A stretch of 62,948 nt of DNA, the filler included, from a candidate division TA06 bacterium SM23_40 (GTDB taxonomy: Bacteria > LJUI01 > SM1-40), in NCBI GenBank assembly GCA_001303705.1. It is 4 parts of 4 records of this genome, joined end to end, with 100 filler letters (N's around TTAATTAATTAA, not from the genome) between each part and the next. Parts side by side here need not be neighbours in the genome. Positions count along the whole stretch, not along the records: positions 1 to 17,004 come from LJUI01000047.1; 3 more parts are not named here. The stretch is one strand, 5' to 3'. The position numbers and the translations under genes were made by a program. This document shows positions 1 to 62,948 of this stretch, in pieces. The notes below the pieces were generated by a model. The model was not told the DNA's origin. It made no database searches and saw only the letters and a program-made list of their open reading frames with translations. How positions within the stretch are numbered: position 1 is the first letter of the stretch; every line of letters starts with the position of its first letter.

Positions 1-1
1 C

Positions 2-1645
2 TATGTTTCGAAGACGTCGTCATATGGGACAGGGTGCAAACCGTTCTCGTTTTCTCTGTTCGTCGACTACGAGGGAGAAGACAGATATATCTGTCCGGAA
101 CCAGAGGGAAAGATCACGTTCAACAATTGGGATAGCTTCGGTGGGGTCTGGCCCGAGTCCGAGCCATATCTGTGGCCCTACGCTATCTGTCTCGATCTGG
201 GCGGGGAGGATGAGTATAGAGTGCGGCATCGAACCAACAACTCGCAGCGTCACAGCTTCGGGCACGGAATCCACCTCGACATGATGTGGGATGGGGGCGA
301 TGTTGTCGGTGTGGTCGAAAACCCGCTGGAGCCCTACCGCCCATTCCCGCTGCCGCAGGCAGTGCGGAGATCTCCCTATTATGAGGATATACGGGCGCTC
401 CAGAGCGCGGACACATTCACGCGCTTCCAGGCGATTGGGCGCATAACGCGGGCTGGACCTGCCGCCGTTCCCGTCCTCGCCGAGACGATAAGGAGGTCCT
501 CTCATAGGCAATTCAATCGCGATGTGATGGAGTGCCTTCACCATTTCCTTTCGCAGAGCGAAATCCCGGGGGCCGTAATCCCCTCGCTGGTCGCGCTCCT
601 CGGAGCGGAGGACGAGGAAGTCCGGACGGTCATGGCGGATGATTTCGGGGTGTGGAAGATCGCCGCGGCTGAGGAGGGCCTGATCGCCGCGGCGAGAACT
701 GACGGCGCCGCTTCCGTGCGGAGATTCGCCCTCAGCTCGCTCATGGAGCTCGAGTCGAGGGAGGCGCTGCCGCTGGCGAGCGATCTGGCGCTCGCCGATC
801 CTTCAGAGGATGTTCGCCGCACTGCGGTCCGCTATCTGAGCAGGGTGAGGGATGATGATGTCGATCCGTATCCGATTCTGGCGAAGGTCCTCCAGAGGGA
901 TGACCGCTCTTCGGTGCGCGTTGCGGCGGCGGAGGGCATCGGCCGGTTGCGGGATGAGCGGGGTATCAGATTCTTGCGGCGGGTCGCAGCGTCTGGTGAC
1001 GTATATCTCCAGCGTGCGGCGGCGAGGAGCCTGGCCGAGCTCTACCAGATCGAAGGAATCGAGCTATTGATCGAGTCGCTTTCCTTTCCTTCCATCGATG
1101 CCTTCTACAACTACGATCGAAATGTTCCCAATTGGATCGCCGGGTACGCCAACTTCGATCTGCCAGAGGATGAGCGATATGATCAGGAACGCTGGCGGGA
1201 ATGGTATCGTCAGCACAGGCGCAGGGTCGACATCCGGGCAAACGTCGATATGTATCGGGAATCGTTGGCGCTGACCGAGTCGCTCCGCGGCGCGTCGAGT
1301 GAGTCGCAGATTCAGCAGTACGAAGAGTTCTTGGAGAAGTACCCGGATAATGAGCGCATCCAGCGGCTTCTGGCTCAGAAGCTCAACGAAGAAGCATGGA
1401 ACATGGTCACTGCGGCGGAGGGTACGCCGGAGTTTGACCCGGAGACCGGTCTCGGGTATGCGCTTCGTGCGGTCGAGTTGAAGCCGCACCGGAACTACTA
1501 CGACACATTGGCGGAGGCGTATGTGGCGGCGGGCCGGATAGACGAGGCCATGACTGTCTGCCGGCAGATGCTGATACGATATCCGGGCGAGAAGATGTTT
1601 CTCGACCGGCTCGAACGATGTGAGAGAATGCAGGCAACTAAGTAA
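2..1645 (+). CDS. HEAT-repeat/TPR protein, 5'-truncated by window edge
   Basis: Frame is open from base 2 (YVSKTSSYG...VDYEGEDRY...LDLGGEDEY) into the listed 221..1645 ORF. PBS-lyase/HEAT-like repeats (VRRFALSSL, VRRTAVRYL, VRVAAAEGIG) and a C-terminal TPR-like segment (LNEEAW...YYDTLAEAY). Confidence 0.8.
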   Translation, partial: YVSKTSSYGTGCKPFSFSLFVDYEGEDRYICPEPEGKITFNNWDSFGGVWPESEPYLWPYAICLDLGGEDEYRVRHRTNNSQRHSFGHGIHLDMMWDGGDVVGVVENPLEPYRPFPLPQAVRRSPYYEDIRALQSADTFTRFQAIGRITRAGPAAVPVLAETIRRSSHRQFNRDVMECLHHFLSQSEIPGAVIPSLVALLGAEDEEVRTVMADDFGVWKIAAAEEGLIAAARTDGAASVRRFALSSLMELESREALPLASDLALADPSEDVRRTAVRYLSRVRDDDVDPYPILAKVLQRDDRSSVRVAAAEGIGRLRDERGIRFLRRVAASGDVYLQRAAARSLAELYQIEGIELLIESLSFPSIDAFYNYDRNVPNWIAGYANFDLPEDERYDQERWREWYRQHRRRVDIRANVDMYRESLALTESLRGASSESQIQQYEEFLEKYPDNERIQRLLAQKLNEEAWNMVTAAEGTPEFDPETGLGYALRAVELKPHRNYYDTLAEAYVAAGRIDEAMTVCRQMLIRYPGEKMFLDRLERCERMQATK

Positions 1646-1797
1646 CGCGGGATGCCACCCGGATCGTGCAAATCGGCCCGCAGGAGTCACCTCGATCTGA
1701 GGAGCACTGAGTCACGTACTGACAACGGAGGTCTGCGTCCCAGCGATCAGGAGCAGTTCATTGCGACCGAGCGGCGTCGACCGGGAAGGTGCGGGCG

Positions 1798-2712
1798 TCA
1801 GCCGGAGGGCAGTTCAGGACGTCTGATGTCGCCTTCCTTTGCTGCTTTTCCCCAGAGATCGGTATAGGTGAGTGTCCAGAGCGTATGCTGATAGGTGCTA
1901 TGCACCCCCGTTGCCACGGCGAGGTAGCAGAAGGCGACGACTGCGCCGGGCACGAGGCCAAACAGCGGATGTATGAGGAACAGGAGGACGAACGGGACGA
2001 GCAGGATTATCCCTGCGGTCACGAGGAGCAGAAAGTAGACGAACGAACTCCCGAACGCTACGAGCCAGACCGCGATCGATTCCCAGAGGTGGTTGCGTAC
2101 TGTTTCCCATCCGCGTGCTAGGGAAGCGACGACGCCGGCGCCATCTATGACGCAGGCGCGCCGTGCATAGCTGACGATGATATGGGCGGCAATGGCGCAG
2201 GCCAGGGCCGGCAGCAAGAGGACGGCGATCGCGCCCATGAGGAGGAACCCCGCGCCGGCCGGGCCGCCGGCCAGGGCGCCGAAACCTATCGTGCCGGCCA
2301 CCGCCACGATCACCATCAACACCACGGCGAAGATCGCAACCAGGACCAGAAGCTCAATGCCGAGGAGCCGCCAGAAGGGGACAAGTCCATACTGCCAGAC
2401 AAGCCCGAACCTGAGCCTCTTTCCGCCGTCGATCTCTCGTGCTGCCCTGATCAGGCCACCCTCAGAGATGACTTTCAGAATGAACAGGCCGACGAAGATT
2501 ATGATGATCAACGGGATGAGCAGGAGGAGGAGGGGAAGGAGCCAGTCTTCCGGCAACCCCCAGCCTCCCATAGAGGGCTCGCCCCACTTCTCGTGCCATT
2601 CGCCGATCGGACCGAACCCGCTTCCCCCTGCGGCGAGGAACCCGAAGAGCCACAGGTACGGATGTTGCCACATCGTACGAAGCGAACGTCGAATGAGAGA
2701 ACCGTAATCCAT
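1798..2712 (-). CDS. Multi-pass membrane protein of unknown function
   Basis: About 6 hydrophobic helices. Start MDYGSLIRRS follows a purine-rich RBS (GAAGGAGAG). Confidence 0.7.
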   Translation of the reverse strand: MDYGSLIRRSLRTMWQHPYLWLFGFLAAGGSGFGPIGEWHEKWGEPSMGGWGLPEDWLLPLLLLLIPLIIIIFVGLFILKVISEGGLIRAAREIDGGKRLRFGLVWQYGLVPFWRLLGIELLVLVAIFAVVLMVIVAVAGTIGFGALAGGPAGAGFLLMGAIAVLLLPALACAIAAHIIVSYARRACVIDGAGVVASLARGWETVRNHLWESIAVWLVAFGSSFVYFLLLVTAGIILLVPFVLLFLIHPLFGLVPGAVVAFCYLAVATGVHSTYQHTLWTLTYTDLWGKAAKEGDIRRPELPSG

Positions 2713-2783
2713 CGCTCTCCTTCCCTTCTGCGACATGTCCGCATGGAGGGCCATTGGACGAGAGGATTCACGTCAGGCGGTCC

Positions 2784-3998
2784 TCAGGTGAGCAGCTTGA
2801 CGATCCTCTCCAATGCCCAGTCGATATCCTCCTTAGTAGCGATGAGAGGCGGGGCGAAGCGGATGACCTGGCCGTGAGTCTCTTTGGCCAGGATTCCCTC
2901 CTCCATGAGCTTCTCACAGAACGTTCTCGCCGTGCCCGAGGACTCTTTCACATAGGCTCCGATCAGAAGGCCTCGTCCCCTAATCTCCTTGATGTGGGGT
3001 GAGTCCATGCCCTCGAGCTCGGACACGAAGTACGCCCCCAACTGAGCTGCCTTCTCCGGCAGCTTCTCGCCGATGATGACGTCGAGAGCAGCTATTGCCA
3101 CCGCGCAGGCGAGTGGGTTCCCGCCGAACGTGCTCCCGTGATCTCCCGGAGTGAAGACATCCATCACCTCCCGCGAGGCGAGGATGGCCGAGATGGGGAT
3201 CACGCCGCCGCCGAGAGCCTTTCCCAGAATGAGGATATCCGGGGAGATTCCATCGTACTCACAGCAGAACATTTTCCCCGTACGGCCGAGACCGGTCTGG
3301 ATCTCGTCGAGGGCGAGGAGCACATTGTGGCGCTCGCAGATATCGGCCGCCGCCCGCAGATAGCCATCATCGGGAACGATGATGCCCGCCTCGCCCTGGA
3401 TCGGCTCGACGAGGAAGGCCACGGTCTCGGCGGTGATTGCCTTCTCGAGGGCGTCGATATTGTTGTACGGGATGAGGCGGAAGCCCGGTGCAAACGGCCC
3501 GAACCCTGAGCGATACTGTTCCTCGGAAGAGAATCCGACGATCGTTGTCGTCCGGCCGTGGAAATTGTTATCGCAGACGATGATCTCAGCTCTATCTCTG
3601 GGGACTCCTTTTACCGTATACCCCCACTTTCTCGCCGCTTTGACCGCCGTCTCGACCGCCTCGGCGCCGGTGTTCATGACGAGAGTGCTCTCCATGTGTG
3701 CGAGATCACAGAGGTTCTTGCACAGCGGGCCGAACTGGTCGTTATGAAACGCCCGGGAGGTGAGTGTCAGGCGGGCCGCCTGGTCGTGGAGGGCGGCCAT
3801 GATCTTCGGATGACGGTGTCCCTGGTTCAGTGCCGAATAGGCGCTGAGCATATCGAGGTACTGTTTGTCTTCTACATCCCACACCCAGACGCCTTCGGCG
3901 CGCGCGATGACGACTGGCAGAGGAAGGTAGTTGTGAGCGCTGTACCGGTCTACCAGATCGATACATGCCTCAGTTGCACTGCACTCCTTCGTGGCCAT
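2784..3998 (-). CDS. rocD: Ornithine--oxo-acid aminotransferase (class III PLP)
   Basis: AHNYLPLPVV, YSALNQGHRHP, MNTGAEAVETA, DEIQTGLGRTG, LGKALGGG (PLP Lys), HGSTFGGNPLA. Confidence 0.93.
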   Translation of the reverse strand: MATKECSATEACIDLVDRYSAHNYLPLPVVIARAEGVWVWDVEDKQYLDMLSAYSALNQGHRHPKIMAALHDQAARLTLTSRAFHNDQFGPLCKNLCDLAHMESTLVMNTGAEAVETAVKAARKWGYTVKGVPRDRAEIIVCDNNFHGRTTTIVGFSSEEQYRSGFGPFAPGFRLIPYNNIDALEKAITAETVAFLVEPIQGEAGIIVPDDGYLRAAADICERHNVLLALDEIQTGLGRTGKMFCCEYDGISPDILILGKALGGGVIPISAILASREVMDVFTPGDHGSTFGGNPLACAVAIAALDVIIGEKLPEKAAQLGAYFVSELEGMDSPHIKEIRGRGLLIGAYVKESSGTARTFCEKLMEEGILAKETHGQVIRFAPPLIATKEDIDWALERIVKLLT

Positions 3999-4024
3999 GC
4001 GCCTCTGTCCCCCTGTTGATCTGA

Positions 4025-4531
4025 CTATTCCATCTCCTTGAACGTCTTGATGATCTCGTGTTCCGACTGAGCTTCGAGTAAGCTCCGCCGGAACTCCTCC
4101 ATCCGCACTAATGTCATGAGGTCTTTCAATACTTTAAGGTAGGTCCGGTCGTCATACGGCGGACTCACCATGACGAAGAAAAGGTGGCTCGGCCGCTTGT
4201 CGAGCGCATCGAAATCGATTCCCTCCGTCGATCTGGCAAACGCGATGACGAAGTCCTTGGCCTGGATCGTCCGGACGTGGGGGATCGCAACTCCGCTCTC
4301 GAGACCTGTTGTCGCCTTTTTCTCGCGATTGAACAGGTCGGTGAAGAGCTTGGATCGGTTCCCTATCTTGCCCGACCGCTCGAGGAGCTCGACCAGTTCT
4401 TCGAGAACTGCCTGCTTTACCTCCCACAGCAGGCGGTCCGGGCGCTCGCTCTCCCCGTCGGCGAACGCCTCCGGATCCGTCTCCAGTTCCATCTTGATGA
4501 GATCGGGCCGTAGATAACGCGCGATATTCAT
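4025..4531 (-). CDS. ptsN: PTS IIA domain protein (nitrogen-regulatory/fructose-type)
   Basis: REKKATTGLESGVAIPHVRT (phospho-His motif) and GIDFDALD. Start MNIARYL at 4531. Confidence 0.8.
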   Translation of the reverse strand: MNIARYLRPDLIKMELETDPEAFADGESERPDRLLWEVKQAVLEELVELLERSGKIGNRSKLFTDLFNREKKATTGLESGVAIPHVRTIQAKDFVIAFARSTEGIDFDALDKRPSHLFFVMVSPPYDDRTYLKVLKDLMTLVRMEEFRRSLLEAQSEHEIIKTFKEME

Positions 4532-4630
4532 CGCAAGTGCTGTGCCTCTTTCGGGTGCGATCGAACGATCCAGGGTTGCTCCCCAACAGGAGCCTTCTAT
4601 GGGCTGTCGTAACCTTCTCACTGTGCACAT

Positions 4631-4662
4631 CTTGACAAAGGGGTTGACGGTTTGTCAAGCCC
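4631..4662. promoter_or_regulatory. Inverted repeat CTTGACAAA-N11-TTTGTCAAG, probable operator/-35 region upstream of ptsN-rocD
   Basis: Perfect 9-bp inverted repeat at 4631-4639/4651-4659. Minus strand reads TTGACA-N18-CAAGAT. Near-identical to the proS promoter region at 62233-62256. Confidence 0.5.
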
Positions 4663-4741
4663 TAACCGGCATATTTCCCGGCGTGCGCGCCCTCGGACAG
4701 ACGATGGCTGGGGGCGTCGAAGACGCCCGGAAATGGTTCGA

Positions 4742-5539
4742 CTACTCCAGAGGGAGAAGGGGAATGGCGTCCGGTTCCGAGGCGGGCCTGCTGAGGTAGT
4801 AGCGGAAGGTGGTGGATAGTGTGGCGCCGGAGATATCTGCCCGCCACGTGCCGAACGGGCCGATCGTCTCCCGTGTCGTTCCCCCCAGAAGGTATCTGAA
4901 CTCGGACACCCAGGCGAGATGTTCGCCTGCAAACCATTCGATGCCGACAAGGGGGAAGAGACAGACTCCACTGTGCCACACAGTCTTTCGCGATTCGAGG
5001 TCATAGGTCTCACCTATGTCCGCACCGTCAGACTCGATCTGTCCCGAGAGGATCGTCACGCCGCCGCCGGCACCGACATAGAGGGATAGAGTCTGCGATG
5101 GGATCGTCAGATGCTGTATGACCGAGAGGGAAGTGAGATGCATGCTGCGACGGTACATCACTTCGGGAAAGATCGCAGCACGGCTTCTGTAGGAGAAGTC
5201 AGAGTATCGGAGGCTCGATGGCGGGGAGTACAGATGCTCTGCGCGGAATCCCCAATAGGGTCCGATGCCGCGCAGGAGGCTGATGGCCACGCCGGGCACC
5301 CCGCTGTCGTGCTGGCGCATCTCGAACTGGTGGTAACCATTATTGTCGGGATCGAGATATTGCGAGCGTGTCGAGAACGACAGGTCAAGCCAGCCGGCAG
5401 AGATGCCCAGTGCGGTCTTCCCCTCCAGGTCGACGCCCGATGCCGGTGGTGACGAGAGGAGCATCACGCCAGTCGCAAGCCCGAGGATGACGAAGCGGGG
5501 GAAGGCTATCTTCTCTAAGGGTGTCGGATTTCCTAACAT
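4742..5539 (-). CDS. Outer-membrane beta-barrel protein (8-stranded OmpA/OmpW-like)
   Basis: Signal peptide followed by alternating amphipathic strands (LYVGAGGG, LVGIEWF, SEFRY, TTFRYY). Confidence 0.65.
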   Translation of the reverse strand: MLGNPTPLEKIAFPRFVILGLATGVMLLSSPPASGVDLEGKTALGISAGWLDLSFSTRSQYLDPDNNGYHQFEMRQHDSGVPGVAISLLRGIGPYWGFRAEHLYSPPSSLRYSDFSYRSRAAIFPEVMYRRSMHLTSLSVIQHLTIPSQTLSLYVGAGGGVTILSGQIESDGADIGETYDLESRKTVWHSGVCLFPLVGIEWFAGEHLAWVSEFRYLLGGTTRETIGPFGTWRADISGATLSTTFRYYLSRPASEPDAIPLLPLE

Positions 5540-5663
5540 ACCTCAATGGGGGCAAACAGATGGCTTCTCCCTGCGGAGATTCAAAAATCGGCGCCTCCGA
5601 GAGCGGCGCCGAGGATGAAGATCGGTCGGTGTCCCTTGCCACCATCCCATCTCCCACAGCTCC

Positions 5664-5692
5664 ATTCTACGTATGATGTGCGAATCTGTCAA
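5664..5692 (-). promoter_or_regulatory. Sigma70-type promoter for the OMP gene
   Basis: Minus strand TTGACA-N17-TAGAAT. Confidence 0.75.
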
Positions 5693-5822
5693 GGAGATTC
5701 TGGCTCCGCCGCCATATCGGGCTGAGACGGCATTCCTCCCTGCGGGTCGGTCGGGCCCCCGCGTACAGGCCCTGGGGCCGGAGGCGGTGGACGCACAGAA
5801 ACGCGACGGGCCGAGCGTGTCT

Positions 5823-5851
5823 GCGCCCGGGGACGGGTGGTCCCCGGGCGC
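5823..5851. terminator. GC-rich hairpin downstream of the S8 protease gene
   Basis: GCGCCCGGGGAC-N5-GTCCCCGGGCGC, a 12-bp perfect stem. No clear U-tract. Confidence 0.4.
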
Positions 5852-6014
5852 TCGCGTCCGCTCCGTATGTTCGTATCATTTGACCCCATGAGAGATATGT
5901 CGTGTGTTAGCTCGATGTTGAAGGTGGCCCCTTTAGAGCGGATTCTTTCTCAGAGATGTCATGTTGTAACTGCCGGAGGTGCCTCGAGGCGCTGCCTCAC
6001 AGGGTCATATGATA

Positions 6015-9000
6015 CTATCTGAGGACGATCATCCGTCTCGTCAGTACCCTGCCGTCCGCCTCCAGGCGGCAGAAGTAGATGCCGCTTGCGACACGGGAGC
6101 CATGCGCGTCCGTGCCCACCCAGCGCACCCGATGGACGCCCGCCTGCCGCACCTCATCCATAAGGTAGGCAACACGCTGGCCCAGGATGTTGTACACGGC
6201 CAGGCGGACAGGTCCTCTCTTCGGCAGGGCGAACTCGATCTCCGTCTCGTCTCGGACAGGATTGGGGCGGTTCTGGCCGAGCGCGAGCTCGACGATCTGT
6301 TCCAGTTCTTCATCTCCGGCATCTCTCTCGACGCTCACGATGGGCCTCGTGGCGAACCCTACTCCCGAATCCCCGCTGAAGAACATCCTGTACGATTCAC
6401 CCTCGACGAAGATCTGCGGGGAGATGATTATGGTCTGATCCCAGCGTCCCGGCCCGCCTACGTCGAGTTCGCACCCATAATCACCGGGGCCGGTCTGTCT
6501 TGTCCAGATGATGCCATCTGGCGACGTAGCCGATCCGACACGGTACCTTCCGTCCTCTTCGACGATGCCGCCGTACCACATGCGGTATCTGTCGCCTTCC
6601 CAGACGACAAACGGATCCCAGACGCTCAACTGGTCGAAGCGTCCCGGATCGCCGCTCTCACTCAGGATCGGCGCGCCGTGTCGCGTCCAATTCACACCGT
6701 CCTGGGAGGTAGCGAGCCCGATCCTGTACAGGAAGTCGGGATAGCCGAACGCCGAGTACCACATGCGGTAGTCATCCGGCCCCGACTTCGATAGAAAGAG
6801 CCCGTATATGATGAACCAGTCCCAGCTGTAGTACTGACCGAGAAGGACGGGGTTGCCGCCGTACTTCTCCCACGTGATACCGCCGTCGGTCGAAGTGGCG
6901 TACCCGACCCCCGCGGTCGCGAGACCGTCGCTTCCGATGAACCACATCTTCAACGTATCGCCGTCCCTGATGACGAAGGGGCGCCAGACGAGCACATTAT
7001 CCCATCCCGAGGCGGACGGCGAGAGCACAGGGTTGGAGGGCTCCCGCTCCCACGTGAGCCCGCCATCGGTGGACGTCGCGAGCCCGATTTGGTAGACGGA
7101 GGCCATCGTATCTCCTCCCACTCCTGCGTACCACATCTTGAAGACTCCCTCATCTTCGAGCATGGTGCCGCCGACTACGAATGAGTCCCATTCGGTCGAG
7201 TCGCCAGGGGAGAAGACGGGGTTGAGCGGGCTCTTCACCCAGTTCGAGGTCCTCGGGACCCGTACCTCGAGGGTATAGACGAACTGGGTTCCCCGTTCGT
7301 CAGCGACGACGAGTGTGAAGTCTATCGTCTGGCCGACAGGGTGGCCGAGAGAGACCGTGAAGTCGAAGTCGTCGAATGTGGTAGCTATGCCTTCTTCCGG
7401 AATATCCCCGAACAGCTCGACGCTGTCGGTGATCGTAACGTATGGATCGGCCGTCGAGATGACGCCGCGCACCTCATGGCCGACCGCTGTGCCGCTGTTT
7501 CTGACCGAGACCGGGAGCTCGATCGACTCGCCCGGCTGGGCGACACCATCGCCGTTGCCCGCGCTCGTCCCCGAACTGTCATCATCGAGGTAGTAGTGCT
7601 CCAGGGTCAGGATCGGTATCGAGAGTCCGGAGGCGGCGAAGACGTCGGCGATGCCCCAGCCGTAGTCGTTATCGGGAGAGCTCGACTGGCTTGCGGTGCT
7701 GAGGAGCGCCTCGCGCACCTGCATCGGCGTCCACTCGGGGTGTATCTCGAGGAGGAGGCCGGCAGAGCCTCCGATGAGCGGCGTGGAGAATGACGTGCCG
7801 CTCCCGTACCCGTACGCCGTCGTGGTAGCCGGGTCGACAAGGTATGTGTCGACGCCGAGGGCGCACACCTCGGGCTTGGTGCGACCATCATAGGTCGGGC
7901 CGCGCGAACTGAAGGTGGCGATGATGTTCGATCGGTCGACAGCGCCGACGGCAATAATGCTGTCTGCGTCGGCCGGGGCGAGCATTGTCCCCGAGGCAGG
8001 GCCCTCGTTTCCCATGCAGTTGCAGACGACGATGCCGTTGTACGCCGCCCAGTCCGCGGCCTGGGTCGTCACCGCGCTGTCTCCGTTCATGTCAGGGTAC
8101 GTGTACCAGTCGATATATCCGAGTGAGCTGGAGACGACATCCGCGCCGAGGCTGTCGGCCCACTCGATCCCTTCGACCCACCAGTCCTCCTCCTGCGGGT
8201 ACTCGCCGGATGTGTCTTCGGTCTTGGCGAGGATAAAGCTCGCACCGTAGGCAGGTCCGATCAGGTTGCCATCGGAGAACCCCCCGAGAACAGAGAGGGT
8301 CGCTGTCCCGTGGTAGTCCTGGCCCGGCGGATCACCGGGCTCGTTCTCAGTGATATCATCATCGTTGATGAAGTCGTGCTCGGCGATGAGATCGATGCCC
8401 GTGAGTGCCTCATGGTGGCGGTTGAACCCGGTGTCGAGCATGCATACGATGACCCCGGCACCGCTGTATCCCAGCATGTGGAGGGGCAGTACATTGATCT
8501 GCTCAAGCTGGAAATCGGACAGTCCATAGTCCCATGAGAAGGCGCGGCCCGGCTGCTCTAACGGCGTAACGGCGCGGGGAGGGGCGGGGCGCACTTCCTC
8601 GCGGAAGGTTCTCCGATAGGAGACGAGAGGATTGATTGCCCGGACGAAGGGAAGCCGGGAGATCGCGCGGATCTGGTCCGGTGTGGCCTCGATGCTCACG
8701 GCGTTGAGCCAGCGCGATGTCGCGCGATGTTTCGCCCCGGTCGCCTCGATCGCTGCGATGTATTCTGATTTGACGGAGATGTCTCGGAAGTCGACGAGAT
8801 CGTCCTCTGCGCGCACCTTGGCGCGCCTGTGGAGCGTTCGCTCGGGAAATGCGGCACGGGCGGCGTCGAGGCGGGTCTGACATTCCCGTTCATCGAAGAT
8901 ACCTTTGTCCGTCAGGTAGACCCATACCTTGAGTCGCGCCTCGGGTCGGCCCTCCATCAGTTCACGAACCCGCGGCGAGATGAGCGGGATCCGCTGAGGT

Positions 9001-9119
9001 TGCGTGAGGGCAGGGTCGGTGAGGTGCTGGCCATGAGTCTGTTCAGCACCGGGCGGGGCAGCGCCCACGAAAAGGGCGGCTGCCAGGATGAGGATTCCGA
9101 ATCTTCGAGCTTGCTTCAC
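6015..9119 (-). CDS. Secreted S8 subtilase with Ig-like domain, GH32/43/130-like beta-propeller and FlgD-Ig/T9SS-like C-terminal domain
   Basis: GTG start after GAGGAGG and a signal peptide. Catalytic MLDTG, YHGT, GTSFS. Repeated (KM/RM)WY...IGLATSxDG..W blades. C-terminal QNRPNP...YNILGQRV...ASGIYFCRL. Confidence 0.88.
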   Translation of the reverse strand: MKQARRFGILILAAALFVGAAPPGAEQTHGQHLTDPALTQPQRIPLISPRVRELMEGRPEARLKVWVYLTDKGIFDERECQTRLDAARAAFPERTLHRRAKVRAEDDLVDFRDISVKSEYIAAIEATGAKHRATSRWLNAVSIEATPDQIRAISRLPFVRAINPLVSYRRTFREEVRPAPPRAVTPLEQPGRAFSWDYGLSDFQLEQINVLPLHMLGYSGAGVIVCMLDTGFNRHHEALTGIDLIAEHDFINDDDITENEPGDPPGQDYHGTATLSVLGGFSDGNLIGPAYGASFILAKTEDTSGEYPQEEDWWVEGIEWADSLGADVVSSSLGYIDWYTYPDMNGDSAVTTQAADWAAYNGIVVCNCMGNEGPASGTMLAPADADSIIAVGAVDRSNIIATFSSRGPTYDGRTKPEVCALGVDTYLVDPATTTAYGYGSGTSFSTPLIGGSAGLLLEIHPEWTPMQVREALLSTASQSSSPDNDYGWGIADVFAASGLSIPILTLEHYYLDDDSSGTSAGNGDGVAQPGESIELPVSVRNSGTAVGHEVRGVISTADPYVTITDSVELFGDIPEEGIATTFDDFDFTVSLGHPVGQTIDFTLVVADERGTQFVYTLEVRVPRTSNWVKSPLNPVFSPGDSTEWDSFVVGGTMLEDEGVFKMWYAGVGGDTMASVYQIGLATSTDGGLTWEREPSNPVLSPSASGWDNVLVWRPFVIRDGDTLKMWFIGSDGLATAGVGYATSTDGGITWEKYGGNPVLLGQYYSWDWFIIYGLFLSKSGPDDYRMWYSAFGYPDFLYRIGLATSQDGVNWTRHGAPILSESGDPGRFDQLSVWDPFVVWEGDRYRMWYGGIVEEDGRYRVGSATSPDGIIWTRQTGPGDYGCELDVGGPGRWDQTIIISPQIFVEGESYRMFFSGDSGVGFATRPIVSVERDAGDEELEQIVELALGQNRPNPVRDETEIEFALPKRGPVRLAVYNILGQRVAYLMDEVRQAGVHRVRWVGTDAHGSRVASGIYFCRLEADGRVLTRRMIVLR

Positions 9120-9285
9120 AGCACATACCTCCTCTCTCGGATCTTGCGTTGAGCGGCGCAAAATAGTCTGGTAAATGCGCGAGGTCGAGCAGGTGGGAGC
9201 TGGACGCTGAGTACCCACCTGAAGATACGTTTGACGCTTGTCCGGTGTTCCAGGGCGCTTGGTGCAGGCGGGATGCGATTCCATC

Positions 9286-11058
9286 TCAGGGGACCGCGAA
9301 CAGCGAGTCGGCCAGGCCGACGTCGAATTGGATCCCGACGACCTGCGTCTCGCCAACAAGCTGGTGCTGTACGAGCCGTCTGGTGACAAACGGGATGCGT
9401 CGTCCGCCAGCAACTGCCCGGTAGTCCTCGAACCGGGACTCCCTGATTATCGGCGCGTATGGGATCCGTTCTAGCAGCCGTCGGGGCAGCCCGTCGTGCG
9501 CGCTGACCCAGAGCTGGCTGGATGTGTAATCGCCCTGGCTCGCGCCGATCACCACCACGTCAATTCCGTCGACTACTTCTGTGTGGATGACGTCGGCAGC
9601 GATTCCCAGCTTGTCCGGCGGCGCGTCGTCCAGGTCGCCTGCAAGATGTTTCAGGAACTGCTCGGGTGAGAGGTTGTAGACGGCATAAAGCAGGTAGCCG
9701 AGACTCTGCGGCACGTCGGAGAGCCGTCCCTGCCCCGGGAGCGGCACGCCATAGTTGTAGATGAGCACCGAGTTTTCTCCGAGCTCGACACGCTCTTCGC
9801 CCGGCGGCCTGAAGAGAAGACGAATATCGAGTGTGGCTGCTCCTCCCTCCGCCTGGACGGCATACATAGTTCCGCGCTGGGTCAAGACCATGTCCCGGAC
9901 CGATTGTCCCTCGCCCTTCATTCTCTCGAAGATTCGGTACAGCTGCGAGCGGTCGGGCCCGCCACCACTCTTGATGCGGTCGCGAGATCGGGCCGGGAGG
10001 TGCGAGAATCCGATCTCGCCCACGCCAGGGCCTGCAGACAAGGTCGCCAGGACCGCGAGAGATCCGGGATCGAGGATGAAAATGCGCTTGGTCGCTCTAT
10101 CGATGAGCACCAGCCGGTCGCCCTCCGGTGTGAATGCACCGAAGCCGGGAGACTCACCTAGTGCCAGGTTGCGATAGGGTGAGATCTCGAGGCTATCCTC
10201 GAAATTCGTCTGAAAAGTGATCACCAATCCTACTCTTGGTTCGTCGCCCTCAGCCTCCGCCTCGGTCGCCACCACGAGCTGGGTCCCGTCCGGGCGCACC
10301 ATGATCGAGCGGGGCGCCCTGTCGAGCGGGATGGTGCGGACCGCCTTGAGCGTCGCAGTGTCGATGATAGTGATATCGCGGGACAGAACGTTGGCTGTTA
10401 TCACATAGCGTCCGTTCGGCGAGATGGCGATGTCGTACGGGTCGTTGCCAACCTCGATCTCGGCAGCAATCACGCGCTCCTCGGTATCGTAGACGGTGAT
10501 CTTGTCATAGGTGCGCGCCTCATCGGGGGAGTAGGTGCCGGGGATGTGTCTCTGACAGATATACAGCCAGCGATCGTCAGGAGTGAGAACGGCCCGCCAC
10601 GGATTCGGGATCTCGACCGATGCTGTGGAGATGAGAAATCCGGTCTCGGCGTCGAACTCATGGACAGCATCGGAGATTACGTAGTAGCGGCTCCCGTCAC
10701 TGGTGAAGACCGGATTGACCAGAGGGGTGGTCTTGATGGCGTGAGTCGCCGTCTCGATGATTGTAGTTTGATATCCGCGGCGGTTGGCTACCCATATCTC
10801 CTCGCCGCCGGGCCGCACCCTGATCGACTCCGGTCCATCGCCGGCATAGATCTTGCCGATCGCTCGAGCCTCATAAGGGTCTATTATCAGAATATGATTG
10901 CGGTCGCGGATCGACACGTAGCCGAGGACGACGAGTTCTGTCTCCTGGACCTGGCAGCCGAACATCAAGGTGGCGGCGAGGAGAGCAGCGGCGATCAGGA
11001 GGAGCAGCCATCTCCGTAGGGCGAGATGAGAGAGGGCGGTAAGGATAGTACGATACAT
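9286..11058 (-). CDS. Lipoprotein with YVTN-type beta-propeller and C-terminal LolA-like domain
   Basis: Lipobox LMFGC. YVTN repeats (IEVGNDPYDIAISPNGRYVITAN). C-terminal QLWVSAHDGLPRRL...RFEDYRAVAGGRRIPF...QFDVGLADSLF. Confidence 0.7.
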   Translation of the reverse strand: MYRTILTALSHLALRRWLLLLIAAALLAATLMFGCQVQETELVVLGYVSIRDRNHILIIDPYEARAIGKIYAGDGPESIRVRPGGEEIWVANRRGYQTTIIETATHAIKTTPLVNPVFTSDGSRYYVISDAVHEFDAETGFLISTASVEIPNPWRAVLTPDDRWLYICQRHIPGTYSPDEARTYDKITVYDTEERVIAAEIEVGNDPYDIAISPNGRYVITANVLSRDITIIDTATLKAVRTIPLDRAPRSIMVRPDGTQLVVATEAEAEGDEPRVGLVITFQTNFEDSLEISPYRNLALGESPGFGAFTPEGDRLVLIDRATKRIFILDPGSLAVLATLSAGPGVGEIGFSHLPARSRDRIKSGGGPDRSQLYRIFERMKGEGQSVRDMVLTQRGTMYAVQAEGGAATLDIRLLFRPPGEERVELGENSVLIYNYGVPLPGQGRLSDVPQSLGYLLYAVYNLSPEQFLKHLAGDLDDAPPDKLGIAADVIHTEVVDGIDVVVIGASQGDYTSSQLWVSAHDGLPRRLLERIPYAPIIRESRFEDYRAVAGGRRIPFVTRRLVQHQLVGETQVVGIQFDVGLADSLFAVP

Positions 11059-11130
11059 TATTGCATTTTCCTCCTCACGGTCACACTGAGGAACGTGGTG
11101 GATCCGCGGGCTCTGTCGCCCGAGATGGCG

Positions 11131-11781
11131 CTAGGGCGTGGCCGATTCGGCGTTCAGTATCTGAGTGATGAATTCTGCCTCAGTCACCGCCCCGACGAAC
11201 TGGACTGTCTCGTTGATGACAGTCTTGGGGACCCCGGAGACGTCGTACTTGTGGGCCAGATGGGGAAACTCGATGGCCTCGACCATATCGGCACGGACGA
11301 GGTCAGACTCTATCGCCGACCGGTGCGCCAGGCGAACTGCCTGGGTGCAATAGGGTCAGGTGGGTGTGACCAAAACCTGAATATGGACCGGTTTCGTAAG
11401 TCCGGCGAGCTTCTCGCGCGAGGCATGAGCCAACCCTGAATCTCCTTGTGAAACATCGATGATGTCCTCGATCAACGATGCGGTCTCATACCCGGCAGGT
11501 ATCCCGTAGAATCGGAGGCCGTAGTCCTTTGTCCCCTCGATAACGGTCGCGGGTATCTTGTCGATGCCGTACCGCTCGACTATCTGTTGATCAATCTGGA
11601 AATCGTAGACCTCGAGCGAGATCTTCTCTGATGTCTCCGCGATCTCCTCCAGCAGCCTCCTCGTCTCGCCGCAGAACTGACACTCCAGCTCCTGAGTGAA
11701 GTTGACCACCTTCACCTGCCCGGCCAGGACCTTAAACCGGTCCCGGATGGTCTCTTTATCTTTGGGAGCTATGAGAGCCAT
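11131..11781 (-). CDS. Protein disulfide oxidoreductase (two thioredoxin folds), selenoprotein with Sec142 (UPYC)
   Basis: N-terminal CQFC and GIPAGYE. The TGA at 11356-11358 falls in VTPT-U-PYC, and the frame continues 74 codons (AIEFPHLAHKYDVSGVPKTVIN) to TAG at 11131. RBS GAGGAGGAG. Confidence 0.9.
11324..11349 (-). promoter_or_regulatory. Bacterial SECIS-like hairpin
   Basis: Directly 3' of the UGA: TGCACCCAGGC-AGTTC-GCCTGGCGCA. The apical loop starts 17 nt after the UGA with G at loop position 2. Confidence 0.75.
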
Positions 11782-11884
11782 TTTCTCCTCCTCGCGCGAG
11801 CTTGTGCTCTTTGCACATCGCGGCCATCCTGCGAACGCGGCAGGCAACACGGCAGAAAGGGTGTGCTCCGAGTGAGGTGTCAAG

Positions 11885-11913
11885 ACGATACCGCCTCGTA
11901 CAGGCGGTGTCAA
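11885..11913 (-). promoter_or_regulatory. Sigma70-type promoter for the seleno-oxidoreductase operon, with palindromic spacer
   Basis: Minus strand TTGACA-N17-TATCGT. The spacer is the inverted repeat ACCGCCT-N5-AGGCGGT. Confidence 0.6.
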
Positions 11914-12216
11914 CGCATATTTGCCGTCGGTGTGTGCCAATTCACTCAATCGGAAGGGCGAAATCTCAAACGGGGGAACAACCCACTGGATTCGCGATTA
12001 GCGGGATTGGGGGTCGGATGGTTGCACTCTGGTGCGAAGAAAGACACAGCACGGGGGGTGGGGAGGGCACGGCCGTGCTGCGTGCGACCGCCGCGGCCCG
12101 ACGGCGGGAGGAAGGGGCCCACCGATCGATGCACTAAGCCGCCATTTTCCGGGGTGTTATGCCGTCCACAAATCCGAGTGTATGGAGCAAGCGACATCGG
12201 CCGGTACACACCGTCG

Positions 12217-12232
12217 TGGCACACTTCTTGCT
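12217..12232 (+). promoter_or_regulatory. Sigma54 (-24/-12) promoter upstream of the bEBP gene
   Basis: TGGCAC-ACTTC-TTGCT matches TGGCAC-N5-TTGCW. Confidence 0.8.
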
Positions 12233-12307
12233 AAATTGGGACACCGGCACGAGCCCGGTTCCGCAGGGCAATGGACCGCATCTACCACCCCACAAATACT
12301 GAGGCTT

Positions 12308-13801
12308 ATGCGTTCATCGACGATATCGCCTTTGGGCCCGACAGAGACGCAGGAGGAGACAGGGCGCAAGGAGGGTGCGGAGGGATTCCTGGTGCTCGTG
12401 GCTTCTCCGGAGGCCGGATATCGGGACACCCTTCTGCCGCTCATTCTTCGAGAGGGTTGGTCATTCTCCTGGGCGGAGACCGCCGAGCAGGCACTCCGTA
12501 AGTTCGAGCGCTCCGATCCCGCGGTGGTGTTGTTGGCCACCGATCTCGCCGGCTCGTCAGCCCTGAAGCTCCTTTCCCGGATCAAGGAGCATTCGGACGA
12601 GCAGGAAGTGATTGTCATCACCCAGAATCCGGACGTCCAGACGGCGGTCGAGGCGACGCGGCTGGGAGGAAATGAGTACATCTGTCTCGATTCTCAGATC
12701 GATCGCCTGCGTGAGCGGCTGGAGGGGGCGTACGACGAGTGGATGGCTCGACAGAACCGGGCGGGCGACGCTGCCTGGAAGCAGCGGCGATACGGCCTGG
12801 AGAATATCATCGGGGAGAGCCCGGTGATGCAGGAGGTGTACACGTGGGCGGAAAAGATCATCGCGAGTGACTCGGTGACCGTGTTGATCAGAGGAGAGAC
12901 GGGGACGGGCAAGGAGCTCCTCGCCCGGGCAATGCATTATGGAAGCGCCCGTGGGAAGCAGCCATTCGTGGAGATCAACTCCACCGCGATCCCCGACGAT
13001 CTTCTGGAGGCTGAGCTGTTCGGGTACGAGAAGGGAGCGTTCACCGATGCCAAGAGGCAGAAGAAGGGGCTTCTCGAGCTCGCCAACGGCGGTTCGCTCT
13101 TCTTCGATGAAATCGGTCACATGAGCATGAAGCTCCAGCTCAAGCTGCTGAAGGTCGTGGAGGAGAAGGTCTTTCGCCGTGTTGGAGGGGTCAAAGACAT
13201 CAGCGTGGATGTGAGGATAATGGCGGCCACAAGTCGCGACCTGGAGGCGGCCCTGCGGGATGGGTATTTCCGCGAAGACCTGTACTATCGACTGAACGTC
13301 GTCTCCATCGAGTTACCGCCACTCCGGGAGCGTGGCGGCGACATCATTCTCCTGGCCAACCACCTCGTGAAACGGTTCAACAAGGAATACAGCCGGGAGA
13401 TCGAGGGGATCTCGGCCGAAGCCGAGCGCCTGCTCATGGCGTACGAGTGGCCGGGGAACGTGCGGGAGCTCAAGAATGCGATCGAGCGCGCTGTCCTCCT
13501 CGGCAATGGGAGGCTCATCGTCCCTGAGGACATCCGGATCAGCCTGCGGGTCGATACGGCCCTGAAGGATCAGGGACGAAGACAGAAAGGATCGGGCATC
13601 ACTCTGGAGGTGCCGCTCGAGGATTTCTCTTTTGCCGAGGTGGAGAAGGCCGTAATCGCCGAGATCCTCAAGATGAACGGCTGGAATAAGAGCAAGGCGG
13701 CGAGAATGCTAGACATATCCCGGCCCAGACTGCTGAGAAAGATAAAGAGGTACGGTCTGGAGAGGGATGGATCCGAGCCAGGAGACGGGACCTGTCCATG
13801 A
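12308..13801 (+). CDS. Sigma54 enhancer-binding protein (NtrC/Fis family) with degenerate aspartate-less receiver domain
   Basis: Walker A GETGTGKE, ELFGYEKGAFTDA, Walker B FFDEIG, FREDLYYRL, WPGNVREL, Fis-type HTH. The receiver has VLVASPE, VLLATDL and YICLD in place of DD, D and KP. The start is placed downstream of the sigma54 promoter. Confidence 0.9.
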   Translation: MRSSTISPLGPTETQEETGRKEGAEGFLVLVASPEAGYRDTLLPLILREGWSFSWAETAEQALRKFERSDPAVVLLATDLAGSSALKLLSRIKEHSDEQEVIVITQNPDVQTAVEATRLGGNEYICLDSQIDRLRERLEGAYDEWMARQNRAGDAAWKQRRYGLENIIGESPVMQEVYTWAEKIIASDSVTVLIRGETGTGKELLARAMHYGSARGKQPFVEINSTAIPDDLLEAELFGYEKGAFTDAKRQKKGLLELANGGSLFFDEIGHMSMKLQLKLLKVVEEKVFRRVGGVKDISVDVRIMAATSRDLEAALRDGYFREDLYYRLNVVSIELPPLRERGGDIILLANHLVKRFNKEYSREIEGISAEAERLLMAYEWPGNVRELKNAIERAVLLGNGRLIVPEDIRISLRVDTALKDQGRRQKGSGITLEVPLEDFSFAEVEKAVIAEILKMNGWNKSKAARMLDISRPRLLRKIKRYGLERDGSEPGDGTCP

Positions 13802-13946
13802 ACAACTGTAACGAAATAGATCTGCTGAACTGGGACAGATCCGGCGATTGTGCAAAGGTCAGGGAAAGCGAGCGGCCGGACGGGGCGCTGACTAACGTTC
13901 TCGGGTTCAGTGAATTAGCGGAGTCAGCCGGGATGGGAGAGCGGTC

Positions 13947-13962
13947 TGGCACAAGTATTGCT
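13947..13962 (+). promoter_or_regulatory. Sigma54 (-24/-12) promoter upstream of the ZU5-like lipoprotein gene
   Basis: TGGCAC-AAGTA-TTGCT. Confidence 0.82.
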
Positions 13963-14088
13963 TCACTAGTTGAGCGAACGTCGGAACAGGGCACGCCGGA
14001 GAGGCCGGCGGGCCTGACCCGATCCAGTACGGGACGAAACGATATCCCGAGATGGGGTCGCACAGGAGCTCGGGCTCCGAGGAGGTAC

Positions 14089-14649
14089 ATGATGCGTTCG
14101 CTCAACACGACACGGGGTTGGCTTGTGGGAGGACTGTTGATACTCATACTTGTCCTCGTTGGGTGTAGCCGGGACGACTCCCCGATTGCTCCGTCGGGGC
14201 CGGCAGCACTGGAACCGGATACGAGGACGGAACTGAATTTCCTCCCTATCGTAAATCCCGGGGGCGAGGGCCCTGCCAGAGGCCCGTGGATTCCGATACT
14301 GATCTGGGACAGGTTCAAAGACGACGGCGGCGAGCTCGATAACGGCCTCATCAGATTGGTGATCCCGGAAAACGCGCTCGGAGACGAAGCGTACATCTGG
14401 ATCTTCAGAGATCCTTTCTACGCGAAGGCTACCTTCGGCCCGGAAGGCCTCCGCTTCGCGAAGAAGGTGGAGCTGCGCTTCGATCTCGACTACGTTCAGT
14501 TGGGCTCGCTAAGCCCGGATGACGTTAGCATATGGTGGTTCGACGATGACTTGAATGAGTGGGAGAGGCTCGATACGTGGTTTGACCAGTCAGAGAGGGA
14601 GGTGGTTGCGGAGATCCGTCACTTCTCGGTATACGCGCTCTCCGATTAA
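14089..14649 (+). CDS. Lipoprotein with ZU5-like domain ending in HFS-VYALSD
   Basis: RBS GAGGAGG and lipobox LVGC. GGEL..IRLVIPENAL...FGPEGLRFAKKVEL...W...HFS is the ZU5-like pattern. Confidence 0.72.
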   Translation: MMRSLNTTRGWLVGGLLILILVLVGCSRDDSPIAPSGPAALEPDTRTELNFLPIVNPGGEGPARGPWIPILIWDRFKDDGGELDNGLIRLVIPENALGDEAYIWIFRDPFYAKATFGPEGLRFAKKVELRFDLDYVQLGSLSPDDVSIWWFDDDLNEWERLDTWFDQSEREVVAEIRHFSVYALSD

Positions 14650-14658
14650 GTGTCAACT

Positions 14659-14697
14659 GTCGGAGCCCCTGATTGGAGGTGTGTCGGGGGCTCCGAC
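14659..14697 (+). terminator. Stem-loop between the lipoprotein and TPR-HD-GYP genes (terminator or mRNA stabiliser)
   Basis: GTCGGAGCCCCTGA...TCGGGGGCTCCGAC, about 14-bp stem. No U-tract. Confidence 0.45.
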
Positions 14698-14758
14698 CGA
14701 ACAGTCAGCCTTGACGAAGAGTGGTTTCCCTCTTCGTACACGCTGAGAGGAGCCAAAG

Positions 14759-16675
14759 ATGAAAGCCAGAGAGTCTCTCTCTCTGGAACAGCTTCTAGTG
14801 CTCTTGCAGAAGATTCGGTCTGCACCGGGTGTAGACCGGCCCGACATTGATGAGCCCGAAGCTGAAGAGATAATGGTCGATGGCGACGCCTTCGACCGTC
14901 TCAGGCGTTGGGTGGCCGATGGCGCTATTCCGGGCGAGGACGTGATCAAGCTCGGCCTTGTCAAGGATTCGCCTGAACAGGGTGAGTCCGCCACTCAGCC
15001 ACTCAAATTGACGGAGCGAGATCGTCTGGTGGTGTTGATGGAGGCCGGGAAGGTTCTGGCGTCAATGTATGACTGGGATCGGTCCATAGATTGTTACCGG
15101 GAGGCGCTGGAGATCTGCGAAAGACTAGAGGATACCGAGGCAAAGGCAGAGGCCTCCAAGCAGATCGGACGCCTCTATCGTCGTAAGAATCAATGGAAGG
15201 AGGCACTCGGCGCCTACGAGAAGAGCCTTGAGATGTACCGCGCGCTCGGCGATCTCGAAGGTGTGGCTCAAATTCACAACTCGCTGGGCATCATCTACTT
15301 CGAAAACGGCAAGTGGGACGAGGCGAAGGAGCGGTATCACGAGGCGCTGGAGGTAGCAGAGGAGCTCTCGAACTTCTTGCTCATCGCGAAGATAAACAAC
15401 AACCTGGGTGCTCTGGCGAATGCGATGGGCGACTGGGATCGGGCGGTCATTCACTATCAGGAAAGTGTGCCGGGGTTCGAGAAGGCCGGCGACCTGAAGG
15501 GGTTGGCGGAGACCTACCACAACCTCGGGATGACCTTTGCCGATCAGGGAAATCTGGAGAAGGCAGCCGAGTACTACGAGAGAAGCCTCGATCTCTCAAA
15601 GGAGCTTGGAGATCAGCGGCTGATGTCCGGCACTTTTATCAACCGGGCACACCTGTTTGCCAGAGAGGGCAATTACGACAAAGCCAAGGAGTACTGCGAT
15701 CGCGCACTGGCGATGCTCGACAGGCTCGGCGACAAGCTCGGCATCGCTGAAGTGTACAAGCTCTACGGTATGCTCCACCGCGAGCGGGAAGAGTGGGAGA
15801 GCGCGGAGCACTTGCTTCTGCAGAGTATCGCTTTAGGTGAAAAGATTCTCAATCCGCTCGGTGTGGCAGAGGCGTGCCACGAGCTCGGACTGGTGTACGA
15901 ACGCATGGGCGAAGGGAAGAAGACCTTGAAGCTGTTGACCAAGTCGCTCGACATCTTCAAGGAGCTTCGTGCGAGGAGGAGCATACTCCAGCTGAACCGA
16001 GAGCTGACAGAGGTCGAGAAGCTGTACCTTCGCATTCTGGAATCGATGGGTGCGGCGGTTGAAGCGAAGGATCCGTACACCCACGGTCATTCCCGGCGCG
16101 TGGCAAACTACTCACTTGAACTCGCCAGTAGATTCGAGGTTTCCGAAGAAGAGGCGAAGGGCATCTTGAGCGCGGCATATCTCCACGATGTGGGGAAAGT
16201 CTACATCGACGAAACGATCTTGATTAAACCGACAAGACTGACCGATGACGAGTACGAGCTGATCAAGCAGCATCCCAGGCTCGGCCTCCGCATGCTGGAG
16301 TCTGTCGAGTTCCCGTGGACGGTCAAGCCGCTCATCCTGCACCACCACGAGCACTTTGACGGGTCGGGATATCCCGACGGATTGAGCGGGAACGACATCC
16401 CCTGGGGTGCAAGACTCATCTTCGTGGCCGACTTCTTCGACGCCATGACGTCGGATCGGCCCTATCGAGCAGCCTGGGCAGTAGAGGAGACGATCAAGGT
16501 AATTCTTCACAACAGAGGAACATTGTTCGATCCCGAGATCGCTGATGTCTTCATCGACCTCGTGAAGAGCGAAGCCGCCCCTATTCAGGAGGATATCGCG
16601 TGTCGATTTGAGCGCGTGAAGAGCGCGCTGGAAAGCGGTCGCACGGCGGCATCCGAGGTCGAAGTTCGCTCATAG
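14759..16675 (+). CDS. TPR-repeat HD-GYP cyclic-dinucleotide phosphodiesterase
   Basis: About 8 MalT/Rap-like TPRs (AQIHNSLGIIY, AKINNNLGAL, AETYHNLGM), then KDPYTHGHSRRV, LHDVGK, HHEHFDGSGYPDGL, ADFFDAMTSDRPYR. No signal peptide or TM segment. Confidence 0.9.
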   Translation: MKARESLSLEQLLVLLQKIRSAPGVDRPDIDEPEAEEIMVDGDAFDRLRRWVADGAIPGEDVIKLGLVKDSPEQGESATQPLKLTERDRLVVLMEAGKVLASMYDWDRSIDCYREALEICERLEDTEAKAEASKQIGRLYRRKNQWKEALGAYEKSLEMYRALGDLEGVAQIHNSLGIIYFENGKWDEAKERYHEALEVAEELSNFLLIAKINNNLGALANAMGDWDRAVIHYQESVPGFEKAGDLKGLAETYHNLGMTFADQGNLEKAAEYYERSLDLSKELGDQRLMSGTFINRAHLFAREGNYDKAKEYCDRALAMLDRLGDKLGIAEVYKLYGMLHREREEWESAEHLLLQSIALGEKILNPLGVAEACHELGLVYERMGEGKKTLKLLTKSLDIFKELRARRSILQLNRELTEVEKLYLRILESMGAAVEAKDPYTHGHSRRVANYSLELASRFEVSEEEAKGILSAAYLHDVGKVYIDETILIKPTRLTDDEYELIKQHPRLGLRMLESVEFPWTVKPLILHHHEHFDGSGYPDGLSGNDIPWGARLIFVADFFDAMTSDRPYRAAWAVEETIKVILHNRGTLFDPEIADVFIDLVKSEAAPIQEDIACRFERVKSALESGRTAASEVEVRS

Positions 16676-16847
16676 CGGAGCAACAGAAGAGAAACGCGAT
16701 GTGAGGGGGAACCTTCCTGGCCTGGAAATAGAGAGGAATAGACGCGGGGCCGCGCGAATTCGTCGGGTTCCTGGGTCTGTAGCCAGCGTGTTAGGTTCCC
16801 CCTTCGTTATGTACCGCGGGCCTGTCGGTTGACATACACGATGGAGA

Positions 16848-17004
16848 AGATGTGTCACGGCGCCGGCCAGCTACATCGAGCGTGCGGGAGATGTATCACG
16901 GCGCCGGCCAGCTACATCGAGAGTGTGAGAGATGTATTGCGGAGCCGGCCAGCTACATCGGGTGTGCGGTGGATGCGCTGCGGCGGCGGCCAGCCAGATC
17001 GGGT
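16848..17004. repeat. 41-bp tandem repeat, at least 4 copies, running into the contig end
   Basis: Units start at 16848, 16889, 16930 and 16971. Consensus AGATGTATCACGGCGCCGGCCAGCTACATCGAG-GTG-G-G with internal inverted repeat GATGTA/TACATC. Confidence 0.9.
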
Positions 17005-17104
17005 NNNNNNNNNNNNNNNNNNNNNNNNNNNNNNNNNNNNNNNNNNNNTTAATTAATTAANNNNNNNNNNNNNNNNNNNNNNNNNNNNNNNNNNNNNNNN
17101 NNNN
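17005..17104. other. Artificial contig linker
   Basis: N44-TTAATTAATTAA-N44, giving stops in all six frames. Confidence 0.98.
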
Positions 17105-17251
17105 AGCGGTGAGGCGATGGCGACGGCGTCGAGCGAGCCGTGGAATCTGATATCACGTGATGTACAGGCGATCGTATCGGGAGTGTATCTGTTTTCGGTC
17201 GAGTATGATAATGGAGATGTACAGGTAGGCAAGTTTGTGGTGATCAAGTAG
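17105..17251 (+). CDS. C-terminal fragment of a T9SS-like sorting-domain protein (not in ORF track)
   Basis: Reads SGEAMATASSEPWNLISRDVQAIVSGVYLFSVEYDNGDVQVGKFVVIK*, a typical CTD ending. Confidence 0.75.
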   Translation, partial: SGEAMATASSEPWNLISRDVQAIVSGVYLFSVEYDNGDVQVGKFVVIK

Positions 17252-17293
17252 GAGGAGATGAACGATCAGATGACACCTGAGGGAGGAGGGACC

Positions 17294-18637
17294 ATGCGCC
17301 CGTTCTGCTGTCGCATCGGCTGGTTGATGCTACTCATTCCATTCATCGCCATCGTGGGTCTGCTGATTAACGGATGCGAGAAGGAACTCGTCGAACCGGA
17401 AGACCCTGACGCTCCCATTATCAACAGTCTCACGGCGGATCCCCCGACGATCGGTATCCGTGGAAGGGTCACGCTGAAGTGCATCGCAGCTGACCCGGAA
17501 CACAATAAGGACTTCACATTCAGCTGGAGCAGCACGGCAGGCTCGTTCGTCAATTCCAACGGTGACTCGACAACCCACCCCGATCTCTCTGTTCACGCGA
17601 ACTATGCAACCTGGAATGCGCCTGACACCCCACAGGATGTGACGATGACGGTTGTGGTTGACGATGAGACGAACCAGACATCACAAAGCGTCGGGGTCCG
17701 GGTGACTGCTTACGAGCTGGTGGCCTATTGGGGGATGGTCGAAGCAGCAGGCGATTCCACGCACCATCCAGGCATGCTCGACATGCCGCGAGGCGTTGAG
17801 ATCGTAGGAGACTACTGCTACGTCGCCGACTGGGGCAACGATCGCATGCAGCGTTTCAGTCGACTCGATGGTACGTACGATACGTTGTGGACATTCGTTG
17901 TCTCCGGCCCGGACACGGTCGATATCGACGGTCCGATCGACATTGCCGCCGATGATGCTGGCAATGTCTTCCTCGTCGATCACCGGCGTCTGTACAGGTT
18001 CGATGCAGTGGGGCAGGACATCGTCTTCGATAGGTATGCCAGTGTCCCGGATTCCTTCTCGATCGGACTCGCGACCGATGCGGGCGGCAACGTTTATCTC
18101 TCGAGAGGGAACAGCGGAACCATCCGAGGATACGACGGGGATAACCTGAGCTCGCTGCCATCTCTCGTGACAGGCCTCTCCTCGCCTCGCGGGATCACTT
18201 TCGATCCGGGAGACGATTTCTTGGTGGTCGACTATGACCGCATTCCCTTTGCCGATACCATCGCGCCCGACAGTATCGTCTATGACACTACCACGGTCTC
18301 CTGGATCTTGCGGTACGAGGCCCCAGCCTACGTAGTGGTGAGTGATACGATCGGGCAGTATGGCGAAGCCGGGGACGGAGAGCTGTACGTTCCGTTCGCT
18401 CTCGCGTACGGCGCATTCGACGACGCCGTCTTCGTTACTGACCTGGGAGGTTCGGGTGATCCCCTCCTCACCCGGGTCGTGATGTTCTCCTCAGACGGCA
18501 CGTTCCAGCTCGAGTGGGGGAGTGCCGGCGGGGCGCTCGAGAGCTTCAATGCACCGCTGGGCCTGGCCGCCGACGACGAGGGATTCGTCTACGTCTCCGA
18601 TACGGGCAACAACGCGATCAAGAAGTACTCGCCATAG
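17294..18637 (+). CDS. Lipoprotein with Ig-like domain and NHL-repeat beta-propeller
   Basis: RBS GGAGGAGG and lipobox INGC. NHL repeats (YVADWGNDRMQRF; FNAPLGLAADDEGFVYVSDTGNNAIKKY). Confidence 0.8.
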   Translation: MRPFCCRIGWLMLLIPFIAIVGLLINGCEKELVEPEDPDAPIINSLTADPPTIGIRGRVTLKCIAADPEHNKDFTFSWSSTAGSFVNSNGDSTTHPDLSVHANYATWNAPDTPQDVTMTVVVDDETNQTSQSVGVRVTAYELVAYWGMVEAAGDSTHHPGMLDMPRGVEIVGDYCYVADWGNDRMQRFSRLDGTYDTLWTFVVSGPDTVDIDGPIDIAADDAGNVFLVDHRRLYRFDAVGQDIVFDRYASVPDSFSIGLATDAGGNVYLSRGNSGTIRGYDGDNLSSLPSLVTGLSSPRGITFDPGDDFLVVDYDRIPFADTIAPDSIVYDTTTVSWILRYEAPAYVVVSDTIGQYGEAGDGELYVPFALAYGAFDDAVFVTDLGGSGDPLLTRVVMFSSDGTFQLEWGSAGGALESFNAPLGLAADDEGFVYVSDTGNNAIKKYSP

Positions 18638-18701
18638 GGTCGAACGGGTACGCTCTGATTTTCATCAGCTAGGGAGAGTGAACGCAAAGGAGGAACGGAC
18701 G

Positions 18702-19658
18702 ATGAACAGACTGGTTGGCGCGCAGTCTCTCGCCGCAGCATCGGCGTTGCTGATCGTTCTCGCGCTTTCACCGTGCGCCGTGCTGGCCCAATCGAAGGTG
18801 GGGACTGCCGGCATGCAGTTTCTCGAAGTCGGCACGACCGCCCGGGTCGCCGGGATGGGAGAGGCATTCGTCGCGGTGGCGGATGATGCATCGGCGCTGC
18901 GGTACAATTCTGCCGGACTGGCGTGGTTGGAGGGACGAGAGGCCATCTTCGGCTACACGGACTATCCGGCGGATATCACGCTACAGTATGCCGGAGCCAT
19001 AGCTCCCATCTCGCCCGTGATCGGCACGGTGGGGATCGCTGTCACCTCCCTGACGATGGATGATATGGTGGTGACGACGCCGGTCGACTCCGATGTGACC
19101 GGTACGGGGCGCCACTTCACAGCGGGCGATGTGGCAGTCCAGCTGAGCTACGCTCGTATGTTGACAGACCGTTTCTCTGCAGGGCTGTCGGTACGGTTCA
19201 TCCAGGAGGATCTCGAGGATGAGTCCGCCCAGGGGATCGGAGCAGACATCGGCACGTTGTATGATACCCACTGGAATACGGTCAAGGTCGGGATGAATAT
19301 CTCGAATTTCGGACCGGACATGAAATTCGTGGAGGAGAGCTTTCCGCAGCCGCTCAACTTCACGGTGGGCGTGTCGGTAGAGCCGATCAGCGACGAACTA
19401 CACCATCTCATTCTTGGGTTCGAAGGAAGCCATCCGAACGATAACGAGGAGCGGGCCGCAGTAGGAGGGGAGTACACTGTGTACCAGATGTTGTCGTTCC
19501 GGGGAGGCTACAAGATCAACTATGATGCGGAGACATGGTCGGCCGGGGTCGGCGTTCAGGTTCCGTTAGGTGTGATGGGAGTCAAGGTCGACTACTCGTA
19601 CACCGATTTCGGATATCTCAGTGATATCCACCGCGCGACACTGGGCATCAGCCTTTAG
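18702..19658 (+). CDS. PorV/PorQ-family (UPF0164) outer-membrane barrel
   Basis: KVGTAGMQFLEVGTTARVAGMGEAFVAVADDASALRYNSAGLA...NFGPD...DYSYTDFGYLSDIHR. RBS AAGGAGG. Confidence 0.85.
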   Translation: MNRLVGAQSLAAASALLIVLALSPCAVLAQSKVGTAGMQFLEVGTTARVAGMGEAFVAVADDASALRYNSAGLAWLEGREAIFGYTDYPADITLQYAGAIAPISPVIGTVGIAVTSLTMDDMVVTTPVDSDVTGTGRHFTAGDVAVQLSYARMLTDRFSAGLSVRFIQEDLEDESAQGIGADIGTLYDTHWNTVKVGMNISNFGPDMKFVEESFPQPLNFTVGVSVEPISDELHHLILGFEGSHPNDNEERAAVGGEYTVYQMLSFRGGYKINYDAETWSAGVGVQVPLGVMGVKVDYSYTDFGYLSDIHRATLGISL

Positions 19659-19904
19659 GCCGTGCGGCTCCGGTGGGCAGTTGGGCGCCGGCGGCAAGAG
19701 AAGAAAGGAGGAAAGTGATAGCCGTCGGAAGGCATGGACGTGAAGGGAAGCAGCGTTGTGCTTGTCAAAGAGCCCTCCCGTCGTTGCCTGAACGCTGCCA
19801 CGTGGGTCAGGAGAGCAGCGAGGTCGGCTGTCAGCGAGGGGGGGAGAGACGAGGGATGGTAGATGGCAGATCTACCAGCCATGCGAGGAAGGAGGAGCGA
19901 GAGC

Positions 19905-21758
19905 ATGTTGCTTCAACGTCAGATCCCGATCGCGATCCTGGTCGGCTGCTTGCTCGTCAGCTCTGCCGCCGCCTTTGTCGTGGTCCCCGAACGGAGTGAC
20001 TTCAGCCTGAGAGATGTCGAGGAAGGTTCGATGCTCAGGCCGGCAGTGGAGGAGGGGCAGGCCGGAGTGGCGACGCCACCTGATCCCGGTACTGCCCACT
20101 GGGTCGCCACGAGCAATTTCCCCACTGATCCAGCGTTTGACTCTCCGTTCTCCTACCCCAATAACCGGCACGTCTGCGTCCATCCAGTCATGGACATTCC
20201 GTTCGTCGGCTGGATGAACAATGACGCGCACCCCACCATTTTCGCGAGCTATGAGTCTCACTGGAACGACCTGTTCCAGTTCTGGACCACTCCTGTCTCC
20301 TTCGTAGACACCCTCCGCGGTCGGCGCTCGGGCGTCTTAGGTGATCACACGACCACAGTGCACGGTACTTGCGCAGCATCGAATGGCGGCACCGTGACGA
20401 GAGAAATATGGTACAACCGCTACGAGAATCCGTGGACCGCGCCGACGTTGATCAGCACCGATGACGGCATTCAGGACTACTTCGTCGCGATGGCGGCCGA
20501 TCTGAATGACAACATCTGGCTGGCCTGGGAGCACAACTGGAATGCGGCGTCAGCCAACGACCACGTTCTGCAGGCGACCTATTCAACCGATAACGGGGTT
20601 ACCTGGGACCAGGGTAACATCGTGGATGTCCACTCCCCGTACAGCGGCGCCTGGAACCTCACTACGATCGCCACTGATCCGACGAACGGGGACGCGTACA
20701 TCGCCTGTGGGATTTACTGGCCGCTCGGCATGCTGTCGCTTCCCGACGACGATGGGTTCAATGACGTCGTACTCTGGCACTACTATGCAGACGGTGATAC
20801 GTGGGGCAGTGAGCCCGAAGTCGTGGTCCAGGATATCGATGAAGATCCCACGATCTTTGGCAACCAGGCCTCGCTTCCCACGCTCGTCGTCGACTCCCAG
20901 GGTACCGTCCACCTGGTCTTCCAGGGCAATCCGAACGTACAGGCCGGAGACGGCACGCTCCAGGGGTACACGATCACCGGACCTGCCGGTGCGCTCTACT
21001 ACACCAACAACGAAGGCGGGATGTGGAGCACTCCCGAAGAGGTCTTCCCGTTGGTCTGGACGGCCTATGGTGACAGCATCGACAGCATGGGCACGATGTG
21101 TGGATACCCCACCATGGGTATCGACGAGAATGATGGCCTCTGGCTGGTGACTACCGCGCCCACCGTCATCTACAACGATACGATCTTCAGCTGGAACGCC
21201 GAGGTCGCCTACAGGCCTTATGGAGGCGCCTGGAATGCTCCCGAGGACAACTACACGTTGAGCAGCATACCGGAGGATTCGGCGCGGATCGGGAAGTCGG
21301 CCATCTATGCGTCCATCCCTCATATGGTCGAGGAGGGATATCCGCAGTGTGCCTGGACTCAGATCGTTGACGCGCGGCTCGAGTACGGCGAGATCTGGTA
21401 TCACCGGGCCGAGGTGGTTGGTGTGGGAGATGGCGATTCGGAGAACAGGTTGCCGACAGGGCAGCCCATCTGCCTCTCTCAGAGCTATCCCAACCCGGTC
21501 CTGAGAGGTGCTCGCCACAACGTGACGACGATCCGGTACCAAGTTCCTGAGCCCGGGCAGGCAACGCTCAGGATCTACGATGCGGCCGGACGACTCGTGC
21601 GAGAGCTCGTCAACGGTACGGTAGAGGCAGGATCGCACGAAGCGAGATGGGATGGCCGGGATGTTCGCGGCCGCGACGTTGCGAGCGGTGTGTACTTCTA
21701 CCGTCTCGAGGCGGAGCGCGCCGGGAGCATGGTCAGGAAGATGGTGCTCCTCAACTGA
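19905..21758 (+). CDS. Secreted Asp-box beta-propeller protein with FlgD-Ig/T9SS-like CTD (paralog 1)
   Basis: Signal peptide, Asp-box STDNGVTW, CTD QSYPNP...IYDAAGRLVR...WDGRD..G..VASGVYFYRL. Confidence 0.8.
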   Translation: MLLQRQIPIAILVGCLLVSSAAAFVVVPERSDFSLRDVEEGSMLRPAVEEGQAGVATPPDPGTAHWVATSNFPTDPAFDSPFSYPNNRHVCVHPVMDIPFVGWMNNDAHPTIFASYESHWNDLFQFWTTPVSFVDTLRGRRSGVLGDHTTTVHGTCAASNGGTVTREIWYNRYENPWTAPTLISTDDGIQDYFVAMAADLNDNIWLAWEHNWNAASANDHVLQATYSTDNGVTWDQGNIVDVHSPYSGAWNLTTIATDPTNGDAYIACGIYWPLGMLSLPDDDGFNDVVLWHYYADGDTWGSEPEVVVQDIDEDPTIFGNQASLPTLVVDSQGTVHLVFQGNPNVQAGDGTLQGYTITGPAGALYYTNNEGGMWSTPEEVFPLVWTAYGDSIDSMGTMCGYPTMGIDENDGLWLVTTAPTVIYNDTIFSWNAEVAYRPYGGAWNAPEDNYTLSSIPEDSARIGKSAIYASIPHMVEEGYPQCAWTQIVDARLEYGEIWYHRAEVVGVGDGDSENRLPTGQPICLSQSYPNPVLRGARHNVTTIRYQVPEPGQATLRIYDAAGRLVRELVNGTVEAGSHEARWDGRDVRGRDVASGVYFYRLEAERAGSMVRKMVLLN

Positions 21759-21820
21759 GGACCGACAGGAGCGAGGCGCCGTCCGGGGCGCAGATAGAAA
21801 AACCTATCGCGATCACGTCT

Positions 21821-21862
21821 GGAGTTCCTCCGGGGTCGGGATACTCACCCCGGAGGAACTCC
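21821..21862. terminator. 16-bp perfect stem-loop between the paralogs
   Basis: GGAGTTCCTCCGGGGT-N10-ACCCCGGAGGAACTCC. Confidence 0.55.
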
Positions 21863-21971
21863 TAGAGAGGTCACGGAGTCGGGCAGCCCCGTGGCGGAAA
21901 GGAGGTGATGTACCCCTCCCGGGGATATCGAGCAGCATGGCTTGTTTCCTTCTATTGGAGGTAGGGTGAGC

Positions 21972-23828
21972 ATGAAAAATGTAGTGTTTGCATGTGGTGT
22001 TGTGGTTCTCGTGCTGTCCGTTGCCCTGCCCTCGTGGGCGGCGCACGATGGCGCGGTCTCCAGAGAGGCGATCTCGAGGCCGATGGCCAGGGCCGGCGTG
22101 CCGACAGCGACTCCCCCTCCGTTCTGGCAGTTGTCCACCGTTCGGAACGATGCCGACTATCTGAAGCAGGATGGCACGGGCGATTCGCCCCTCTCCTACC
22201 CGGGCTTCACCCACATCGCCCACGACATGGTCGAGGACGTTCCCTTCTGCCTGTGGCGTGAGGGCAGCTTCTCGGATGCAGATCTTCTCGAGAGCCACTG
22301 GAACGATCTCTTTCTCTTCTGGACGACACCTGTCGAGGTCATCGCCGATGAGCTTGTGGCCAGGCGTGGGAACGGGTTGATGTACGATGACAACGGGGTG
22401 ATCCACGTCGCCGGCGCGTTCGGCCCCGGCTCTGGAGGTCCGTTCGACATCCGGTACGCCCGGCGCGATCCCGTCGCCGGAACGTGGGGAGCGTCGGTGC
22501 AGCTCTCAGTGGAAGACGATTCCACCGACTACTTCCCCGCGGGTACTGTCGATAGCAATGGGAATGTCTGGGTCGAATGGGAACGGGTCATCACTTCGCC
22601 CGCTCACGAGGCGATCCTGGCATACAAGTCCACCGATGGCGGCGAGACGTGGGATCCGGGCAATCGCGAGGTGATCGTCGATCCGTTCGATGGAGGATGG
22701 TCGACCTGGAACATGTTCGCTGACCCGTCGAATGGAGACGTCTGGGGCGTCACTGGTGCCTTCGGCAATGAGGACCTGTTCAACGACCTCTGCATCTGGC
22801 ACTATGTGGCAGCGCAGGACACGTGGATGGGCCCGGAGATACCGGTAGTCGGGGATATGGCCCTGAACGACTCGCTCGGGTGGCAGGTGGCGATGCCGCA
22901 GATCGTCATCGACTCACAGCACAATGCCCACGTCGTCTTCGAGATGAACGGACAGGACGATCCCGCGACCAATCCACGTACGCTGACGGTCATTGCCAAC
23001 ATGGGCCCGTATGGAACGATGCACTATGTCAATAACGTCGGCGGCGACTGGTCTGACCCGGTCCAGATCTTCGTTGCACCGGACACCATCAAGCCGCAGA
23101 CCGACTCTGTCTGCGGTGTTCCGTCGATCGGAATCGACGCCTTTGACAATCTGTACATCTCCTTCTCCCAGGCACTCCAGGTCGATAGCCTGACGGCGAC
23201 GGGTGTGATCTGGTCGATGCCGGTCGATGCTTACATGAGCTACAATCCGTACGATCCCGTGGCGCAGGAGTGGCTGGGGTGGAGCGACAGAGTCAAGCTC
23301 TCTGATCTCCCGATCTGGGAGCTCGGGCCTGACTCGCTGGTCGGTGCCGACTCGGTCGCTCTGTACCCGGGGGTGACGCCCAGGGTCCCCTCCTCCGGCG
23401 AGACGGCTGGCCCGGGGTTCTTCTGGTGTGAATGGCTGGCGGACAACAGCGCCAACGATTACCACATGATTGACTTCAAGTACGTCCACGCCAGCCTCTG
23501 CACCCTTCCCACAGGGATTTCGGTGGAGGAGCCCGTCTCGGTGAGGAGAGACGGTCTCTTCCTCGGCCAGAACAGGCCGAATCCGTTCTGGAAGAGCACC
23601 GAGATCGCGTATGGACTGCCGCAGAGTGGGCATGTGCGGCTCGAGATCCATAACGTGCTGGGCCAGCGCGTGCGGACGCTCGTCGACCGCTTCCAGGATG
23701 CGGGAAGACACCGCGTCATCTGGGACCGCCGGGACGAGAGCGGTGCCTATGTGGCGAGCGGGATCTACTTCTACCGCCTCGAGGGACCCGGGACCTCTAA
23801 GAACAAGAAGATGGCGGTCCTCAACTAG
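21972..23828 (+). CDS. Secreted Asp-box beta-propeller protein with FlgD-Ig/T9SS-like CTD (paralog 2)
   Basis: Signal peptide, STDGGETW, shared motif ESHWNDLFxFWTTPV, CTD QNRPNPF...ASGIYFYRL. Confidence 0.8.
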   Translation: MKNVVFACGVVVLVLSVALPSWAAHDGAVSREAISRPMARAGVPTATPPPFWQLSTVRNDADYLKQDGTGDSPLSYPGFTHIAHDMVEDVPFCLWREGSFSDADLLESHWNDLFLFWTTPVEVIADELVARRGNGLMYDDNGVIHVAGAFGPGSGGPFDIRYARRDPVAGTWGASVQLSVEDDSTDYFPAGTVDSNGNVWVEWERVITSPAHEAILAYKSTDGGETWDPGNREVIVDPFDGGWSTWNMFADPSNGDVWGVTGAFGNEDLFNDLCIWHYVAAQDTWMGPEIPVVGDMALNDSLGWQVAMPQIVIDSQHNAHVVFEMNGQDDPATNPRTLTVIANMGPYGTMHYVNNVGGDWSDPVQIFVAPDTIKPQTDSVCGVPSIGIDAFDNLYISFSQALQVDSLTATGVIWSMPVDAYMSYNPYDPVAQEWLGWSDRVKLSDLPIWELGPDSLVGADSVALYPGVTPRVPSSGETAGPGFFWCEWLADNSANDYHMIDFKYVHASLCTLPTGISVEEPVSVRRDGLFLGQNRPNPFWKSTEIAYGLPQSGHVRLEIHNVLGQRVRTLVDRFQDAGRHRVIWDRRDESGAYVASGIYFYRLEGPGTSKNKKMAVLN

Positions 23829-23861
23829 GCTTAGGAGCATAGACACCGCCGCGGAGCGGAG

Positions 23862-23898
23862 AAAAGCGGCCCGGCCCCCGAAGGGGGCCGGGCTGTTT
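23862..23898. terminator. Bidirectional intrinsic terminator between convergent genes
   Basis: AAAA-GCGGCCCGGCCCCC-GAA-GGGGGCCGGGCTGT-TT. Confidence 0.75.
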
Positions 23899-23938
23899 CA
23901 TGGTAGTCTCGTTCTGACCCCAGGCTTTGACTCGAAGT

Positions 23939-25384
23939 CTAGAAGTTGTCGATCAGATCGGCGAGTGCCCGGCCCGCAAGATCTTCCTCCTCGCACAGGG
24001 AGAGCGGGAATGTGAGCAGCACGCTGTTGTACGTCTCGGCCTGGTACCAGGTCCCGCAGGGCAGATTCTCGTCCGGCGCTGCAGGACTCACGTCGTCAAA
24101 CCCGAAGATCGTATGCCCGCCTGCGGCGAGCGGCACGACCAGATCCACCCGTGGGAACTGGCCGAAGGGCCATTTGGTGACCGAGAGGGAGAGGTCCGGG
24201 AACGTGATGCCGGCGACGGTCTGTCCGAATGCCCCTCCGAAATCTGAATTGTTCTCTTTGGTGAACCGGGACAATCCGAGGTAGTCATGGGTGAACGTGC
24301 CCGGGGTGGTTCCTCCCGGGGTTTGATCGAGTTCAAGGAGGAGTTCCGGCCCCACGAGGATCAAGTTTCCACCCACGCTCAGATACTCGGCGAGGAGCAC
24401 CTTGTGGTTATCGAGGTCGCTCTCAGCGGGGAGATTTATGTGCTCGTTGTGCCAGATGACGGTTCCGTAGGCCTCGATGTCCGAGTGATCGAGATTCCAC
24501 TGCGTCTCGAGATCCCAGTGGTCCACCGTCTCGACCAGGTCGCTCTCGCCTACGAGGTGTGTGCCGATCGAGTTCCAGTACGTGCTGTTCTTGTTTATTA
24601 ACGTATCAAATATCGGCATGGTGAAGAGAGTGCGGGTGGCATCGACGATGAGCACCGCGCTCGAATCGAGGGTCGGCTGCACGACCTTGAAGTTGACTTC
24701 TGCCGGAGTGGGGTCGGTCACACTGCAGTTGTCGATGGCCCGCACCTCGAAGACATGATCGCCGTCCGTGAGCCCCTGGTACAGTGCATAGGTCTCGGTC
24801 GTTTCGCTCCAGGGAAGCGAAGGAGGCGATTGCCTCGCCTCATACATCACGATGTATCCGTCCTCGTCGAGACCTCCGAATGTGAAGCGAATGCCGGGCC
24901 AGTCAGGAGTCGCGACGGGAAGGGAGAAGTAGGTATTGTCCTCCAGCCCGCTCGAGATGTAGGTTTCCGGCGCGAGCGTGTACACAGTGAAGATGCGATG
25001 ATCCGGCGTCGGGTCGACAGCATCATCATCGTCGACCGCACGGACCCATATCTCGCGGACAAGGGTCGTATCGATCATCGCCACTGCCTCTGCGGAGTCG
25101 GCGGCAACGATGAGGAGGGCAGTCGTATCGGTCTCGACAAAGATCCACGACGTGGTGTCAGGAGTCGCATACTCGAAGCCGACGACCGATCCATCCTCAT
25201 CATTCCCGTACCAGTACAGAGTCTGCAGGTAGGGAATGACGGCGCTGTCAGGAGGTACATTGACGAAATTCGTCTCCGGCGGGACGTTGGCCCGTGGGCT
25301 TCCCGGCTCGTCCACCTCTGCACATCCTAAGAACGCGATTAGGAACGCAATGCTCAACGCGAAGACGGCTCTTGTGATGCGCAT
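23939..25384 (-). CDS. Lipoprotein with two Ig/FN3-like repeats and a C-terminal alpha/beta domain
   Basis: RBS AAGGAGG and lipobox FLGC. Duplicated PET...DEDG...VRA(V/I)D....DPTP units. C-terminal VLIVD/VIWH/YLSVGGNLILVG. Confidence 0.75.
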   Translation of the reverse strand: MRITRAVFALSIAFLIAFLGCAEVDEPGSPRANVPPETNFVNVPPDSAVIPYLQTLYWYGNDEDGSVVGFEYATPDTTSWIFVETDTTALLIVAADSAEAVAMIDTTLVREIWVRAVDDDDAVDPTPDHRIFTVYTLAPETYISSGLEDNTYFSLPVATPDWPGIRFTFGGLDEDGYIVMYEARQSPPSLPWSETTETYALYQGLTDGDHVFEVRAIDNCSVTDPTPAEVNFKVVQPTLDSSAVLIVDATRTLFTMPIFDTLINKNSTYWNSIGTHLVGESDLVETVDHWDLETQWNLDHSDIEAYGTVIWHNEHINLPAESDLDNHKVLLAEYLSVGGNLILVGPELLLELDQTPGGTTPGTFTHDYLGLSRFTKENNSDFGGAFGQTVAGITFPDLSLSVTKWPFGQFPRVDLVVPLAAGGHTIFGFDDVSPAAPDENLPCGTWYQAETYNSVLLTFPLSLCEEEDLAGRALADLIDNF

Positions 25385-25531
25385 TCGTAGACCCTCCTTG
25401 AAGGAACGTGTGTCGTCAGATGCCCGGACCTCGGGCGGCCGGGCGATCGGACGGCTTGAACTCGTGTCCTGAACCACTTCTACATGTTCCAGTAAGCCAA
25501 TCAGATAGCGTAAGGGATATTACGAGAACCC

Positions 25532-25560
25532 ACTCTAGCAGATTGCCAACCTCCTGTCAA
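25532..25560 (-). promoter_or_regulatory. Sigma70-type promoter
   Basis: Minus strand TTGACA-N17-TAGAGT with extended -10 TG. Confidence 0.7.
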
Positions 25561-25796
25561 CCCAAAAACTGGAGGCGATTATTTTTTCTTGCCGCCCAGG
25601 GTGCATAGCTTCTCTCGCGTGAACGGGCCCCGGGGGCCCAAATGGCGGGCAGAGCGACGGACCCGTCGGCGCCTCCTGCGGACGGCTCCAGGGGCTCCCG
25701 GCACAAAGGGCTTGCGCTCGCCGTCCCTGTATGTTAGGAGATACTATAGGTCTTTCTGTGTCAGCCCAAGAGCTATCTGGGGTGAAGGAGGAAGCG

Positions 25797-27278
25797 GTGG
25801 ACGTCTCGGTCGTCATTCCTCTGTTCAATGAGAGGGAGAATATCGGTCAGCTGTACGGGCGTCTTGTCTCTGTCCTGTCCGCGCTCGATCTCGACTGGGA
25901 GCTCATCTTCGTGGACGATGGGAGTACCGACGGCACAGAGGGCGAGCTGACGTCTCTAGCCGGGGAAGATGGGCGTGTCCGCGCCCTCATCCTCACGCGT
26001 AATTTCGGCCAGCATGCGGCGCTCCTCGCGGGATTCGGGGAGGTACGGGGCGATTGTGTCGTGACCCTCGACGGTGATCTCCAGAACCCTCCGGAGGATC
26101 TCCCCCGTCTACTCGATGCCCTGGGAGAAGGGTATGATGTGGTCTCCGGGCGCAGAGTGGACCGAATCGATCCGCTGTTTCGCCGCGTGGTCTCCTGGCT
26201 CACCAATAGGCTCGTATCGCGCGCCACAGGACAGCCGTTTCGGGACTGGGGATCGATGTTCCGCGCTTACCGACGTCCGGTGGTCGATGCGATCTGCCAG
26301 TATGGGGAGAAGTCTCTATTCATCCCCACATTCGTCGGGGCACTGGGCGTACGCATGGCCGAGATAGACGTAGGTCACGCCCGGCGGGCCGCGGGGAGAT
26401 CAAAGTACGGCGTTCTCGATCTGCTCCGGCTCTATTTCGACCTTGCCATAGGACTGACACTCATTCCGGTCCAGGCGATCGCCCTTGCAGGAGGAGTGCT
26501 GGCCTCTGTCGGTTTCCTCCTCGGGCTGTACATCTTCGGGAGGCGGATCGTCATCGGTCCCGAGGTTGAGGGTGTCTTCACCGTCTTCGCCTTCTTCTTC
26601 ATCTTCTTCGGCACACTGCTCATGGCGGTTGGCATGTTGGGCGAGTACGTGAGCCGCATATACCGGGAAGTCAGGCCTGCGCCCGCATTTCGGGTGAGGC
26701 AGATCGTGGGCGCGGATGAAGGACGGCATCCCAGGATCGCGGTTGTCGGCTGTGGCGATTTCGGGCGTGCCTGTACCGAAGCAGTAGTACGCGGCAGGGG
26801 AAATGTCGTGGCCGTCGTCGCATGTCCGGAAAAGGAGAGGGAGGAGGGTAGCGCGTACTCATCGCTACACGAGTTTGCATTCGAGCACCACATACCGCTG
26901 TACCGATCTTCGATCGGCGGCGTGGCAGCGCTCGCGCCGGCCCTCAAGAAGGTGACTCCTGAGCTCATATTCTTCATTCCATGCGATCAGCCCATCCCCG
27001 AAGAGATCGCGCAGTTGCCGCGGCTTGGGTGCATCGCCATCCATATGTCGAGCGACCCTGTCACGTATGAACAGCATGTAGATGAGGCGGAGTCTCCGAC
27101 AGGGAGAGAGGGGTCCGTTGTACTGCGCCATCTACGAGGAGGGAGGGCTCTGGTTCTTGCTCAACAACGTGTGATGCTCAGGCCCGGGGAAAGGTTGTCT
27201 CCAGACAGCGCGGAGGTGGTGGAAGTTGCGGCCCGCCTTGTGGAGCGTCATCTCGCCCAGATCGAGTCCGGCCTGTGA
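25797..27278 (+). CDS. ArnC-like GT2 polyprenyl-phosphate glycosyltransferase fused to a degenerate formyltransferase-like domain
   Basis: SVVIPLFNE, VDDGSTD, RNFGQHAALLAG, LDGDLQNPPE, two TMs, MLGEYVSRIY. The C-terminal RIAVVGCGDFG...GCIAIHMS resembles the ArnA/Fmt N-terminus without the HxSLLPxxRG motif. Confidence 0.8.
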   Translation: MDVSVVIPLFNERENIGQLYGRLVSVLSALDLDWELIFVDDGSTDGTEGELTSLAGEDGRVRALILTRNFGQHAALLAGFGEVRGDCVVTLDGDLQNPPEDLPRLLDALGEGYDVVSGRRVDRIDPLFRRVVSWLTNRLVSRATGQPFRDWGSMFRAYRRPVVDAICQYGEKSLFIPTFVGALGVRMAEIDVGHARRAAGRSKYGVLDLLRLYFDLAIGLTLIPVQAIALAGGVLASVGFLLGLYIFGRRIVIGPEVEGVFTVFAFFFIFFGTLLMAVGMLGEYVSRIYREVRPAPAFRVRQIVGADEGRHPRIAVVGCGDFGRACTEAVVRGRGNVVAVVACPEKEREEGSAYSSLHEFAFEHHIPLYRSSIGGVAALAPALKKVTPELIFFIPCDQPIPEEIAQLPRLGCIAIHMSSDPVTYEQHVDEAESPTGREGSVVLRHLRGGRALVLAQQRVMLRPGERLSPDSAEVVEVAARLVERHLAQIESGL

Positions 27279-27361
27279 CGGCCGCAGGGCTCGGGACGGT
27301 CCACGCTCCGGCTGGCACCGGGCCGATGGCGGCCTGAGCAGGGGAGTAGAAGGGACAGCGC

Positions 27362-28099
27362 GTGCGTGCAGCGCGAGATAGATTCTTCCGGCGGTACTGG
27401 CAGACCCCTGCCTGGTTCAGGGGTGAGGTCTATGACTATGAGGGATTCGCGTGCGAAGCCTCTGAGTACGCATATGAGCTGCTCGCTCCGCTCGGGGGCG
27501 CAAGGGTGCTCGAGCTGGGCACAGGTCAGGGGTACGACGCCATCGCCCTTGCGGAACGCGGTGCCCGGGTAGTGGCCGCCGACCTGGCAGAAGCGCCGCT
27601 CCGTTCCCTGAGGGAGAAGAATGTCTCAGGAGCATCGATCCGGCCCGTCTGCATGCTCGCCGAGGAACTCGCCTGCAGGAGCGCCTGCTTCGACCGTATC
27701 TTCGGGAGGACTGTGCTGCTCCACGTTCTCCGTCCGAGCGTGTGGCACGAGGTAGAGCGAGTTCTCAAGAGCGGGCAGCGCGCGGTCTTCATCGAACCTC
27801 TGCGCGTCAGTCCGCTCGTCGTGCTCTATCGTATCGCGCGTGGAAAGGGCAGATCTGCCCGGCCCCGTTATCTCAGCCTGGGGGAGATCATTCGGCTCAA
27901 CACCCGATTCCGTACAGTGGAGCACCGGGAGTTCTATCTGATATCGGTCCTCGCCCTCGGGTTGCGTCCGGTCCTCTCACGCATAGGGCTCTATTGGCGA
28001 GCGGTGGGGATTCTCAAGCGATTGGACGAGGTGGTATTCGATCTGCTGCCGTGGGCGAGACATCTCGCGTGGATCGCTGTCTTCGCAGTGGAGAGGTGA
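27362..28099 (+). CDS. Class I SAM-dependent methyltransferase
   Basis: Reads on the PLUS strand (GTG CGT GCA GCG CGA GAT at 27362), although the ORF track labels it minus. Motif I VLELGTGQG, FDRIFG, VERVLKSG. Confidence 0.85.
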   Translation: MRAARDRFFRRYWQTPAWFRGEVYDYEGFACEASEYAYELLAPLGGARVLELGTGQGYDAIALAERGARVVAADLAEAPLRSLREKNVSGASIRPVCMLAEELACRSACFDRIFGRTVLLHVLRPSVWHEVERVLKSGQRAVFIEPLRVSPLVVLYRIARGKGRSARPRYLSLGEIIRLNTRFRTVEHREFYLISVLALGLRPVLSRIGLYWRAVGILKRLDEVVFDLLPWARHLAWIAVFAVER

Positions 28100-28105
28100 G
28101 GTATC

Positions 28106-29029
28106 CTGTCCGAAGGCTTAGCGCTGAGAGTCGACGTCGACACGCGTCGCGGACTGGAACGCGGCGTACCGCGATTGCTCGATCTGTTCGCCTCCAGGGA
28201 GATCGCTGCGACCTTTTTCATCCCTTTCGGCCCGGACCGGTCAGGCCGGGCGGTCCGCCGCCTGTTCGAGCAGCCAGGGTTCCTGAGGAGGATGTGGCGG
28301 CTCGGCGCCCCCGGCCGCTACGGTCTCCGGACGATCCTCTCCGGCACCCTCATCCCATCTGTCCCCATCGGCAGCGCGAGACCGGATATCTTGCGTTCTG
28401 TTGCGGCAGAAGGGCACGAGGTCGGTTTGCATGGATACGATCACGTGCGGTGGCAGGATCGGCTCGGCGATCTCACCCCATATGAGGTCGCACTCGAATT
28501 GGAGATGGCGAGCAGAGCCTATCAGGGCATCTTTGGCCAGTTGCCTCGGGCGAGTGCCGCGCCCGGTTGGCGCACCAATGAGCGTGCGCTTCTCGCACAG
28601 GAGACGCTCGGCCTTCACTACGCGAGCGATGTCCGTGGCCGCAGGCCCTTCTGGCCTGTCGTTCTGGGGAGGAGGCTCGAGACACTCCAGATCCCGGTGA
28701 CGATGCCGACGCTCGACGAGATCTTTGCCTGGGAGGGGCCGGAGCGGAGAGGACCGGAGCGGGCACTCCTCGGAGCACTCGTTCCCGGCAGTGCTAACGT
28801 GCTCGCGGTGCACGCAGAGATAGCAGGGGGTAGCGCGCTTCCCATCCTGAGAGAATTCATCAGCATGGCTCGCGACCGGGGGTACTCGATCTCGAGACTC
28901 GAGGACCTGGCCCGGGACGTGCTCGGCTCGGGCGAGCAACTACCCTCGTGTGGTATCGGCCTGGGGAGGGTGCCCGGCAGGGCGGGTATGGTCGCTGTCC
29001 AGGCCGAGGTCACCGAGCCTGCATCATAG
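28106..29029 (+). CDS. ArnD-like polysaccharide deacetylase/deformylase (probable CTG start)
   Basis: LALRVDVDTRRGLERGVPRLL (ArnD-type N-terminus, upstream of the listed TTG), ATFF..GPD, HEVGLHGYDH..WQD, AAPGW, YASD.RG, QIPVTMPTLDE, HAE. Confidence 0.8.
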   Translation: MSEGLALRVDVDTRRGLERGVPRLLDLFASREIAATFFIPFGPDRSGRAVRRLFEQPGFLRRMWRLGAPGRYGLRTILSGTLIPSVPIGSARPDILRSVAAEGHEVGLHGYDHVRWQDRLGDLTPYEVALELEMASRAYQGIFGQLPRASAAPGWRTNERALLAQETLGLHYASDVRGRRPFWPVVLGRRLETLQIPVTMPTLDEIFAWEGPERRGPERALLGALVPGSANVLAVHAEIAGGSALPILREFISMARDRGYSISRLEDLARDVLGSGEQLPSCGIGLGRVPGRAGMVAVQAEVTEPAS

Positions 29030-29043
29030 CGGGAACGGATCTC

Positions 29044-30447
29044 GTGCGAATCCTTCTAGTCAATCCCTCTCAGCGGACGGTCTATGGGCCCGGCATACTC
29101 CCGCCCTATCCGCCACTCGGCCTGCTGTACCTCGGGGCGGCGCTGGAGCAGGCCGGCCATCGTGTGGCCTTCTTCGACCACGACATAGAGCGCTCGCGGG
29201 GGATCGACATGACCGCGGTCCTTAGGGAGTCCAAACCGGATCTTGTCGGCATCACGACTACCACTCCTACGCTTGGCGCCGCCCTGCGAGCTGGCCGGCT
29301 CGCCAAGGAGGCCGTCGGTTGCACCGTTGTTGTCGGCGGGCCCCATGCAAGTCTGGTCCCGACCGAGGTGCTGCGCTCCGAGGTGTTCGACATCGCGGTC
29401 GTCGGCGAGGGCGAGAGGACGATGACCGAGCTGGCGGCACATATTGCGGAGGGCGGCGAGTCGCTCGATCAGGTCGACGGAATCTACTACCGGGACGCGG
29501 GCGCGGTCGTGGCGACTGACAGGCGCGCGCCTGAACCGGATGTGGACAGCATCCCGTTTCCCGCCCGTCACCTCCTGTGCCACCCCCATGCCTACTCGCC
29601 CCCCGATGCGATTGCCCGCCCGTTCGTAACTATCATAGCTTCGCGTGGATGTGCTAACCGGTGCACGTTCTGTTCCACCCCCGCCCTGTTCGGGCCTGAC
29701 GTGAGGAGGCGCTCGGTCTCAAATGTGATGGCCGAAATAGAAGACTGTGTGAGGCGGTATGGCATCAGGGAGGTACATCTGGCAGACGATTGTTTCACCA
29801 GCGATCGGGGATGGACCCTGGAGTTCTGTGGGGAGCTGGCAGAACGTGACCTTGGCATCAATCTCTTTTTCATGAACGGACTGCGCGCCGATCAGGTGGA
29901 TCGAGAGATGCTCGCGGCCCTCAAGCGCGTCGGACTCATCAATGTGGGGTTCGGGGTCGAGTCCGGGAACCAGTCTGTCCTCAATCGCGCGAGGAAGGGG
30001 TTGAGGCTCTCGCGCGTGGTGGAGAGCTTCGCCATGGCGAAAGACCTGGGGCTTACCACCTGGGCGTTCTTCATGATCGGTCTGCCGGGAGAGGACGAGA
30101 GCACTGTGAGGGACACGGTGCGGGTCGCGAAGATGCTTGATCCCGATTTCGCGAAATTCTTCATATTCAAGCCATATCCCGGGAGTGAGGCGTACGAGGA
30201 GCTGAGCGCGCAGGGGCTCATCTTCGATCGTTGTCCGGATCACTATGGGTTGTACGGCCCTCCCGTACACCGGTTGCCGGAGTTGGGCGAGTCGCGCATC
30301 GCTCGCTGGTACCGCCGCGCGAATATCGAATTCTACCTGCGGCCTCGGACGATCCTGCGCCACCTGCTCCGCGTGAGATCGTTCTCTCAGCTTCGCCTCA
30401 ATCTGAGGGCGCTGCGGTTCCTCGCTCAGTCCGTCGCCAGGATGTGA
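29044..30447 (+). CDS. Cobalamin-binding radical SAM protein
   Basis: YPPLGLLYL, VGGPHAS, GEGE, SRGCANRCTFC (CxxxCxxC), FGVESG. Confidence 0.9.
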   Translation: MRILLVNPSQRTVYGPGILPPYPPLGLLYLGAALEQAGHRVAFFDHDIERSRGIDMTAVLRESKPDLVGITTTTPTLGAALRAGRLAKEAVGCTVVVGGPHASLVPTEVLRSEVFDIAVVGEGERTMTELAAHIAEGGESLDQVDGIYYRDAGAVVATDRRAPEPDVDSIPFPARHLLCHPHAYSPPDAIARPFVTIIASRGCANRCTFCSTPALFGPDVRRRSVSNVMAEIEDCVRRYGIREVHLADDCFTSDRGWTLEFCGELAERDLGINLFFMNGLRADQVDREMLAALKRVGLINVGFGVESGNQSVLNRARKGLRLSRVVESFAMAKDLGLTTWAFFMIGLPGEDESTVRDTVRVAKMLDPDFAKFFIFKPYPGSEAYEELSAQGLIFDRCPDHYGLYGPPVHRLPELGESRIARWYRRANIEFYLRPRTILRHLLRVRSFSQLRLNLRALRFLAQSVARM

Positions 30448-30524
30448 TGGGGGGGAAGTTCCCGCTACCGAATGCCGGGGCGGTGGCAAACCGACGGCAT
30501 CCATCGAACAAGAGCTGACCGGCG

Positions 30525-32858
30525 ATGAATGGACGACAAGACGTTACCTCACGAACTGCAGCTGTGGGTTTTCTCTCCTCGGTCCTGCTGTCGCTGATTC
30601 TCTACCTCGCGACACTCTGTCCGACGGTCTACTGGGAGGACAGTGGGGAGCTGATAAGCGCCGCGTATAACCTGGGCATCGCGCATCCGCCCGGACATCC
30701 GCTTTACGTGGTCTCCACCCGGTTCACACTCCTGCTAACACCGTTCGATCCCGCGATCGGCTCCAACGCGGCCTCCGCAGTCGCCGGTTCGCTGGCTGTC
30801 GGCGCGATCTTTCTGGCGATCTGGACACTCTGCCCCGATGAAAGGACCGCAGTTCGCTTCCTCGCCTCCCTCACGGGGGCGCTCTCACTCGCAGTTGCCA
30901 GGACGTTCTGGAGCCAGGCCGTCATCGCAGAAGTGTACAGTCTGGCATGCCTGGTCTGCGCCCTCCTGCTTCTTCTCGTCCTGCGCTGGGCGATGCATCG
31001 AGAGACAAATGCGCTGATGCTCGCGGCATTTCTGTTCGGTCTGGGAATGGCGAATCATGTCTTTCTCGGTGCACTTCTTCCCGGGTTGGCCCTCATGGCC
31101 TGGGCCGGGCCGGGCGGTGCAGGCAGGGGGCGAGGAACGCTGGCCATAACAATGGCCCTCCTCGTCCTCCTCGGACTATCCCTGTACCTGTACCTTCCTC
31201 TCCGTTCCCGGTGCGATCCTTCGCTCGATTGGGGAGATCCAGAGCGGCTGGACCGGCTGCTCGATCATGTAACGGCGCGGGAATTCGCGTCCGAGTTCTT
31301 CTCTCTACGTCTCACCGTGGCCGGGGGTCCGCTCGCAGGGATGGTGGCGTTTGTGCAGGACCTCCCCCGGCAGTTCGGCATGCTATGCGTCTCGGCGGCG
31401 GCAGTTGGCCTGGTGAAGCTCCTCCGGCGGCGGCTCATCGCTGCCGGGCTCGTAGTGGCAGCCGCAGGGACGATACTCTTCGCGGGATTCGCTGGTGGGG
31501 GGCCGGACTACGCTGCCTATCTGCTCCCGGCCCATCTCGTCGCAGCACTTCTCGTGGGATGCGGCGTCTCGGCTGTCGCGAGATGGATGACCGCGATGAG
31601 GGTCCCGGCATTCATCGTTCCCGTCCTCCTCCCACTTCTCATAGTGCCGGAGGTGATCCCCAACTGGGACGAGAGCACACGGCATGGGGTAGTCGGCGCC
31701 CGGGAGTACGTGCATGACATGGCTGAGATTCTGCCGCAGCGGGCTCTGTTCATCACCGAGAACAGCGTAGACTACTTCGTGCTGCTCTATCTCCAGCTTG
31801 TGCGGGGGGAGAGGTTAGACGTCGATCCTGTGTACTCGCCGCTCCTGGCGACCGAGTGGTACCGGGAGAGGCTGAGGGACAGGGGGCTCAGGCTCGGGAA
31901 CGATCGGGACGAGCCCGGCCTGCCACAGGCCCAGATTGCTGGCAGGGGATCGGTCGCAGAATCGCTGGCGGCGCTCAACATCGATGACCGTCCGGTATAC
32001 TACTCTCCGGGTCCGCGGTTCATGATCGACCCTGGGCGGCTTGTGCCTTGTGGCCTGGTCTATCGTTCTCTGCGCGACGAACGGGATGTCACGCAGGAGG
32101 AGCTCGTACAACACCGTCTCCTGTTGAAGGGCTATGGCGCGCCGCGTGGGCGGATTGACCGAAAGACACGCACCCACTATGCCCTGCTCCATGCTCACCT
32201 TGGCTCCTATTGGTTTGAGCGGCAGCTGTTCGAGGAGGCGCGTCACGCTTACGAACAGGCCGAGTTGTACGATCCCCGCAATCCTGCCATACATTACGAC
32301 CTCGGCGTGATCTTCGAGAGACTGGGATCCCGGGACGATGCGGTGGCGGCATATCGGCGCGCAGTGGAGCTCGGGCCAGAGGAGGCAGATTCACGGCTTC
32401 GCCTGGCCGATCTTCTGCTGAGGGAGGGTCTGTATGAGGAGGGCCTGCAACAGCTTCATCAGGCAGCGAATCGGCATCCTCGATCGTCTGCCGTCGAGGT
32501 CGCGATGGCGCGGGCCTATCTCATCACGGGGGACATCGCTCGGGGCAGGGAAGCAGCAGCACGCGCGATAGCACTCGATCCGGCCTCGTCTGAGGCGCAC
32601 GCCGTCAACGGCCTGTCGATGCGGCAAGGCCGGGATCTGAGAGAGGCAGTCCAGGCGTTTCTGGTGGCACTTGAGCTCGAGCCCGGGAACGAGGAGGCCC
32701 GGCTCAATCTTGCCCTGACCTACCGCGAGTTGGGTATGCGGCCAGAGGCGATGCATCATCTCGCGATCCTGGCCGAGGAGCATCCGGAGGAGGAGCTGTA
32801 TCAGGAATTTCTCACCGAGCACGATCCCTCCCCGGGCGGGGGCAGGGAGGAGCGATGA
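30525..32858 (+). CDS. DUF2723 (TMEM260-like GT-C glycosyltransferase) with C-terminal TPRs
   Basis: PTVYWEDSGELISAAYNLGIAHPPGHPLY, FWSQAVIAEVY, DWGDP, about 11 TMs, TPR tail. Confidence 0.85.
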   Translation: MNGRQDVTSRTAAVGFLSSVLLSLILYLATLCPTVYWEDSGELISAAYNLGIAHPPGHPLYVVSTRFTLLLTPFDPAIGSNAASAVAGSLAVGAIFLAIWTLCPDERTAVRFLASLTGALSLAVARTFWSQAVIAEVYSLACLVCALLLLLVLRWAMHRETNALMLAAFLFGLGMANHVFLGALLPGLALMAWAGPGGAGRGRGTLAITMALLVLLGLSLYLYLPLRSRCDPSLDWGDPERLDRLLDHVTAREFASEFFSLRLTVAGGPLAGMVAFVQDLPRQFGMLCVSAAAVGLVKLLRRRLIAAGLVVAAAGTILFAGFAGGGPDYAAYLLPAHLVAALLVGCGVSAVARWMTAMRVPAFIVPVLLPLLIVPEVIPNWDESTRHGVVGAREYVHDMAEILPQRALFITENSVDYFVLLYLQLVRGERLDVDPVYSPLLATEWYRERLRDRGLRLGNDRDEPGLPQAQIAGRGSVAESLAALNIDDRPVYYSPGPRFMIDPGRLVPCGLVYRSLRDERDVTQEELVQHRLLLKGYGAPRGRIDRKTRTHYALLHAHLGSYWFERQLFEEARHAYEQAELYDPRNPAIHYDLGVIFERLGSRDDAVAAYRRAVELGPEEADSRLRLADLLLREGLYEEGLQQLHQAANRHPRSSAVEVAMARAYLITGDIARGREAAARAIALDPASSEAHAVNGLSMRQGRDLREAVQAFLVALELEPGNEEARLNLALTYRELGMRPEAMHHLAILAEEHPEEELYQEFLTEHDPSPGGGREER

Positions 32859-32896
32859 GGCGATGAGAGCGCTGCGTGAGGGGGGGAAAAGAAAGA

Positions 32897-32925
32897 TTGA
32901 CAACACTGCAAGGGCGTACCATAAT
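32897..32925 (+). promoter_or_regulatory. Sigma70-type promoter
   Basis: TTGACA-N17-CATAAT with an A-rich UP-like tract. Confidence 0.75.
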
Positions 32926-33102
32926 CCCCACTGAAGCGATATAGACCGGGGATCCGCGATTCCGCTCGATCACCCGGAAGGTTCTTCTGCTCCAGGATGG
33001 TGCGGCCCGACGGAGTCTGATGAATGGTTTGCGTCCGGGCTCGCTCTCGCAGGGGCAGGTGCCGGGGTGGGTGCGGAATCGTGAACATGGGAGATCGCGA
33101 AC

Positions 33103-34040
33103 ATGTGGAGCGCCGTGGCGAACCGGCTTCTGCTCAACTCCCTCAAGATCGTGTATCGGCGGCCTGTCATCCCCTTGACAGGCCTTTTGAGGAATCCGAA
33201 TGGCATCATCGTACGCTCGCCTTCGGGTCCAGGGCAGTACCTGTTCTCGATGCCGGCGCTGTGGGCATTGGTGAAGCTCCACCCCTCGACGCCCCTCGTC
33301 CTTATTCTCTCAGGCGAGGGTCAGGATCTTCCCTGTCCTTTGCCGGCCCACTGCGAGGTCGTCCGCATCGATTTCAGCCGGCTCCGGGCGAGCGGCAGGC
33401 TGCATCGCAGGTCGCGCCGCGTGCTCGGGCAGTATGGCGCGGATCTCTTCGTCGACTTCGAGGGGGCGGGAGAACCCGCGATGATGGCGGCGTGGGCGGC
33501 GAATACTCCGGTGCGCGCGACATTCCGGTGTCCGGGACTCACTCCCTTCTTCAACTGTGAGGTCGTCGTCGATCTTCCCCGTTGTCGGGACGATATCGAC
33601 CGCTATCTGCGTCTCGTCGCGGCGCTCGGAGCCGAGGCCGAGGATCGATCCCTGGACCTCGATCTCGGAGCCGATGAGCTGGCCAGGGCCAGGGACTTCT
33701 TGCGCCTGGTCGGCCTGAGGAAGGACGAGGTACTCGTGGGCCTGGACATCGGTCCGCCGGCCGACGGCTCAGACCTAGATATGGAGCTCCTGATGAAGTT
33801 GATCGTTGCCCTCGAGCGCAGGGTGTCGAATGTACGGTTCCTGGTCACTCACTCTACCGGGCGCCCGCTACTCCCCAAGATGCGACACCTCCTGGCGAGG
33901 GAACCGCTCGTCGTCGTCGAGCCGGGATTGCGCCACCAATCGGCCCTCGTCGCCCAGTGCGCGCTTCTGATCGCACGACAGACCGATCTTTTCTCCGTCG
34001 CCTGTGCGCTCGGGGTGCCGGCCCTTCTCCTGCGGGGCAG
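33103..34040 (+). CDS. GT9 (heptosyltransferase-like) family protein, divergent, 3'-truncated
   Basis: Two Rossmann-like halves. LRHQSALVAQCALLIARQTDLFSVACALGVPALLL resembles the GT9 C-terminal motif. Runs into the linker. Confidence 0.55.
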
Positions 34041-34140
34041 NNNNNNNNNNNNNNNNNNNNNNNNNNNNNNNNNNNNNNNNNNNNTTAATTAATTAANNNN
34101 NNNNNNNNNNNNNNNNNNNNNNNNNNNNNNNNNNNNNNNN
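34041..34140. other. Artificial contig linker
   Basis: N44-TTAATTAATTAA-N44. Confidence 0.98.
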
Positions 34141-34212
34141 AACCGCCGGCCACGCGCTCGCACACAGCGAAAGGACTGCGGCTGCGCACACTAGTGTTGC
34201 CACGGTCTTCAT
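34141..34212 (-). CDS. N-terminal signal peptide of a secreted protein, truncated by contig end
   Basis: MKTVATLVCAAAVLSLCASAWPAV after RBS AAGGAGAGG. Confidence 0.65.
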
Positions 34213-34354
34213 GATCCTCTCCTTCTTGGTTGAACGCCCTCTGTTCCGGATTGCACTCGAGGTCAGGACACCTCTCAGTGCAGGCTCTCTGAACCGCGGC
34301 GAGTCAACTCCTACCGAGCAACAATCGCCGGGTCCGTCATCATCCAAGTCAATA

Positions 34355-34370
34355 AGCAAGAGACATGCCA
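34355..34370 (-). promoter_or_regulatory. Sigma54 (-24/-12) promoter
   Basis: Minus strand TGGCAT-GTCTC-TTGCT, about 140 bp upstream of the secreted-protein start. Confidence 0.72.
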
Positions 34371-34736
34371 GCACAGACGACACGGCCACCCGAGATTGGG
34401 TGGCCGTCAGTAGTGCTATACGCTCCAATCAATTCCAGCGTCCGTCGATCCGGAAGCGCCGGACAGTCTGCTCAACTAAGGTGCGGTTTCCAAACCACAC
34501 CTCTCATTACTCCGCAGCGATATTTCTCCCTCGGATCTAATGTTATGTCCAGGCCCGGAACCACCCGGGTGCTGTGCAGATGCCGCAGGAACTGCGCCGG
34601 ATGTTGCGGGCGCTCTGGTGTGCGGCTCCCTCCAGGTCGATAACGTCCTGTGCGGATAGTTAGGGCACCTCATACCCCCCCACCGCCCAGCCCGGGCCTG
34701 ATCCGAACCATACTCTATGCGTTGCACCCTCCTTCA

Positions 34737-35186
34737 TCAGGAACCGACGTCACTTCGCAGTCGGGTGACTAGAGAGAGGTGTGCACCAAAGAGCGTCGTC
34801 AGGAGCTGCAGGAAGGGTGATAATATGACCATCAATACGAGCCATCCAATGAAGCTTAACTTGGGATCATAGAGGATGAGCGGAATCCCGAAGTTCACAT
34901 AGTCCGCATTGGGATTGAAGAGCCATACGATGCATCTTCCCCAGCTCACGGCCGCCAGAACGAAGGTGACGCCGGAGGTGACTGCCGCATATCGGAAGAC
35001 CTTCCTCAGGACTTCTTCTATCGGCTCACCCGCAGTGACGAAATATCTGGCGATGTACCAACCCACCAAGAAACCGAAGACTATGCAGAAGATCGGCACA
35101 CCCATCCCTATCCCGAATAAGATCACGTCGATTATGATGAAGATGAGAAAAGCCCATCGAGGGTTACGTGCGAAACCTCCGTTCAT
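34737..35186 (-). CDS. Small membrane protein, unknown function
   Basis: 149 aa with 3-4 hydrophobic helices. RBS GGGAGGG. Confidence 0.65.
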   Translation of the reverse strand: MNGGFARNPRWAFLIFIIIDVILFGIGMGVPIFCIVFGFLVGWYIARYFVTAGEPIEEVLRKVFRYAAVTSGVTFVLAAVSWGRCIVWLFNPNADYVNFGIPLILYDPKLSFIGWLVLMVILSPFLQLLTTLFGAHLSLVTRLRSDVGS

Positions 35187-35353
35187 GACGTGCCGCCCTC
35201 CCCGGTCCCGCAGAATCCCAGTCTACATTCCCCTGTCGCTCGTCCGCCCTGTGCCGTCAAGTCATCACAAGCGCTCCCGCTGGCCCGGCTCTGGCGCACG
35301 AGGAGACGCAGGCCCGACCTGCTCTCTTCTCTATCCTCCGGCGACGATCCCCT

Positions 35354-35722
35354 TCAGTCCTCCAGCTGTACCACGGCCAGGAGCACGTCAGCATCGCCCA
35401 CGACGCGGCTCCGGTGCCCTTTGCCCGTAGTATCCTCAAGGAGAGTGACGCTTCCCGGACCGAACCGCCGCACCTCGCCGTCACTCACCTCGCCCTCGGT
35501 TTCACCAGAGAGGTAGAAGAAGATCTGCCGGCAAGGTGTCGGATGCCAGTCTCCATACCAGCCCGGGGACGCACTGACAAAGCCGAACCGGGACGCAGGA
35601 GTCAACGGCGAAAGATTCAAGGGCGGTGCAGGCGGCGCGAAGTCTGTCGGGGTGAGCTCCAGTTCCACATCCTCGAAATGCGACTCGCCATCTGCGTCGG
35701 CATACACCCGCGTATACTTCAT
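35354..35722 (-). CDS. Cupin-fold protein
   Basis: MKYTRVYADADGESHFED...WHPTPCRQ...EVSDGEVRRFGPGSVTLLEDTTGKGHRS. Confidence 0.8.
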   Translation of the reverse strand: MKYTRVYADADGESHFEDVELELTPTDFAPPAPPLNLSPLTPASRFGFVSASPGWYGDWHPTPCRQIFFYLSGETEGEVSDGEVRRFGPGSVTLLEDTTGKGHRSRVVGDADVLLAVVQLED

Positions 35723-35829
35723 CTCGTTATCTGTCCTCCCCCCGGTGGCGGCGCCCCGCTTCGATGCGGATCTCGAGGCGATATGAACTCTATCGCACAC
35801 AACGATCCCTCAGGCCGTCGAAGAGCGAT

Positions 35830-37524
35830 CTAATCCTTCTGCTCCTCGCGTTTCTGGATCTTTGCCCACGGATCGCGCAGGCCGACCGTGCGGTTGAAGA
35901 CGAGTTTTTGAGGTGTCATATCCGGGTCAACGCAGAAGTAGCCCTGACGCTCGAACTGGATCCGATCGAACGGCTGCAGATCCGCGGCCGCGAGCTCCAC
36001 CTTACATGACGTGACTGTCTCCAGCGAATCCGGATTGATGAACTCCTTGAAATCCGCGTCCTTCTGCCCTGCCGGATCCTCCACCGTGAAGAGCTTGTCA
36101 TAGAGCCGGATCTCGGCGTCGAGGGCATGCTCGGCCGAGACCCAGTGGAGGGTCGACTTGACCTTACGCCCGTCGGGCGCGTCGCCGCCCCGCGTGTCCG
36201 GGTCATAGGTGCAGTGCAATTCTACCACGTTTCCGTTCTTGTCCTTGACGACATGCGTACAGGCAACGAAATAGGCGTATCTCAACCGCACCTCACGCCC
36301 CGGGGCCAGGCGGTAGAACTTCTTCGGCGGCTCCTCCATGAAGTCCTCGCGCTCGATGTACAGCACCTTGGAGAACGGCACCTGCCGCGTGCCGGCGCCC
36401 GGATCCTCCGGGTTATTGACGGCCTCGAGCTGCTCCACCTCGCCCTCGGGGTAGTTGTCGATCACCACTTTGAGCGGACGCAACACGCCCATGAGCCGCG
36501 GCGAGGTCCTGTTGAGATCCTCCCTCACGCAATGTTCCAGCAGCTCGAGGGCGACAGTACTGTCTGCTTTGGCCACCCCGATGCGCCCGCAGAAGTTCCG
36601 GATCGATTCGGGGGAGTACCCGCGCCTGCGCAACCCGCTAATGGTGGGCATCCGCGGGTCATCCCACCCGTTGACGTGACCTCCCTCCACCAGCTCGAGA
36701 AGCTTTCGCTTGCTCATCACCGTATAGCTGAGGTTGAGGCGGGCGAACTCAATCTGCTTGGGATGGTACACCCCCAGCTCATCGAGGAACCAGTCGTACA
36801 GGGGTCGATGGTCCTCGAACTCCAGCGTACAGATCGAATGGGTGATACCCTCTATGGAATCTTCCAGGCCGTGCGCCCAGTCATACATGGGGTAGATGCA
36901 CCACCCGTCGCCGGTGCGGTGATGCGTCGCCTTCAGAATACGATACATGACGGGATCCCGCATATTCATGTTGGGGTGTGCCATATCGATTCTGGCGCGG
37001 AGCACCTTCTGCCCGTCCCCGAACTGGCCGGCGCGCATCCGCTCGAGGAGGCGGAGGTTCTCCTCAACGGATCGGTCGCGGTACGGGCTGTCCTTGCCGG
37101 GCTTCGTCAGCGTGCCGCGATACTCGCTGATCTGCTCCGCGTTCAGGTCGTCCACATACGCCTTCCCCGCCTTCACCAGCTGCACGGCATATTCGTACAT
37201 CTGTTCGAAATAGTCGGAAGCGAAGAAGAGTCTATCCTCCCAATCGAACCCGAGCCACCGGACGTCCTCGATGATCGACTGGACATACTCTTCCTCTTCC
37301 TTGCTCGGATTCGTGTCATCGAATCTTAAATTGCAGAGCCCACGGTAGTCCTGAGCGATACCGAAATTGAGACAGATCGATTTCGCGTGTCCGATGTGCA
37401 GATAGCCGTTCGGTTCGGGAGGAAACCGCGTGTGCACCCGGCCCTCGAACGCACGCTCCTTGAGATCTTGGTCGATGATCTCCCGTATGAAATCGCGGAC
37501 GGGCGCCACATCTGAAGAATCCAT
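35830..37524 (-). CDS. glnS: Glutamine--tRNA ligase
   Basis: [17 protein letters not shown] (HIGH), [23 protein letters not shown]. Confidence 0.96.
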
Positions 37525-37919
37525 CAGATCTCTCCTGTCATCGTGCGATCGTATGCCTTCTGGTCCTGCCGCCAGGCGGGAGTCGCAGGACGCCGAACGA
37601 GATGAGGACCGCTCGCTTTTCCGCCACACATATAAAACCGGCCCGCCATGAGCGAGTCCCACCGACAGCAACGAGGAGTACATTTGCCCACACGAGTCAG
37701 AAAGCAGAACCTCCCGGAGCTATAGTCAACTCCCACTCCGTTAGAGAGGAAGATAGTCCAAAACCGGGCAATCCGTCAAGGGCGTATCGTAACTCCACCT
37801 GCTTGGAACACGAGCTGCACGGGACTTCGTCGTCCCCACGTATCTCTGCCGGTCCCTCCAATTGACGAAGACCCTCCGACCCTGCAGTGAGTTCGCTCGA
37901 GAGCGAATGTCCCATCACT

Positions 37920-37951
37920 AAGCCCGAATCTCCGGCCGGCGATTCGGGCTT
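37920..37951. terminator. Hairpin downstream of the Kelch ORF
   Basis: AAGCCCGAATC-N10-GATTCGGGCTT. Confidence 0.5.
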
Positions 37952-37998
37952 GAACGAACTCGTCGGTGAGATCCAGAACCTACAGGTCTTTCCAGAGC

Positions 37999-38733
37999 CT
38001 ACTCCAAGTTCTGGATCTGCCCGATGTACACACTACTGAGGTATCCCTCGTTGTAACCGCCGAAGACGAAGATGTAATCAGTTGCATCGATGGTTGCCAG
38101 CTCCACGTGCGGGATACCGACCGGCGCAGGGAGCGGAGTGGCCGACATCCACCCCTCTCCCTCCTTCCAGACATGAACCCGATCGCTTGCCGGCCAGGGG
38201 CCATAGCCCGCACCGCCGCCGGCAATGACGAGGTACTCCCTCAGGAAGTCGCCATCGGCAAAAGCGACCGGTTCAGGAAGAGGATCGATCGCCTCCCAGC
38301 TCTCCAGGGCCGGGTCGTAGCGGATTACGTCGCTGATAGGACTGAGGTCCTCGTGGCTCAGTCCACCTGCGGCGTAGCAATATGTACCGTCGGAGGCCGA
38401 GGCTACGTACATCCGCTTCGGTTCCGGCGGAGCACTCATCTCTATCCAGGAATCGCCGAGAATGTCGTACTCCCAGAAGACCTGGACCGGCCTGTAGCTG
38501 TACCGCTGCTCCATATAGTAGTAGTAGATGTTGTTCCCTACGGCAGCAGCTCCGTACTTGCAGCACTCGAACCGACCGCTCGGATACGGCGAGCTGAGCA
38601 TCTCCCACGCGTCGGCCGCCGGATCGTATCTCCTCATCGTATCAGAGCCAAGCGTGTGGCCACCGAAGACATAGAACTTCCCATCGTAAACAACTCCCCT
38701 GACGTTGGAACCGTGGATGGGTAGCGCCTGCAC
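37999..38733 (-). CDS. Kelch-repeat beta-propeller, probably the frameshifted C-terminus of the upstream gene
   Basis: YVFGG...YDPAADAW, YAAGG...YDPALESW, FVFGG. Overlaps the upstream ORF by 100 bp and has no RBS. Confidence 0.7.
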   Translation of the reverse strand: MQALPIHGSNVRGVVYDGKFYVFGGHTLGSDTMRRYDPAADAWEMLSSPYPSGRFECCKYGAAAVGNNIYYYYMEQRYSYRPVQVFWEYDILGDSWIEMSAPPEPKRMYVASASDGTYCYAAGGLSHEDLSPISDVIRYDPALESWEAIDPLPEPVAFADGDFLREYLVIAGGGAGYGPWPASDRVHVWKEGEGWMSATPLPAPVGIPHVELATIDATDYIFVFGGYNEGYLSSVYIGQIQNLE

Positions 38734-41402
38734 GGAGATTCAAGCCGTTGGCCGGTATCGGCAAGAGAGCTCGGCAGGAATGGGCACGGCCCGCCGTCTG
38801 TCGCGACCTCGTCATACCAGGCCATGAGGTTGTAGAACTGGCCGCAAAAGCCGTCTTTCGTCGAATCCTGGCCAGTACTGTCATAGATCGCCGGGTTCGT
38901 CAGATCGCCTCCTATACCATCACCATTGTCATCGAAGAGCGGGTACTCGGGAGGCGAGGCGGCATTCGAATGGGGTGTTTCCCACTCATACGCCTCGTCG
39001 AGGGCGATGTACCCATCTCCATTCCTGTCCGAAGACGAAGGAACGACATTGTCCGGATATCCACCACGCATCGCCAGTCGCCACATACCAGCCCACCCGT
39101 AGGAGTTGGGTTGATTGGCCCGGACGGAGGTGGCGGTGATCACGCGCCGCTCATCGCTGCATAGACCCTGCATGTGAGACATGATCGCACCACTATAGCA
39201 GGGATTGTATGCCCCGATGTAGGCCCTGCACTCTATGTTGTCGATCCAGTCTCTCAGCTCAGTGAAGTAGACAAACCCGTTATGGACCTCGAAGCCGCTC
39301 GTATTGCCGTGATCGACCCACCAGACATGCACCAGATCATCCTGAGTGACCTTCGCTGCAACAGTGTCGAACGCTGCCTGCACATTCGCCTTGGTGCTGA
39401 TATCATCGACGAGCTCAGGGTGGACGTTGGCGCTATCGCCGTAGGAGAGGTAGATGATGTCCTCAGGGGCGAATCCCCAGTCCATGAGGGTCCACACCTT
39501 CCCCGATGTGTCGTTCCAATACCATCTGTACATCTGACCGCTCACGTTCCCACCCATGACGACGATCGCGTACCGATGGCCATAGGGCTTCCATTGGCCC
39601 GCGCCGGAACTCACTACGAATTCAAACGTGTCCTCGTCATAGAGCGTGGAAGGTGGCACCCCGATCCTCGAGCGGTACCCGTATAGACCGGGCGGCGCCG
39701 CCAGCGGGACGTCGTGATAGAGGTGATGCTGCACCGTGGCCTGCGCAGGCAGCGTGTAGTGATCGGGCCCCATGATGCCGCGCGAGTTGCCGTTCGGCAT
39801 GATGGCGTCCGTCAGGACCCAGAACGGCTCCGGCTCTGTCCAGCGATTGATGGCCGTATAGGTCACTCCGAGCGCCCCTCCAGGCGAAACCTCAGTGGTA
39901 TCCGGCGTCAAGTAGAGCGTCACATAGTCATCCTGATCGAAATAGTGCGCCCCCATGTCGCTGCGCGTGCCATCCGGGTCCAGCGAGTCAGGATGGCCTG
40001 CATCTACGCAGGGCGAGCCCCACAAGAGCCGATAGTCTCCTCTGTCGGCCAGAACGAACATCGGATCGAGGTCGATGTTACCCGGGCCCGGCCAGCCTCC
40101 GTCAACGTCAGAATAGCCCACGCTGAACGAGGCCATCAACTCGCCATAGATCTCATCTCCCATCCAGGTTCCCGTATCTCTCCAACAGATGGAGTTCAAC
40201 ACATCAATGACAATCTGGATATTCGCGTAGGCATAGAGGCCGCCTCCCTTGAAGGCCGTGTTTGAGGTAATTGTGTTCCCACAGACCGGGATCGAGCAAT
40301 TCCAGAAGCCGATACCTCCTCCGCCTCCACTCGGGGCGACATTCTCTGACACGACATTGCCCGCGATCGAACCGTTATTGAAGTTTTTCAAGTATATACC
40401 GCCGCCATTGGCGCCAGCTCTGTTCCTGGTGAGGACATTGCTATGGACAGCGCCACCCATCCCAGGAATCACATTCGACAGGTAGAGGTGGATCCCACCA
40501 CCGTCACCGCTTGCCGAGTTGTCTGTTATCACATTATCCGTTATCGCTCCTGAAAACGTATGGAAGCAACTGATCCCGCCGCCTATTCCCGAATCGCCCA
40601 CGGCGCTGTTGAATCTGATCTCGTTCTGCGAGATCGTATCGCTGTCGAGGACATAGGAACAGACTCCTCCCCCGATCGACGCAGTGTTCTCTCTGATGGT
40701 ATTGTGCATGATGGTCGAGACGCACTTGTACGTGAAGACTCCCCCTCCCATCGTCATCACCGTCGGATAGCCGGTCGTGTCAGCAACGTTACCGACAATC
40801 TCGTTGTAGGTGATCACGGGTCTACTCTGGGAGAACATCATCCCCCCGCCAGCACCGGATGAATTCTCCGTGAACGTATTGTAAGTCACTGTGGCGTTGG
40901 AAGAGTCGATGCCGCAGAGGCCTCCTCCGTTGTGAACGGCGTGATTCCGACGAACCACGTTATGGATCACGGTCGGGGAACTGTTGATGCACATGATCCC
41001 ACCGCCGAGCCATCTGTCGTACTCGTTCTTGTACCCCTGTCCGTTCTGGATCGTGAATCCCCGAATCACCGCATCCGAGGTCTCGCCGCTGCAGAAAATC
41101 ACGACAGACGCTGTATCGGCCATCCCGACGACGGCCGTATCCGCGTCTATGATCGTGTTCTCGATTGTCTGGATGTTGCCAGTGTACAGATACTCGCTGG
41201 TGACCAGAATCTTCTTTCCCAGGAAGTTAAGCCGCTCGTAGTATACTCCCTCTGCCACCAACACAGTATCGCCGTCCACCGCAGCATCGATTCCTGCCTG
41301 GATAGCTGGATACTCGCCCGGCACGTGGAGAACCGTCGCCGCGGCACCAGCACACAGCCCCAGCACCAGAACCGCACCCACAAGGGTCGTCGGCTGTCTC
41401 AT
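38634..41402 (-). CDS. Secreted right-handed beta-helix, Ig-like and clan CD (C13/caspase-like) peptidase-domain protein
   Basis: Signal peptide, VPGEYPAIQAGIDAA, repeated N...GGGI, DPDGTRSDMGA, dyad-like VDHG...NPCYSG. Confidence 0.78.
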   Translation of the reverse strand: MRQPTTLVGAVLVLGLCAGAAATVLHVPGEYPAIQAGIDAAVDGDTVLVAEGVYYERLNFLGKKILVTSEYLYTGNIQTIENTIIDADTAVVGMADTASVVIFCSGETSDAVIRGFTIQNGQGYKNEYDRWLGGGIMCINSSPTVIHNVVRRNHAVHNGGGLCGIDSSNATVTYNTFTENSSGAGGGMMFSQSRPVITYNEIVGNVADTTGYPTVMTMGGGVFTYKCVSTIMHNTIRENTASIGGGVCSYVLDSDTISQNEIRFNSAVGDSGIGGGISCFHTFSGAITDNVITDNSASGDGGGIHLYLSNVIPGMGGAVHSNVLTRNRAGANGGGIYLKNFNNGSIAGNVVSENVAPSGGGGGIGFWNCSIPVCGNTITSNTAFKGGGLYAYANIQIVIDVLNSICWRDTGTWMGDEIYGELMASFSVGYSDVDGGWPGPGNIDLDPMFVLADRGDYRLLWGSPCVDAGHPDSLDPDGTRSDMGAHYFDQDDYVTLYLTPDTTEVSPGGALGVTYTAINRWTEPEPFWVLTDAIMPNGNSRGIMGPDHYTLPAQATVQHHLYHDVPLAAPPGLYGYRSRIGVPPSTLYDEDTFEFVVSSGAGQWKPYGHRYAIVVMGGNVSGQMYRWYWNDTSGKVWTLMDWGFAPEDIIYLSYGDSANVHPELVDDISTKANVQAAFDTVAAKVTQDDLVHVWWVDHGNTSGFEVHNGFVYFTELRDWIDNIECRAYIGAYNPCYSGAIMSHMQGLCSDERRVITATSVRANQPNSYGWAGMWRLAMRGGYPDNVVPSSSDRNGDGYIALDEAYEWETPHSNAASPPEYPLFDDNGDGIGGDLTNPAIYDSTGQDSTKDGFCGQFYNLMAWYDEVATDGGPCPFLPSSLADTGQRLESPCRRYPSTVPTSGELFTMGSSMSSVATRLALIR

Positions 41403-41642
41403 GATATCTCTGCCTCCTCGCTGCACTACCCCACCATAAGATAGACACCCCCAACAGTCACCGCTGCGTGCCCGCTCCCAGCCAGCAAAAAGACCCGAGC
41501 AGCTCCACCGCTCAGGTCCAGAAATCTCTGAGATGTTCTGCCCGGGCAACGGGGCTCTTTGCCACCCGGTTTCATGGCCGCACACCGTCCTCTCGGGCGC
41601 ATCTGCCCGTACAGGACAGGTACCGACCGCCGCCCAGTGTGG

Positions 41643-41672
41643 ATTCTACATCAAGCACGCCACCCGTGTCAA
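41643..41672 (-). promoter_or_regulatory. Sigma70-type promoter
   Basis: Minus strand TTGACA-N18-TAGAAT. Confidence 0.65.
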
Positions 41673-41725
41673 CTACATAGCCGCCGCCCGCCGCGCCAGT
41701 CACGCATCGCTGACGATACGTCAGA

Positions 41726-41791
41726 TCAGCCGTATCGCCAGATAGCCCGCTCGGCCGTATCGCCTGAGGCCCGCTCGGCCGTATCGCCCGA
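41726..41791. repeat. About 24-bp tandem repeat at contig end
   Basis: GCCCGCTCGGCCGTATCGCC(T/C)GA at 41745 and 41769, plus a partial copy at 41726. Confidence 0.75.
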
Positions 41792-41891
41792 NNNNNNNNN
41801 NNNNNNNNNNNNNNNNNNNNNNNNNNNNNNNNNNNTTAATTAATTAANNNNNNNNNNNNNNNNNNNNNNNNNNNNNNNNNNNNNNNNNNNN
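41792..41891. other. Artificial contig linker
   Basis: N44-TTAATTAATTAA-N44. Confidence 0.98.
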
Positions 41892-41967
41892 ATACGAGGA
41901 ACAGGAGCGAGAGAACACTGAGTGTGAGGCGTTCCTGAGCAACTACGGACGGTCTTCCCACATTCAT
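41892..41967 (-). CDS. N-terminus of a membrane or secreted protein, truncated
   Basis: MNVGRPSVVAQERLTLSVLSLLFLV after AAGGAG. Continues the operon. Confidence 0.4.
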
Positions 41968-41983
41968 CTCCTTGACCCACCTG

Positions 41984-42952
41984 TCAGTCGCTGCGCAGAG
42001 AGGGATAGACGATCCCGAATCGCCGGCGGTAGTACCAGCGCAGAGCCGAATAGGTCACAACGAGAACGATGAAATAGGCAGGAAAGATGACAGCCGTCAC
42101 CACAACAAGCACCGGCGCGCTGATCCGGATCGACAGTAGTGCGGCTCGCCGCTCCCCTCGATGGAAGGCGGCCGCAACAAAGAACGGCAGCGCGAGAACG
42201 GCGGCGAGCGTACAGATCCGATCCTGCACGATTAGCGACACCACGAGGCACGCCACCAGTAGGAGGAGGCTGAGTACTGTTGAGGCCGCCGGGCCGAGCA
42301 CGACACCCGTCGTTCGGTCGCCGGAAGCACGATCACCGGAGATGTCCGGCACCGTCGTATTGACAAAGACGGCCCCCACTGCCAGCACATACGGGAGAGC
42401 GTAGACGATAACCTCCATTGATATCGATGACGCGGCAGTCCAGCCGACGGTAAACGCCAGCAGACCGTACCCGAAGCTGTTTGCCGCGAGATCGAGGACG
42501 GGCCTCCCTTTCAGCTTCACCGGCGGCACGGAGTACAGCACTCCGAGCACGAAAGAGACCAGAAACAGCAGTGCCACATCGACGCCGGCAGCCAGTCCCC
42601 CGACGAATGCCAGCACCGCGAGCAACGAAACCATAACGACCGCGCTCCGCAGCGGTATGTAGCCGTGCGAAAGAAGAAAGAGTTTCTCGTTGGCGAAATC
42701 AGTTTCGCGATCGAATATCTGATTGATGATGTAGACAGCTCCCATGAGTGCGGAATAGAGGAGAGCAGTCCAGACGAGCCGGCCCGAAACCGTTAGACGA
42801 AGCAGAGGGTGGCCGGCAAGCGCAGTGGCCCGGTAGTATCCAAGAAGAAGGAGTGTCCATACAGGAATGAGGAGCGTGGGACGAAGGAGGAACAGATAGT
42901 CGATCGCCCAGGAGCGGCGCTCACCATTGACTGCGCACGCACGCGTACCCAC
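41984..42952 (-). CDS. UbiA-superfamily prenyltransferase
   Basis: INQIFDRETD (NxxxDxxxD), YSVPPVKLK, PDISGD, about 8-9 TMs. Confidence 0.85.
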   Translation of the reverse strand: MGTRACAVNGERRSWAIDYLFLLRPTLLIPVWTLLLLGYYRATALAGHPLLRLTVSGRLVWTALLYSALMGAVYIINQIFDRETDFANEKLFLLSHGYIPLRSAVVMVSLLAVLAFVGGLAAGVDVALLFLVSFVLGVLYSVPPVKLKGRPVLDLAANSFGYGLLAFTVGWTAASSISMEVIVYALPYVLAVGAVFVNTTVPDISGDRASGDRTTGVVLGPAASTVLSLLLLVACLVVSLIVQDRICTLAAVLALPFFVAAAFHRGERRAALLSIRISAPVLVVVTAVIFPAYFIVLVVTYSALRWYYRRRFGIVYPSLRSD

Positions 42953-43887
42953 TAGTCCAACCTCTCACGTAATCTCGCACGTGGTGCCGGACACGATGGA
43001 TCGGGCTTGACGAGACTGGTCCCGAGGGAGCAGAAATTGATGACCCTTCCCTTCATCTCCTCCAGCCCGAAGAGGAAGAGGTTCGCTCCATTGTTGGCCT
43101 TGATCTTGAAGTCTGCGAGTGTATCGATGATATAGATGCCCATCCTGCCCAGTGCAAACGGATCGTCTTCTGAAGTGCGAGCGCGGGGATATGACGAGAC
43201 GGCGCCACGGTACCCCGCCTCCTTTGCGAGACGCACGACGCGCTCGTCGTATCTGCCGAATGGATAAGACAGAAACTCGACCGGCACACCGAGGCGTTCC
43301 TCGAGCATCTGTTTCGACGCGCTGAGCTCCTCCCCCGCTCGTTCGGTGGATGCCCTCGTCAGGTCCATGTGCGTGACTGTGTGGGACCCTACCGAACAGC
43401 CCCCGGCCACCATCTCCGCCAGCTCATCCCACCCCAAATGGTTAGACCGCCACCACGGGATACCGACATCCCAGGTATTCGACCGGCCGACAAACCCGGC
43501 TATTACGAAGACTGTCGCGGCAAATCCGTACGCCTGCAATAGTGGGAACGCGTGTTCAAAGACAGTATCGTACGCATCGTCGAAGGTGACGACGACATAT
43601 CTGGGAGGAAAGGGATTACCCGCCTCCAGATTCGAATAGAACTCAGAGAGGGTCATCGAACGATACCCGGCCGCGCTGAGGTAGCGCAGGTGGCCCTCAA
43701 ACTGCCGCGGAGTGGTCCACGTCCCACTGAGATCGAATCGCGGCGTAACCTTGTGATAGAGGAGAACGGGTGGCCTCTGCCGGGACGGCCGCCCGTGACG
43801 AACGACCCACCATAGCCATCCGCCGAGGAGCATACCGAGCAGGGCAAGTGCGGCAACGGTCACCGTCGTGACGATGCCCCCGATCAC
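42952..43887 (-). CDS. Membrane-anchored polysaccharide deacetylase (CE4/NodB-like)
   Basis: N-terminal TM, LLYHKV, VTFDDAY, GSHTVTH, SYPFG. GTGA overlap with the upstream stop. Confidence 0.85.
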   Translation of the reverse strand: MIGGIVTTVTVAALALLGMLLGGWLWWVVRHGRPSRQRPPVLLYHKVTPRFDLSGTWTTPRQFEGHLRYLSAAGYRSMTLSEFYSNLEAGNPFPPRYVVVTFDDAYDTVFEHAFPLLQAYGFAATVFVIAGFVGRSNTWDVGIPWWRSNHLGWDELAEMVAGGCSVGSHTVTHMDLTRASTERAGEELSASKQMLEERLGVPVEFLSYPFGRYDERVVRLAKEAGYRGAVSSYPRARTSEDDPFALGRMGIYIIDTLADFKIKANNGANLFLFGLEEMKGRVINFCSLGTSLVKPDPSCPAPRARLRERLD

Positions 43888-44777
43888 GTTTCTTCTCCCG
43901 CGTTGATTCTCTCGAACACGAACCACTGGTCGGGAAAGCGGCGTACGTACTTCTCGATTCGCCCGGTGACGAGCTCGGTCAGTTCTCTGACGTCTTTCTG
44001 AAAGTCGCCGCTCGGCCGAAACTCGATCGCTGGATCAACGATACCATGATATCGTCCGGACCGACGACGGATGAGACACCCGGTGAAGATCGGGACGCCG
44101 AACCTCAAAGCAAGCACGGCAGGCCCGCGTGGCACCATCACATCTCTGCCGAACATCGCGACGCGGATCCCGGTTTTTGAGATATCGCGGTCGCCCAACA
44201 GCACCAGAAGGTGACCTCGACGGAGGCACCGGTAGCTTGTCGGTCCTGCTGACTCGAGCGCTATGACCCTCATTCCGACCGCGGTGCGATAGCGCAGGAA
44301 GAGCTGAGCGATCCGATTCTTCGAGAATAGGGAGTGGGCCGGGGCGATCGACTCTGTGACCACATTGGTGGGAAAACCGTTGCTGGCGAGCACGCCTCCA
44401 CCGAGCTCCCAGTTGCCGATGTGCCCGGTGACGAAGATCGCTCCCCCCTTCCCCGACCGAATTCCCTGTCGAAGGTACTCAATTCCCTCGACGGTCGCCA
44501 TTTTCTCCACTGCCCGTGCAGAAAGATGGGGAAATCTGAAGAAATCGACAGTGTTCCTCGCCAGATGACGAAATGCGCTCCGCGTGAGCGACGCGGTGCA
44601 GCGGCCTGACGGATTTCCACCGAGCATCAGCCGGTAGTTGTCCGCCAGTGCGGCCCGCTGCTTTCGAAACAGGAACCATGCAATATCAGCAACGACTGAG
44701 GAGAGGGCATACGAGAGGGACAGAGGTAGGAGCCCGACGACCAGAGATCCCGCTACCATCAATAGATACTTAATCAT
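43884..44777 (-). CDS. LpxL/PatA-family lipid acyltransferase
   Basis: VTGHIGNWE, LLGDRD, PDQWF. Confidence 0.85.
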   Translation of the reverse strand: MIKYLLMVAGSLVVGLLPLSLSYALSSVVADIAWFLFRKQRAALADNYRLMLGGNPSGRCTASLTRSAFRHLARNTVDFFRFPHLSARAVEKMATVEGIEYLRQGIRSGKGGAIFVTGHIGNWELGGGVLASNGFPTNVVTESIAPAHSLFSKNRIAQLFLRYRTAVGMRVIALESAGPTSYRCLRRGHLLVLLGDRDISKTGIRVAMFGRDVMVPRGPAVLALRFGVPIFTGCLIRRRSGRYHGIVDPAIEFRPSGDFQKDVRELTELVTGRIEKYVRRFPDQWFVFERINAGEET

Positions 44778-46122
44778 GGCTGGACTTCGGTTGGACGTGC
44801 AGTTCGCTTGCCGCCCCCTCGCTCGATCCCGGCCACCTGCCTCTCACGAACTCACCGGCGAGGCTCAAGACAAGCACAATCAGGCCGACACTGAACAGCA
44901 CCGGGCGTATCGAAATGAGCTCCGCCAGCACTCCCAGGAGCACCGCTGAAAGCATGAACACACCATTGAGGGTCCACTCCCTCGTGCTGAAGATCCTTCC
45001 GCGAAAGAATTCGGGCACGACCTCATGGAGTAGTGTGTCCTGGGAAATGGCGATGGGAGCGAGCATAGAGCCACCGAGGAAGGAGATCACTCCAAGAAAC
45101 ACAAACGACGATGCCTTTGCGAAGATCATCATGAGGACGCCGATGACGGCGAAACCCACGAGGATAACCTGACGTTTTTCAAGGCGGTATCCGAGCATCC
45201 CGAAAGCAAATGAGCTGAGCATCATCCCGATCGCTGCCGCGCCGGCCAACAGTCCCACCCCAGCCGTCCCTCTGCCAAGGCTCTGCTGAACGAGGGGAAC
45301 GACGAGTACGTACACCGAGCCACCAACAAAGCAGAAAAGCAGGATCGATAACATCACGAAGAGAATCGCGCGGTCGCGCACTATCAACGGGAAGGTCTCA
45401 AAGAGATCCCTGGCGAGTGAACGGAAGGCGGTGGCGAAGAACCCCCACAGGCCGTTCCCTCTGTTGTTCGCCGGCCGCCTCTCTTCACTGCTGACTTGCG
45501 ACCGACGCACCACCCTGATCCCGATACTTGCCAACAGAATGGCTGAGACCAAATAGGTGAGCGAGTCGAGATAGAATCCCGCGCGCCACCCCTCCCATCC
45601 TACTCTCCCCCATCCCTCCCAATCGACGAGCAATCCACCGAGCAGCACGCCGCAGAGCGTGGCGAATCGACCAACGAAGTTGTTGACAGAGTTTGCGGCC
45701 AGCAGCCGCTTTTTCGATACCAGATTCGGGATGATCGACATCTTGGCGGAGTTGAAGAAGAGGCCGAAGAGAAAGACAACGAAGACGATAGAGTAGACGG
45801 AGTGGACGTTCCCGTTGGTCCATAGGATTGCAAACGGGATGAATATCACAAGCACGGCGCGAAGAAAGTCACATGTGATGAGGACCCGCTTTCGGTTCCA
45901 GCGATCCACGAGCACGCCGGAGGTCGGCCCGAAGATCAGAACCGGAAGGGTGAATGCGATGGCAAGCTGGGAGAGTGCGCCCGGACCTGGGGCGTAGATG
46001 CGCAGCAGAGCGAGCAAGGCCATGTGGTCCAGCTTATCCCCGAACTGAGAGATAGTCTGGCCCACGGAGAAGACGAGGAAGTTCCTGATCTTCAGGACGG
46101 AAAGGAAATTAGTCCCTCTCAC
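44770..46122 (-). CDS. MFS transporter (possible lipid flippase)
   Basis: 12 TMs, GVLVDRWNRKRVL motif A. Confidence 0.85.
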   Translation of the reverse strand: MRGTNFLSVLKIRNFLVFSVGQTISQFGDKLDHMALLALLRIYAPGPGALSQLAIAFTLPVLIFGPTSGVLVDRWNRKRVLITCDFLRAVLVIFIPFAILWTNGNVHSVYSIVFVVFLFGLFFNSAKMSIIPNLVSKKRLLAANSVNNFVGRFATLCGVLLGGLLVDWEGWGRVGWEGWRAGFYLDSLTYLVSAILLASIGIRVVRRSQVSSEERRPANNRGNGLWGFFATAFRSLARDLFETFPLIVRDRAILFVMLSILLFCFVGGSVYVLVVPLVQQSLGRGTAGVGLLAGAAAIGMMLSSFAFGMLGYRLEKRQVILVGFAVIGVLMMIFAKASSFVFLGVISFLGGSMLAPIAISQDTLLHEVVPEFFRGRIFSTREWTLNGVFMLSAVLLGVLAELISIRPVLFSVGLIVLVLSLAGEFVRGRWPGSSEGAASELHVQPKSSHD

Positions 46123-47091
46123 TACCTCCCAACCTCCAGGCTGCGACGGCTCCGAACGCGCTCACTAACCTCGAGGTAGTATTCCTCGATCTGCCTTGTC
46201 ACACGCTTCCAAGAGTACCTGAGCGCCTTCTCCCTTCCTTGCCTGCCCAGTTCTGCCCGCAGTTGGGAGTCGCGAAGAAGTCGGACCAGGGACTGAGCCA
46301 AGGCATGCGCATTCCGGGGCTCGACGAGGATTCCATCGACTCCATCACTCACGACGCTCCGGTATCCGGAGATGTCGGATGCAACGATTGCCTTCTTAGT
46401 AGCCATCGCCTCGAGCAAGATGATTCCGAAGCTCTCCGCCCCAATCGCTGGCGAGCAGAAGACATCGCAGGTAGCATAGTAAGACGGCAGATCTTCGGGG
46501 GCAACGAACCCTTCGAAGATGACGTGCTCACGGCACCGATTGTCGAGATATCGTCGATAGTACGAGTCGAGCACGCCCTTCCCTACGACGACCAGTCTGG
46601 CATTCGGCACCTTCTCTACTACATACGGCATTGCCTGCAGCAGATACTTCAATCCCTTTCGCGGGTCGAAGCGGCCGACGAAGAGGATCGAAGGGCGGCC
46701 GTCGCAGAATTTGGCGACCCGTTTGGTATTGGGATGGAACCGATCTGTATCGACGCCGTTGGGAATGATCCGATAGTCGCCGGGGAAGTACCGGTATATC
46801 GTATCCTTGGCACTCTCGGAAACGGCGATGAGGCCGTGGATCCTCCTGAAATAGCGCTGCAGGATCGGCTCGAACAGCTGGGAGCCCCATCGACTTGTTG
46901 ACGGGAACGAGCACCGTCCTGCCCACTCTGATGACGTCTGACTCCTTCTCTTCCGTCTTCTTGCCATATGAGGCGGTGAGTATCTTCGTGTCATGTCCGA
47001 GTTGGCGCAGCTCCATCGCAGTGTGGTGGATATGCTCCGAGACACCTCCGGGGTGGGGGTAGTAGGCGTCAGATACAATACAGATCTTCAT
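46122..47091 (-). pseudogene. PimA-like GT4 glycosyltransferase with internal deletion and frameshift
   Basis: The N-terminus MKICIVSDAYYPHPGGVSEH...VPVNKS is in one frame. LFEPILQRYF..IAVS..IPNGVD..FVGRFDPRKG..ESFGIILLEAMA is in another. Junction near 46880-46895. Confidence 0.75.
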
Positions 47092-47121
47092 CGCCGTGAT
47101 CCTCCCTCAGGAGTGCGAAGC

Positions 47122-48405
47122 TCAACCCTTGCTCGCTCTTCTCTCGCCTACATCGACTGTTCCGCTGTAGACCTCAATCGCCCGCTCCAGTATCTGCATC
47201 GCGTCTGCCAGCGCCTCTTCCTGCAGAACGTAGGCGATTCTCACTTCATCCTTTCCCTTACCCTTCGTAGCATAGAACCCCTGAGCTGGAGCAAGCATCA
47301 CGGTCTTTCCATCGACGTTGAACTCCTCCAACAGCCAGCGAGAGAAATCTTCAGTATCGTTCACGGGCAATCGCGCGACCGTGTAGAATGCCCCCTCCGG
47401 CTTCCGACAAAACGCCCCCGGGAGCTTGTTCACTGCCTCATAGATGAGGTCGCGTCTTCTCTCCCATTCAGCAATCATCTCACTCATGAATCTGTCAATA
47501 GCGCGGTAACCGGCGACCGCCGCACGCTGTTCCACAGTGGGTGGACAGAGACGCGCCTGGCCAAATCTGAGAACGGTATCCATGACCTCCCGATTGCGGC
47601 TCAAAAGGTATCCGATACGAGCCCCACAGGCGCTGAAGCGCTTCGAGATGCTGTCGATTATGATGGTCTTCTCGTCCATGCCTTCCAAGTGCAGCATGCT
47701 TGCGTGCGCCTTTCCATCGTAGACAAATTCCCTGTACACCTCATCGCTGATGACGAACAGGTTCGATGCCTGAGCGATCCGCGCGATTCTCTCCAACTCC
47801 TCGCGAGTATAGACTGTGCCGGTCGGATTATTGGGAGAACAGATCAGGATCGCTTTCGTTTTCGATGTTACTCTGGATTCGATTTCCTCGGGCGGCGGAA
47901 GATGAAAACCCTCTTCAACCCTGGTCTCCACCGGTACGAGATTGATCCCGGACATGACGGCAAACCCGGCGTAGTTGGTGTAGAACGGCTCGGGAATCAC
48001 GATCTCATCTCCGGGGTCGCAGACCGCCAGCATCGCAAAGATCGCTGCTTCGCTGCCTCCCGTCGTGATCATGAGATCTTCCTGTCTGATGTTGACACCA
48101 CGCCCGGCGAAGTACTCGACCAAGACATCGTGGAACTCGGATATCCCGTCCGCCGGACCATACCTGAGCACGGGATCATCGTACCCCTTAATGGCATCGA
48201 CGATCTCCTGCGGCGTCAGGATATCCGGCTGTCCGATATTCAGATGGTAGATCGAGATCCCTCTGCGCTTGGCGGCATTGGCCAGCGGGACGAGTTTCCG
48301 TATAGGCGATGCCGGCATGATGACGCCCCGCTTCGCTATCGGGGGATGCTTCTCACGTGCGGCAATACCTATGCCTCGTTCGGTCCCTTCCCCGGCCCCA
48401 CTCAT
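47122..48405 (-). CDS. Class I/II PLP aminotransferase (aspartate aminotransferase-like)
   Basis: MPASPIRKL, LNIGQPD, SPNNPTG, SDEVY, SISKRFSACGARIG. Confidence 0.9.
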   Translation of the reverse strand: MSGAGEGTERGIGIAAREKHPPIAKRGVIMPASPIRKLVPLANAAKRRGISIYHLNIGQPDILTPQEIVDAIKGYDDPVLRYGPADGISEFHDVLVEYFAGRGVNIRQEDLMITTGGSEAAIFAMLAVCDPGDEIVIPEPFYTNYAGFAVMSGINLVPVETRVEEGFHLPPPEEIESRVTSKTKAILICSPNNPTGTVYTREELERIARIAQASNLFVISDEVYREFVYDGKAHASMLHLEGMDEKTIIIDSISKRFSACGARIGYLLSRNREVMDTVLRFGQARLCPPTVEQRAAVAGYRAIDRFMSEMIAEWERRRDLIYEAVNKLPGAFCRKPEGAFYTVARLPVNDTEDFSRWLLEEFNVDGKTVMLAPAQGFYATKGKGKDEVRIAYVLQEEALADAMQILERAIEVYSGTVDVGERRASKG

Positions 48406-49700
48406 CCTTGTACCTCCTTCAGCGATAACTCCACAGTATCGAGCGGACCGACCACTCCTGCCGACAGGTTTTCCGCTCCGAGTGCGTGCCCCGCGACGCG
48501 CATCACGTCCGCCTCGGTTACCGCATCGATTGCCCCAATTGTCTCATCGAGGGTGATGTGCGTGCCGAGGAAGATCTGGGTCTCGGCCAATCTCATCATT
48601 CTCGCCGAGGTGCCCTCGAGCGCAAGCATCAACCCGCCCTTGAGCTGAGATTTGGCGTGCTCAAGCTCCTGCTGCCGCAGCCCTTCCTCCAAAAGATGGC
48701 GGCATTCCTCTGCGACGACGTGCATCGCCTCCCTCGCCTGCGCAGGATCCGTCGCCAGATAGATGCCAAACTGCCCCGTGTCCCTGTTCAGATGGAAGAA
48801 AGTATAGATGGTATAGACCAGACCTCTCTGTTCCCTTACTCGCTGAAAGAGCCGCGAACTCATGCCCTCGCCCACTATGGCGTTGAGAATCATCAACGGG
48901 TACCGATCCGGGTGCGCGTATCCTCTGGTGCGTGCACCCAGGCACATGTGGATCTGGGAGATCTCGCGACACGCGCTCTCCATGCGAGGAGTGCTGGCGG
49001 GCGGAGGCGGACCATCTGAACTCACCCGTGAAGGAAAGAACTTGAATGACCTGGAGGCGAGATCGACGAGATGATCGTGATCGAGGTGGCCGCTGGCAGC
49101 GATTACTATATCGTCATCCGTGTACCGGTGCCGCCAACTCCTGTATACATCTTCACGGCTGATTGAGGCGACGCTATCCAGCGTCCCCATGATAGGAATA
49201 GCCAGGGGGTGGCCATCGAAGAGTGCCTTTGAGAGGAGATAGTGGGCGTACTTATCCGGTGAATCCTCGAATCTCTTGATCTCTTCCGCCACGACCTTCT
49301 TCTCTCTCGCAAGTTCCTCCTCATCGATGATCGAATTGGCCAGTATGTCCGCCAGTACCTCGATAGCCACGGACAGATGCTCGTCGAGGAACTTCGCATA
49401 GTAGCATGTGAGCTCCTCAGAAGTGAAAGCACTCAAGTACCCGCCGAGGGACTCGAGCGCCAGGGCAATCTCCCGCGCACCTCGCGTGGGTGTCCCCTTG
49501 AACAGCATGTGCTCGATCATGTGTGTGATGCCAGCCTGTGCCTCACTCTCATCACGCGATCCAGTCCGCACCCACACTCCGAGCGATATCGAGCGCACGT
49601 GGTCCATCCGCTCGCTGATGATTGTCGCGCCATCAGCCAACGTCGATCTTCTACATAATGTTGTATCAGACAAGAGACTTCCAGCCGGCTGCTCGATCAT
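48402..49700 (-). CDS. M16 family zinc peptidase
   Basis: HMIEHMLFKGT (HxxEH), GMSSRLFQRVRE. Usual position after pnp. Confidence 0.9.
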   Translation of the reverse strand: MIEQPAGSLLSDTTLCRRSTLADGATIISERMDHVRSISLGVWVRTGSRDESEAQAGITHMIEHMLFKGTPTRGAREIALALESLGGYLSAFTSEELTCYYAKFLDEHLSVAIEVLADILANSIIDEEELAREKKVVAEEIKRFEDSPDKYAHYLLSKALFDGHPLAIPIMGTLDSVASISREDVYRSWRHRYTDDDIVIAASGHLDHDHLVDLASRSFKFFPSRVSSDGPPPPASTPRMESACREISQIHMCLGARTRGYAHPDRYPLMILNAIVGEGMSSRLFQRVREQRGLVYTIYTFFHLNRDTGQFGIYLATDPAQAREAMHVVAEECRHLLEEGLRQQELEHAKSQLKGGLMLALEGTSARMMRLAETQIFLGTHITLDETIGAIDAVTEADVMRVAGHALGAENLSAGVVGPLDTVELSLKEVQG

Positions 49701-51811
49701 CTTTCACCGCCCTTGCCGGAGCGGTCCTCCTTGCCGCGATCCAGGACAGCCTTACGCGAGAGTTTGACCTTGCCGTTCTCGTCGATGCCGATCACCTTGA
49801 CGACGACTTCGTCGCCCTCCTTCAGCACATCCTCGACCTTGGCCACACGGTGATGGGCCAGTTGAGAGATATGAACCAGGCCGTCCTGTCCGGGCAGGAT
49901 CTCGACGAACGCTCCGAAGGAGGTGATCTTCTTCACCTTGCCGGTGTAGACCTTTCCGACCTCTGCCTCCTCGGTCACTTCGCGAACCATCTGCAGAGCC
50001 CGCTCTCCGGCCTCCTGGTCGACCGATGCGATCACGACTGTACCATCGTCCTCGACTTCGATCTTCGTGTTCGTCAACTCGATGATCTTGCGGATCATCT
50101 TCCCTCCGGGTCCGATCAGATCGCCTATTTTATCCTTAGAGATAGTAAGCATGATGATTCTCGGCGCATAGGGAGAGAGTTCCGGTCGAGGTTTGGCAAT
50201 CGTCTGTTCCATGACGTCGAGCACGTGCAGACGGCCTGCCTTCGCCTGCTCGAGGGCACGTCGCATTGTCTCCGTCTCCAGCCCGGGAACTTTCAGATCG
50301 AGCTGGAGTGCAGTGACTCCTTCTCTCGTGCCGGCCACCTTGAGATCCATATCGCCCAGATGATCCTCAACGCCGAGGATATCGGAGAGGATGAGCCTCC
50401 GATCGCCTTCCTTTATCATGCCCATGGCGATACCGCTCACGAGAGCCTTGACGGGAACGCCCGCGTCCATTAGAGAGAGGGCGGCTCCGCACACAGTCGC
50501 CATTGACGATGACCCGTTAGACTCGAGAATGTCGGAGACAATTCGGATGGTGTAGGGGAAGGCCTCTTCCTTGGGAATGACCGATTCGATCGCTCGTTCC
50601 GCCAGGGCACCGTGCCCCACCTCTCGCCGGCTCGGGCCTCGAAACGGACGCACCTCGCCGACGCTGAACGGCGGGAAGTTGTAGTGCAGCATGTAGCTCT
50701 TCGACGTCTCACCTTCAAGGTCATCGACAACCTGCTCGTCGCTGGCTGTGCCGAGCGTCGTCACAGCTAGACTCTGTGTCTGTCCGCGTGTGAACAGAGC
50801 CGATCCGTGCGTCCGCGGCAACACCCCGACCTCGCAGCTGATGGGCCGGATGTCGGTGAGTCCCCTTCCATCTGTCCTGCGTTCTTCGCGGAGGATCTTG
50901 CCCCGGACGTCCTCCTGCTCCAGCTCGAGGAAAATACTGCCGATGATGCGCTCCTGATCGGGGTACTGATCCGCGAGCGATGCCAGGACCGATTCGAGGA
51001 GTGCATCGATCGTACCTTGCCTCTGCTCCTTCGTCGTCAATGCATTCGCCTGATGTATGCCGTCCCAGGCAAGTTCTCGTACCTTCCGGGCAAGTTCCGG
51101 GTCAATCTCAAGGGGCGGCACCTCCCACTTCACGGGCGCGATGCTGTCGACGAACTCCCGTTGCAGCTGGATAATCCGCCTGATTTCCTCGTGCGCGATC
51201 TCAACCGCCCTGAGCAGCGCTTCCTCCGGCACTTCGCGCGCGCTCCCCTCAAGCATGATGACCGATTCCTCTGATCCTACGACGACGAGGTTGAGCGCAC
51301 TCCCCTCGACCTGAGTGAACGTCGGATTGATTATGTATCGGCCATCGATTAGACCCATGCGCACGGCACCGATGGGATCGGTGAAGGGAATCGTCGACGC
51401 CGCGAGCGCGGCACTTGCACCGATCACCCCGAGTATGTCAGCGTCATTCTCCTGGTCGGCTGATAGGACGAGACAGACTATCTGAATCTCGCGCCGGAGA
51501 TGTTGTGGGAAGAGCGGACGGATCGGCCTGTCTATCATCCTCGCACTCAGTATCTCCTTCTCGCGAGGGCGCCCCTCTCGCTTGAAGAAGCCGCCGGGGA
51601 TCTTCCCGGCAGCGTAGGTCTTCTCCCGATATTCCACGAACAGTGGGAGCCAGTCACGTGTCTCATCTGCCTGCTTCGATGCGACGGCAGTCACAAGGAC
51701 AACGGTGTCTCCATATCGAACGACGGCGGAACCATCCGCCTGCCTCGCCACCCGCCCCATATCGATGGCGAGCGTGCGCCCCGCAACTTCAATGTCAAAA
51801 TGCATAGCCAT
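49697..51811 (-). CDS. pnp: Polyribonucleotide nucleotidyltransferase
   Basis: GKIPGGFFKREGRP, HGSALFTRGQTQ, SNGSSSMA, DHLGDMD, KH and S1 domains. Confidence 0.97.
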   Translation of the reverse strand: MAMHFDIEVAGRTLAIDMGRVARQADGSAVVRYGDTVVLVTAVASKQADETRDWLPLFVEYREKTYAAGKIPGGFFKREGRPREKEILSARMIDRPIRPLFPQHLRREIQIVCLVLSADQENDADILGVIGASAALAASTIPFTDPIGAVRMGLIDGRYIINPTFTQVEGSALNLVVVGSEESVIMLEGSAREVPEEALLRAVEIAHEEIRRIIQLQREFVDSIAPVKWEVPPLEIDPELARKVRELAWDGIHQANALTTKEQRQGTIDALLESVLASLADQYPDQERIIGSIFLELEQEDVRGKILREERRTDGRGLTDIRPISCEVGVLPRTHGSALFTRGQTQSLAVTTLGTASDEQVVDDLEGETSKSYMLHYNFPPFSVGEVRPFRGPSRREVGHGALAERAIESVIPKEEAFPYTIRIVSDILESNGSSSMATVCGAALSLMDAGVPVKALVSGIAMGMIKEGDRRLILSDILGVEDHLGDMDLKVAGTREGVTALQLDLKVPGLETETMRRALEQAKAGRLHVLDVMEQTIAKPRPELSPYAPRIIMLTISKDKIGDLIGPGGKMIRKIIELTNTKIEVEDDGTVVIASVDQEAGERALQMVREVTEEAEVGKVYTGKVKKITSFGAFVEILPGQDGLVHISQLAHHRVAKVEDVLKEGDEVVVKVIGIDENGKVKLSRKAVLDRGKEDRSGKGGER

Positions 51812-51887
51812 ATCAGACATCTCCTGACAACGGCTGGTCACTGCCGAGCGTCCATCGCGATACCGAGTCGCGCTCTGCTGGCGGCGA

Positions 51888-52157
51888 TCACCGTCTGAGC
51901 TTCAACTCTTTGATTACCGCTCGATAGCGCTCGACCTCGGTCTCCATGAGATAGTTGAGCAGACGTCTCCGTTTTCCGACGAGCTTCAACAGACCTCGAC
52001 GCGAGTGCCGATCCTTCTTCTGTCGCTGCAGGTGTTGGGTCAGGTACTTGATTCGCTCAGTGAGGAGCGCAATCTGTACTTCCGGTGATCCAGAGTCATT
52101 CTCGTGGATCCGGAATCGCCCGATCAACTCCTGTTTCTTCTCCTTCCCCATGGCCAC
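51888..52157 (-). CDS. rpsO: 30S ribosomal protein S15
   Basis: [32 protein letters not shown]. Confidence 0.97.
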
Positions 52158-52164
52158 GATCGAT

Positions 52165-53130
52165 TCACCCCCTCAGCTGGTGGCAACAGCCTTGCCTGTC
52201 TACTCTATCGAAGAGCCTGCGAACTTCGAGTTCATCACGCGAAATCTGCATGCGAAGATCTTCCTTCCGATCAAAAGCCTTTTCATCCCTCAGGCGATCC
52301 AGGCACTGGACTTCCATGGTCAGATCGTAGATATCACCGACGAAATCGAGAAGATGCACCTCAACGGTCCTCGACCCACTGCCGAACGTTGGCCTCGTGC
52401 CGATATTCATCATCCCGCGGAAGGTCCCGCCATCTATGCGAGCGAGCACTGCATAGACGCCGTCGGGCGGGAGCAGCACAGAGGGCGATTTCACCTCGAG
52501 ATTTGCCGTCGGATAGTCGAGCGTGCGGCCCCTGCTCTCGCCCCGAAGGACGTGGCCGCGGAACGAGTACCATCTGCCCAGCATGCGAGCGGCCTCCCGC
52601 AGCTTGGCGGCCAGAATAGCTCGCCTGATTCGCGTGCTCGATATCGGACGTCCTCTCCAGCGCACGGGAGGCACGGCGACAACCGAAAATCCGAACTGTC
52701 GGCCCAGGCGCGCCAGCGTATGACGGTCGCCGCGTCTCCCCCGGCCGAAGCGATGATCCTCCCCGACTACCACTTCCCGCCCCGAAAATGTGCCCACCAG
52801 AATGTCCCGCACAAACGCTTCCGGCTCCATGGCAGCCAGGATCTCATCGAACGGCAGCACCGCCATCGCGGATATACCGAACTCCCTGACTAGGTCTGCT
52901 CTCTCCTCCGTTGTGGTCAACAGCAGGGGCGCAGTGGCAGGAGTAAGGAGGGCCTGAGGATGAGGCGCAAACGTTATCATGACGCAGGGCACCGAGAGGG
53001 TTTTCGCCCGCTCGCACGTCCGCTCGATGATCGCCTGGTGCCCCCTATGAATGCCGTCAAATGTCCCTACTGTCAATACCGATCCGACGACATCCTCATC
53101 GACGGCAGCGATACCCTGGACGATTTTCAT
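52165..53130 (-). CDS. ribF: Bifunctional riboflavin kinase/FAD synthetase
   Basis: [31 protein letters not shown]. Confidence 0.95.
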
Positions 53131-54092
53131 GTGCATTCCTGTGTGTCGATGAGCAGTCGTAGAGGCTGCAGCTCAAGCCCTTCCGGTCCCTCGTCTGCTT
53201 GCTCCATGATATCCGCGTGAGCGGAGACCGCCTCTGCGATGGAGACGAGCTTCCCTGCGGGACTGAAGAGACGCACGCGATCTCCCCGGACAAGCGGTCT
53301 CGAAACGGATCTCAGGTCATGGGAAGAGATCGCCGCCCCGTGCCCCACCCTGACTTGAGCTTCATCACTGATCATCGCCTTGGGCCAATCCGGCAACAGA
53401 TCCTCAAGTGGGAGCAGGCGCCGAGATAGCTCCTCGCCTGTGGTCCCCTCCTCCGCCTCAATCGCCTCTCGCAGTTCGAACCCCCCCACCCGTATCCGCA
53501 CAAGATCGACCAGACACCCGCCGCACCCCAACGTCTCTCCGATATCCCGCGCGAGAGCTCTGATGTAAGTACCCTTCGAACAGACGACTCGCAGTCCAAT
53601 GAATGGACTCTCGTATGAACGAAGCTCCAACTCGTGGATCGTTACGTCTCGCGGAACCCGCTCGAAGACGGCTCCCTCCCGCGCGAGACGGTACCATCGA
53701 CGGCCTCCCTGTTTGAGAGCAGAGACCGCCGGGGGAACCTGGCGTATGGTACCCCGGAATGAAGTAAGAGTCTCCTCGATATCGGCTTCCGAAAGGGGAG
53801 GCGGCGCCTGCTCGGCGACCACATCTCCTGTTGCATCATCTGTGTCGGTCCTGATCCCGAGGCGGACTCTCGCCAGGTACTCCTTCTCATCGAGCATCAG
53901 ATACTGAGAGAGCTTCGTCGCCTGGCCGACGAGAAGAACCAGCAGACCCGTGGCATCGGGATCGAGAGTCCCCGCATGGCCGACCTTCACGTTGTCAAGG
54001 CGCCTTCGTGCCCAGGAGACAACATCGAATGATGTCCATCCGCGAGGCTTGTTGGCGAGCACAATGCCATTGCGACAGCCGGCGCGGCTCAT
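53127..54092 (-). CDS. truB: tRNA pseudouridine(55) synthase
   Basis: KVGHAGTLDPDATG, CSKGTYIRAL. Confidence 0.95.
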   Translation of the reverse strand: MSRAGCRNGIVLANKPRGWTSFDVVSWARRRLDNVKVGHAGTLDPDATGLLVLLVGQATKLSQYLMLDEKEYLARVRLGIRTDTDDATGDVVAEQAPPPLSEADIEETLTSFRGTIRQVPPAVSALKQGGRRWYRLAREGAVFERVPRDVTIHELELRSYESPFIGLRVVCSKGTYIRALARDIGETLGCGGCLVDLVRIRVGGFELREAIEAEEGTTGEELSRRLLPLEDLLPDWPKAMISDEAQVRVGHGAAISSHDLRSVSRPLVRGDRVRLFSPAGKLVSIAEAVSAHADIMEQADEGPEGLELQPLRLLIDTQECT

Positions 54093-55060
54093 ACGAACTC
54101 CAGCTCTCTGATCCTCGAGAGTACCAGCCCTCTTACCTCGTCGAGACTGCCGTCCAGCACGCAGCCCGCGGCGGTGCTATGCCCACCTCCGCCCAGGGAG
54201 CGAGCAATTGCACCCACGTCGACCTCGGGCGTCGAGCGGAAACTCACCCGAATGCGGCCATTCTCGAGCTCGCGGAGGAGCACGCCCACCTCGGTCCCAC
54301 GTGTACTGAGAGCCCATGTCGCATATCCATTGCTCTCATCCATCGTGGCACCGGATGAGTCGAAGCTGCCCCGGGTGAGCTCGAGAACGCCGATCCGTCC
54401 ATCATCGCTCTCCCTGAATGTCCGTAACATCTCCCCCAGCAGACGAACAGCCCCGACGGAACGACTATAGTAGATCCCGGTAGCGACTCGCTCGGGATCC
54501 GCCCCCTCATCTACCAGATCTGCGACGACCCGGAACACCCTGCTGGTAGTGTTGGGATGGCGAAACGAACCCGTATCGCCCAGTATCCCAGCGTACAGAC
54601 ATGTGGCGCGTTCCCGGCCGATCTCCAGACCCAGAGCCGAGATCAACCCGACGAGCATCTCTGCCGTCGAACTCACGTGCGGCTGAACGAGATTGAGGCG
54701 ACCGAATGAGACGTTATCCGCATGATGATCGATATTGACGATGGGAAGCGCACGCTCCCGTACAACATCGCCGACCCACCCCAGCCGATCGAGATCAGAG
54801 GCATCGAGCACGAGGGCCACGCGGATGCCCGCCTCCGCAGGAAGATCGCAGCGGAGGCCCTCGGAGCCCGGCAGAAACTCCAGCCACCTCGGGATGGGGT
54901 CCTCATTGACTATCACAGACTCCTTGCCCAGGGAGGAGAGGGCAGATGCTATCGCAAGTTGGGATGCGATACTGTCGATGTCAGGGTTCACATGAGAAGT
55001 GATCAGAAAACCATTCTCTGCTCTCACGTACTCTGCTACCGCATCAACCTCAGGATGCAC
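54089..55060 (-). CDS. nrnA: DHH/DHHA1 phosphoesterase (nanoRNase/pAp phosphatase)
   Basis: HVNPDID, NIDHH, DTGSF, GGGHSTAAG. Confidence 0.88.
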   Translation of the reverse strand: MHPEVDAVAEYVRAENGFLITSHVNPDIDSIASQLAIASALSSLGKESVIVNEDPIPRWLEFLPGSEGLRCDLPAEAGIRVALVLDASDLDRLGWVGDVVRERALPIVNIDHHADNVSFGRLNLVQPHVSSTAEMLVGLISALGLEIGRERATCLYAGILGDTGSFRHPNTTSRVFRVVADLVDEGADPERVATGIYYSRSVGAVRLLGEMLRTFRESDDGRIGVLELTRGSFDSSGATMDESNGYATWALSTRGTEVGVLLRELENGRIRVSFRSTPEVDVGAIARSLGGGGHSTAAGCVLDGSLDEVRGLVLSRIRELEFV

Positions 55061-55409
55061 CGTCTTCTCCTCTAATTCCCTCCAGGAGCCGATCGATACG
55101 GCGACCCGCATCCGCAGTATCGTCATATGCGAACTTCAGCTGCGGGATGTACTTGAGGCGGACCCGTCGTCCCAGCAGTTGCCGGATGTGCTTGCTGGCG
55201 TGCTGCAGGGCCTGCAGCGACTTTTCCCTCGCCTCCTCATCGCCCAGCATCGTCACCAAGACCCTCGCCTGTTTCAGATCGTCGGTGACGCGTACGGCAG
55301 TAACGGTGACAAACCCGATCCTCGGATCCTTCAAGTCGTGTTCGATGATGGTCGATACTTCGCACCGCAGAAGGTCGGCGACACGCTCGGAACGCTTATA
55401 CCGTAACAC
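55050..55409 (-). CDS. rbfA: Ribosome-binding factor A
   Basis: LKDPRIGFVTVT, YIPQLKFAYD. Operon context. Confidence 0.95.
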   Translation of the reverse strand: MLRYKRSERVADLLRCEVSTIIEHDLKDPRIGFVTVTAVRVTDDLKQARVLVTMLGDEEAREKSLQALQHASKHIRQLLGRRVRLKYIPQLKFAYDDTADAGRRIDRLLEGIRGEDGAS

Positions 55410-55436
55410 AGTCGCTCCACCCCTTATGCTGTCTCG

Positions 55437-55718
55437 TCACAGAATATCGATGTGATAGTCGACCAGTTCAACCCTCCGCTCCTCATTGACCAGATCGATC
55501 GATTTCGACAGCACCTCGTTGGCGAACCGACCATTCTCAGCAACGACGGCGATCCCGAGCACTGCACTCTGCCAGAGATCGTTGTGATCGACTTCCGCAA
55601 CCGAGATGTTGAACTTCTTGCGGAGCCGCTCCTTCAGGGCCTTTATCACCTGACGTTTGTTCTTGAGCGATCGACACTCCGGCAGATGCAGCTCGACGAT
55701 GCATGTGCCAACTCTCAT
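55437..55718 (-). CDS. DUF503 (YlxP) family protein
   Basis: SLKNKRQVI, FNISVAEVDHNDLWQ. Lies between infB and rbfA. Confidence 0.9.
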   Translation of the reverse strand: MRVGTCIVELHLPECRSLKNKRQVIKALKERLRKKFNISVAEVDHNDLWQSAVLGIAVVAENGRFANEVLSKSIDLVNEERRVELVDYHIDIL

Positions 55719-55727
55719 GGCGCACGC

Positions 55728-57899
55728 CTACCCCCTGCTCGTCACTTCCTCAAGTGTGTACGCTTCGACGATGTCTTCCTTGACGAATCCGTCAAATCCT
55801 TCTACCCCTATGCCACATTCGAATCCGGTCGCCACCTCTTTCACATCGTCTTTGAAGCGCCTGAGCGAACCGATACGGCTCTCGTGGACCACCGTGGATT
55901 CCCGAATTACTCTCGCCCTGGCGTTGCGCACCACCGTACCCGAGATGACGTAACAACCGGCAATCTTCCCGATCCTCGGTATCTGAAAGATCTCTCTCAC
56001 CTCAGCTCTGCCAAGCACCTGCTCTACCAGCTTCGGCTCCAGCATGCCGGAGAGGGCCGCCTCGATGTCTCCGATCGCCTCGTAGATCACATCGTATAGC
56101 TGCACGTTGACCTGCTCACGCTCAGCCGCCTCCTTGGCTCCGGCGCCGATGCCGACGTGGAATCCGACGATCAATGCCTGTGAGGCGACGGCCAACAGCA
56201 CATCGGACTCATTGATCGCTCCCACACCCCGGTGAATCACCCGCACCTTCACCTCTTCCGTCGCGAGCGATTCAAGCGAGTCGCAGAGCGCCTCGACAGA
56301 GCCATCGACGTCTCCCTTCACGATGAGCATCAGCTCCTTCGTCTCGCCGGCAAGGATCTGTTCCTGAAGCTCGGCCAGTCCGATACGTTCGACGATCCTT
56401 CGGCTCTGCTCTCGCCTCGCAAGCTGACGACGCTGACTCACCTCCCTCACCTCGCGCTCGTTCGGCATCACGCTGAGGCTGTCGCCGGCCTGAGGGATTC
56501 CCGAGAGACCGTGAATGAGGACGGGAGTAGATGGGCCCGCTGCCATGACCCGGCGACCCCGTTCGTCCGCCATGGCCCGTACCTTTCCCCAGTGCACTCC
56601 CGCGATGAACGGATCTCCCGGCCGCAACGTACCCCTCTCGACGAGTACCGTCGCGACGACCCCCTTCCAGCGATCCAGCCGCGCCTCCAGGACCACGCCA
56701 CGAGCCGGGCCGGCGGCGACAGCCCGGAGCCCCAGCTCCTCTGCCTCGACCAGGATGGCGGCAAGCAGATCGGGGATCCCCTCGCCGGTCTTGGCCGAGA
56801 CCTCGATCGCTACGGTCTTGCCCCCCCACTCCTCCGGGACGATGCCGGCCTCCATAAGCTGCTGTTTCGTGCGCATCGCATCGGCATTCGGCAGATCGAT
56901 CTTGTTGATTGCGACCACGATGGGGACTCTCGCTGCCCTTGCGTGGTTAAGCGCCTCGATCGTCTGGGGCATGACCCCATCATCAGCAGCGACGACGAGC
57001 ACAACGAGATCAGTGAACTGCGCGCCGCGCGCCCGCATCGCTGTGAAGGCCTCGTGTCCAGGGGTGTCGAGGAAGGTGATCTTTCCGGACTCGAGCTCAA
57101 CCTCATAGGCACCAATGTGCTGAGTGATCCCGCCGGCCTCGCCGGCGACAACGTTCGTGCGGCGGATATAATCGAGGAGCAAGGTCTTGCCGTGATCGAC
57201 GTGACCCATCACCGTGACCACGGGGGGGCGCGCCACGAGATCGGCCTCCTCGTCCTTTTCCACTTCCAGTAGCTCAGCGCCCTGGTCTCCCAGTATCTCC
57301 ACCTCGAACCCGAATTCGTCACCGACCGTGACGATCGTGTCCATGTCCAAACGCTGGTTAATTGTGACGAGAAGGCCGAGCTCGAGACATTTTGAGATCA
57401 CATCGGTAGGAGATACACCTATCGCCGTTGCCAACTCGGCGGTGGAGATAAACTCACTCACCTTGAGAACATTCTCCTCGACTGTCACCGCCTCGGTGGG
57501 CCGTGTCCTGCGGCGGCGCTTGCGCACCCGGTCACGGCCCTCGATCCTCGCGAGTGTGCGCTTTACGCTCTCGCGCACTTTCTTCTCATCGACCTTGCGT
57601 TTCTTGACACGGACCCGCCTCGGCTTTGCCTTCTTCGGGGCCTCACGCTTCTTCTCCGGCTCCCTCTTTTTGCGCTCGACCTTCCTTCTCTTCTCGGCCC
57701 GCTTACGCTTCTTCTCGTATTCTCTCCTGACCTGAGCCTTCTCTTCCTCGAACTTCTTCCGGACCCGGGCGACAGTCTCATCGTCGATCGTGGACATGTG
57801 GCTCTTCACAGCCACGCCCAACTCACGCAATACGCCGATGAGCGCCTCGCTCGAGAGATTGAACTGCTTGGCAACGGTATAGACTCGCTGTTTACTCAA
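55728..57899 (-). CDS. infB: Translation initiation factor IF-2
   Basis: MGHVDHGKT, GGITQHIGAY, DTPGHEAF, INKID. TTG start. Confidence 0.97.
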   Translation of the reverse strand: MSKQRVYTVAKQFNLSSEALIGVLRELGVAVKSHMSTIDDETVARVRKKFEEEKAQVRREYEKKRKRAEKRRKVERKKREPEKKREAPKKAKPRRVRVKKRKVDEKKVRESVKRTLARIEGRDRVRKRRRRTRPTEAVTVEENVLKVSEFISTAELATAIGVSPTDVISKCLELGLLVTINQRLDMDTIVTVGDEFGFEVEILGDQGAELLEVEKDEEADLVARPPVVTVMGHVDHGKTLLLDYIRRTNVVAGEAGGITQHIGAYEVELESGKITFLDTPGHEAFTAMRARGAQFTDLVVLVVAADDGVMPQTIEALNHARAARVPIVVAINKIDLPNADAMRTKQQLMEAGIVPEEWGGKTVAIEVSAKTGEGIPDLLAAILVEAEELGLRAVAAGPARGVVLEARLDRWKGVVATVLVERGTLRPGDPFIAGVHWGKVRAMADERGRRVMAAGPSTPVLIHGLSGIPQAGDSLSVMPNEREVREVSQRRQLARREQSRRIVERIGLAELQEQILAGETKELMLIVKGDVDGSVEALCDSLESLATEEVKVRVIHRGVGAINESDVLLAVASQALIVGFHVGIGAGAKEAAEREQVNVQLYDVIYEAIGDIEAALSGMLEPKLVEQVLGRAEVREIFQIPRIGKIAGCYVISGTVVRNARARVIRESTVVHESRIGSLRRFKDDVKEVATGFECGIGVEGFDGFVKEDIVEAYTLEEVTSRG

Positions 57900-57972
57900 C
57901 TAACTCACCCCCACAAGGGCGGTCGCATCCGGATACGTGAGACGACCGAGTCTGACCTCCATCGTGGATATA

Positions 57973-59796
57973 TCAACCCTCTCTCGGTCTGCCCTCGACC
58001 GCATCCTCTCCCTCCCCGTTCTGGTGCTCCGTCCCCGCAGCCTCTTCACCGCTCGAACCACCGGTCTCGACCGCGAGCAGCTCGGGCTCGGTCTTCTCCT
58101 GCTCGATTCCCTCTCCCTCTGCCCCCTCACCTGCAGCCGCCTTCGCTGGAGGCTCTCTCTTCTCTAACGGTACCTCTGCCCTGAGAGGAGCCTCTTGGGC
58201 TGCCTCCTGCACGGGTTCCTCCGCCGCAACAGGCGCATCCTCGACCTCTTCCCCGGGAACCATCTCCTCGGCTTCTTCCGCAGCACCGGCTTCTGCCTCG
58301 GCAGCAACTTCCTCGGCCTTCTCCTCAGCAGGCGCCTCCGCCTCGGCAGCGACCTCCTCGACTTTCTCCTCAGGAGGCGCTTCCGCCTCGGCAGCGACCT
58401 CCTCGTCCGGCTCCTCAACAACCTCCTCTGCCGCCGCTGGCTCCTCGGGCTCCTCCGCTTCCAACCCCTCTGCCTCTTCCCCCCCCTCCTCCGCTGCTTC
58501 TCGAGCCTCCAGAGCTTCCTCTATCTCGCGGAGCGCGGTCTCCTTCACGGCAATAGCCTCTTCCACCGACGCCATCAGCTTGTCCGCGGTCTTTTCGCCC
58601 ACTCCCTTGATCGCGAGCATCGCTTCCTTCCCCGCCTCGCGGATCTTCTGGGCCGAGTCGAGCCCGGCCCCCAGGAGGCGGCCCCTCAGCTTTTCCCCCA
58701 CGCCGGCAAGCTCATCCAGCGTGACCAACAGCAGCTCTTCCCGCCGTTGACGTTTCCCGTACTCTGTCTCGCTGACCATATCGATCCGCCATCCAGTCAG
58801 CTTCGCAGCGAGCCGTGCGTTCTGGCCTCCTTTGCCGATGGCGAGCGATAGCTGGTCATCCGGTATGATGACCGTGATCCGGTGTGATGTCTCGTGTGCA
58901 ATCGTCCTCGTCACCTTGGCAGGAGAGAGCGCCCTGCTCACGAATGTGGCCGCATCAGGGCTCCACTGGACGATGTCTATCTTCTCGCCGCTCAGTTCCC
59001 GCACGATCGCCTGCACCCTCGATCCCCTCAGGCCGACGCAGGCGCCGACAGGATCGACCCTCTCCTCTTTGGAGACGACGGCGATCTTCGAGCGATCGCC
59101 GGGCTCACGGGCGACGGCCTTGATCGCTACTATCCCATCGTAGATCTCGGGAACCTCGAACTGGAAGAGCTTCTGAAGGAATTCAGGATGTGTGCGGGAA
59201 AGGACTACCTGCGGCCCCTTGGACGTCTTCAGCACATCGAGGATATAGGCCCGTACCGTATTGCCCTGGCGGTACCGCTCGGTATGCATTTGCTCGCGCA
59301 GCGGCAGGATCGCCTCAGTGCGGCCCAGGTTGATGATGATCCCGCGGCGATCGATCTGCTGGACCGTTCCGGTGACTATCTCGCCGATTCTCGCGTGGAA
59401 ATCGTTGTATATGCGTTCACGCTCGGCCTCTCGCACGCGCTGCAGCAGTATCTGTTTAGTCACCTGAATCGCATTCCGCCCGAACTCCTCGAACGGAAGT
59501 TCGACTTTGACCGTGCCGCCTATCTCGATATCTGGTTGGATCTCGCGGGCCGATGCGAGATCGATCTCCTCAGCCGGCTTGGTCACTTCTTCGACTACGG
59601 TCTTCGTAGCGGTCATACGAACCCCACCGCTCTCTTCTCCAACTTCGATTTCGATATTGTCTACTGTCCCATAGCGCTTCTTCGCTCCCGCCAGCAGCCC
59701 GGTGCGCAACGTCTCGACGACCAGCTCGCGGTCTACACCACGCTGTCTGGTGATCTGTGCCAGCGCCTCGAGAATCTCGTAATTCGTCGATTCCAT
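57973..59796 (-). CDS. nusA: Transcription termination/antitermination factor NusA with long acidic tail
   Basis: FGRNAIQ, S1/KH domains (REPGDRSK, AIGKGGQNARLAAKLTGW), HhH, Ala/Glu-rich tail. Confidence 0.95.
   Translation of the reverse strand: MESTNYEILEALAQITRQRGVDRELVVETLRTGLLAGAKKRYGTVDNIEIEVGEESGGVRMTATKTVVEEVTKPAEEIDLASAREIQPDIEIGGTVKVELPFEEFGRNAIQVTKQILLQRVREAERERIYNDFHARIGEIVTGTVQQIDRRGIIINLGRTEAILPLREQMHTERYRQGNTVRAYILDVLKTSKGPQVVLSRTHPEFLQKLFQFEVPEIYDGIVAIKAVAREPGDRSKIAVVSKEERVDPVGACVGLRGSRVQAIVRELSGEKIDIVQWSPDAATFVSRALSPAKVTRTIAHETSHRITVIIPDDQLSLAIGKGGQNARLAAKLTGWRIDMVSETEYGKRQRREELLLVTLDELAGVGEKLRGRLLGAGLDSAQKIREAGKEAMLAIKGVGEKTADKLMASVEEAIAVKETALREIEEALEAREAAEEGGEEAEGLEAEEPEEPAAAEEVVEEPDEEVAAEAEAPPEEKVEEVAAEAEAPAEEKAEEVAAEAEAGAAEEAEEMVPGEEVEDAPVAAEEPVQEAAQEAPLRAEVPLEKREPPAKAAAGEGAEGEGIEQEKTEPELLAVETGGSSGEEAAGTEHQNGEGEDAVEGRPREG
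58270..58404 (-). repeat. Three 45-bp (15-aa) coding repeats in the NusA tail
   Basis: EEVAAEAEAPPEEKV / EEVAAEAEAPAEEKA / EEVAAEAEAGAAEEA. Confidence 0.8.
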
Positions 59797-59862
59797 CGAA
59801 AAAACGTCTCCTCATCCGTGCCAGGGCCACGTGCCGCACCCAGGGGCCGGCCGACCTCTCGG

Positions 59863-60360
59863 TCACGACTCCCGGCGAGACCCGAAGTCGACGACCGGCG
59901 AGGCCCTGTCGACCTGTTCAAATCCAATCTCGGTGACGTCTCCGGAGACGAGCCTGAGCCTGATCGCTCCCTCGCCCACGGAGAGAAGCTCACCGATAAC
60001 TTCTCTACGCCCCTTCTGGCGCTGTCCCGTCCCCCTTGTCGATATCCGCACCTGCCTGCCGACCGCCCGCCTGAAGTCGGCCGGAGTCGTGAGCGGACGG
60101 GCGAGTCCGGGAGAAGAGACTTCAAGCCGATATCGTCCATCGATCAGATCTTCGATGTCGAGCCTGAGAGATATGTCCCGGGAGATCGCGGCACACTCGT
60201 CCACGTTGATGCCGCCGACCCGATCGACGTACAACCGGACTATGATATTGCCCGGGCTTCCTCTGCATTCCACGTCGATTAGCTCGAACCCGCCGCGTTC
60301 GACCAGCGGCCGGACGAGCGTCATGAGCCGCTCGATCAGTTCAGGCCTTGCCGACATCAC
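59863..60360 (-). CDS. rimP: Ribosome maturation factor RimP
   Basis: GINVDECAAIS, YRLEVSSPGLARPL. Upstream of nusA. Confidence 0.93.
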   Translation of the reverse strand: MMSARPELIERLMTLVRPLVERGGFELIDVECRGSPGNIIVRLYVDRVGGINVDECAAISRDISLRLDIEDLIDGRYRLEVSSPGLARPLTTPADFRRAVGRQVRISTRGTGQRQKGRREVIGELLSVGEGAIRLRLVSGDVTEIGFEQVDRASPVVDFGSRRES

Positions 60361-60381
60361 CTGATCCTGCTAACTATCCAA

Positions 60382-60406
60382 AGAGTGGGCTCCGCATGCC
60401 CACTCT
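60382..60406 (-). promoter_or_regulatory. rimP-leader hairpin (attenuator-like)
   Basis: AGAGTGGGC-N7-GCCCACTCT followed by TT on the minus strand, just upstream of the rimP RBS. Confidence 0.6.
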
Positions 60407-60476
60407 GTGACAAATCTATCATAGAGTGCTACGGACCGCAAGCGAAAAACATCATCTGAGAAAGTGGGCCACATAC

Positions 60477-62180
60477 CTAGATATCCGCTTCTTCACGCAG
60501 GCGATTGACCACCGACAGAACATCGCCCGGAGCGCTGAGCATCTGCTCTCCCGTCTTGCGCACGCGGACCTCTACCTTGCCCGAGGCCAGGCTCCGTTCG
60601 CCCACCGTCACCCGGATGGGAATGCCGATCAGATCGGCATCCTTGAACTTGGAGCCAGGCCGCTCGTTCCGATCGTCCAACAATACCTCGAGCCCCGACG
60701 CCGTCAGAGTTCTGTACAGATCCTCTGAAACGGCCACTGTCTCCCCGTGATCAACGTTGACAGGCAAGACGAGGACATCGTAGGGGGTAACTGAGGTCGT
60801 CCAGACGATGCCCTCATCGTCGTGTCCCTGTTCGATCACAGCCGCCATGATCCGCTCGAGTCCGATCCCGTAGCTCCCCATCACGATCGGGTGCTCGACT
60901 CCATCTTTATCCGAATAGGTCGCACCCAGGCTGGACGAGTACTTCGTCCCGAGTTTGAAGATATGCCCGAGCTCGATCGCCCGCTCCACCTTCACTTCGC
61001 CCTCGCACTCGAGACAACCCTCCCCGTCGCTGACGGCATGTACATCCCCGAATTCGTCCGGCACGAAGTCACGGCCGACGTTGATGCCGATCACGTGATA
61101 GTCATCTCGGTTCGCTCCCGAGACGTATCCGTATCCGCCCTCGAGTGACTTATCCGCTATGATCCTGATCCCGCTCAGGCCGACCGGGCCTATGAATCCG
61201 ATGTTCGCTCCCACCGCGGCCAGCACCTCATCGGGCTCGGCCGGGCGCACCGACGGCCCGAGGATCGACTGGAGCTTGGACTCGCTCACCTCATGATCCC
61301 CTCTCACCAGAACGAGGATCGGCGAGCCGTCTGCCACATACATGAGACTCTTCATCAACTGGGCGGCCTCAACATGCAAGAAATTAGAGACTTCCTCTAC
61401 TGTGCGAACGCCCGGAGTGTGGACCTGTTCAAGCGGCCTGTCAGGGAATTCCTTCGGCCGGGGCCGCCCTCCCGCAACCTCCAGATTCGCGGCATATCCA
61501 CACGAGCCGCACGTGACGACCGCATCCTCCCCTGCGGGAGACGGAACGAGGAATTCCTGTGACCCAGATCCCCCCATCAGGCCGCTCGACGCTCCGGCGA
61601 CGAAATAGGAGAGTCCACAGCGGTCGAAGATATTCCTGTATGCCTGGTAGTGGAGTTGATAACTCTTGTCCAATCCCTGTTCATCGACATCCAGTGAGTA
61701 GGAATCCTTCATGATGAACTGGCGGGCCCGCAACACAGCTGACCGCGGGCGCGGCTCATCCCGGAACTTCGTCTGAATCTGATACCAGATCTGCGGGAGA
61801 TCTCGATATGAACGGATCTCTCGCCGGGCGATATCTGTGATGATCTCCTCGTGTGTCGGCGCCAGACACATGGGCCGTCCCTTCCTATCCCGCAGCCGGA
61901 ACAACTCGTCACCGAAATCGTTCCACCGTCCGGTCTCCTCCCAGATCTCGCTTCCGCTCAGCACCGGCAGGAAGAGCTCTTGAGCGCCGATCCTATCCAT
62001 CTCCTCGCGGATGATCGTTTCGATTCTCTTCAGCACCCGCCAGGCGAGCGGTAGATAGGAATAGACGCCTGCGGCCAGCAGGCGAATCATCCCCGCCCGG
62101 AGCATCAAGATATGACTCGCCACCTCCGCATCGGAGGGATTCTCTTTCAACGTAGGGATGAGACCCTGACTCCACCGCAC
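60477..62180 (-). CDS. proS: Proline--tRNA ligase (bacterial type with editing domain)
   Basis: GTG after GGAGG. PTHEE, QTKFRDEPRPR, ELGHIFKLGTKYS, MGSYGIG. Confidence 0.96.
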   Translation of the reverse strand: MRWSQGLIPTLKENPSDAEVASHILMLRAGMIRLLAAGVYSYLPLAWRVLKRIETIIREEMDRIGAQELFLPVLSGSEIWEETGRWNDFGDELFRLRDRKGRPMCLAPTHEEIITDIARREIRSYRDLPQIWYQIQTKFRDEPRPRSAVLRARQFIMKDSYSLDVDEQGLDKSYQLHYQAYRNIFDRCGLSYFVAGASSGLMGGSGSQEFLVPSPAGEDAVVTCGSCGYAANLEVAGGRPRPKEFPDRPLEQVHTPGVRTVEEVSNFLHVEAAQLMKSLMYVADGSPILVLVRGDHEVSESKLQSILGPSVRPAEPDEVLAAVGANIGFIGPVGLSGIRIIADKSLEGGYGYVSGANRDDYHVIGINVGRDFVPDEFGDVHAVSDGEGCLECEGEVKVERAIELGHIFKLGTKYSSSLGATYSDKDGVEHPIVMGSYGIGLERIMAAVIEQGHDDEGIVWTTSVTPYDVLVLPVNVDHGETVAVSEDLYRTLTASGLEVLLDDRNERPGSKFKDADLIGIPIRVTVGERSLASGKVEVRVRKTGEQMLSAPGDVLSVVNRLREEADI

Positions 62181-62220
62181 AAGCGAAACCTCCGTTGTGA
62201 ACGCCGCTTTCTGGCCGTTC

Positions 62221-62249
62221 ACTCTAACAGATGGGCTGACAACCGTCAA
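62221..62249 (-). promoter_or_regulatory. Sigma70-type promoter P2 of the proS-rimP-nusA-infB operon
   Basis: Minus strand TTGACG-N17-TAGAGT with extended TG. Confidence 0.65.
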
Positions 62250-62305
62250 CCCCTTTTTCACTTAGAGAAATCGCCGAGTGACTGCACTCGGCGCTTCCAC
62301 GTCCC

Positions 62306-62334
62306 AACATAGGGTATCACGCCCCTGTTGTCAA
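62306..62334 (-). promoter_or_regulatory. Possible upstream promoter P1
   Basis: Minus strand TTGACA-N17-TATGTT, followed by a hairpin at 62272-62293. Confidence 0.5.
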
Positions 62335-62419
62335 GAGAAATCTAGGGCAGGGCCGCCTTTCGGGAAGTGTCGGGACTGCGGTAACTTCTGCCGGGGTGAC
62401 AGGTATGTGGGAGGCGCTG

Positions 62420-62947
62420 TCATGCCTTGACGAGTACCCCGCGGTCGGCGAGGGCTCCGTCGATCAGCCCCCACAGGCCTTCCTCACCCCTGGCCACCTC
62501 GAGCTCGACCACGAGGACGAGAACGGGCGCCTTCGTGCCTGCGGGATCCCGGCCCCCCATCACGTCGTCGATCCCGGCGGCCGCGATGCGGACGGCATCC
62601 TTCTCCGTAGTGATGACGGCCTGGGCGCCTGCCGCCGCGGCACGCTGCTGTGCCTCCTCGAGATCGCGGGCGCGGTACCACCAGTGGTCCGGATAGCGCA
62701 GCGACGAGACGACCTCGGCACCGAGACCGCAGAGCGTCCTCTCGAACGATGCGGGATTGCCGATCCCCGAGAGCGCGATGACCGGCCTTCCCCGCAGCCA
62801 CTCGAGGCTGCGTCTCTCCCCTGCAAGGAGCTGGAAGAGCCACATCGGCCGGAACCGGCACTCAACAGGATCGATCGGGAGCGTGCGTACCGCATCCATA
62901 CTCACGAGTTCCTTCTCCCAATCCCGGTCCGATTCGTCGACCCTGGT
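62420..62947 (-). CDS. lpxK: Tetraacyldisaccharide 4'-kinase, C-terminal part
   Basis: TRVD, ALSGIGNPASF, YPDH, ITTEKDAVR. Open to the window edge. Confidence 0.85.
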   Translation of the reverse strand, partial: TRVDESDRDWEKELVSMDAVRTLPIDPVECRFRPMWLFQLLAGERRSLEWLRGRPVIALSGIGNPASFERTLCGLGAEVVSSLRYPDHWWYRARDLEEAQQRAAAAGAQAVITTEKDAVRIAAAGIDDVMGGRDPAGTKAPVLVLVVELEVARGEEGLWGLIDGALADRGVLVKA

Positions 62948-62948
62948 G

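Follow-up and report, generated by a model that had tools for sequence, protein, structure and literature searches.

A sigma-54 activator, a ZU5-fold lipoprotein and a TPR-HD-GYP protein in what looks like an undescribed signalling cassette of uncultured bacteria

In the RRNPP systems (Rap-Phr, PlcR-PapR, NprR-NprX and PrgX) the propeptide is ~40-60 aa long and is cut by external proteases. PspF, a receiver-less sigma-54 activator, is controlled in trans by PspA, a product of its own regulon. The RRNPP pairs are presented as two-gene systems of Gram-positive Firmicutes and mobile elements (PMC10075063), and for RcbAB a TPR domain is reported to keep its fused c-di-GMP enzyme repressed until relief comes from a partner (PMC12282931). 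An autopeptidase role in surface proteins of bacteria has been suggested for ZU5 (PMC3482391), and HFS is given as the autocleavage motif of PIDD and Nup98 (PMC3210808). We found no printed description of a module that combines a lipoprotein, a TPR protein and a sigma-54 activator.

Here we analyzed a locus of three adjoining plus-strand genes encoding a sigma-54 activator (bEBP), a ZU5-fold lipoprotein and a TPR-HD-GYP protein (Table 1). The trio looks like one copy of an undescribed signalling cassette conserved in many, mutually unrelated uncultured bacteria, whose holders include one Gemmatimonadota genome and one Krumholzibacteriota genome; the organisms are apparently diderm, and T9SS sorting domains are present. 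The window, by which we mean the whole 62,948-base stretch of DNA analyzed, consists of several contigs joined by N, and the contig of the module ends at 17004, so that later genes in the window are not its neighbours. No histidine kinase was found on this 17,004-base contig, nor in a further 2 kb downstream on a 100%-identical metagenome contig. The host genome has rpoN and matches for 18 bEBPs, 9 GGDEF and 8 HD_5 domains. A sequence-only reading of this DNA had pointed to the three co-oriented genes, the two consensus sigma-54 boxes, the missing kinase, a receiver stripped of its phosphorylation residues, a ZU5-type lipoprotein with a putative Phe/Ser cleavage site and an HD-GYP protein with about 8 TPRs and no transmembrane segment; all of these were confirmed.

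Table 1 Features of the locus, in window coordinates
Feature	Position	Strand	Details
Sigma-54 -24/-12 box before the activator gene	12217..12232	+	perfect TGGCAC-N5-TTGCT, TGGCACACTTCTTGCT
Sigma-54 activator (bEBP) gene	12308..13801	+	Pfam Sigma54_activat 2.6e-66, AAA_lid_14, HTH_8
Degenerate receiver (predicted phospho-dead)	12422..12721	+	Response_reg, weak, 41.4 bits
AAA+ sigma-54 interaction domain	12806..13312	+	Pfam
HTH_8 DNA-binding domain	13631..13753	+	6.4e-13
Conserved upstream element	13806..13842	+	CTGTAACGAAA ... CTGGGACAGA; aligns with its counterparts upstream of the two lipoprotein paralogues
Sigma-54 -24/-12 box before the lipoprotein gene	13947..13962	+	perfect TGGCAC-N5-TTGCT, TGGCACAAGTATTGCT
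Conserved leader, ~115 nt	13963..14088	+	CGCCGG...CCGGCG hairpin, AGGAGG ribosome site
ZU5-fold lipoprotein gene, 186 aa	14089..14649	+	signal peptide, lipobox LVGC
H-F-S motif (14620-14628) and tail SVYALSD (14626-14646)	14620..14646	+	lipoprotein ends HFSVYALSD
Two stable hairpins in the lipoprotein/TPR-HD-GYP spacer	14659..14750	+	MFE -52.6 kcal/mol; no U tract
Cytoplasmic TPR-HD-GYP protein gene, 638 aa	14759..16675	+	Pfam; hydrophobic-segment scan
TPR array, about residues 92-420, roughly 8 repeats	15032..16018	+	TPR_12 2.9e-53, TPR_MalT 3.1e-18
HD-GYP phosphodiesterase domain	16055..16540	+	HD_5 4.9e-39

The two boxes are the only perfect matches to TGGCAC-N5-TTGCW in the window; allowing ≤1 mismatch raises the count to 4, whereas shuffled sequences give 0.83 on average and only 2 of 100 of them attain 4. 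The first box lies 76 nt 5' of the activator's ATG, and a box also precedes the activator of one further module locus (L101). Two paralogues of the lipoprotein gene lie on separate contigs of the host genome, with promoters of the form AGGCAC/CGGCAC-N5-TTGCT ~128 nt from the start codons, the same distance as at the module. The upstream element, a candidate binding site of the activator, sits 105-140 nt 5' of the lipoprotein -24 box, and the pattern TGTAAC-N14-24-TGGRAC has just two occurrences genome-wide, each preceding a lipoprotein gene; the shared element was not seen before the activator box. The leaders of the three lipoprotein genes align with 71% mean column identity, and the leader matched no Rfam family. 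Promoter type, spacing and upstream element are common to all three genes, which suggests that they form one regulon.

Among solved structures the activator is most similar to Aquifex NtrC1 (E 1.5e-96). Chains of FleQ, VpsR and FlrA are also among the relatives of its AAA+ domain, but NtrC1-type chains are closer than FleQ (E 1.7e-71) or VpsR. Its Walker A motif is GETGTGK, and its GAFTGA loop has the sequence GAFTDA, a reading found in 13 of 16 module activators. Translation could alternatively start at an in-frame GTG near 12393 that follows GGAGGG. Relative to NtrC1 chains, the acidic pair of the receiver is P,E, the phospho-Asp is Ala (VVLLATD) and the Lys is Leu, with the Thr kept; judged by these residues, the receiver is unable to accept phosphate. 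The acidic pair and the Lys are missing in all 11 aligned receivers of module activators, and three further module bEBPs have no receiver and overlap the start of the TPR-HD-GYP gene.

The lipobox Cys of the lipoprotein is encoded at 14164-14166. The protein itself has no Pfam or NCBIfam match; Pfam ZU5 is weakly matched by 40 of 79 homologues (best E 1e-6), and the family profile matches ankyrin ZU5 chains (E 3.5e-5). For the AF2 model (pLDDT 85.6), Foldseek returns ankyrin ZU5 with a probability of 1.00, and VIA-align gives Z 12.5 and an rmsd of 2.2 A over 111 aligned residues (model residues 68-186), with Z 9.4 for CD97 GAIN and 7.0 for rat NLRP1. The His of the H-F-S motif is present in 79/79 homologues and the Phe in 78/79 (HYS in the other), while the third position is S in 65, T in 13 and C in 1. 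Acyl-shift autoproteolysis uses Ser, Thr or Cys as its nucleophile. We regard the motif as a predicted self-cleavage site and the tail as a candidate ligand. This tail comprises 6-10 residues after the motif in 74/79 homologues and is very similar across distant genomes; tail classes follow partner classes, a pattern that shared ancestry alone would also yield. In the AF2 model the tail is a strand within the ZU5 sandwich and hence is not free unless released.

A scan of the TPR-HD-GYP protein found no hydrophobic segment. RNPP_C reaches 26.1 bits on its TPR array, below the cut-off of 26.5. The motifs GHS, LHDVGK, QHP, HHHEHFDGSGYP and DAMTSDRPYR can be read in the translation, and by this measure the HD-GYP domain is catalytically intact. 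The spacer hairpins upstream have a z of -5.3 (0/200 shuffles fold as well), and a terminator scan found none on the plus strand; they may set the ratio of the two gene products.

The sequence-only reading had named a lack of conserved linkage elsewhere as a ground for rejecting it, but the linkage proved to be conserved. Searched with the family profile at E ≤ 1e-6, 71 of 401 genomes gave a match, and 40 loci, selected by ORF size and match span, were fetched from them. These contain 43 profile-positive ORFs, 31 of which form a subfamily defined by a length of ≤300 aa and an H[FY][STC] motif within 32 residues of the C-terminus; seven genomes contribute several loci, so the counts are not independent. 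A cytoplasmic TPR gene lies ≤3 kb from 19/31 subfamily genes and within 300 nt of 14/31. With one neighbouring kinase that is TPR-bearing by Pfam (L072) the total becomes 20/31, and the 11 genes left include both host paralogues. Other neighbours are bEBP (11), HD-GYP (5) and Pkinase (6) genes, and a sigma-54 box with ≤1 mismatch precedes 9/31. Only 2 of the 12 other ZU5 matches have a TPR neighbour, both of them overlong ORF calls with HFS-type tails, and TPR matches >3 kb from a ZU5-type gene are rare (L083 and the second one in L084). Scanning independently for HFSRYAL[SA]D yielded 6 loci, with bEBP, TPR-HD-GYP and lipoprotein genes together in 5; the order differs from that of our locus in four of these five, being bEBP, TPR-HD-GYP, lipoprotein. 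Overall, the lipoprotein-TPR pairing recurs in genomes of at least 10 other family codes, and the output of the TPR partner differs among them: HD-GYP, Pkinase, cyclase-NTPase or none, in the last case beside a bEBP or kinase. All 15 TPR partners checked have no hydrophobic segment.

Our best reading, to which we give slightly less than an even chance (about 0.45), is that the TPR array senses the C-terminal tail of the lipoprotein. The activator would switch on the lipoprotein genes through the -24/-12 promoters. The lipoprotein would be exported and lipidated, and its ZU5 domain would cut itself between the Phe and Ser of H-F-S by the chemistry of PIDD, Nup98 and FIIND. The last strand (SVYALSD or SRYALSD) would be held in the ZU5 fold until release, much as the GAIN tethered peptide remains part of its fold once the cut is made. 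The tail would get to the cytoplasm as a re-imported free peptide or as part of unexported precursor, and would there be bound by the TPR array. Binding would switch HD-GYP activity, hence c-di-GMP turnover, and would also switch the receiver-less activator, directly or indirectly, giving a closed feedback loop. The TPR protein is expected to be cytoplasmic but the lipoprotein is not, so this scheme calls for transport; no transport function is encoded at this locus, and of the first 20 loci just 2 have an adjoining SBP_bac_5/Opp-like gene.

We predicted the complex of TPR residues 85-425 with lipoprotein residues 150-186, the uncleaved 37-residue C-terminus. The score was 0.57 (runs 0.60, 0.53 and 0.57), against 0.02 for the best of 3 controls, and falls in a range in which a pass is more probably false than true if the guess was not already a likely one. 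Contact agreement between runs was at least 66%, with a partner pLDDT of 40-43. The mark is reached by 116/157 solved complexes and 2/215 mismatched pairs, and scores of ≤0.60 above it belong to 18/157 solved complexes and to both passing mismatches, counts that hold only roughly here because we used our own alignments. As many TPR-peptide complexes are already solved, the pass may reflect likeness. The prediction weakly favours contact between the TPR array and the lipoprotein C-terminus. The sequence-only proposal that the lipoprotein supplies a signal for the TPR protein fits the apparently cytoplasmic location and varied outputs of the TPR partners and, weakly, the modelled complex.

The lipoprotein could instead be a mere output, an envelope or surface protein that retains HFS for folding or maturation, with the TPR array sensing another protein or a cytoplasmic cue. 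The sigma-54 boxes before lipoprotein genes fit such a role, as do the two host paralogues, which have no TPR neighbour and adjoin beta-helix surface proteins, one of these with a T9SS sorting domain; one paralogue lies 35 nt upstream of a beta-helix protein gene. The buried Phe of HFS/SFS is described as having a structural role, but the same account places Leu in the non-cleaving ZU5 of UNC5b at the position of CARD8's essential Phe (PMC3210808). Moreover, the pairing survives changes of regulator (kinase, cyclase, HD-GYP, no bEBP) and of gene order, which is hard to explain for a mere target gene, and the intergenic gaps of 7-13 nt common across module loci suggest co-translation of the partners. 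We consider an output-only role somewhat unlikely.

A circuit of partner switching and export monitoring, for which PspF/PspA and type III chaperone-coactivator pairs are models, would need neither self-cleavage nor uptake. The TPR protein would hold the activator until lipoprotein precursor that was not yet exported, or that accumulated under envelope or secretion stress, titrated the TPR protein away by its C-terminal tail, and the HD-GYP domain would be a second output. A TPR-only protein sits beside a bEBP in 7 loci, the host genome has further adjoining TPR/bEBP pairs as well as TPR arrays fused to sigma-54 activator domains (1830 aa and at least 1634 aa), and the absent or, in 11/11 aligned cases, degenerate receivers of module activators point the same way. 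The modelled contact of the uncleaved C-terminus is equally compatible with this. Such a circuit nevertheless offers no reason why the motif always has S, T or C in third place (79/79), and kinase-TPR and cyclase-TPR variants occur with no bEBP nearby; as a full account it is unlikely. Given the TPR-only/activator pairs and the three loci with receiver-less activators, direct TPR-activator contact would be at least as likely as control of the activator by a cyclic dinucleotide.

In that last scheme, the HD-GYP domain would set the level of c-di-GMP (or cGAMP) and the activator would bind the dinucleotide as FleQ and VpsR do, which is compatible with sensing of the tail. The intact-looking HD-GYP motifs, the GGDEF and HD_5 complement of the host, the FleQ, VpsR and FlrA chains among the AAA+ relatives and a REC-GAF-HD-GYP gene before two triad loci (with REC-GGDEF at L057 and a single REC at L059) are in line with it. 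The closest solved relatives are, however, NtrC1-type, and in many variants the activator and TPR protein persist with no HD-GYP, which makes the messenger dispensable for coupling; we find this scheme doubtful. That three common signalling genes are neighbours by chance is very improbable, frequent as TPR, bEBP and HD-GYP genes all are in the host genome, since the combination recurs in genomes of 10 other family codes, also in permuted order, and TPR adjacency (14/31) is far above the ~10 ORFs in 2.9 Mb that match the TPR array at E ≤ 1e-8.

Compared with known systems, the module activator resembles the sigma-54 activators FleQ, VpsR and FlrA in its atypical receiver and its c-di-GMP setting, but is closer to the NtrC1 type. 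Like PspF, it has no functional receiver, and a product of its own regulon presumably controls it in trans; its partner, however, is a TPR protein rather than PspA, and no psp genes were seen nearby. A parallel is RcbAB of Vibrio vulnificus, in which an N-terminal TPR domain is described as holding a fused c-di-GMP enzyme in check, a repression lifted by the neighbouring gene's product, but the enzyme is a cyclase (TPR-GGDEF) and not a phosphodiesterase, the partner is a cytoplasmic TPR protein and not a lipoprotein, and that description mentions no sigma-54 activator.

Among the autoproteolytic ZU5-superfamily domains (PIDD, Nup98, the FIIND of NLRP1/CARD8 and GAIN), the lipoprotein fold matches CD97 GAIN and rat NLRP1, and H-F-S stands at the domain end, directly before the last strand, as reported for PIDD, Nup98 and CARD8 (PMC3210808). 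In contrast to those proteins, it is a bacterial lipoprotein and ends 7 residues past the putative cut, so that cleavage would release a short peptide and no second domain. Zhang et al. 2012 describe bacterial ZU5 domains from toxins and large surface proteins, whereas here the domain belongs to a small lipoprotein paired with a TPR protein. As in the RRNPP systems, the gene of a cytoplasmic TPR protein, here the putative receptor, adjoins that of an exported precursor; the last few residues of this precursor would serve as ligand, its gene may be controlled by the system itself, and the TPR array comes close to the RNPP_C cut-off. The module differs in its apparently diderm hosts, in a precursor that is a folded lipoprotein of 170-260 aa with a putatively self-cleaving ZU5 domain, and in its outputs, which are HD-GYP, kinase, cyclase or sigma-54 activator instead of HTH or phosphatase. 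Finally, RRNPP pheromones have diversified, whereas the tail of the module lipoprotein is conserved.

The genes for the sigma-54 activator (bEBP), the small lipoprotein and the TPR protein recur together in other genomes. A profile of the lipoprotein family matched 71 of 401 comparison genomes at E ≤ 1e-6, all of them related to the window genome only at the level of 'same domain'. We fetched 40 loci, the first 20 with short open frames and near-full-length matches and 20 more of mixed kinds. These were scanned by phmmer with queries cut from the window proteins and from two loci, and in the first 20 loci 128 neighbour proteins also went through Pfam, leaving aside four that were very long or marginal. 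The counted subfamily comprises 31 of the 43 profile-positive ORFs, namely those of at most 300 aa with H[FY][STC] within the last 32 residues. A TPR gene lies within 3 kb of the lipoprotein gene in 19 of the 31 and within 300 nt in 14. Within the same 3 kb there is a sigma-54 activator in 11, a Ser/Thr kinase in six and an HD-GYP gene in five, and a sigma-54 box (≤1 mismatch) is found near the lipoprotein gene in nine. One additional kinase near a lipoprotein gene is TPR-bearing by Pfam. The remaining 12 ORFs have a TPR neighbour in only two cases; in both the tail is of HFS type and the ORF call is overlong. Genomes of 10 different family codes, besides that of the window genome, contribute the TPR-linked loci. 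The counts are not independent: a single genome supplies five pairs, and from each of several others come two or three.

Genome records were also scanned independently with the exact motif HFSRYAL[SA]D alone, which returned six loci. Activator, TPR-HD-GYP and lipoprotein genes are all present in five of these: four in the order activator, TPR-HD-GYP, lipoprotein, and one in the gene order of the window, with another HD-GYP gene ahead. At the sixth locus the lipoprotein gene stands alone. One host is a Gemmatimonadota MAG, another a Krumholzibacteriota MAG; the others are unclassified. The linkage that the sequence-only reading had proposed to look for in other genomes is therefore conserved, both with the TPR gene in the first survey and as full triads in the second. 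The strongest single argument that we are dealing with a functional unit is that the same three parts are kept in permuted order. We conclude that the module is real and conserved (probability about 0.9), and consider it probable that the lipoprotein and the TPR protein are functionally coupled. At two triad loci under one genome family code (L057 and L059), a REC-GGDEF gene in the first and a single REC gene in the second, each together with REC-GAF-HD-GYP genes, precede and overlap the activator, so that the module is there embedded in a larger c-di-GMP gene string.

The residues that follow HF at the lipoprotein C-terminus differ with the partner. The tail reads SRYAL[SA]D in the activator plus TPR-HD-GYP class, S[HQ]YA[VMI]AW in the TPR-HD-GYP pairs of one genome, S[RK]Y[IV]IATGPP... 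with kinases and SKYG[VI]S with the cyclase. That tail classes track partner classes would fit co-diversification; shared descent alone could give the same pattern.

The 62,948-base window joins several contigs of a 2.88-Mb, 189-contig assembly by runs of N, so genes on either side of a join are not neighbours. The module is on the first contig (window 1-17004), and its true neighbours are only the genes up to 17004. Upstream, on the opposite strand, are a thioredoxin-like gene, a beta-propeller protein and an S8 peptidase, and further upstream an aminotransferase, a PTS EIIA-like gene and a HEAT-repeat protein. Past the HD-GYP gene, a 100%-identical metagenome contig (L020) adds 2 kb that contain a 41-nt tandem repeat and no large gene. 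A metagenome scan with the alignment of the three lipoprotein paralogues gave six loci, apparently all the genome's own three paralogues (100%, 49% and 48% identity), and yielded no new gene context except these 2 kb. The sequence-only reading had described three co-oriented genes with sigma-54 boxes, a degenerate receiver and a TPR-HD-GYP protein free of membrane segments, and this description holds. Its statement that no histidine kinase is nearby also stands for the 17,004-base contig and the 2 kb beyond, a short stretch on which such an absence says little. Positions are collected in the table.

Positions of the module genes, promoter boxes and related features (window positions unless a contig, C, of the window genome G000 or a fetched locus, L, is named)
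Feature	Position	Remark
Sigma-54 activator gene	12308-13801	co-oriented with the other two
Lipoprotein gene, 186 aa	14089-14649	co-oriented with the other two
TPR-HD-GYP gene, 638 aa	14759-16675	co-oriented with the other two
Sigma-54 (-24/-12) boxes, perfect	12217; 13947	
Perfect 12-nt palindrome	12067-12078	about 140-150 nt ahead of the -24 box at 12217
41-nt tandem repeat, 8.2 copies, 76% matches	16848-17004 (L020 6084-6418)	just after the HD-GYP gene; contig breaks within
Joins between separate contigs (C166, C167, ..., C170)	17005-17104, 34041-34140, 41792-41891	runs of N
Sigma-54-like boxes, one mismatch each	34355-34370 (-), 42561-42576 (-)	other contigs of the window
Paralogous ZU5 lipoprotein genes	C28:7963-8631; C107:4004-4711 (L006, L007)	same sigma-54 promoter layout
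Giant proteins	C4:7529-13021, 1830 aa; C147:5223-10124, at least 1634 aa (L102, L103)	
Perfect sigma-54 boxes after the C4 giant gene	C4:13465; C4:17080	first precedes an 832-aa repeat-rich ORF
Activator-then-HD-GYP pairs	C65:14061-17451; C65:24879-28071	
Perfect sigma-54 box within one C65 pair	C65:15762	between activator and HD-GYP gene
Triad loci with REC genes ahead	L057 2712-5393; L059 4394-6120	
SBP_bac_5 and oligopeptide ABC ATPase genes	L061 8320-11128; L065 3788-5515	beside module loci

The lipoprotein begins with a signal peptide and a lipobox cysteine (LVGC; MMRSLNTTRGWLVGGLLILILVLVGC in translation). At least 90% of 79 homologues retain a cysteine in this column, and a crude lipobox pattern fits 56 of the 79. 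The window protein has no family match of its own in the searches run, Pfam among them, and a word-based homologue search found only its own cluster. Based on a profile of the lipoprotein and its two paralogues, 1122 cluster representatives were retrieved at E ≤ 1e-3, many of them proteins of 170-220 aa with the matched domain at the end. Weak matches to Pfam ZU5 (PF00791) occur in 40 of the 79 homologues at E ≤ 1 (best 1e-6), and the family profile matches ankyrin ZU5 chains at 3.5e-5. Foldseek matched the AF2 model (pLDDT 85.6) to ankyrin ZU5 with probability 1.00, and VIA-align superposed 111 residues, through the last one, with Z 12.5 and an rmsd of 2.2 Å; GAIN domains (Z 9.4) and rat NLRP1 (Z 7.0) rank lower. 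The fold search also listed, in rows 10 and 12, the ZO-1 ZU5 domain with a partner peptide (2kxs, 2kxr; Z 9.6, 26% identity); to judge by its title, this may be an earlier case of a peptide completing a ZU5 fold.

The ZU5 domain with an HF|S site that had been read from the sequence is borne out by the match to ankyrin ZU5 and by the position of HFS (residues 178-180) at the C-terminal end of the domain. Among the 79 homologues the histidine is present in all and the phenylalanine in 78, and the third position is Ser in 65, Thr in 13 and Cys in one; Ser, Thr and Cys are exactly the residues able to start acyl-shift cleavage. The nucleophile is 6-10 residues from the C-terminus in 74 of the 79. 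In animals, ZU5 self-cleavage is documented for proteins of cell death and of inflammasomes. PIDD and Nup98 are cut at HFS, which there lies at the end of a ZU5-like domain, ahead of a long strand (PMC3210808). For toxins and surface proteins of bacteria, it has been proposed that ZU5 acts as an autopeptidase in their processing (PMC3482391). On the structural model, the lipoprotein is a predicted ZU5-fold protein with the PIDD/Nup98 motif. Self-cleavage at HF|S we regard as slightly favoured.

The third gene encodes a predicted HD-GYP phosphodiesterase with about 330 residues of TPR and an HD_5 domain that has all the usual motifs (PF13487, 4.9e-39; LHDVGK and HHHEHFDGSGYP in translation). 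The RNPP-type TPR model PF18768 reaches 26.1 bits against a cut-off of 26.5, with no stretch passing alone, and general TPR families score far higher. A scan of the window protein for hydrophobic segments found none, and such segments are absent from all 15 TPR partners checked. Based on Pfam matches of the neighbour proteins, the output fused to the TPR array is HD-GYP, a Ser/Thr kinase (a GAF histidine kinase follows and PP2C is near), or an adenylate/guanylate cyclase with a STAND-type NTPase. Other TPR partners have no output domain; here the activator adjoins in seven loci and a hybrid kinase in one.

What the TPR array reads may be the C-terminal tail of the lipoprotein, a possibility to which we give a little less than an even chance. 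TPR arrays bind short C-terminal peptides in Hop, PEX5 and the RRNPP receptors. The suggestion draws on this capacity, on the tail, the part of the lipoprotein that is best conserved and least usual, and on the pairing outlasting changes of output domain and gene order. The sequence-only reading had asked for a complex prediction of the TPR region with the tail. This was run with TPR residues 85-425 and the last 37 lipoprotein residues and lends weak support, scoring 0.57 (0.60, 0.53 and 0.57) against 0.02 for the best of three controls. The runs have at least 66% of contacts in common, and the partner pLDDT is 40-43. Of 157 solved complexes 116 pass the mark used, as do 2 of 215 mismatches, and scores of 0.60 or under account for only 18 of the 157 and for both passing mismatches; these counts hold only roughly, since our own alignments were used and solved TPR-peptide complexes may help the score.

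The main obstacle to tail reading is topology, as the lipoprotein is expected outside the cytoplasm and the TPR protein inside it. A cleaved peptide would have to be taken up, or else the TPR protein would meet the precursor before export. Of the first 20 loci, only 2 (L061 and L065) have Opp-like binding-protein genes beside the module; the SBP_bac_5 and oligopeptide ABC ATPase genes found there could serve peptide uptake. Since the tail is the last strand of the ZU5 sandwich in the AF2 model, it might be a stored peptide, freed on unfolding or degradation of the domain. Such storage would suit envelope-damage sensing better than cell counting, and would fit the low diversity of tails. The complete scheme is one of peptide signalling in diderms, in which the ZU5 domain would cut itself at HF|S and store a C-terminal peptide of 6-10 residues as its last strand, and a cytoplasmic TPR receptor would read the released peptide and pass it on to HD-GYP, kinase, cyclase or sigma-54 activator outputs. 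Taken as a whole, we regard this scheme as rather doubtful.

The first gene encodes a true NtrC-family AAA+ activator, with a sigma-54 interaction domain (PF00158, 2.6e-66; GETGTGK and FFDEIG in translation), a lid domain and a C-terminal HTH_8 (6.4e-13). The window genome has one rpoN match (6.7e-58) and 18 strong activator matches. The sigma-54 contact loop GAFTGA reads GAFTDA in the window activator; GAFTDA or GAYTDA is found in 13 of 16 module activators and in 3 of the 18 activators of the window genome. The receiver scores only 41 bits (Response_reg). Relative to Aquifex NtrC1, its acidic pair is P/E, the phospho-accepting Asp is Ala and the Lys is Leu, only the Thr being kept, and the same residues are lost relative to canonical receivers. 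The alignments thus agree with the earlier statement that the receiver lacks its phosphorylation residues, and a phospho-accepting response regulator is ruled out by the missing acidic pair, Asp and Lys. All 11 aligned module receivers are without the acidic pair and Lys, seven retain the Asp, and three module activators have no receiver at all. By these sequence features the module activators are a recognisable group.

The -24/-12 boxes reported before the activator and lipoprotein genes are both perfect, and are the only two perfect matches to TGGCAC-N5-TTGCW in the window. Genome-wide, NGGCAC-N5-TTGCW has 29 sites, 19 of which begin TGGCAC. The two lipoprotein paralogues, on other contigs (C28 and C107; 49% and 43% identity), are both lipoproteins ending HFSRYALSD. 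Each is preceded by a sigma-54 box that departs from the consensus in its first base only (AGGCAC or CGGCAC-N5-TTGCT), and in both the distance from box to start codon is about 128 nt, equal to that of the window gene. When aligned, the upstream regions of the three lipoprotein genes have 71% column identity; the alignment covers an element placed 105-140 nt ahead of the -24 box, and a leader that holds a small hairpin. The composite TGTAAC-N14-24-TGGRAC occurs only twice in the genome, both times ahead of lipoprotein genes, and three of the seven genome matches to the looser TGTAAC.GAAW are ahead of lipoprotein genes. Rfam gave nothing in window 11000-18000 at E ≤ 1, nor at the paralogue loci at gathering score, so the conserved leader is no known riboswitch. 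No copy of the upstream element was found ahead of the activator promoter, where the palindrome GCACGGCCGTGC is a candidate binding site unlike the element before the lipoprotein genes. The paralogues have no adjacent activator or TPR genes; their neighbours are right-handed beta-helix surface proteins, one of which bears a T9SS sorting domain, and the C107 lipoprotein gene is 35 nt upstream of such a beta-helix gene. The simplest reading is that all three lipoprotein promoters are under one regulator, and adjacency suggests that this may be the window activator.

How the activator is itself controlled can be read in two ways. The sequences point to direct protein contact with the TPR protein, because there are TPR partners without output domains, activators without receivers, and TPR-GAF-activator fusions (C4 and C147). 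The putative alternative, control by a cyclic dinucleotide (c-di-GMP), we consider improbable; FleQ and VpsR rank below NtrC1 among the solved relatives of the activator. RcbAB offers a precedent for a TPR domain that represses the fused c-di-GMP enzyme until a partner relieves it (PMC12282931). The interpretation in the sequence-only reading, in which the tail acts on the TPR-HD-GYP protein and a cyclic dinucleotide on the activator and so on its own and the lipoprotein promoters, is partly supported.

Related arrangements occur elsewhere in the window genome. The two giant single-chain proteins combine Pkinase, AAA_16 (STAND NTPase), TPR, GAF and sigma-54 activator domains. On C65 there are two more activator-then-HD-GYP pairs. 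The activator of the pair with an internal sigma-54 box has a canonical receiver and is preceded by a 1445-aa ORF that no family scan annotated.

Searches of open-access PMC and bioRxiv main texts found no published description of the cassette. If the pairing is meaningful, a widespread family of small lipoproteins (1122 representatives) gains a function, and cytoplasmic TPR signalling proteins of several output classes gain a candidate ligand. The module would then couple envelope events to c-di-GMP turnover and sigma-54 transcription with no histidine kinase involved, and ZU5 self-cleavage would enter bacterial signalling. If the whole scheme is true, the peptide system would for the first time extend RRNPP-like receptor/pro-peptide pairs beyond Gram-positive bacteria. 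Should the peptide idea fail, the conserved module and its phospho-dead or receiver-less activators beside TPR proteins would still pose a clear question of control.

Among known systems, the module would work most like an RRNPP pair, with a cytoplasmic TPR receptor and an adjacent exported pro-ligand. It differs in that its output is HD-GYP rather than HTH or a phosphatase, and its adjacent gene encodes a 186-aa lipoprotein rather than a small propeptide. Membership in RRNPP is rejected, as output, precursor type and host group all differ; the module may work like RRNPP without being a member. If the signal is the self-cleaved tail peptide, bacteria would have in this module a counterpart of the GAIN tethered agonist or of the 'functional degradation' of NLRP1.

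Follow-up and report, generated by a model that had tools for sequence, protein, structure and literature searches.

The window analysed here, a 62,948-nucleotide stretch of DNA from the candidate division TA06 bacterium SM23_40, present in marine-sediment communities, contains a probable three-gene signalling module consisting of an NtrC-type activator, a lipoprotein with a MAIN domain only, and a TPR-HD-GYP c-di-GMP phosphodiesterase (Table 1). The lipoprotein ORF (14089-14649, + strand) encodes 186 residues. Its translation begins with MMRSLN, runs through LVLVGC (ending at Cys26) and SRDD, and closes with EIR, His178-Phe179-Ser180, the six residues VYALSD and the stop codon at 14647-14649. 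The ORF, the LVGC lipobox, a Pro-rich linker and an HFS motif followed by only VYALSD and the stop had been described in an earlier sequence-only reading of this DNA, and translation reproduces every one of these features. Public gene calls place the start of the ORF at 13798, which would give a protein of 283 residues. Because a sigma-54 element lies inside this extension and an AGGAGG motif immediately precedes the shorter ORF, the start is at 14089 or 14092 instead.

Table 1. Features of the lipoprotein locus, in coordinates of the window.
Feature	Position	Strand	Basis and remarks
Sigma-54 -24/-12 element of the activator gene	12217..12231	+	Exact TGGCAC-N5-TTGC
NtrC-type sigma-54 enhancer-binding protein	12308..13801	+	Receiver-like N-terminus, AAA+, HTH_8
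Sigma-54 promoter of the lipoprotein gene	13947..13961	+	Exact TGGCAC-N5-TTGC, 143 nt 5' of the ATG
AGGAGG ribosome-binding site	14080..14085	+	Read from sequence
Signal peptide and lipobox LVGC (L23-V24-G25-C26), Cys26 being the predicted lipidated first mature residue	14089..14166 (lipobox 14155-14166)	+	Sequence
Pro-rich linker, residues 27-69	14167..14295	+	Low confidence in model; D30 and P32 conserved just past the Cys
ZU5/GAIN_B/MAIN-type β-sandwich, residues 70-186	14296..14646	+	AF2 pLDDT ~97, VIA, Foldseek, PDB profile search
His178-Phe179-Ser180, predicted autoproteolytic site (cut F179/S180)	14620..14628	+	Turn between the last two strands
Tail SVYALSD, last β-strand, predicted heptapeptide product	14626..14646	+	Sequence, model
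TPR-HD-GYP protein	14759..16675	+	Predicted cytoplasmic; 109 nt 3' of the lipoprotein gene
TPR region, ~residues 90-420 of TPR-HD-GYP	15026-16018	+	TPR_12 2.9e-53
HD-GYP domain, ~residues 433-594	16055-16540	+	HD_5 4.9e-39; HD at residue 476, GYP at 537

Exact sigma-54 elements occur twice in the window, one belonging to the activator gene and the other to the lipoprotein gene. As the first of them falls within the long ORF 12032-13801, the activator probably starts at 12308. Its Pfam matches are Sigma54_activat (2.2e-66), HTH_8 and Response_reg (2.3e-10), and the AAA+ loop, expected as GAFTGA, reads GAFTDA. In 25 of 38 relatives, the gene directly 5' of the one for the lipoprotein encodes an orthologous activator. 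A sigma-54 element precedes 37 of the 38 related genes (24 of these elements are exact), versus 7/38 and 2/38 in control regions. Across 13 regions of ~9 to 16.5 kb, the sigma-54 site of the lipoprotein gene was the only consistent one, and the metagenome relatives L005-L007 carry a similar element at ~-144. The conserved element and the nearby NtrC-type activator mark the lipoprotein gene as sigma-54-dependent, transcription itself being predicted from these features.

The TPR-HD-GYP gene is probably co-transcribed with the lipoprotein gene. The presence of an HD_5 domain with both the HD and the GYP motif identifies its product as an HD-GYP c-di-GMP phosphodiesterase by sequence. The protein scores 26.1 bits against RNPP_C, for which the cut-off is 26.5, and has no HTH or Rap-type output domain. 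The pairing of the two genes was followed in 38 stand-alone ZU5 genes from sampled genomes of one phylum. Thirty adjoin a Pkinase-AAA_16-TPR gene and three adjoin a TPR-HD-GYP gene; one more is a tandem copy located one gene further from a TPR-HD-GYP gene, and four are too close to the end of the locus to judge. A cytoplasmic TPR signalling gene is paired with the lipoprotein gene in all 34 judgeable relatives, if the tandem copy, one gene away, is counted. Neither kind of TPR protein (HD-GYP or kinase) has membrane segments. The lipoprotein/TPR pairs occur in five gene arrangements, with kinase-STAND-TPR as the other output elsewhere, and the gene order in the window differs from that in L001-L003 and L011. 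One genome contains three separate pairs, whose tails differ. Of 151 genomes, just three yielded a TPR-HD-GYP orthologue, each time adjoining a ZU5 lipoprotein gene. The flanks at hand of the metagenome relatives L004-L008 and L013 contain no TPR or activator gene; L004-L008 represent two sequence types and are the closest to the window protein. Functional coupling of the lipoprotein to the TPR proteins is, in our judgement, probable. Assignment to a known anti-phage defence system was rejected, PADLOC giving just generic kinase-domain matches for the neighbour in relatives. Look-alike clusters are also present in Gemmatimonadota, and two tail classes of the family, HFSxYxxGRAGW and HFSRYAVAW, are frequent in Gemmatimonadota-like clusters.

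In the structure model, the lipoprotein begins with a hydrophobic helix at residues 8-24, followed by the lipobox, for which the consensus is [LVI][ASTVI][GAS]C. A signal peptide ending in a lipobox is the hallmark of bacterial lipoproteins, and the window protein is a predicted Lgt/LspA substrate on this basis. Cys26 is at least 90% conserved in a broad alignment of 120 short relatives (A1), and a lipobox-like motif is present in 106 of the 150 relatives listed. The linker that follows has nine Pro in 44 residues (27-70).

The remainder of the protein had been proposed to be ZU5-like. On its own, the window protein matches no family in Pfam (E ≤ 1), NCBIfam (E ≤ 0.1) or PADLOC (E ≤ 0.001), a single-sequence search of PDB sequences gave chance matches to nanobodies only (E ≥ 0.12), and a word-indexed homologue search at similar lengths returned only the window protein itself. 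The AF2 model has a pLDDT of ~97 across residues 70-186. In VIA it can be superimposed onto the ankyrin-B ZU5 domain (4d8o) with Z 11.7 and an r.m.s. deviation of 2.5 over 113 residues; UNC5b gives Z 8.6, the GAIN domains of CD97 and BAI3 give Z 8.4-8.8, and Nup98 fits less well (Z 5.0). Foldseek also matches the model to the ZU5 fold (E 5.7e-5), and the family profile finds the ZU5 domains of ankyrin-1 (5.8e-5) and ZO-1 (2.3e-4) in the PDB. Pfam ZU5 (PF00791) matches 47 of the 120 short relatives at E ≤ 0.1. Profile search, Pfam and fold comparison thus agree with the proposed fold, and it is almost certain that the window encodes a real lipoprotein of the ZU5/MAIN fold. Its family has at least 258 sequence clusters, mostly lipoproteins of 170-225 residues. 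Among the 150 relatives listed, 120 have at most 260 residues, and 100 of these 120 end 6-10 residues past the HFS site, so that a peptide is the only thing cleavage can detach from them. The long relatives P0007 and P0132 have the canonical MAIN layout, with S-layer-homology-like C-terminal ends.

The HFS motif is located between strands 171-178 and 181-185 of the model. Its presence is more than a chance occurrence. In A1, every sequence has H178, and conservation reaches at least 90% at F179, S180 and Y182; the conservation of HFS spans proteins that are 21-46% identical to the window protein. The last H-x-S/T/C motif among the 150 relatives listed is HFS in 137 and HFT in 7, and the motif is therefore a conserved feature of the homologues, as the proposal of an autoproteolytic site would have it. 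PIDD1 and Nup98 undergo autoproteolysis at an HFS-type site. For bacterial MAIN domains, the available part of a recent preprint reports cutting between Phe and Ser of HFS, established by Edman degradation and S-to-A mutants; the S-to-A substitution abolishes cutting, S-to-T restores it, and nearly every HFS-bearing domain tested was cut (bioRxiv 10.64898/2026.05.12.724683). Given the invariant motif and these related bacterial domains, self-cleavage of the window protein at F179/S180 is predicted, and we consider it likely. Alternatively, the domain could be a non-cleaving, protein-binding β-sandwich as in ankyrin or ZO-1, in which HFS has a structural role only. The top structural matches are indeed the non-catalytic ankyrin ZU5 domains, and cleavage in the lipoprotein family is as yet a prediction. 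This alternative is nevertheless very improbable, as it sits poorly with near-complete conservation of all three residues at such low sequence identity, with HFS or HFT in 144 of the 150 relatives listed, and with the cutting of nearly all HFS-bearing MAIN domains tested in the available part of the preprint.

No cargo domain is encoded 3' of the β-sandwich, and the sole C-terminal cleavage product would therefore be the 7-mer SVYALSD, with a calculated mass of ~753 Da, as the sequence-only reading had claimed for the 7-mer. In the model, the tail is built into the fold as its last strand (pLDDT ~97), and MAIN cleavage products co-purify and stay bound, according to the available part of the preprint (bioRxiv 10.64898/2026.05.12.724683). 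Release would thus not be automatic, and the caveat, raised at the outset, that the last strand stays in the fold retains its force. Y182, L184, S185 and D186 are invariant in the subfamily alignment used to seek related loci (A2), and the solvent-facing tail residues R181, S185 and D186 are conserved in the subfamily. Among subfamily members sharing 27-46% identity, conservation is highest in the tail core, S-[RV]-Y-A-L-[SA]-D. In the kinase-type subfamily, the tails are highly variable. Such variability would suit a leaving group, and the N-to-O acyl shift, the mechanism given in the available part of the MAIN preprint, permits in principle that the ester at F179 is resolved by an envelope nucleophile (a peptidoglycan or lipid amine) and not by water. 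The new C-terminus of the lipoprotein would then be covalently tied to an envelope molecule, and the tail would be discarded. We give this idea hardly any credence: the superfamily offers no precedent for it, and both the pairing with TPR proteins and the conserved SRYALSD core would be left unexplained.

A complex was modelled from TPR residues 85-425 and lipoprotein residues 157-186, a 30-residue piece across the uncut site, together with three controls. The tail was placed in the conserved TPR groove with a score of 0.66, versus 0.02 for the best control. Among solved complexes, 58 of 80 attain a score of 0.66, as do 2 of 110 mismatched pairs, a calibration that holds only roughly because our own alignments were used. 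The three model runs share at least 90% of their contacts, with a partner pLDDT of at least 47, and the contacts with the least error are those of Y182-S185 with N214, N215, A218, H254, N255 and M258. Of the 48 predicted contact positions, 30 are invariant, versus 49 of the 293 remaining positions of the TPR region (odds ratio 8.3, p 2e-10); the TPR_12 consensus itself accounts for part of this groove conservation. Solved TPR-peptide complexes remembered by the model may help the score. Support for groove binding comes from this structure model, and we regard the tail as a plausible TPR ligand, at somewhat less than even odds.

The sequence-only reading had suggested looking for covariation of the tail with the TPR groove. 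This was done for 10 kinase-type pairs, and no signal emerged: no 150-column window of the kinase-TPR protein tracked similarity at the variable tail positions (Mantel r -0.11 to 0.21, p ≥ 0.065), in a test of low power because only six tail positions vary. In the same 10 pairs, tail similarity was also uncorrelated with the ZU5 core (r 0.04). The tails of L065 and L066 are almost identical, and yet the similarity between the two kinases does not exceed background.

The lack of tail-kinase covariation, together with relatives that have no TPR neighbours, fits an explanation in which the lipoprotein is the regulated output of the locus. Cleavage would be a maturation step, the peptide would stay bound, and the protein would act in the envelope or at the cell surface, for instance by binding a partner or by responding to force or stress. 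Proximity of the activator and TPR genes to the lipoprotein gene would mean only that their products control its expression. That this gene is the sole consistent sigma-54 target at the locus is as would be expected for the output gene of a regulon, and a bound peptide agrees with the tail being an integral strand in the model and with the association of MAIN cleavage products seen in the available part of the preprint. However, a bare autoproteolytic domain without cargo has no evident effector function. Moreover, several observations would remain unexplained, namely the constant TPR sensor with a switching output (kinase versus HD-GYP), the joint duplication of paralogous pairs, the conserved solvent-facing residues R181, S185 and D186 of the tail, and the specific placement of the tail in the groove. 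We consider a regulated output unlikely, while according it real weight.

If the tail is to be read by the neighbouring protein, the two must meet: the lipoprotein is predicted to be periplasmic or surface-located, and TPR-HD-GYP is predicted to be cytoplasmic. The 63-kb window contains no homologue of OPT, PqqD-like, F3, F5 or kinase-STAND proteins, and one weak generic TPR match; ten further window proteins were assigned by Pfam to housekeeping or envelope enzymes, none of them a peptide transporter. The caveat in the sequence-only reading that an importer would be needed therefore stands, as none was found in the window. In eight relatives, an OPT oligopeptide transporter and a PqqD-like peptide-binding protein are encoded within the cluster. 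OPT genes are present in 5/5 relatives tested, and as there are 2-3 copies per genome, the OPT linkage in eight loci of one clade may be a coincidence. The topology problem would disappear if the TPR protein read the tail of an unexported precursor that had folded and been cut in the cytoplasm. In such a scheme no importer would be required, and the module would monitor export or envelope integrity, reporting secretion or envelope stress. A loose parallel is the phage-shock response, with its sigma-54 activator PspF. Family-wide sigma-54 dependence would suit a stress regulon, and the pairing and modelling evidence applies to this scheme equally. Against it, OPT in the cluster of eight relatives points to import, and folding of the precursor before export is purely hypothetical. 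We regard a monitor of this kind as improbable.

The most far-reaching interpretation, to which we give a probability of roughly one in three, is that the locus represents an unrecognised class of bacterial peptide signalling outside the Gram-positives. A sigma-54-driven lipoprotein made up solely of a self-cleaving GAIN/ZU5-like domain would serve as pro-peptide and at the same time process itself. Cytoplasmic TPR receptors with HD-GYP or kinase-STAND outputs would recognise its detached last strand, a free 'Stachel' of 7-16 residues, with subfamily-specific or fast-diverging tails constituting the signal types. In our main reading, the events at the locus would run as follows. The activator and sigma-54, for which the promoter is in place, would turn the lipoprotein gene on, and the product would be exported and lipidated, to judge from its lipobox. 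The folded domain would cut itself between F179 and S180 via an N-to-O acyl shift, as suggested by the invariant HFS and the related bacterial domains. SVYALSD would at first be kept as the last strand, and would come free when it dissociates or when the core unfolds or is degraded. It would then enter the cytoplasm through an importer of oligopeptides, for which OPT is a candidate, or else derive from unexported precursor. In the manner of the structure model, it would bind in the concave groove of the TPR region, which is lined by a ladder of Asn residues (N174, N214/N215, N255, N295). Binding would alter HD-GYP activity and then, via c-di-GMP, the output of the activator. The original idea of a pheromone is strengthened, genuinely if indirectly, by the strict TPR pairing, the tail-groove model and OPT in relatives; covariation and an importer in the window were not found.

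The mean size of canonical MAIN proteins is 158 kDa, and 'virtually all' of them have the order signal peptide, cargo, MAIN domain, C-terminal anchor, according to the available part of the preprint (bioRxiv 10.64898/2026.05.12.724683); with this order, cleavage frees the cargo. As far as the accessible sources go, MAIN domains such as that of B. subtilis YfkN (Brogan & Rudner) have the same GAIN_B/ZU5-like sandwich, with an HFS turn before the last strand, and MAIN proteins, like the window protein, are secreted and envelope-attached. The window protein differs in its size of 186 residues, its N-terminal lipid anchor, the absence of cargo and the stop codon seven residues past the site; the word 'lipoprotein' does not occur in the available text of the preprint. 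The GAIN domain of adhesion GPCRs shares the fold, and is cut at an H-x-S/T site immediately preceding its last strand, with this strand (Stachel) serving as the signal peptide. The GPCR peptide stays covalently tethered to a receptor in the same membrane, whereas the present candidates are a free 7-mer and a separate cytoplasmic TPR protein. Among eukaryotic ZU5 autoproteases, the FIIND of NLRP1 and CARD8 carries an HFS or SFS site within a ZU5 fold (D'Osualdo 2011, as far as available). In these autoproteases, the C-terminal piece remains attached after the cut, and only removal of the N-terminal piece lets it go. PIDD1 and FIIND release folded death-fold domains in the cytosol, unlike the candidate 7-mer described here.

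In RNPP systems, a cytoplasmic TPR receptor with an output domain is encoded next to the gene for a secreted precursor, of which the C-terminal 5-8 residues are the signal, and import is via oligopeptide permease. Enterococcal sex pheromones are 7-8-mers cut from lipoprotein precursors. The RNPP family (Rap-Phr, NprR-NprX, PlcR-PapR, PrgX) serves peptide quorum sensing in Gram-positive bacteria (PMC3601965, available part). The present locus resembles it in that a candidate receptor with TPR and output domains is encoded beside the gene for the putative precursor. RNPP precursors, however, are small, unfolded and cut by external proteases, whereas here a folded lipoprotein is predicted to cut itself; HD-GYP or kinase-STAND outputs, the sigma-54 promoter and a diderm host of uncultured lineage are further differences. 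ZU5 'releasing peptidase' domains of polymorphic toxins are also bacterial, secreted and predicted to be autoproteolytic, and their hosts, in the part of the source available, are very large RHS, SpvB or adhesin proteins that free toxins or enzymes (Zhang et al. 2012, PMC3482391). Unlike these, the window protein has no attached domain and matches no PADLOC model. Our literature search turned up no description of a ZU5/MAIN lipoprotein that stands alone, bearing in mind that the supplementary tables of the MAIN preprint may list such proteins, and no report of comparable TPR peptide receptors in diderm bacteria.

The known self-cleaving GAIN/ZU5 domains release large ectodomains or death-fold domains. 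As the domain described here stands alone, a short peptide or a new C-terminus must be the purpose of its cleavage. What is new at this locus is the sigma-54 promoter, the NtrC-type activator 5' of the gene, the pairing with TPR signalling proteins and the tail-groove model. If the tail is the TPR ligand, peptide signalling through TPR receptors would reach diderm, uncultured lineages (Krumholzibacteriota). In that case there would also be a protease-independent route for the maturation of a signalling peptide, and the evolutionary connection of bacterial MAIN domains with the tethered agonist of adhesion GPCRs would acquire a functional meaning. Even without the signalling interpretation, sigma-54, the activator, the TPR sensor and the minimal MAIN lipoprotein make up a conserved, undescribed regulatory unit.

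Public gene calls start the lipoprotein ORF at 13798 and give a protein of 283 amino acids. Because a sigma-54 element lies within this extension and an AGGAGG precedes a pair of ATG codons (table below), the start must be at 14089/14092 and the 283-residue call is wrong, in agreement with the shorter ORF of the sequence-only reading. Exact matches to the sigma-54 consensus occur only twice in the 63-kb window. The other one falls inside the ORF of the upstream activator, which is therefore judged over-extended, with a probable start at 12308; the activator gene may be autoregulated. The receiver-like domain of the activator has S-P-E in place of the acidic pair usually carried by receivers. 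The window also has a type IX secretion flavour (6015-9413 on the minus strand, 18522-19658, 19863-21758 and 21942-23828): it encodes a PorV-like protein, a subtilase bearing a Por_Secre_tail, and two large proteins that end in FlgD_ig/CHU_C sorting domains, which points towards the FCB group. Runs of N, 44 bases each and arranged as three pairs, break up the window at 17005-17104, 34041-34140 and 41792-41891 and represent masked or withheld sequence.

Features of the lipoprotein gene and its neighbours
Feature	Position	Strand	Details
NtrC-type sigma-54 activator	ORF 12032-13801, upstream of the lipoprotein gene		Sigma54_activat 2.2e-66, HTH_8, receiver-like N-terminus, GAFTDA loop
Second sigma-54 element, exact	12217-12231		Inside the over-long activator ORF
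Sigma-54 -24/-12 element, exact	13947-13961	+	TGGCAC-N5-TTGC
AGGAGG	3-6 nt 5' of the ATG pair 14089/14092		
Lipoprotein ORF	14089-14649	+	186 residues
Signal peptide	Residues 1-26		Terminal lipobox L-V-G-C
Pro-rich linker	Residues 27-70		Pro at 9 of 44 residues
His-Phe-Ser	14620-14628	+	Followed by VYALSD and stop
TPR-HD-GYP protein	109 nt downstream of the lipoprotein gene		638 aa; about six TPR_12-type repeats and an HD-GYP domain

The window lipoprotein matched nothing in Pfam (E<=1), in NCBIfam (E<=0.1) or in a single-sequence search of the PDB sequence set. Searched exhaustively with HMMER, 1.84 billion cluster representatives yielded at least 258 relatives at E<=1e-3. Among the 150 relatives in the matches listed, 120 are no longer than 260 residues and 106 have a lipobox-like motif; the last H-x-S-type motif is HFS in 137 and HFT in seven, and 100 of the 120 short relatives end 6-10 residues past it. 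H178 and F123 are invariant in an alignment of the 120 short members, and conservation reaches 90% or more at C26, P32, G80, G81, P93, A96, P118, F179, S180 and Y182. The family profile matches the ZU5 domains of ankyrin-1 (5.8e-5), ZO-1 (2.3e-4), ankyrin-2 and ankyrin-3, and 47 of the 120 short members match Pfam ZU5 (E<=0.1). An AlphaFold2 model computed from the 120-member alignment has a pLDDT of ~97 for residues 70-186 and places HFS in the turn joining the last two strands. Foldseek ranks the ZU5 domains of ankyrin, UNC5b and ZO-1 at the top, followed by GAIN domains, and VIA-align superimposes the model onto ankyrin-B ZU5 with a Z score of 11.7 and an r.m.s. deviation of 2.5 over 113 residues (UNC5b, Z 8.6; CD97 and BAI3 GAIN domains, 8.4-8.8; Nup98, 5.0). 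This is thus a real lipoprotein gene, whose product has a ZU5/GAIN_B fold and a conserved HFS motif; a ZU5-like fold had been anticipated from the sequence. Look-alike clusters in the ESM Atlas are annotated 'hypothetical protein' and come mostly from Gemmatimonadota; in one, 50% of members have Pfam ZU5.

Large toxins and surface proteins of bacteria have been predicted to contain ZU5 'releasing peptidases' (Zhang et al. 2012, PMC3482391), and a May 2026 preprint names such microbial domains MAIN, for Microbial Autoproteolysis INducing (Brogan & Rudner, bioRxiv 10.64898/2026.05.12.724683). According to the preprint, Edman degradation places the cut between F and S of HFS, an S-to-A mutant is not cleaved, S-to-T restores cleavage, and the products co-elute from a size-exclusion column. 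By analogy with these homologous domains, the window protein is predicted to be cleaved at F179|S180; that it stays uncut is very unlikely in the light of the experiments, and that the site carries out acyl transfer is the least probable reading we considered. The 15,000 MAIN proteins of the preprint, with a mean mass of 158 kDa, virtually all follow the order signal peptide, cargo, MAIN domain, C-terminal anchor. The window protein has the same domain and motif; unlike them, it is inverted and minimal, with an N-terminal lipid anchor, no cargo and, as first noticed in the sequence, just seven residues past the predicted site. The text of the preprint (as distinct from its supplementary tables) makes no use of the word lipoprotein, and our literature search did not find a stand-alone, N-terminally lipidated MAIN/ZU5 architecture. 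Three relatives' genomes (loci L022, L023 and L024 of G001-G003) each additionally encode a ~1680-1700-aa protein that contains a single ZU5/MAIN domain and presumably has the canonical layout with large cargo.

We then compared 38 stand-alone genes at 37 loci in genomes sampled from Candidatus Krumholzibacteriota; the flanks available were ~1.5 kb at 17 loci and ~7-8 kb at 20. A sigma-54 element lies upstream of 37 of them (24 exact, ten with one mismatch, three with two), compared with 7/38 equally long control regions downstream and 2/38 antisense. It is the only consistent sigma-54 site across 13 regions of ~9 to 16.5 kb each. The sigma-54 promoter is therefore conserved across the family, and in 25 of the 38 cases an activator gene is directly upstream.

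Thirty of the 38 genes adjoin a gene for a ~1200-1350-aa protein with the order Pkinase, AAA_16, MalT-like TPR and no consistent membrane segment; its orientation relative to the lipoprotein gene (co-directional, convergent or divergent) varies by genome. Three adjoin a TPR-HD-GYP gene, one more, a tandem copy, lies a gene farther from it, and the remaining four have less than 330 nt of downstream flank, too little to judge the neighbour. The TPR-HD-GYP protein of the window retains both HD and GYP motifs; no hydrophobic segment was found in it, and it is therefore taken to be cytoplasmic. In the genomes sampled, the lipoprotein is strictly paired with a cytoplasmic TPR signalling protein, whatever the gene arrangement. 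A subfamily motif recovered 13 loci. Four of these (L001, L002, L003 and L011) have the order activator, TPR-HD-GYP, lipoprotein (one or two copies), whereas the window has activator, lipoprotein, TPR-HD-GYP; the three-gene linkage has thus outlived rearrangement. Counter to a universal pairing, no TPR or activator gene was found within the available flanks of metagenome loci L004-L008 (two sequence types, more closely related to the window protein than any others) and L013; L005-L007 and L013 retain a sigma-54-like element. Of 151 genomes sampled in the phylum of L003, Candidatus Krumholzibacteriota, 80 contain a match at E<=1e-8. Just three of the 151 have a TPR-HD-GYP orthologue, in each case adjoining a lipoprotein gene. 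One genome, G013, has three separate lipoprotein and kinase-STAND-TPR pairs (L067, L068 and L069) in differing orientations, with the tails SRYAEDVGG, SRYGGLIGG and SNYRGKVNG; these look like duplicated cognate pairs.

Directly after the lipid-modified Cys, the window protein (residues 26-32) and its relatives share the motif C-x3-D-x-P, which reads CG[TD]YSPVxPSQ[DE] in the kinase type. Bacteroidota lipoproteins carry an acidic signal for sorting or surface export, and the motif might be a comparable signal.

The HD-GYP-type tail has the core S-[RV]-Y-A-L-[SA]-D, with extra residues past the Asp in a few members; across 11 proteins that share 27-46% identity with the window protein, Y182, L184, S185 and D186 do not vary. 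Convergent kinase types end in -xxGG or -NG, and other endings in the family are -GRAGW and -AVAW. In P0012, P0014-P0017, P0069, P0072 and other relatives the C-terminus is strictly conserved, as HFSxYxxGRAGW-COOH or HFS[RG]YAVAW-COOH; the conserved C-terminal Trp suggests recognition of a free end. In the co-directional kinase type, cores are 50-83% identical between pairs, and what varies most is the tail past S-[DEG]-[YF]-[GA] (e.g. SDYGIGRGG, SEYGHAPEKL, SDYGYLDEG). Covariation of tail and TPR partner, suggested as a check in the sequence-only reading, found no support in a low-power Mantel test of ten kinase-type pairs: variable-tail similarity tracked neither that of the ZU5 core (r 0.04) nor that of the kinase protein in any stretch of 150 columns (r -0.11 to 0.21, p>=0.065); the core followed every such stretch (r 0.51-0.71). 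L065 and L066 share the tail SDYGYLD[EQ]G at a core identity of 55%; L064 and L066 have 83% identical cores, yet the L064 tail differs (SGYGIWPNG). Tail exchange or selection for tail types could explain this discordance between tail and protein similarity.

One complex was predicted, pairing TPR residues 85-425 (five aligned sequences) with residues 157-186 of the lipoprotein (11 aligned sequences); this 30-residue piece, the shortest chain that the method accepts, spans the uncut site. The model scored 0.66, a measure of model confidence and not a measurement, against 0.02 for the best of three controls; 58/80 solved complexes and 2/110 mismatched pairs attained this mark, a calibration that applies only approximately here because we supplied our own alignments. 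Memory of solved TPR-peptide complexes may help the model. Three runs agreed in at least 90% of contacts, with a partner pLDDT of at least 47. Lipoprotein residues 173-186 make contacts, and the pairs with least error link Y182, A183, L184 and S185 to I178, F181, N214, N215, A218, N221, A222, E251, H254, N255 and M258. Contact positions are enriched in residues invariant among five TPR-HD-GYP orthologues (30/48, compared with 49/293 for the rest of the region; odds ratio 8.3, p 2e-10). The TPR_12 consensus itself accounts for part of the groove conservation.

From this model and the genomic context, we tentatively propose, with a probability of roughly 0.4, that the heptapeptide is a ligand of the TPR domain. 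Binding would act through the HD-GYP domain on c-di-GMP, and thereby on the activator, closing a loop; some NtrC-type activators bind c-di-GMP. The main obstacles are that the strand must be released and that a membrane separates the two proteins. That the lipoprotein cleaves itself but is purely a regulated output we consider possible but on balance unlikely. For the peptide ligand, the membrane could be overcome by an OPT-type importer or by sensing of the unexported precursor; a variant in which the system monitors export seems doubtful, well behind a regulated output.

OPT genes (PF03169, 1.7e-83) lie inside ~8 kb of eight loci, and two to three copies are present in 5/5 relatives tested, compared with 2/14 control genomes. 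The co-directional kinase-type cluster often comprises an OPT transporter and a PqqD-like gene, then, in the opposite direction, genes for a 192-aa lipoprotein and a 647-aa TIG lipoprotein, then activator, ZU5 and kinase genes. In L054, L059, L064-L066, L070-L072 and similar loci, the stand-alone PqqD-like protein adjoins the OPT transporter, and the ~647-aa and ~192-aa lipoprotein genes diverge from the activator; in the loci examined, none of these conserved neighbours has a sigma-54 element. Several loci also have, at a distance of a few genes, TPR-activator fusions (766-870 aa). The 63-kb window contains no OPT, PqqD-like, TIG/192-aa lipoprotein or TPR-activator fusion genes.

As of 2026, the domain and its chemistry are already known; what is new is a stand-alone, N-terminally lipidated, sigma-54-driven MAIN form with an obligatory TPR partner. 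If the heptapeptide is indeed a TPR ligand, the family would represent a new signalling class.
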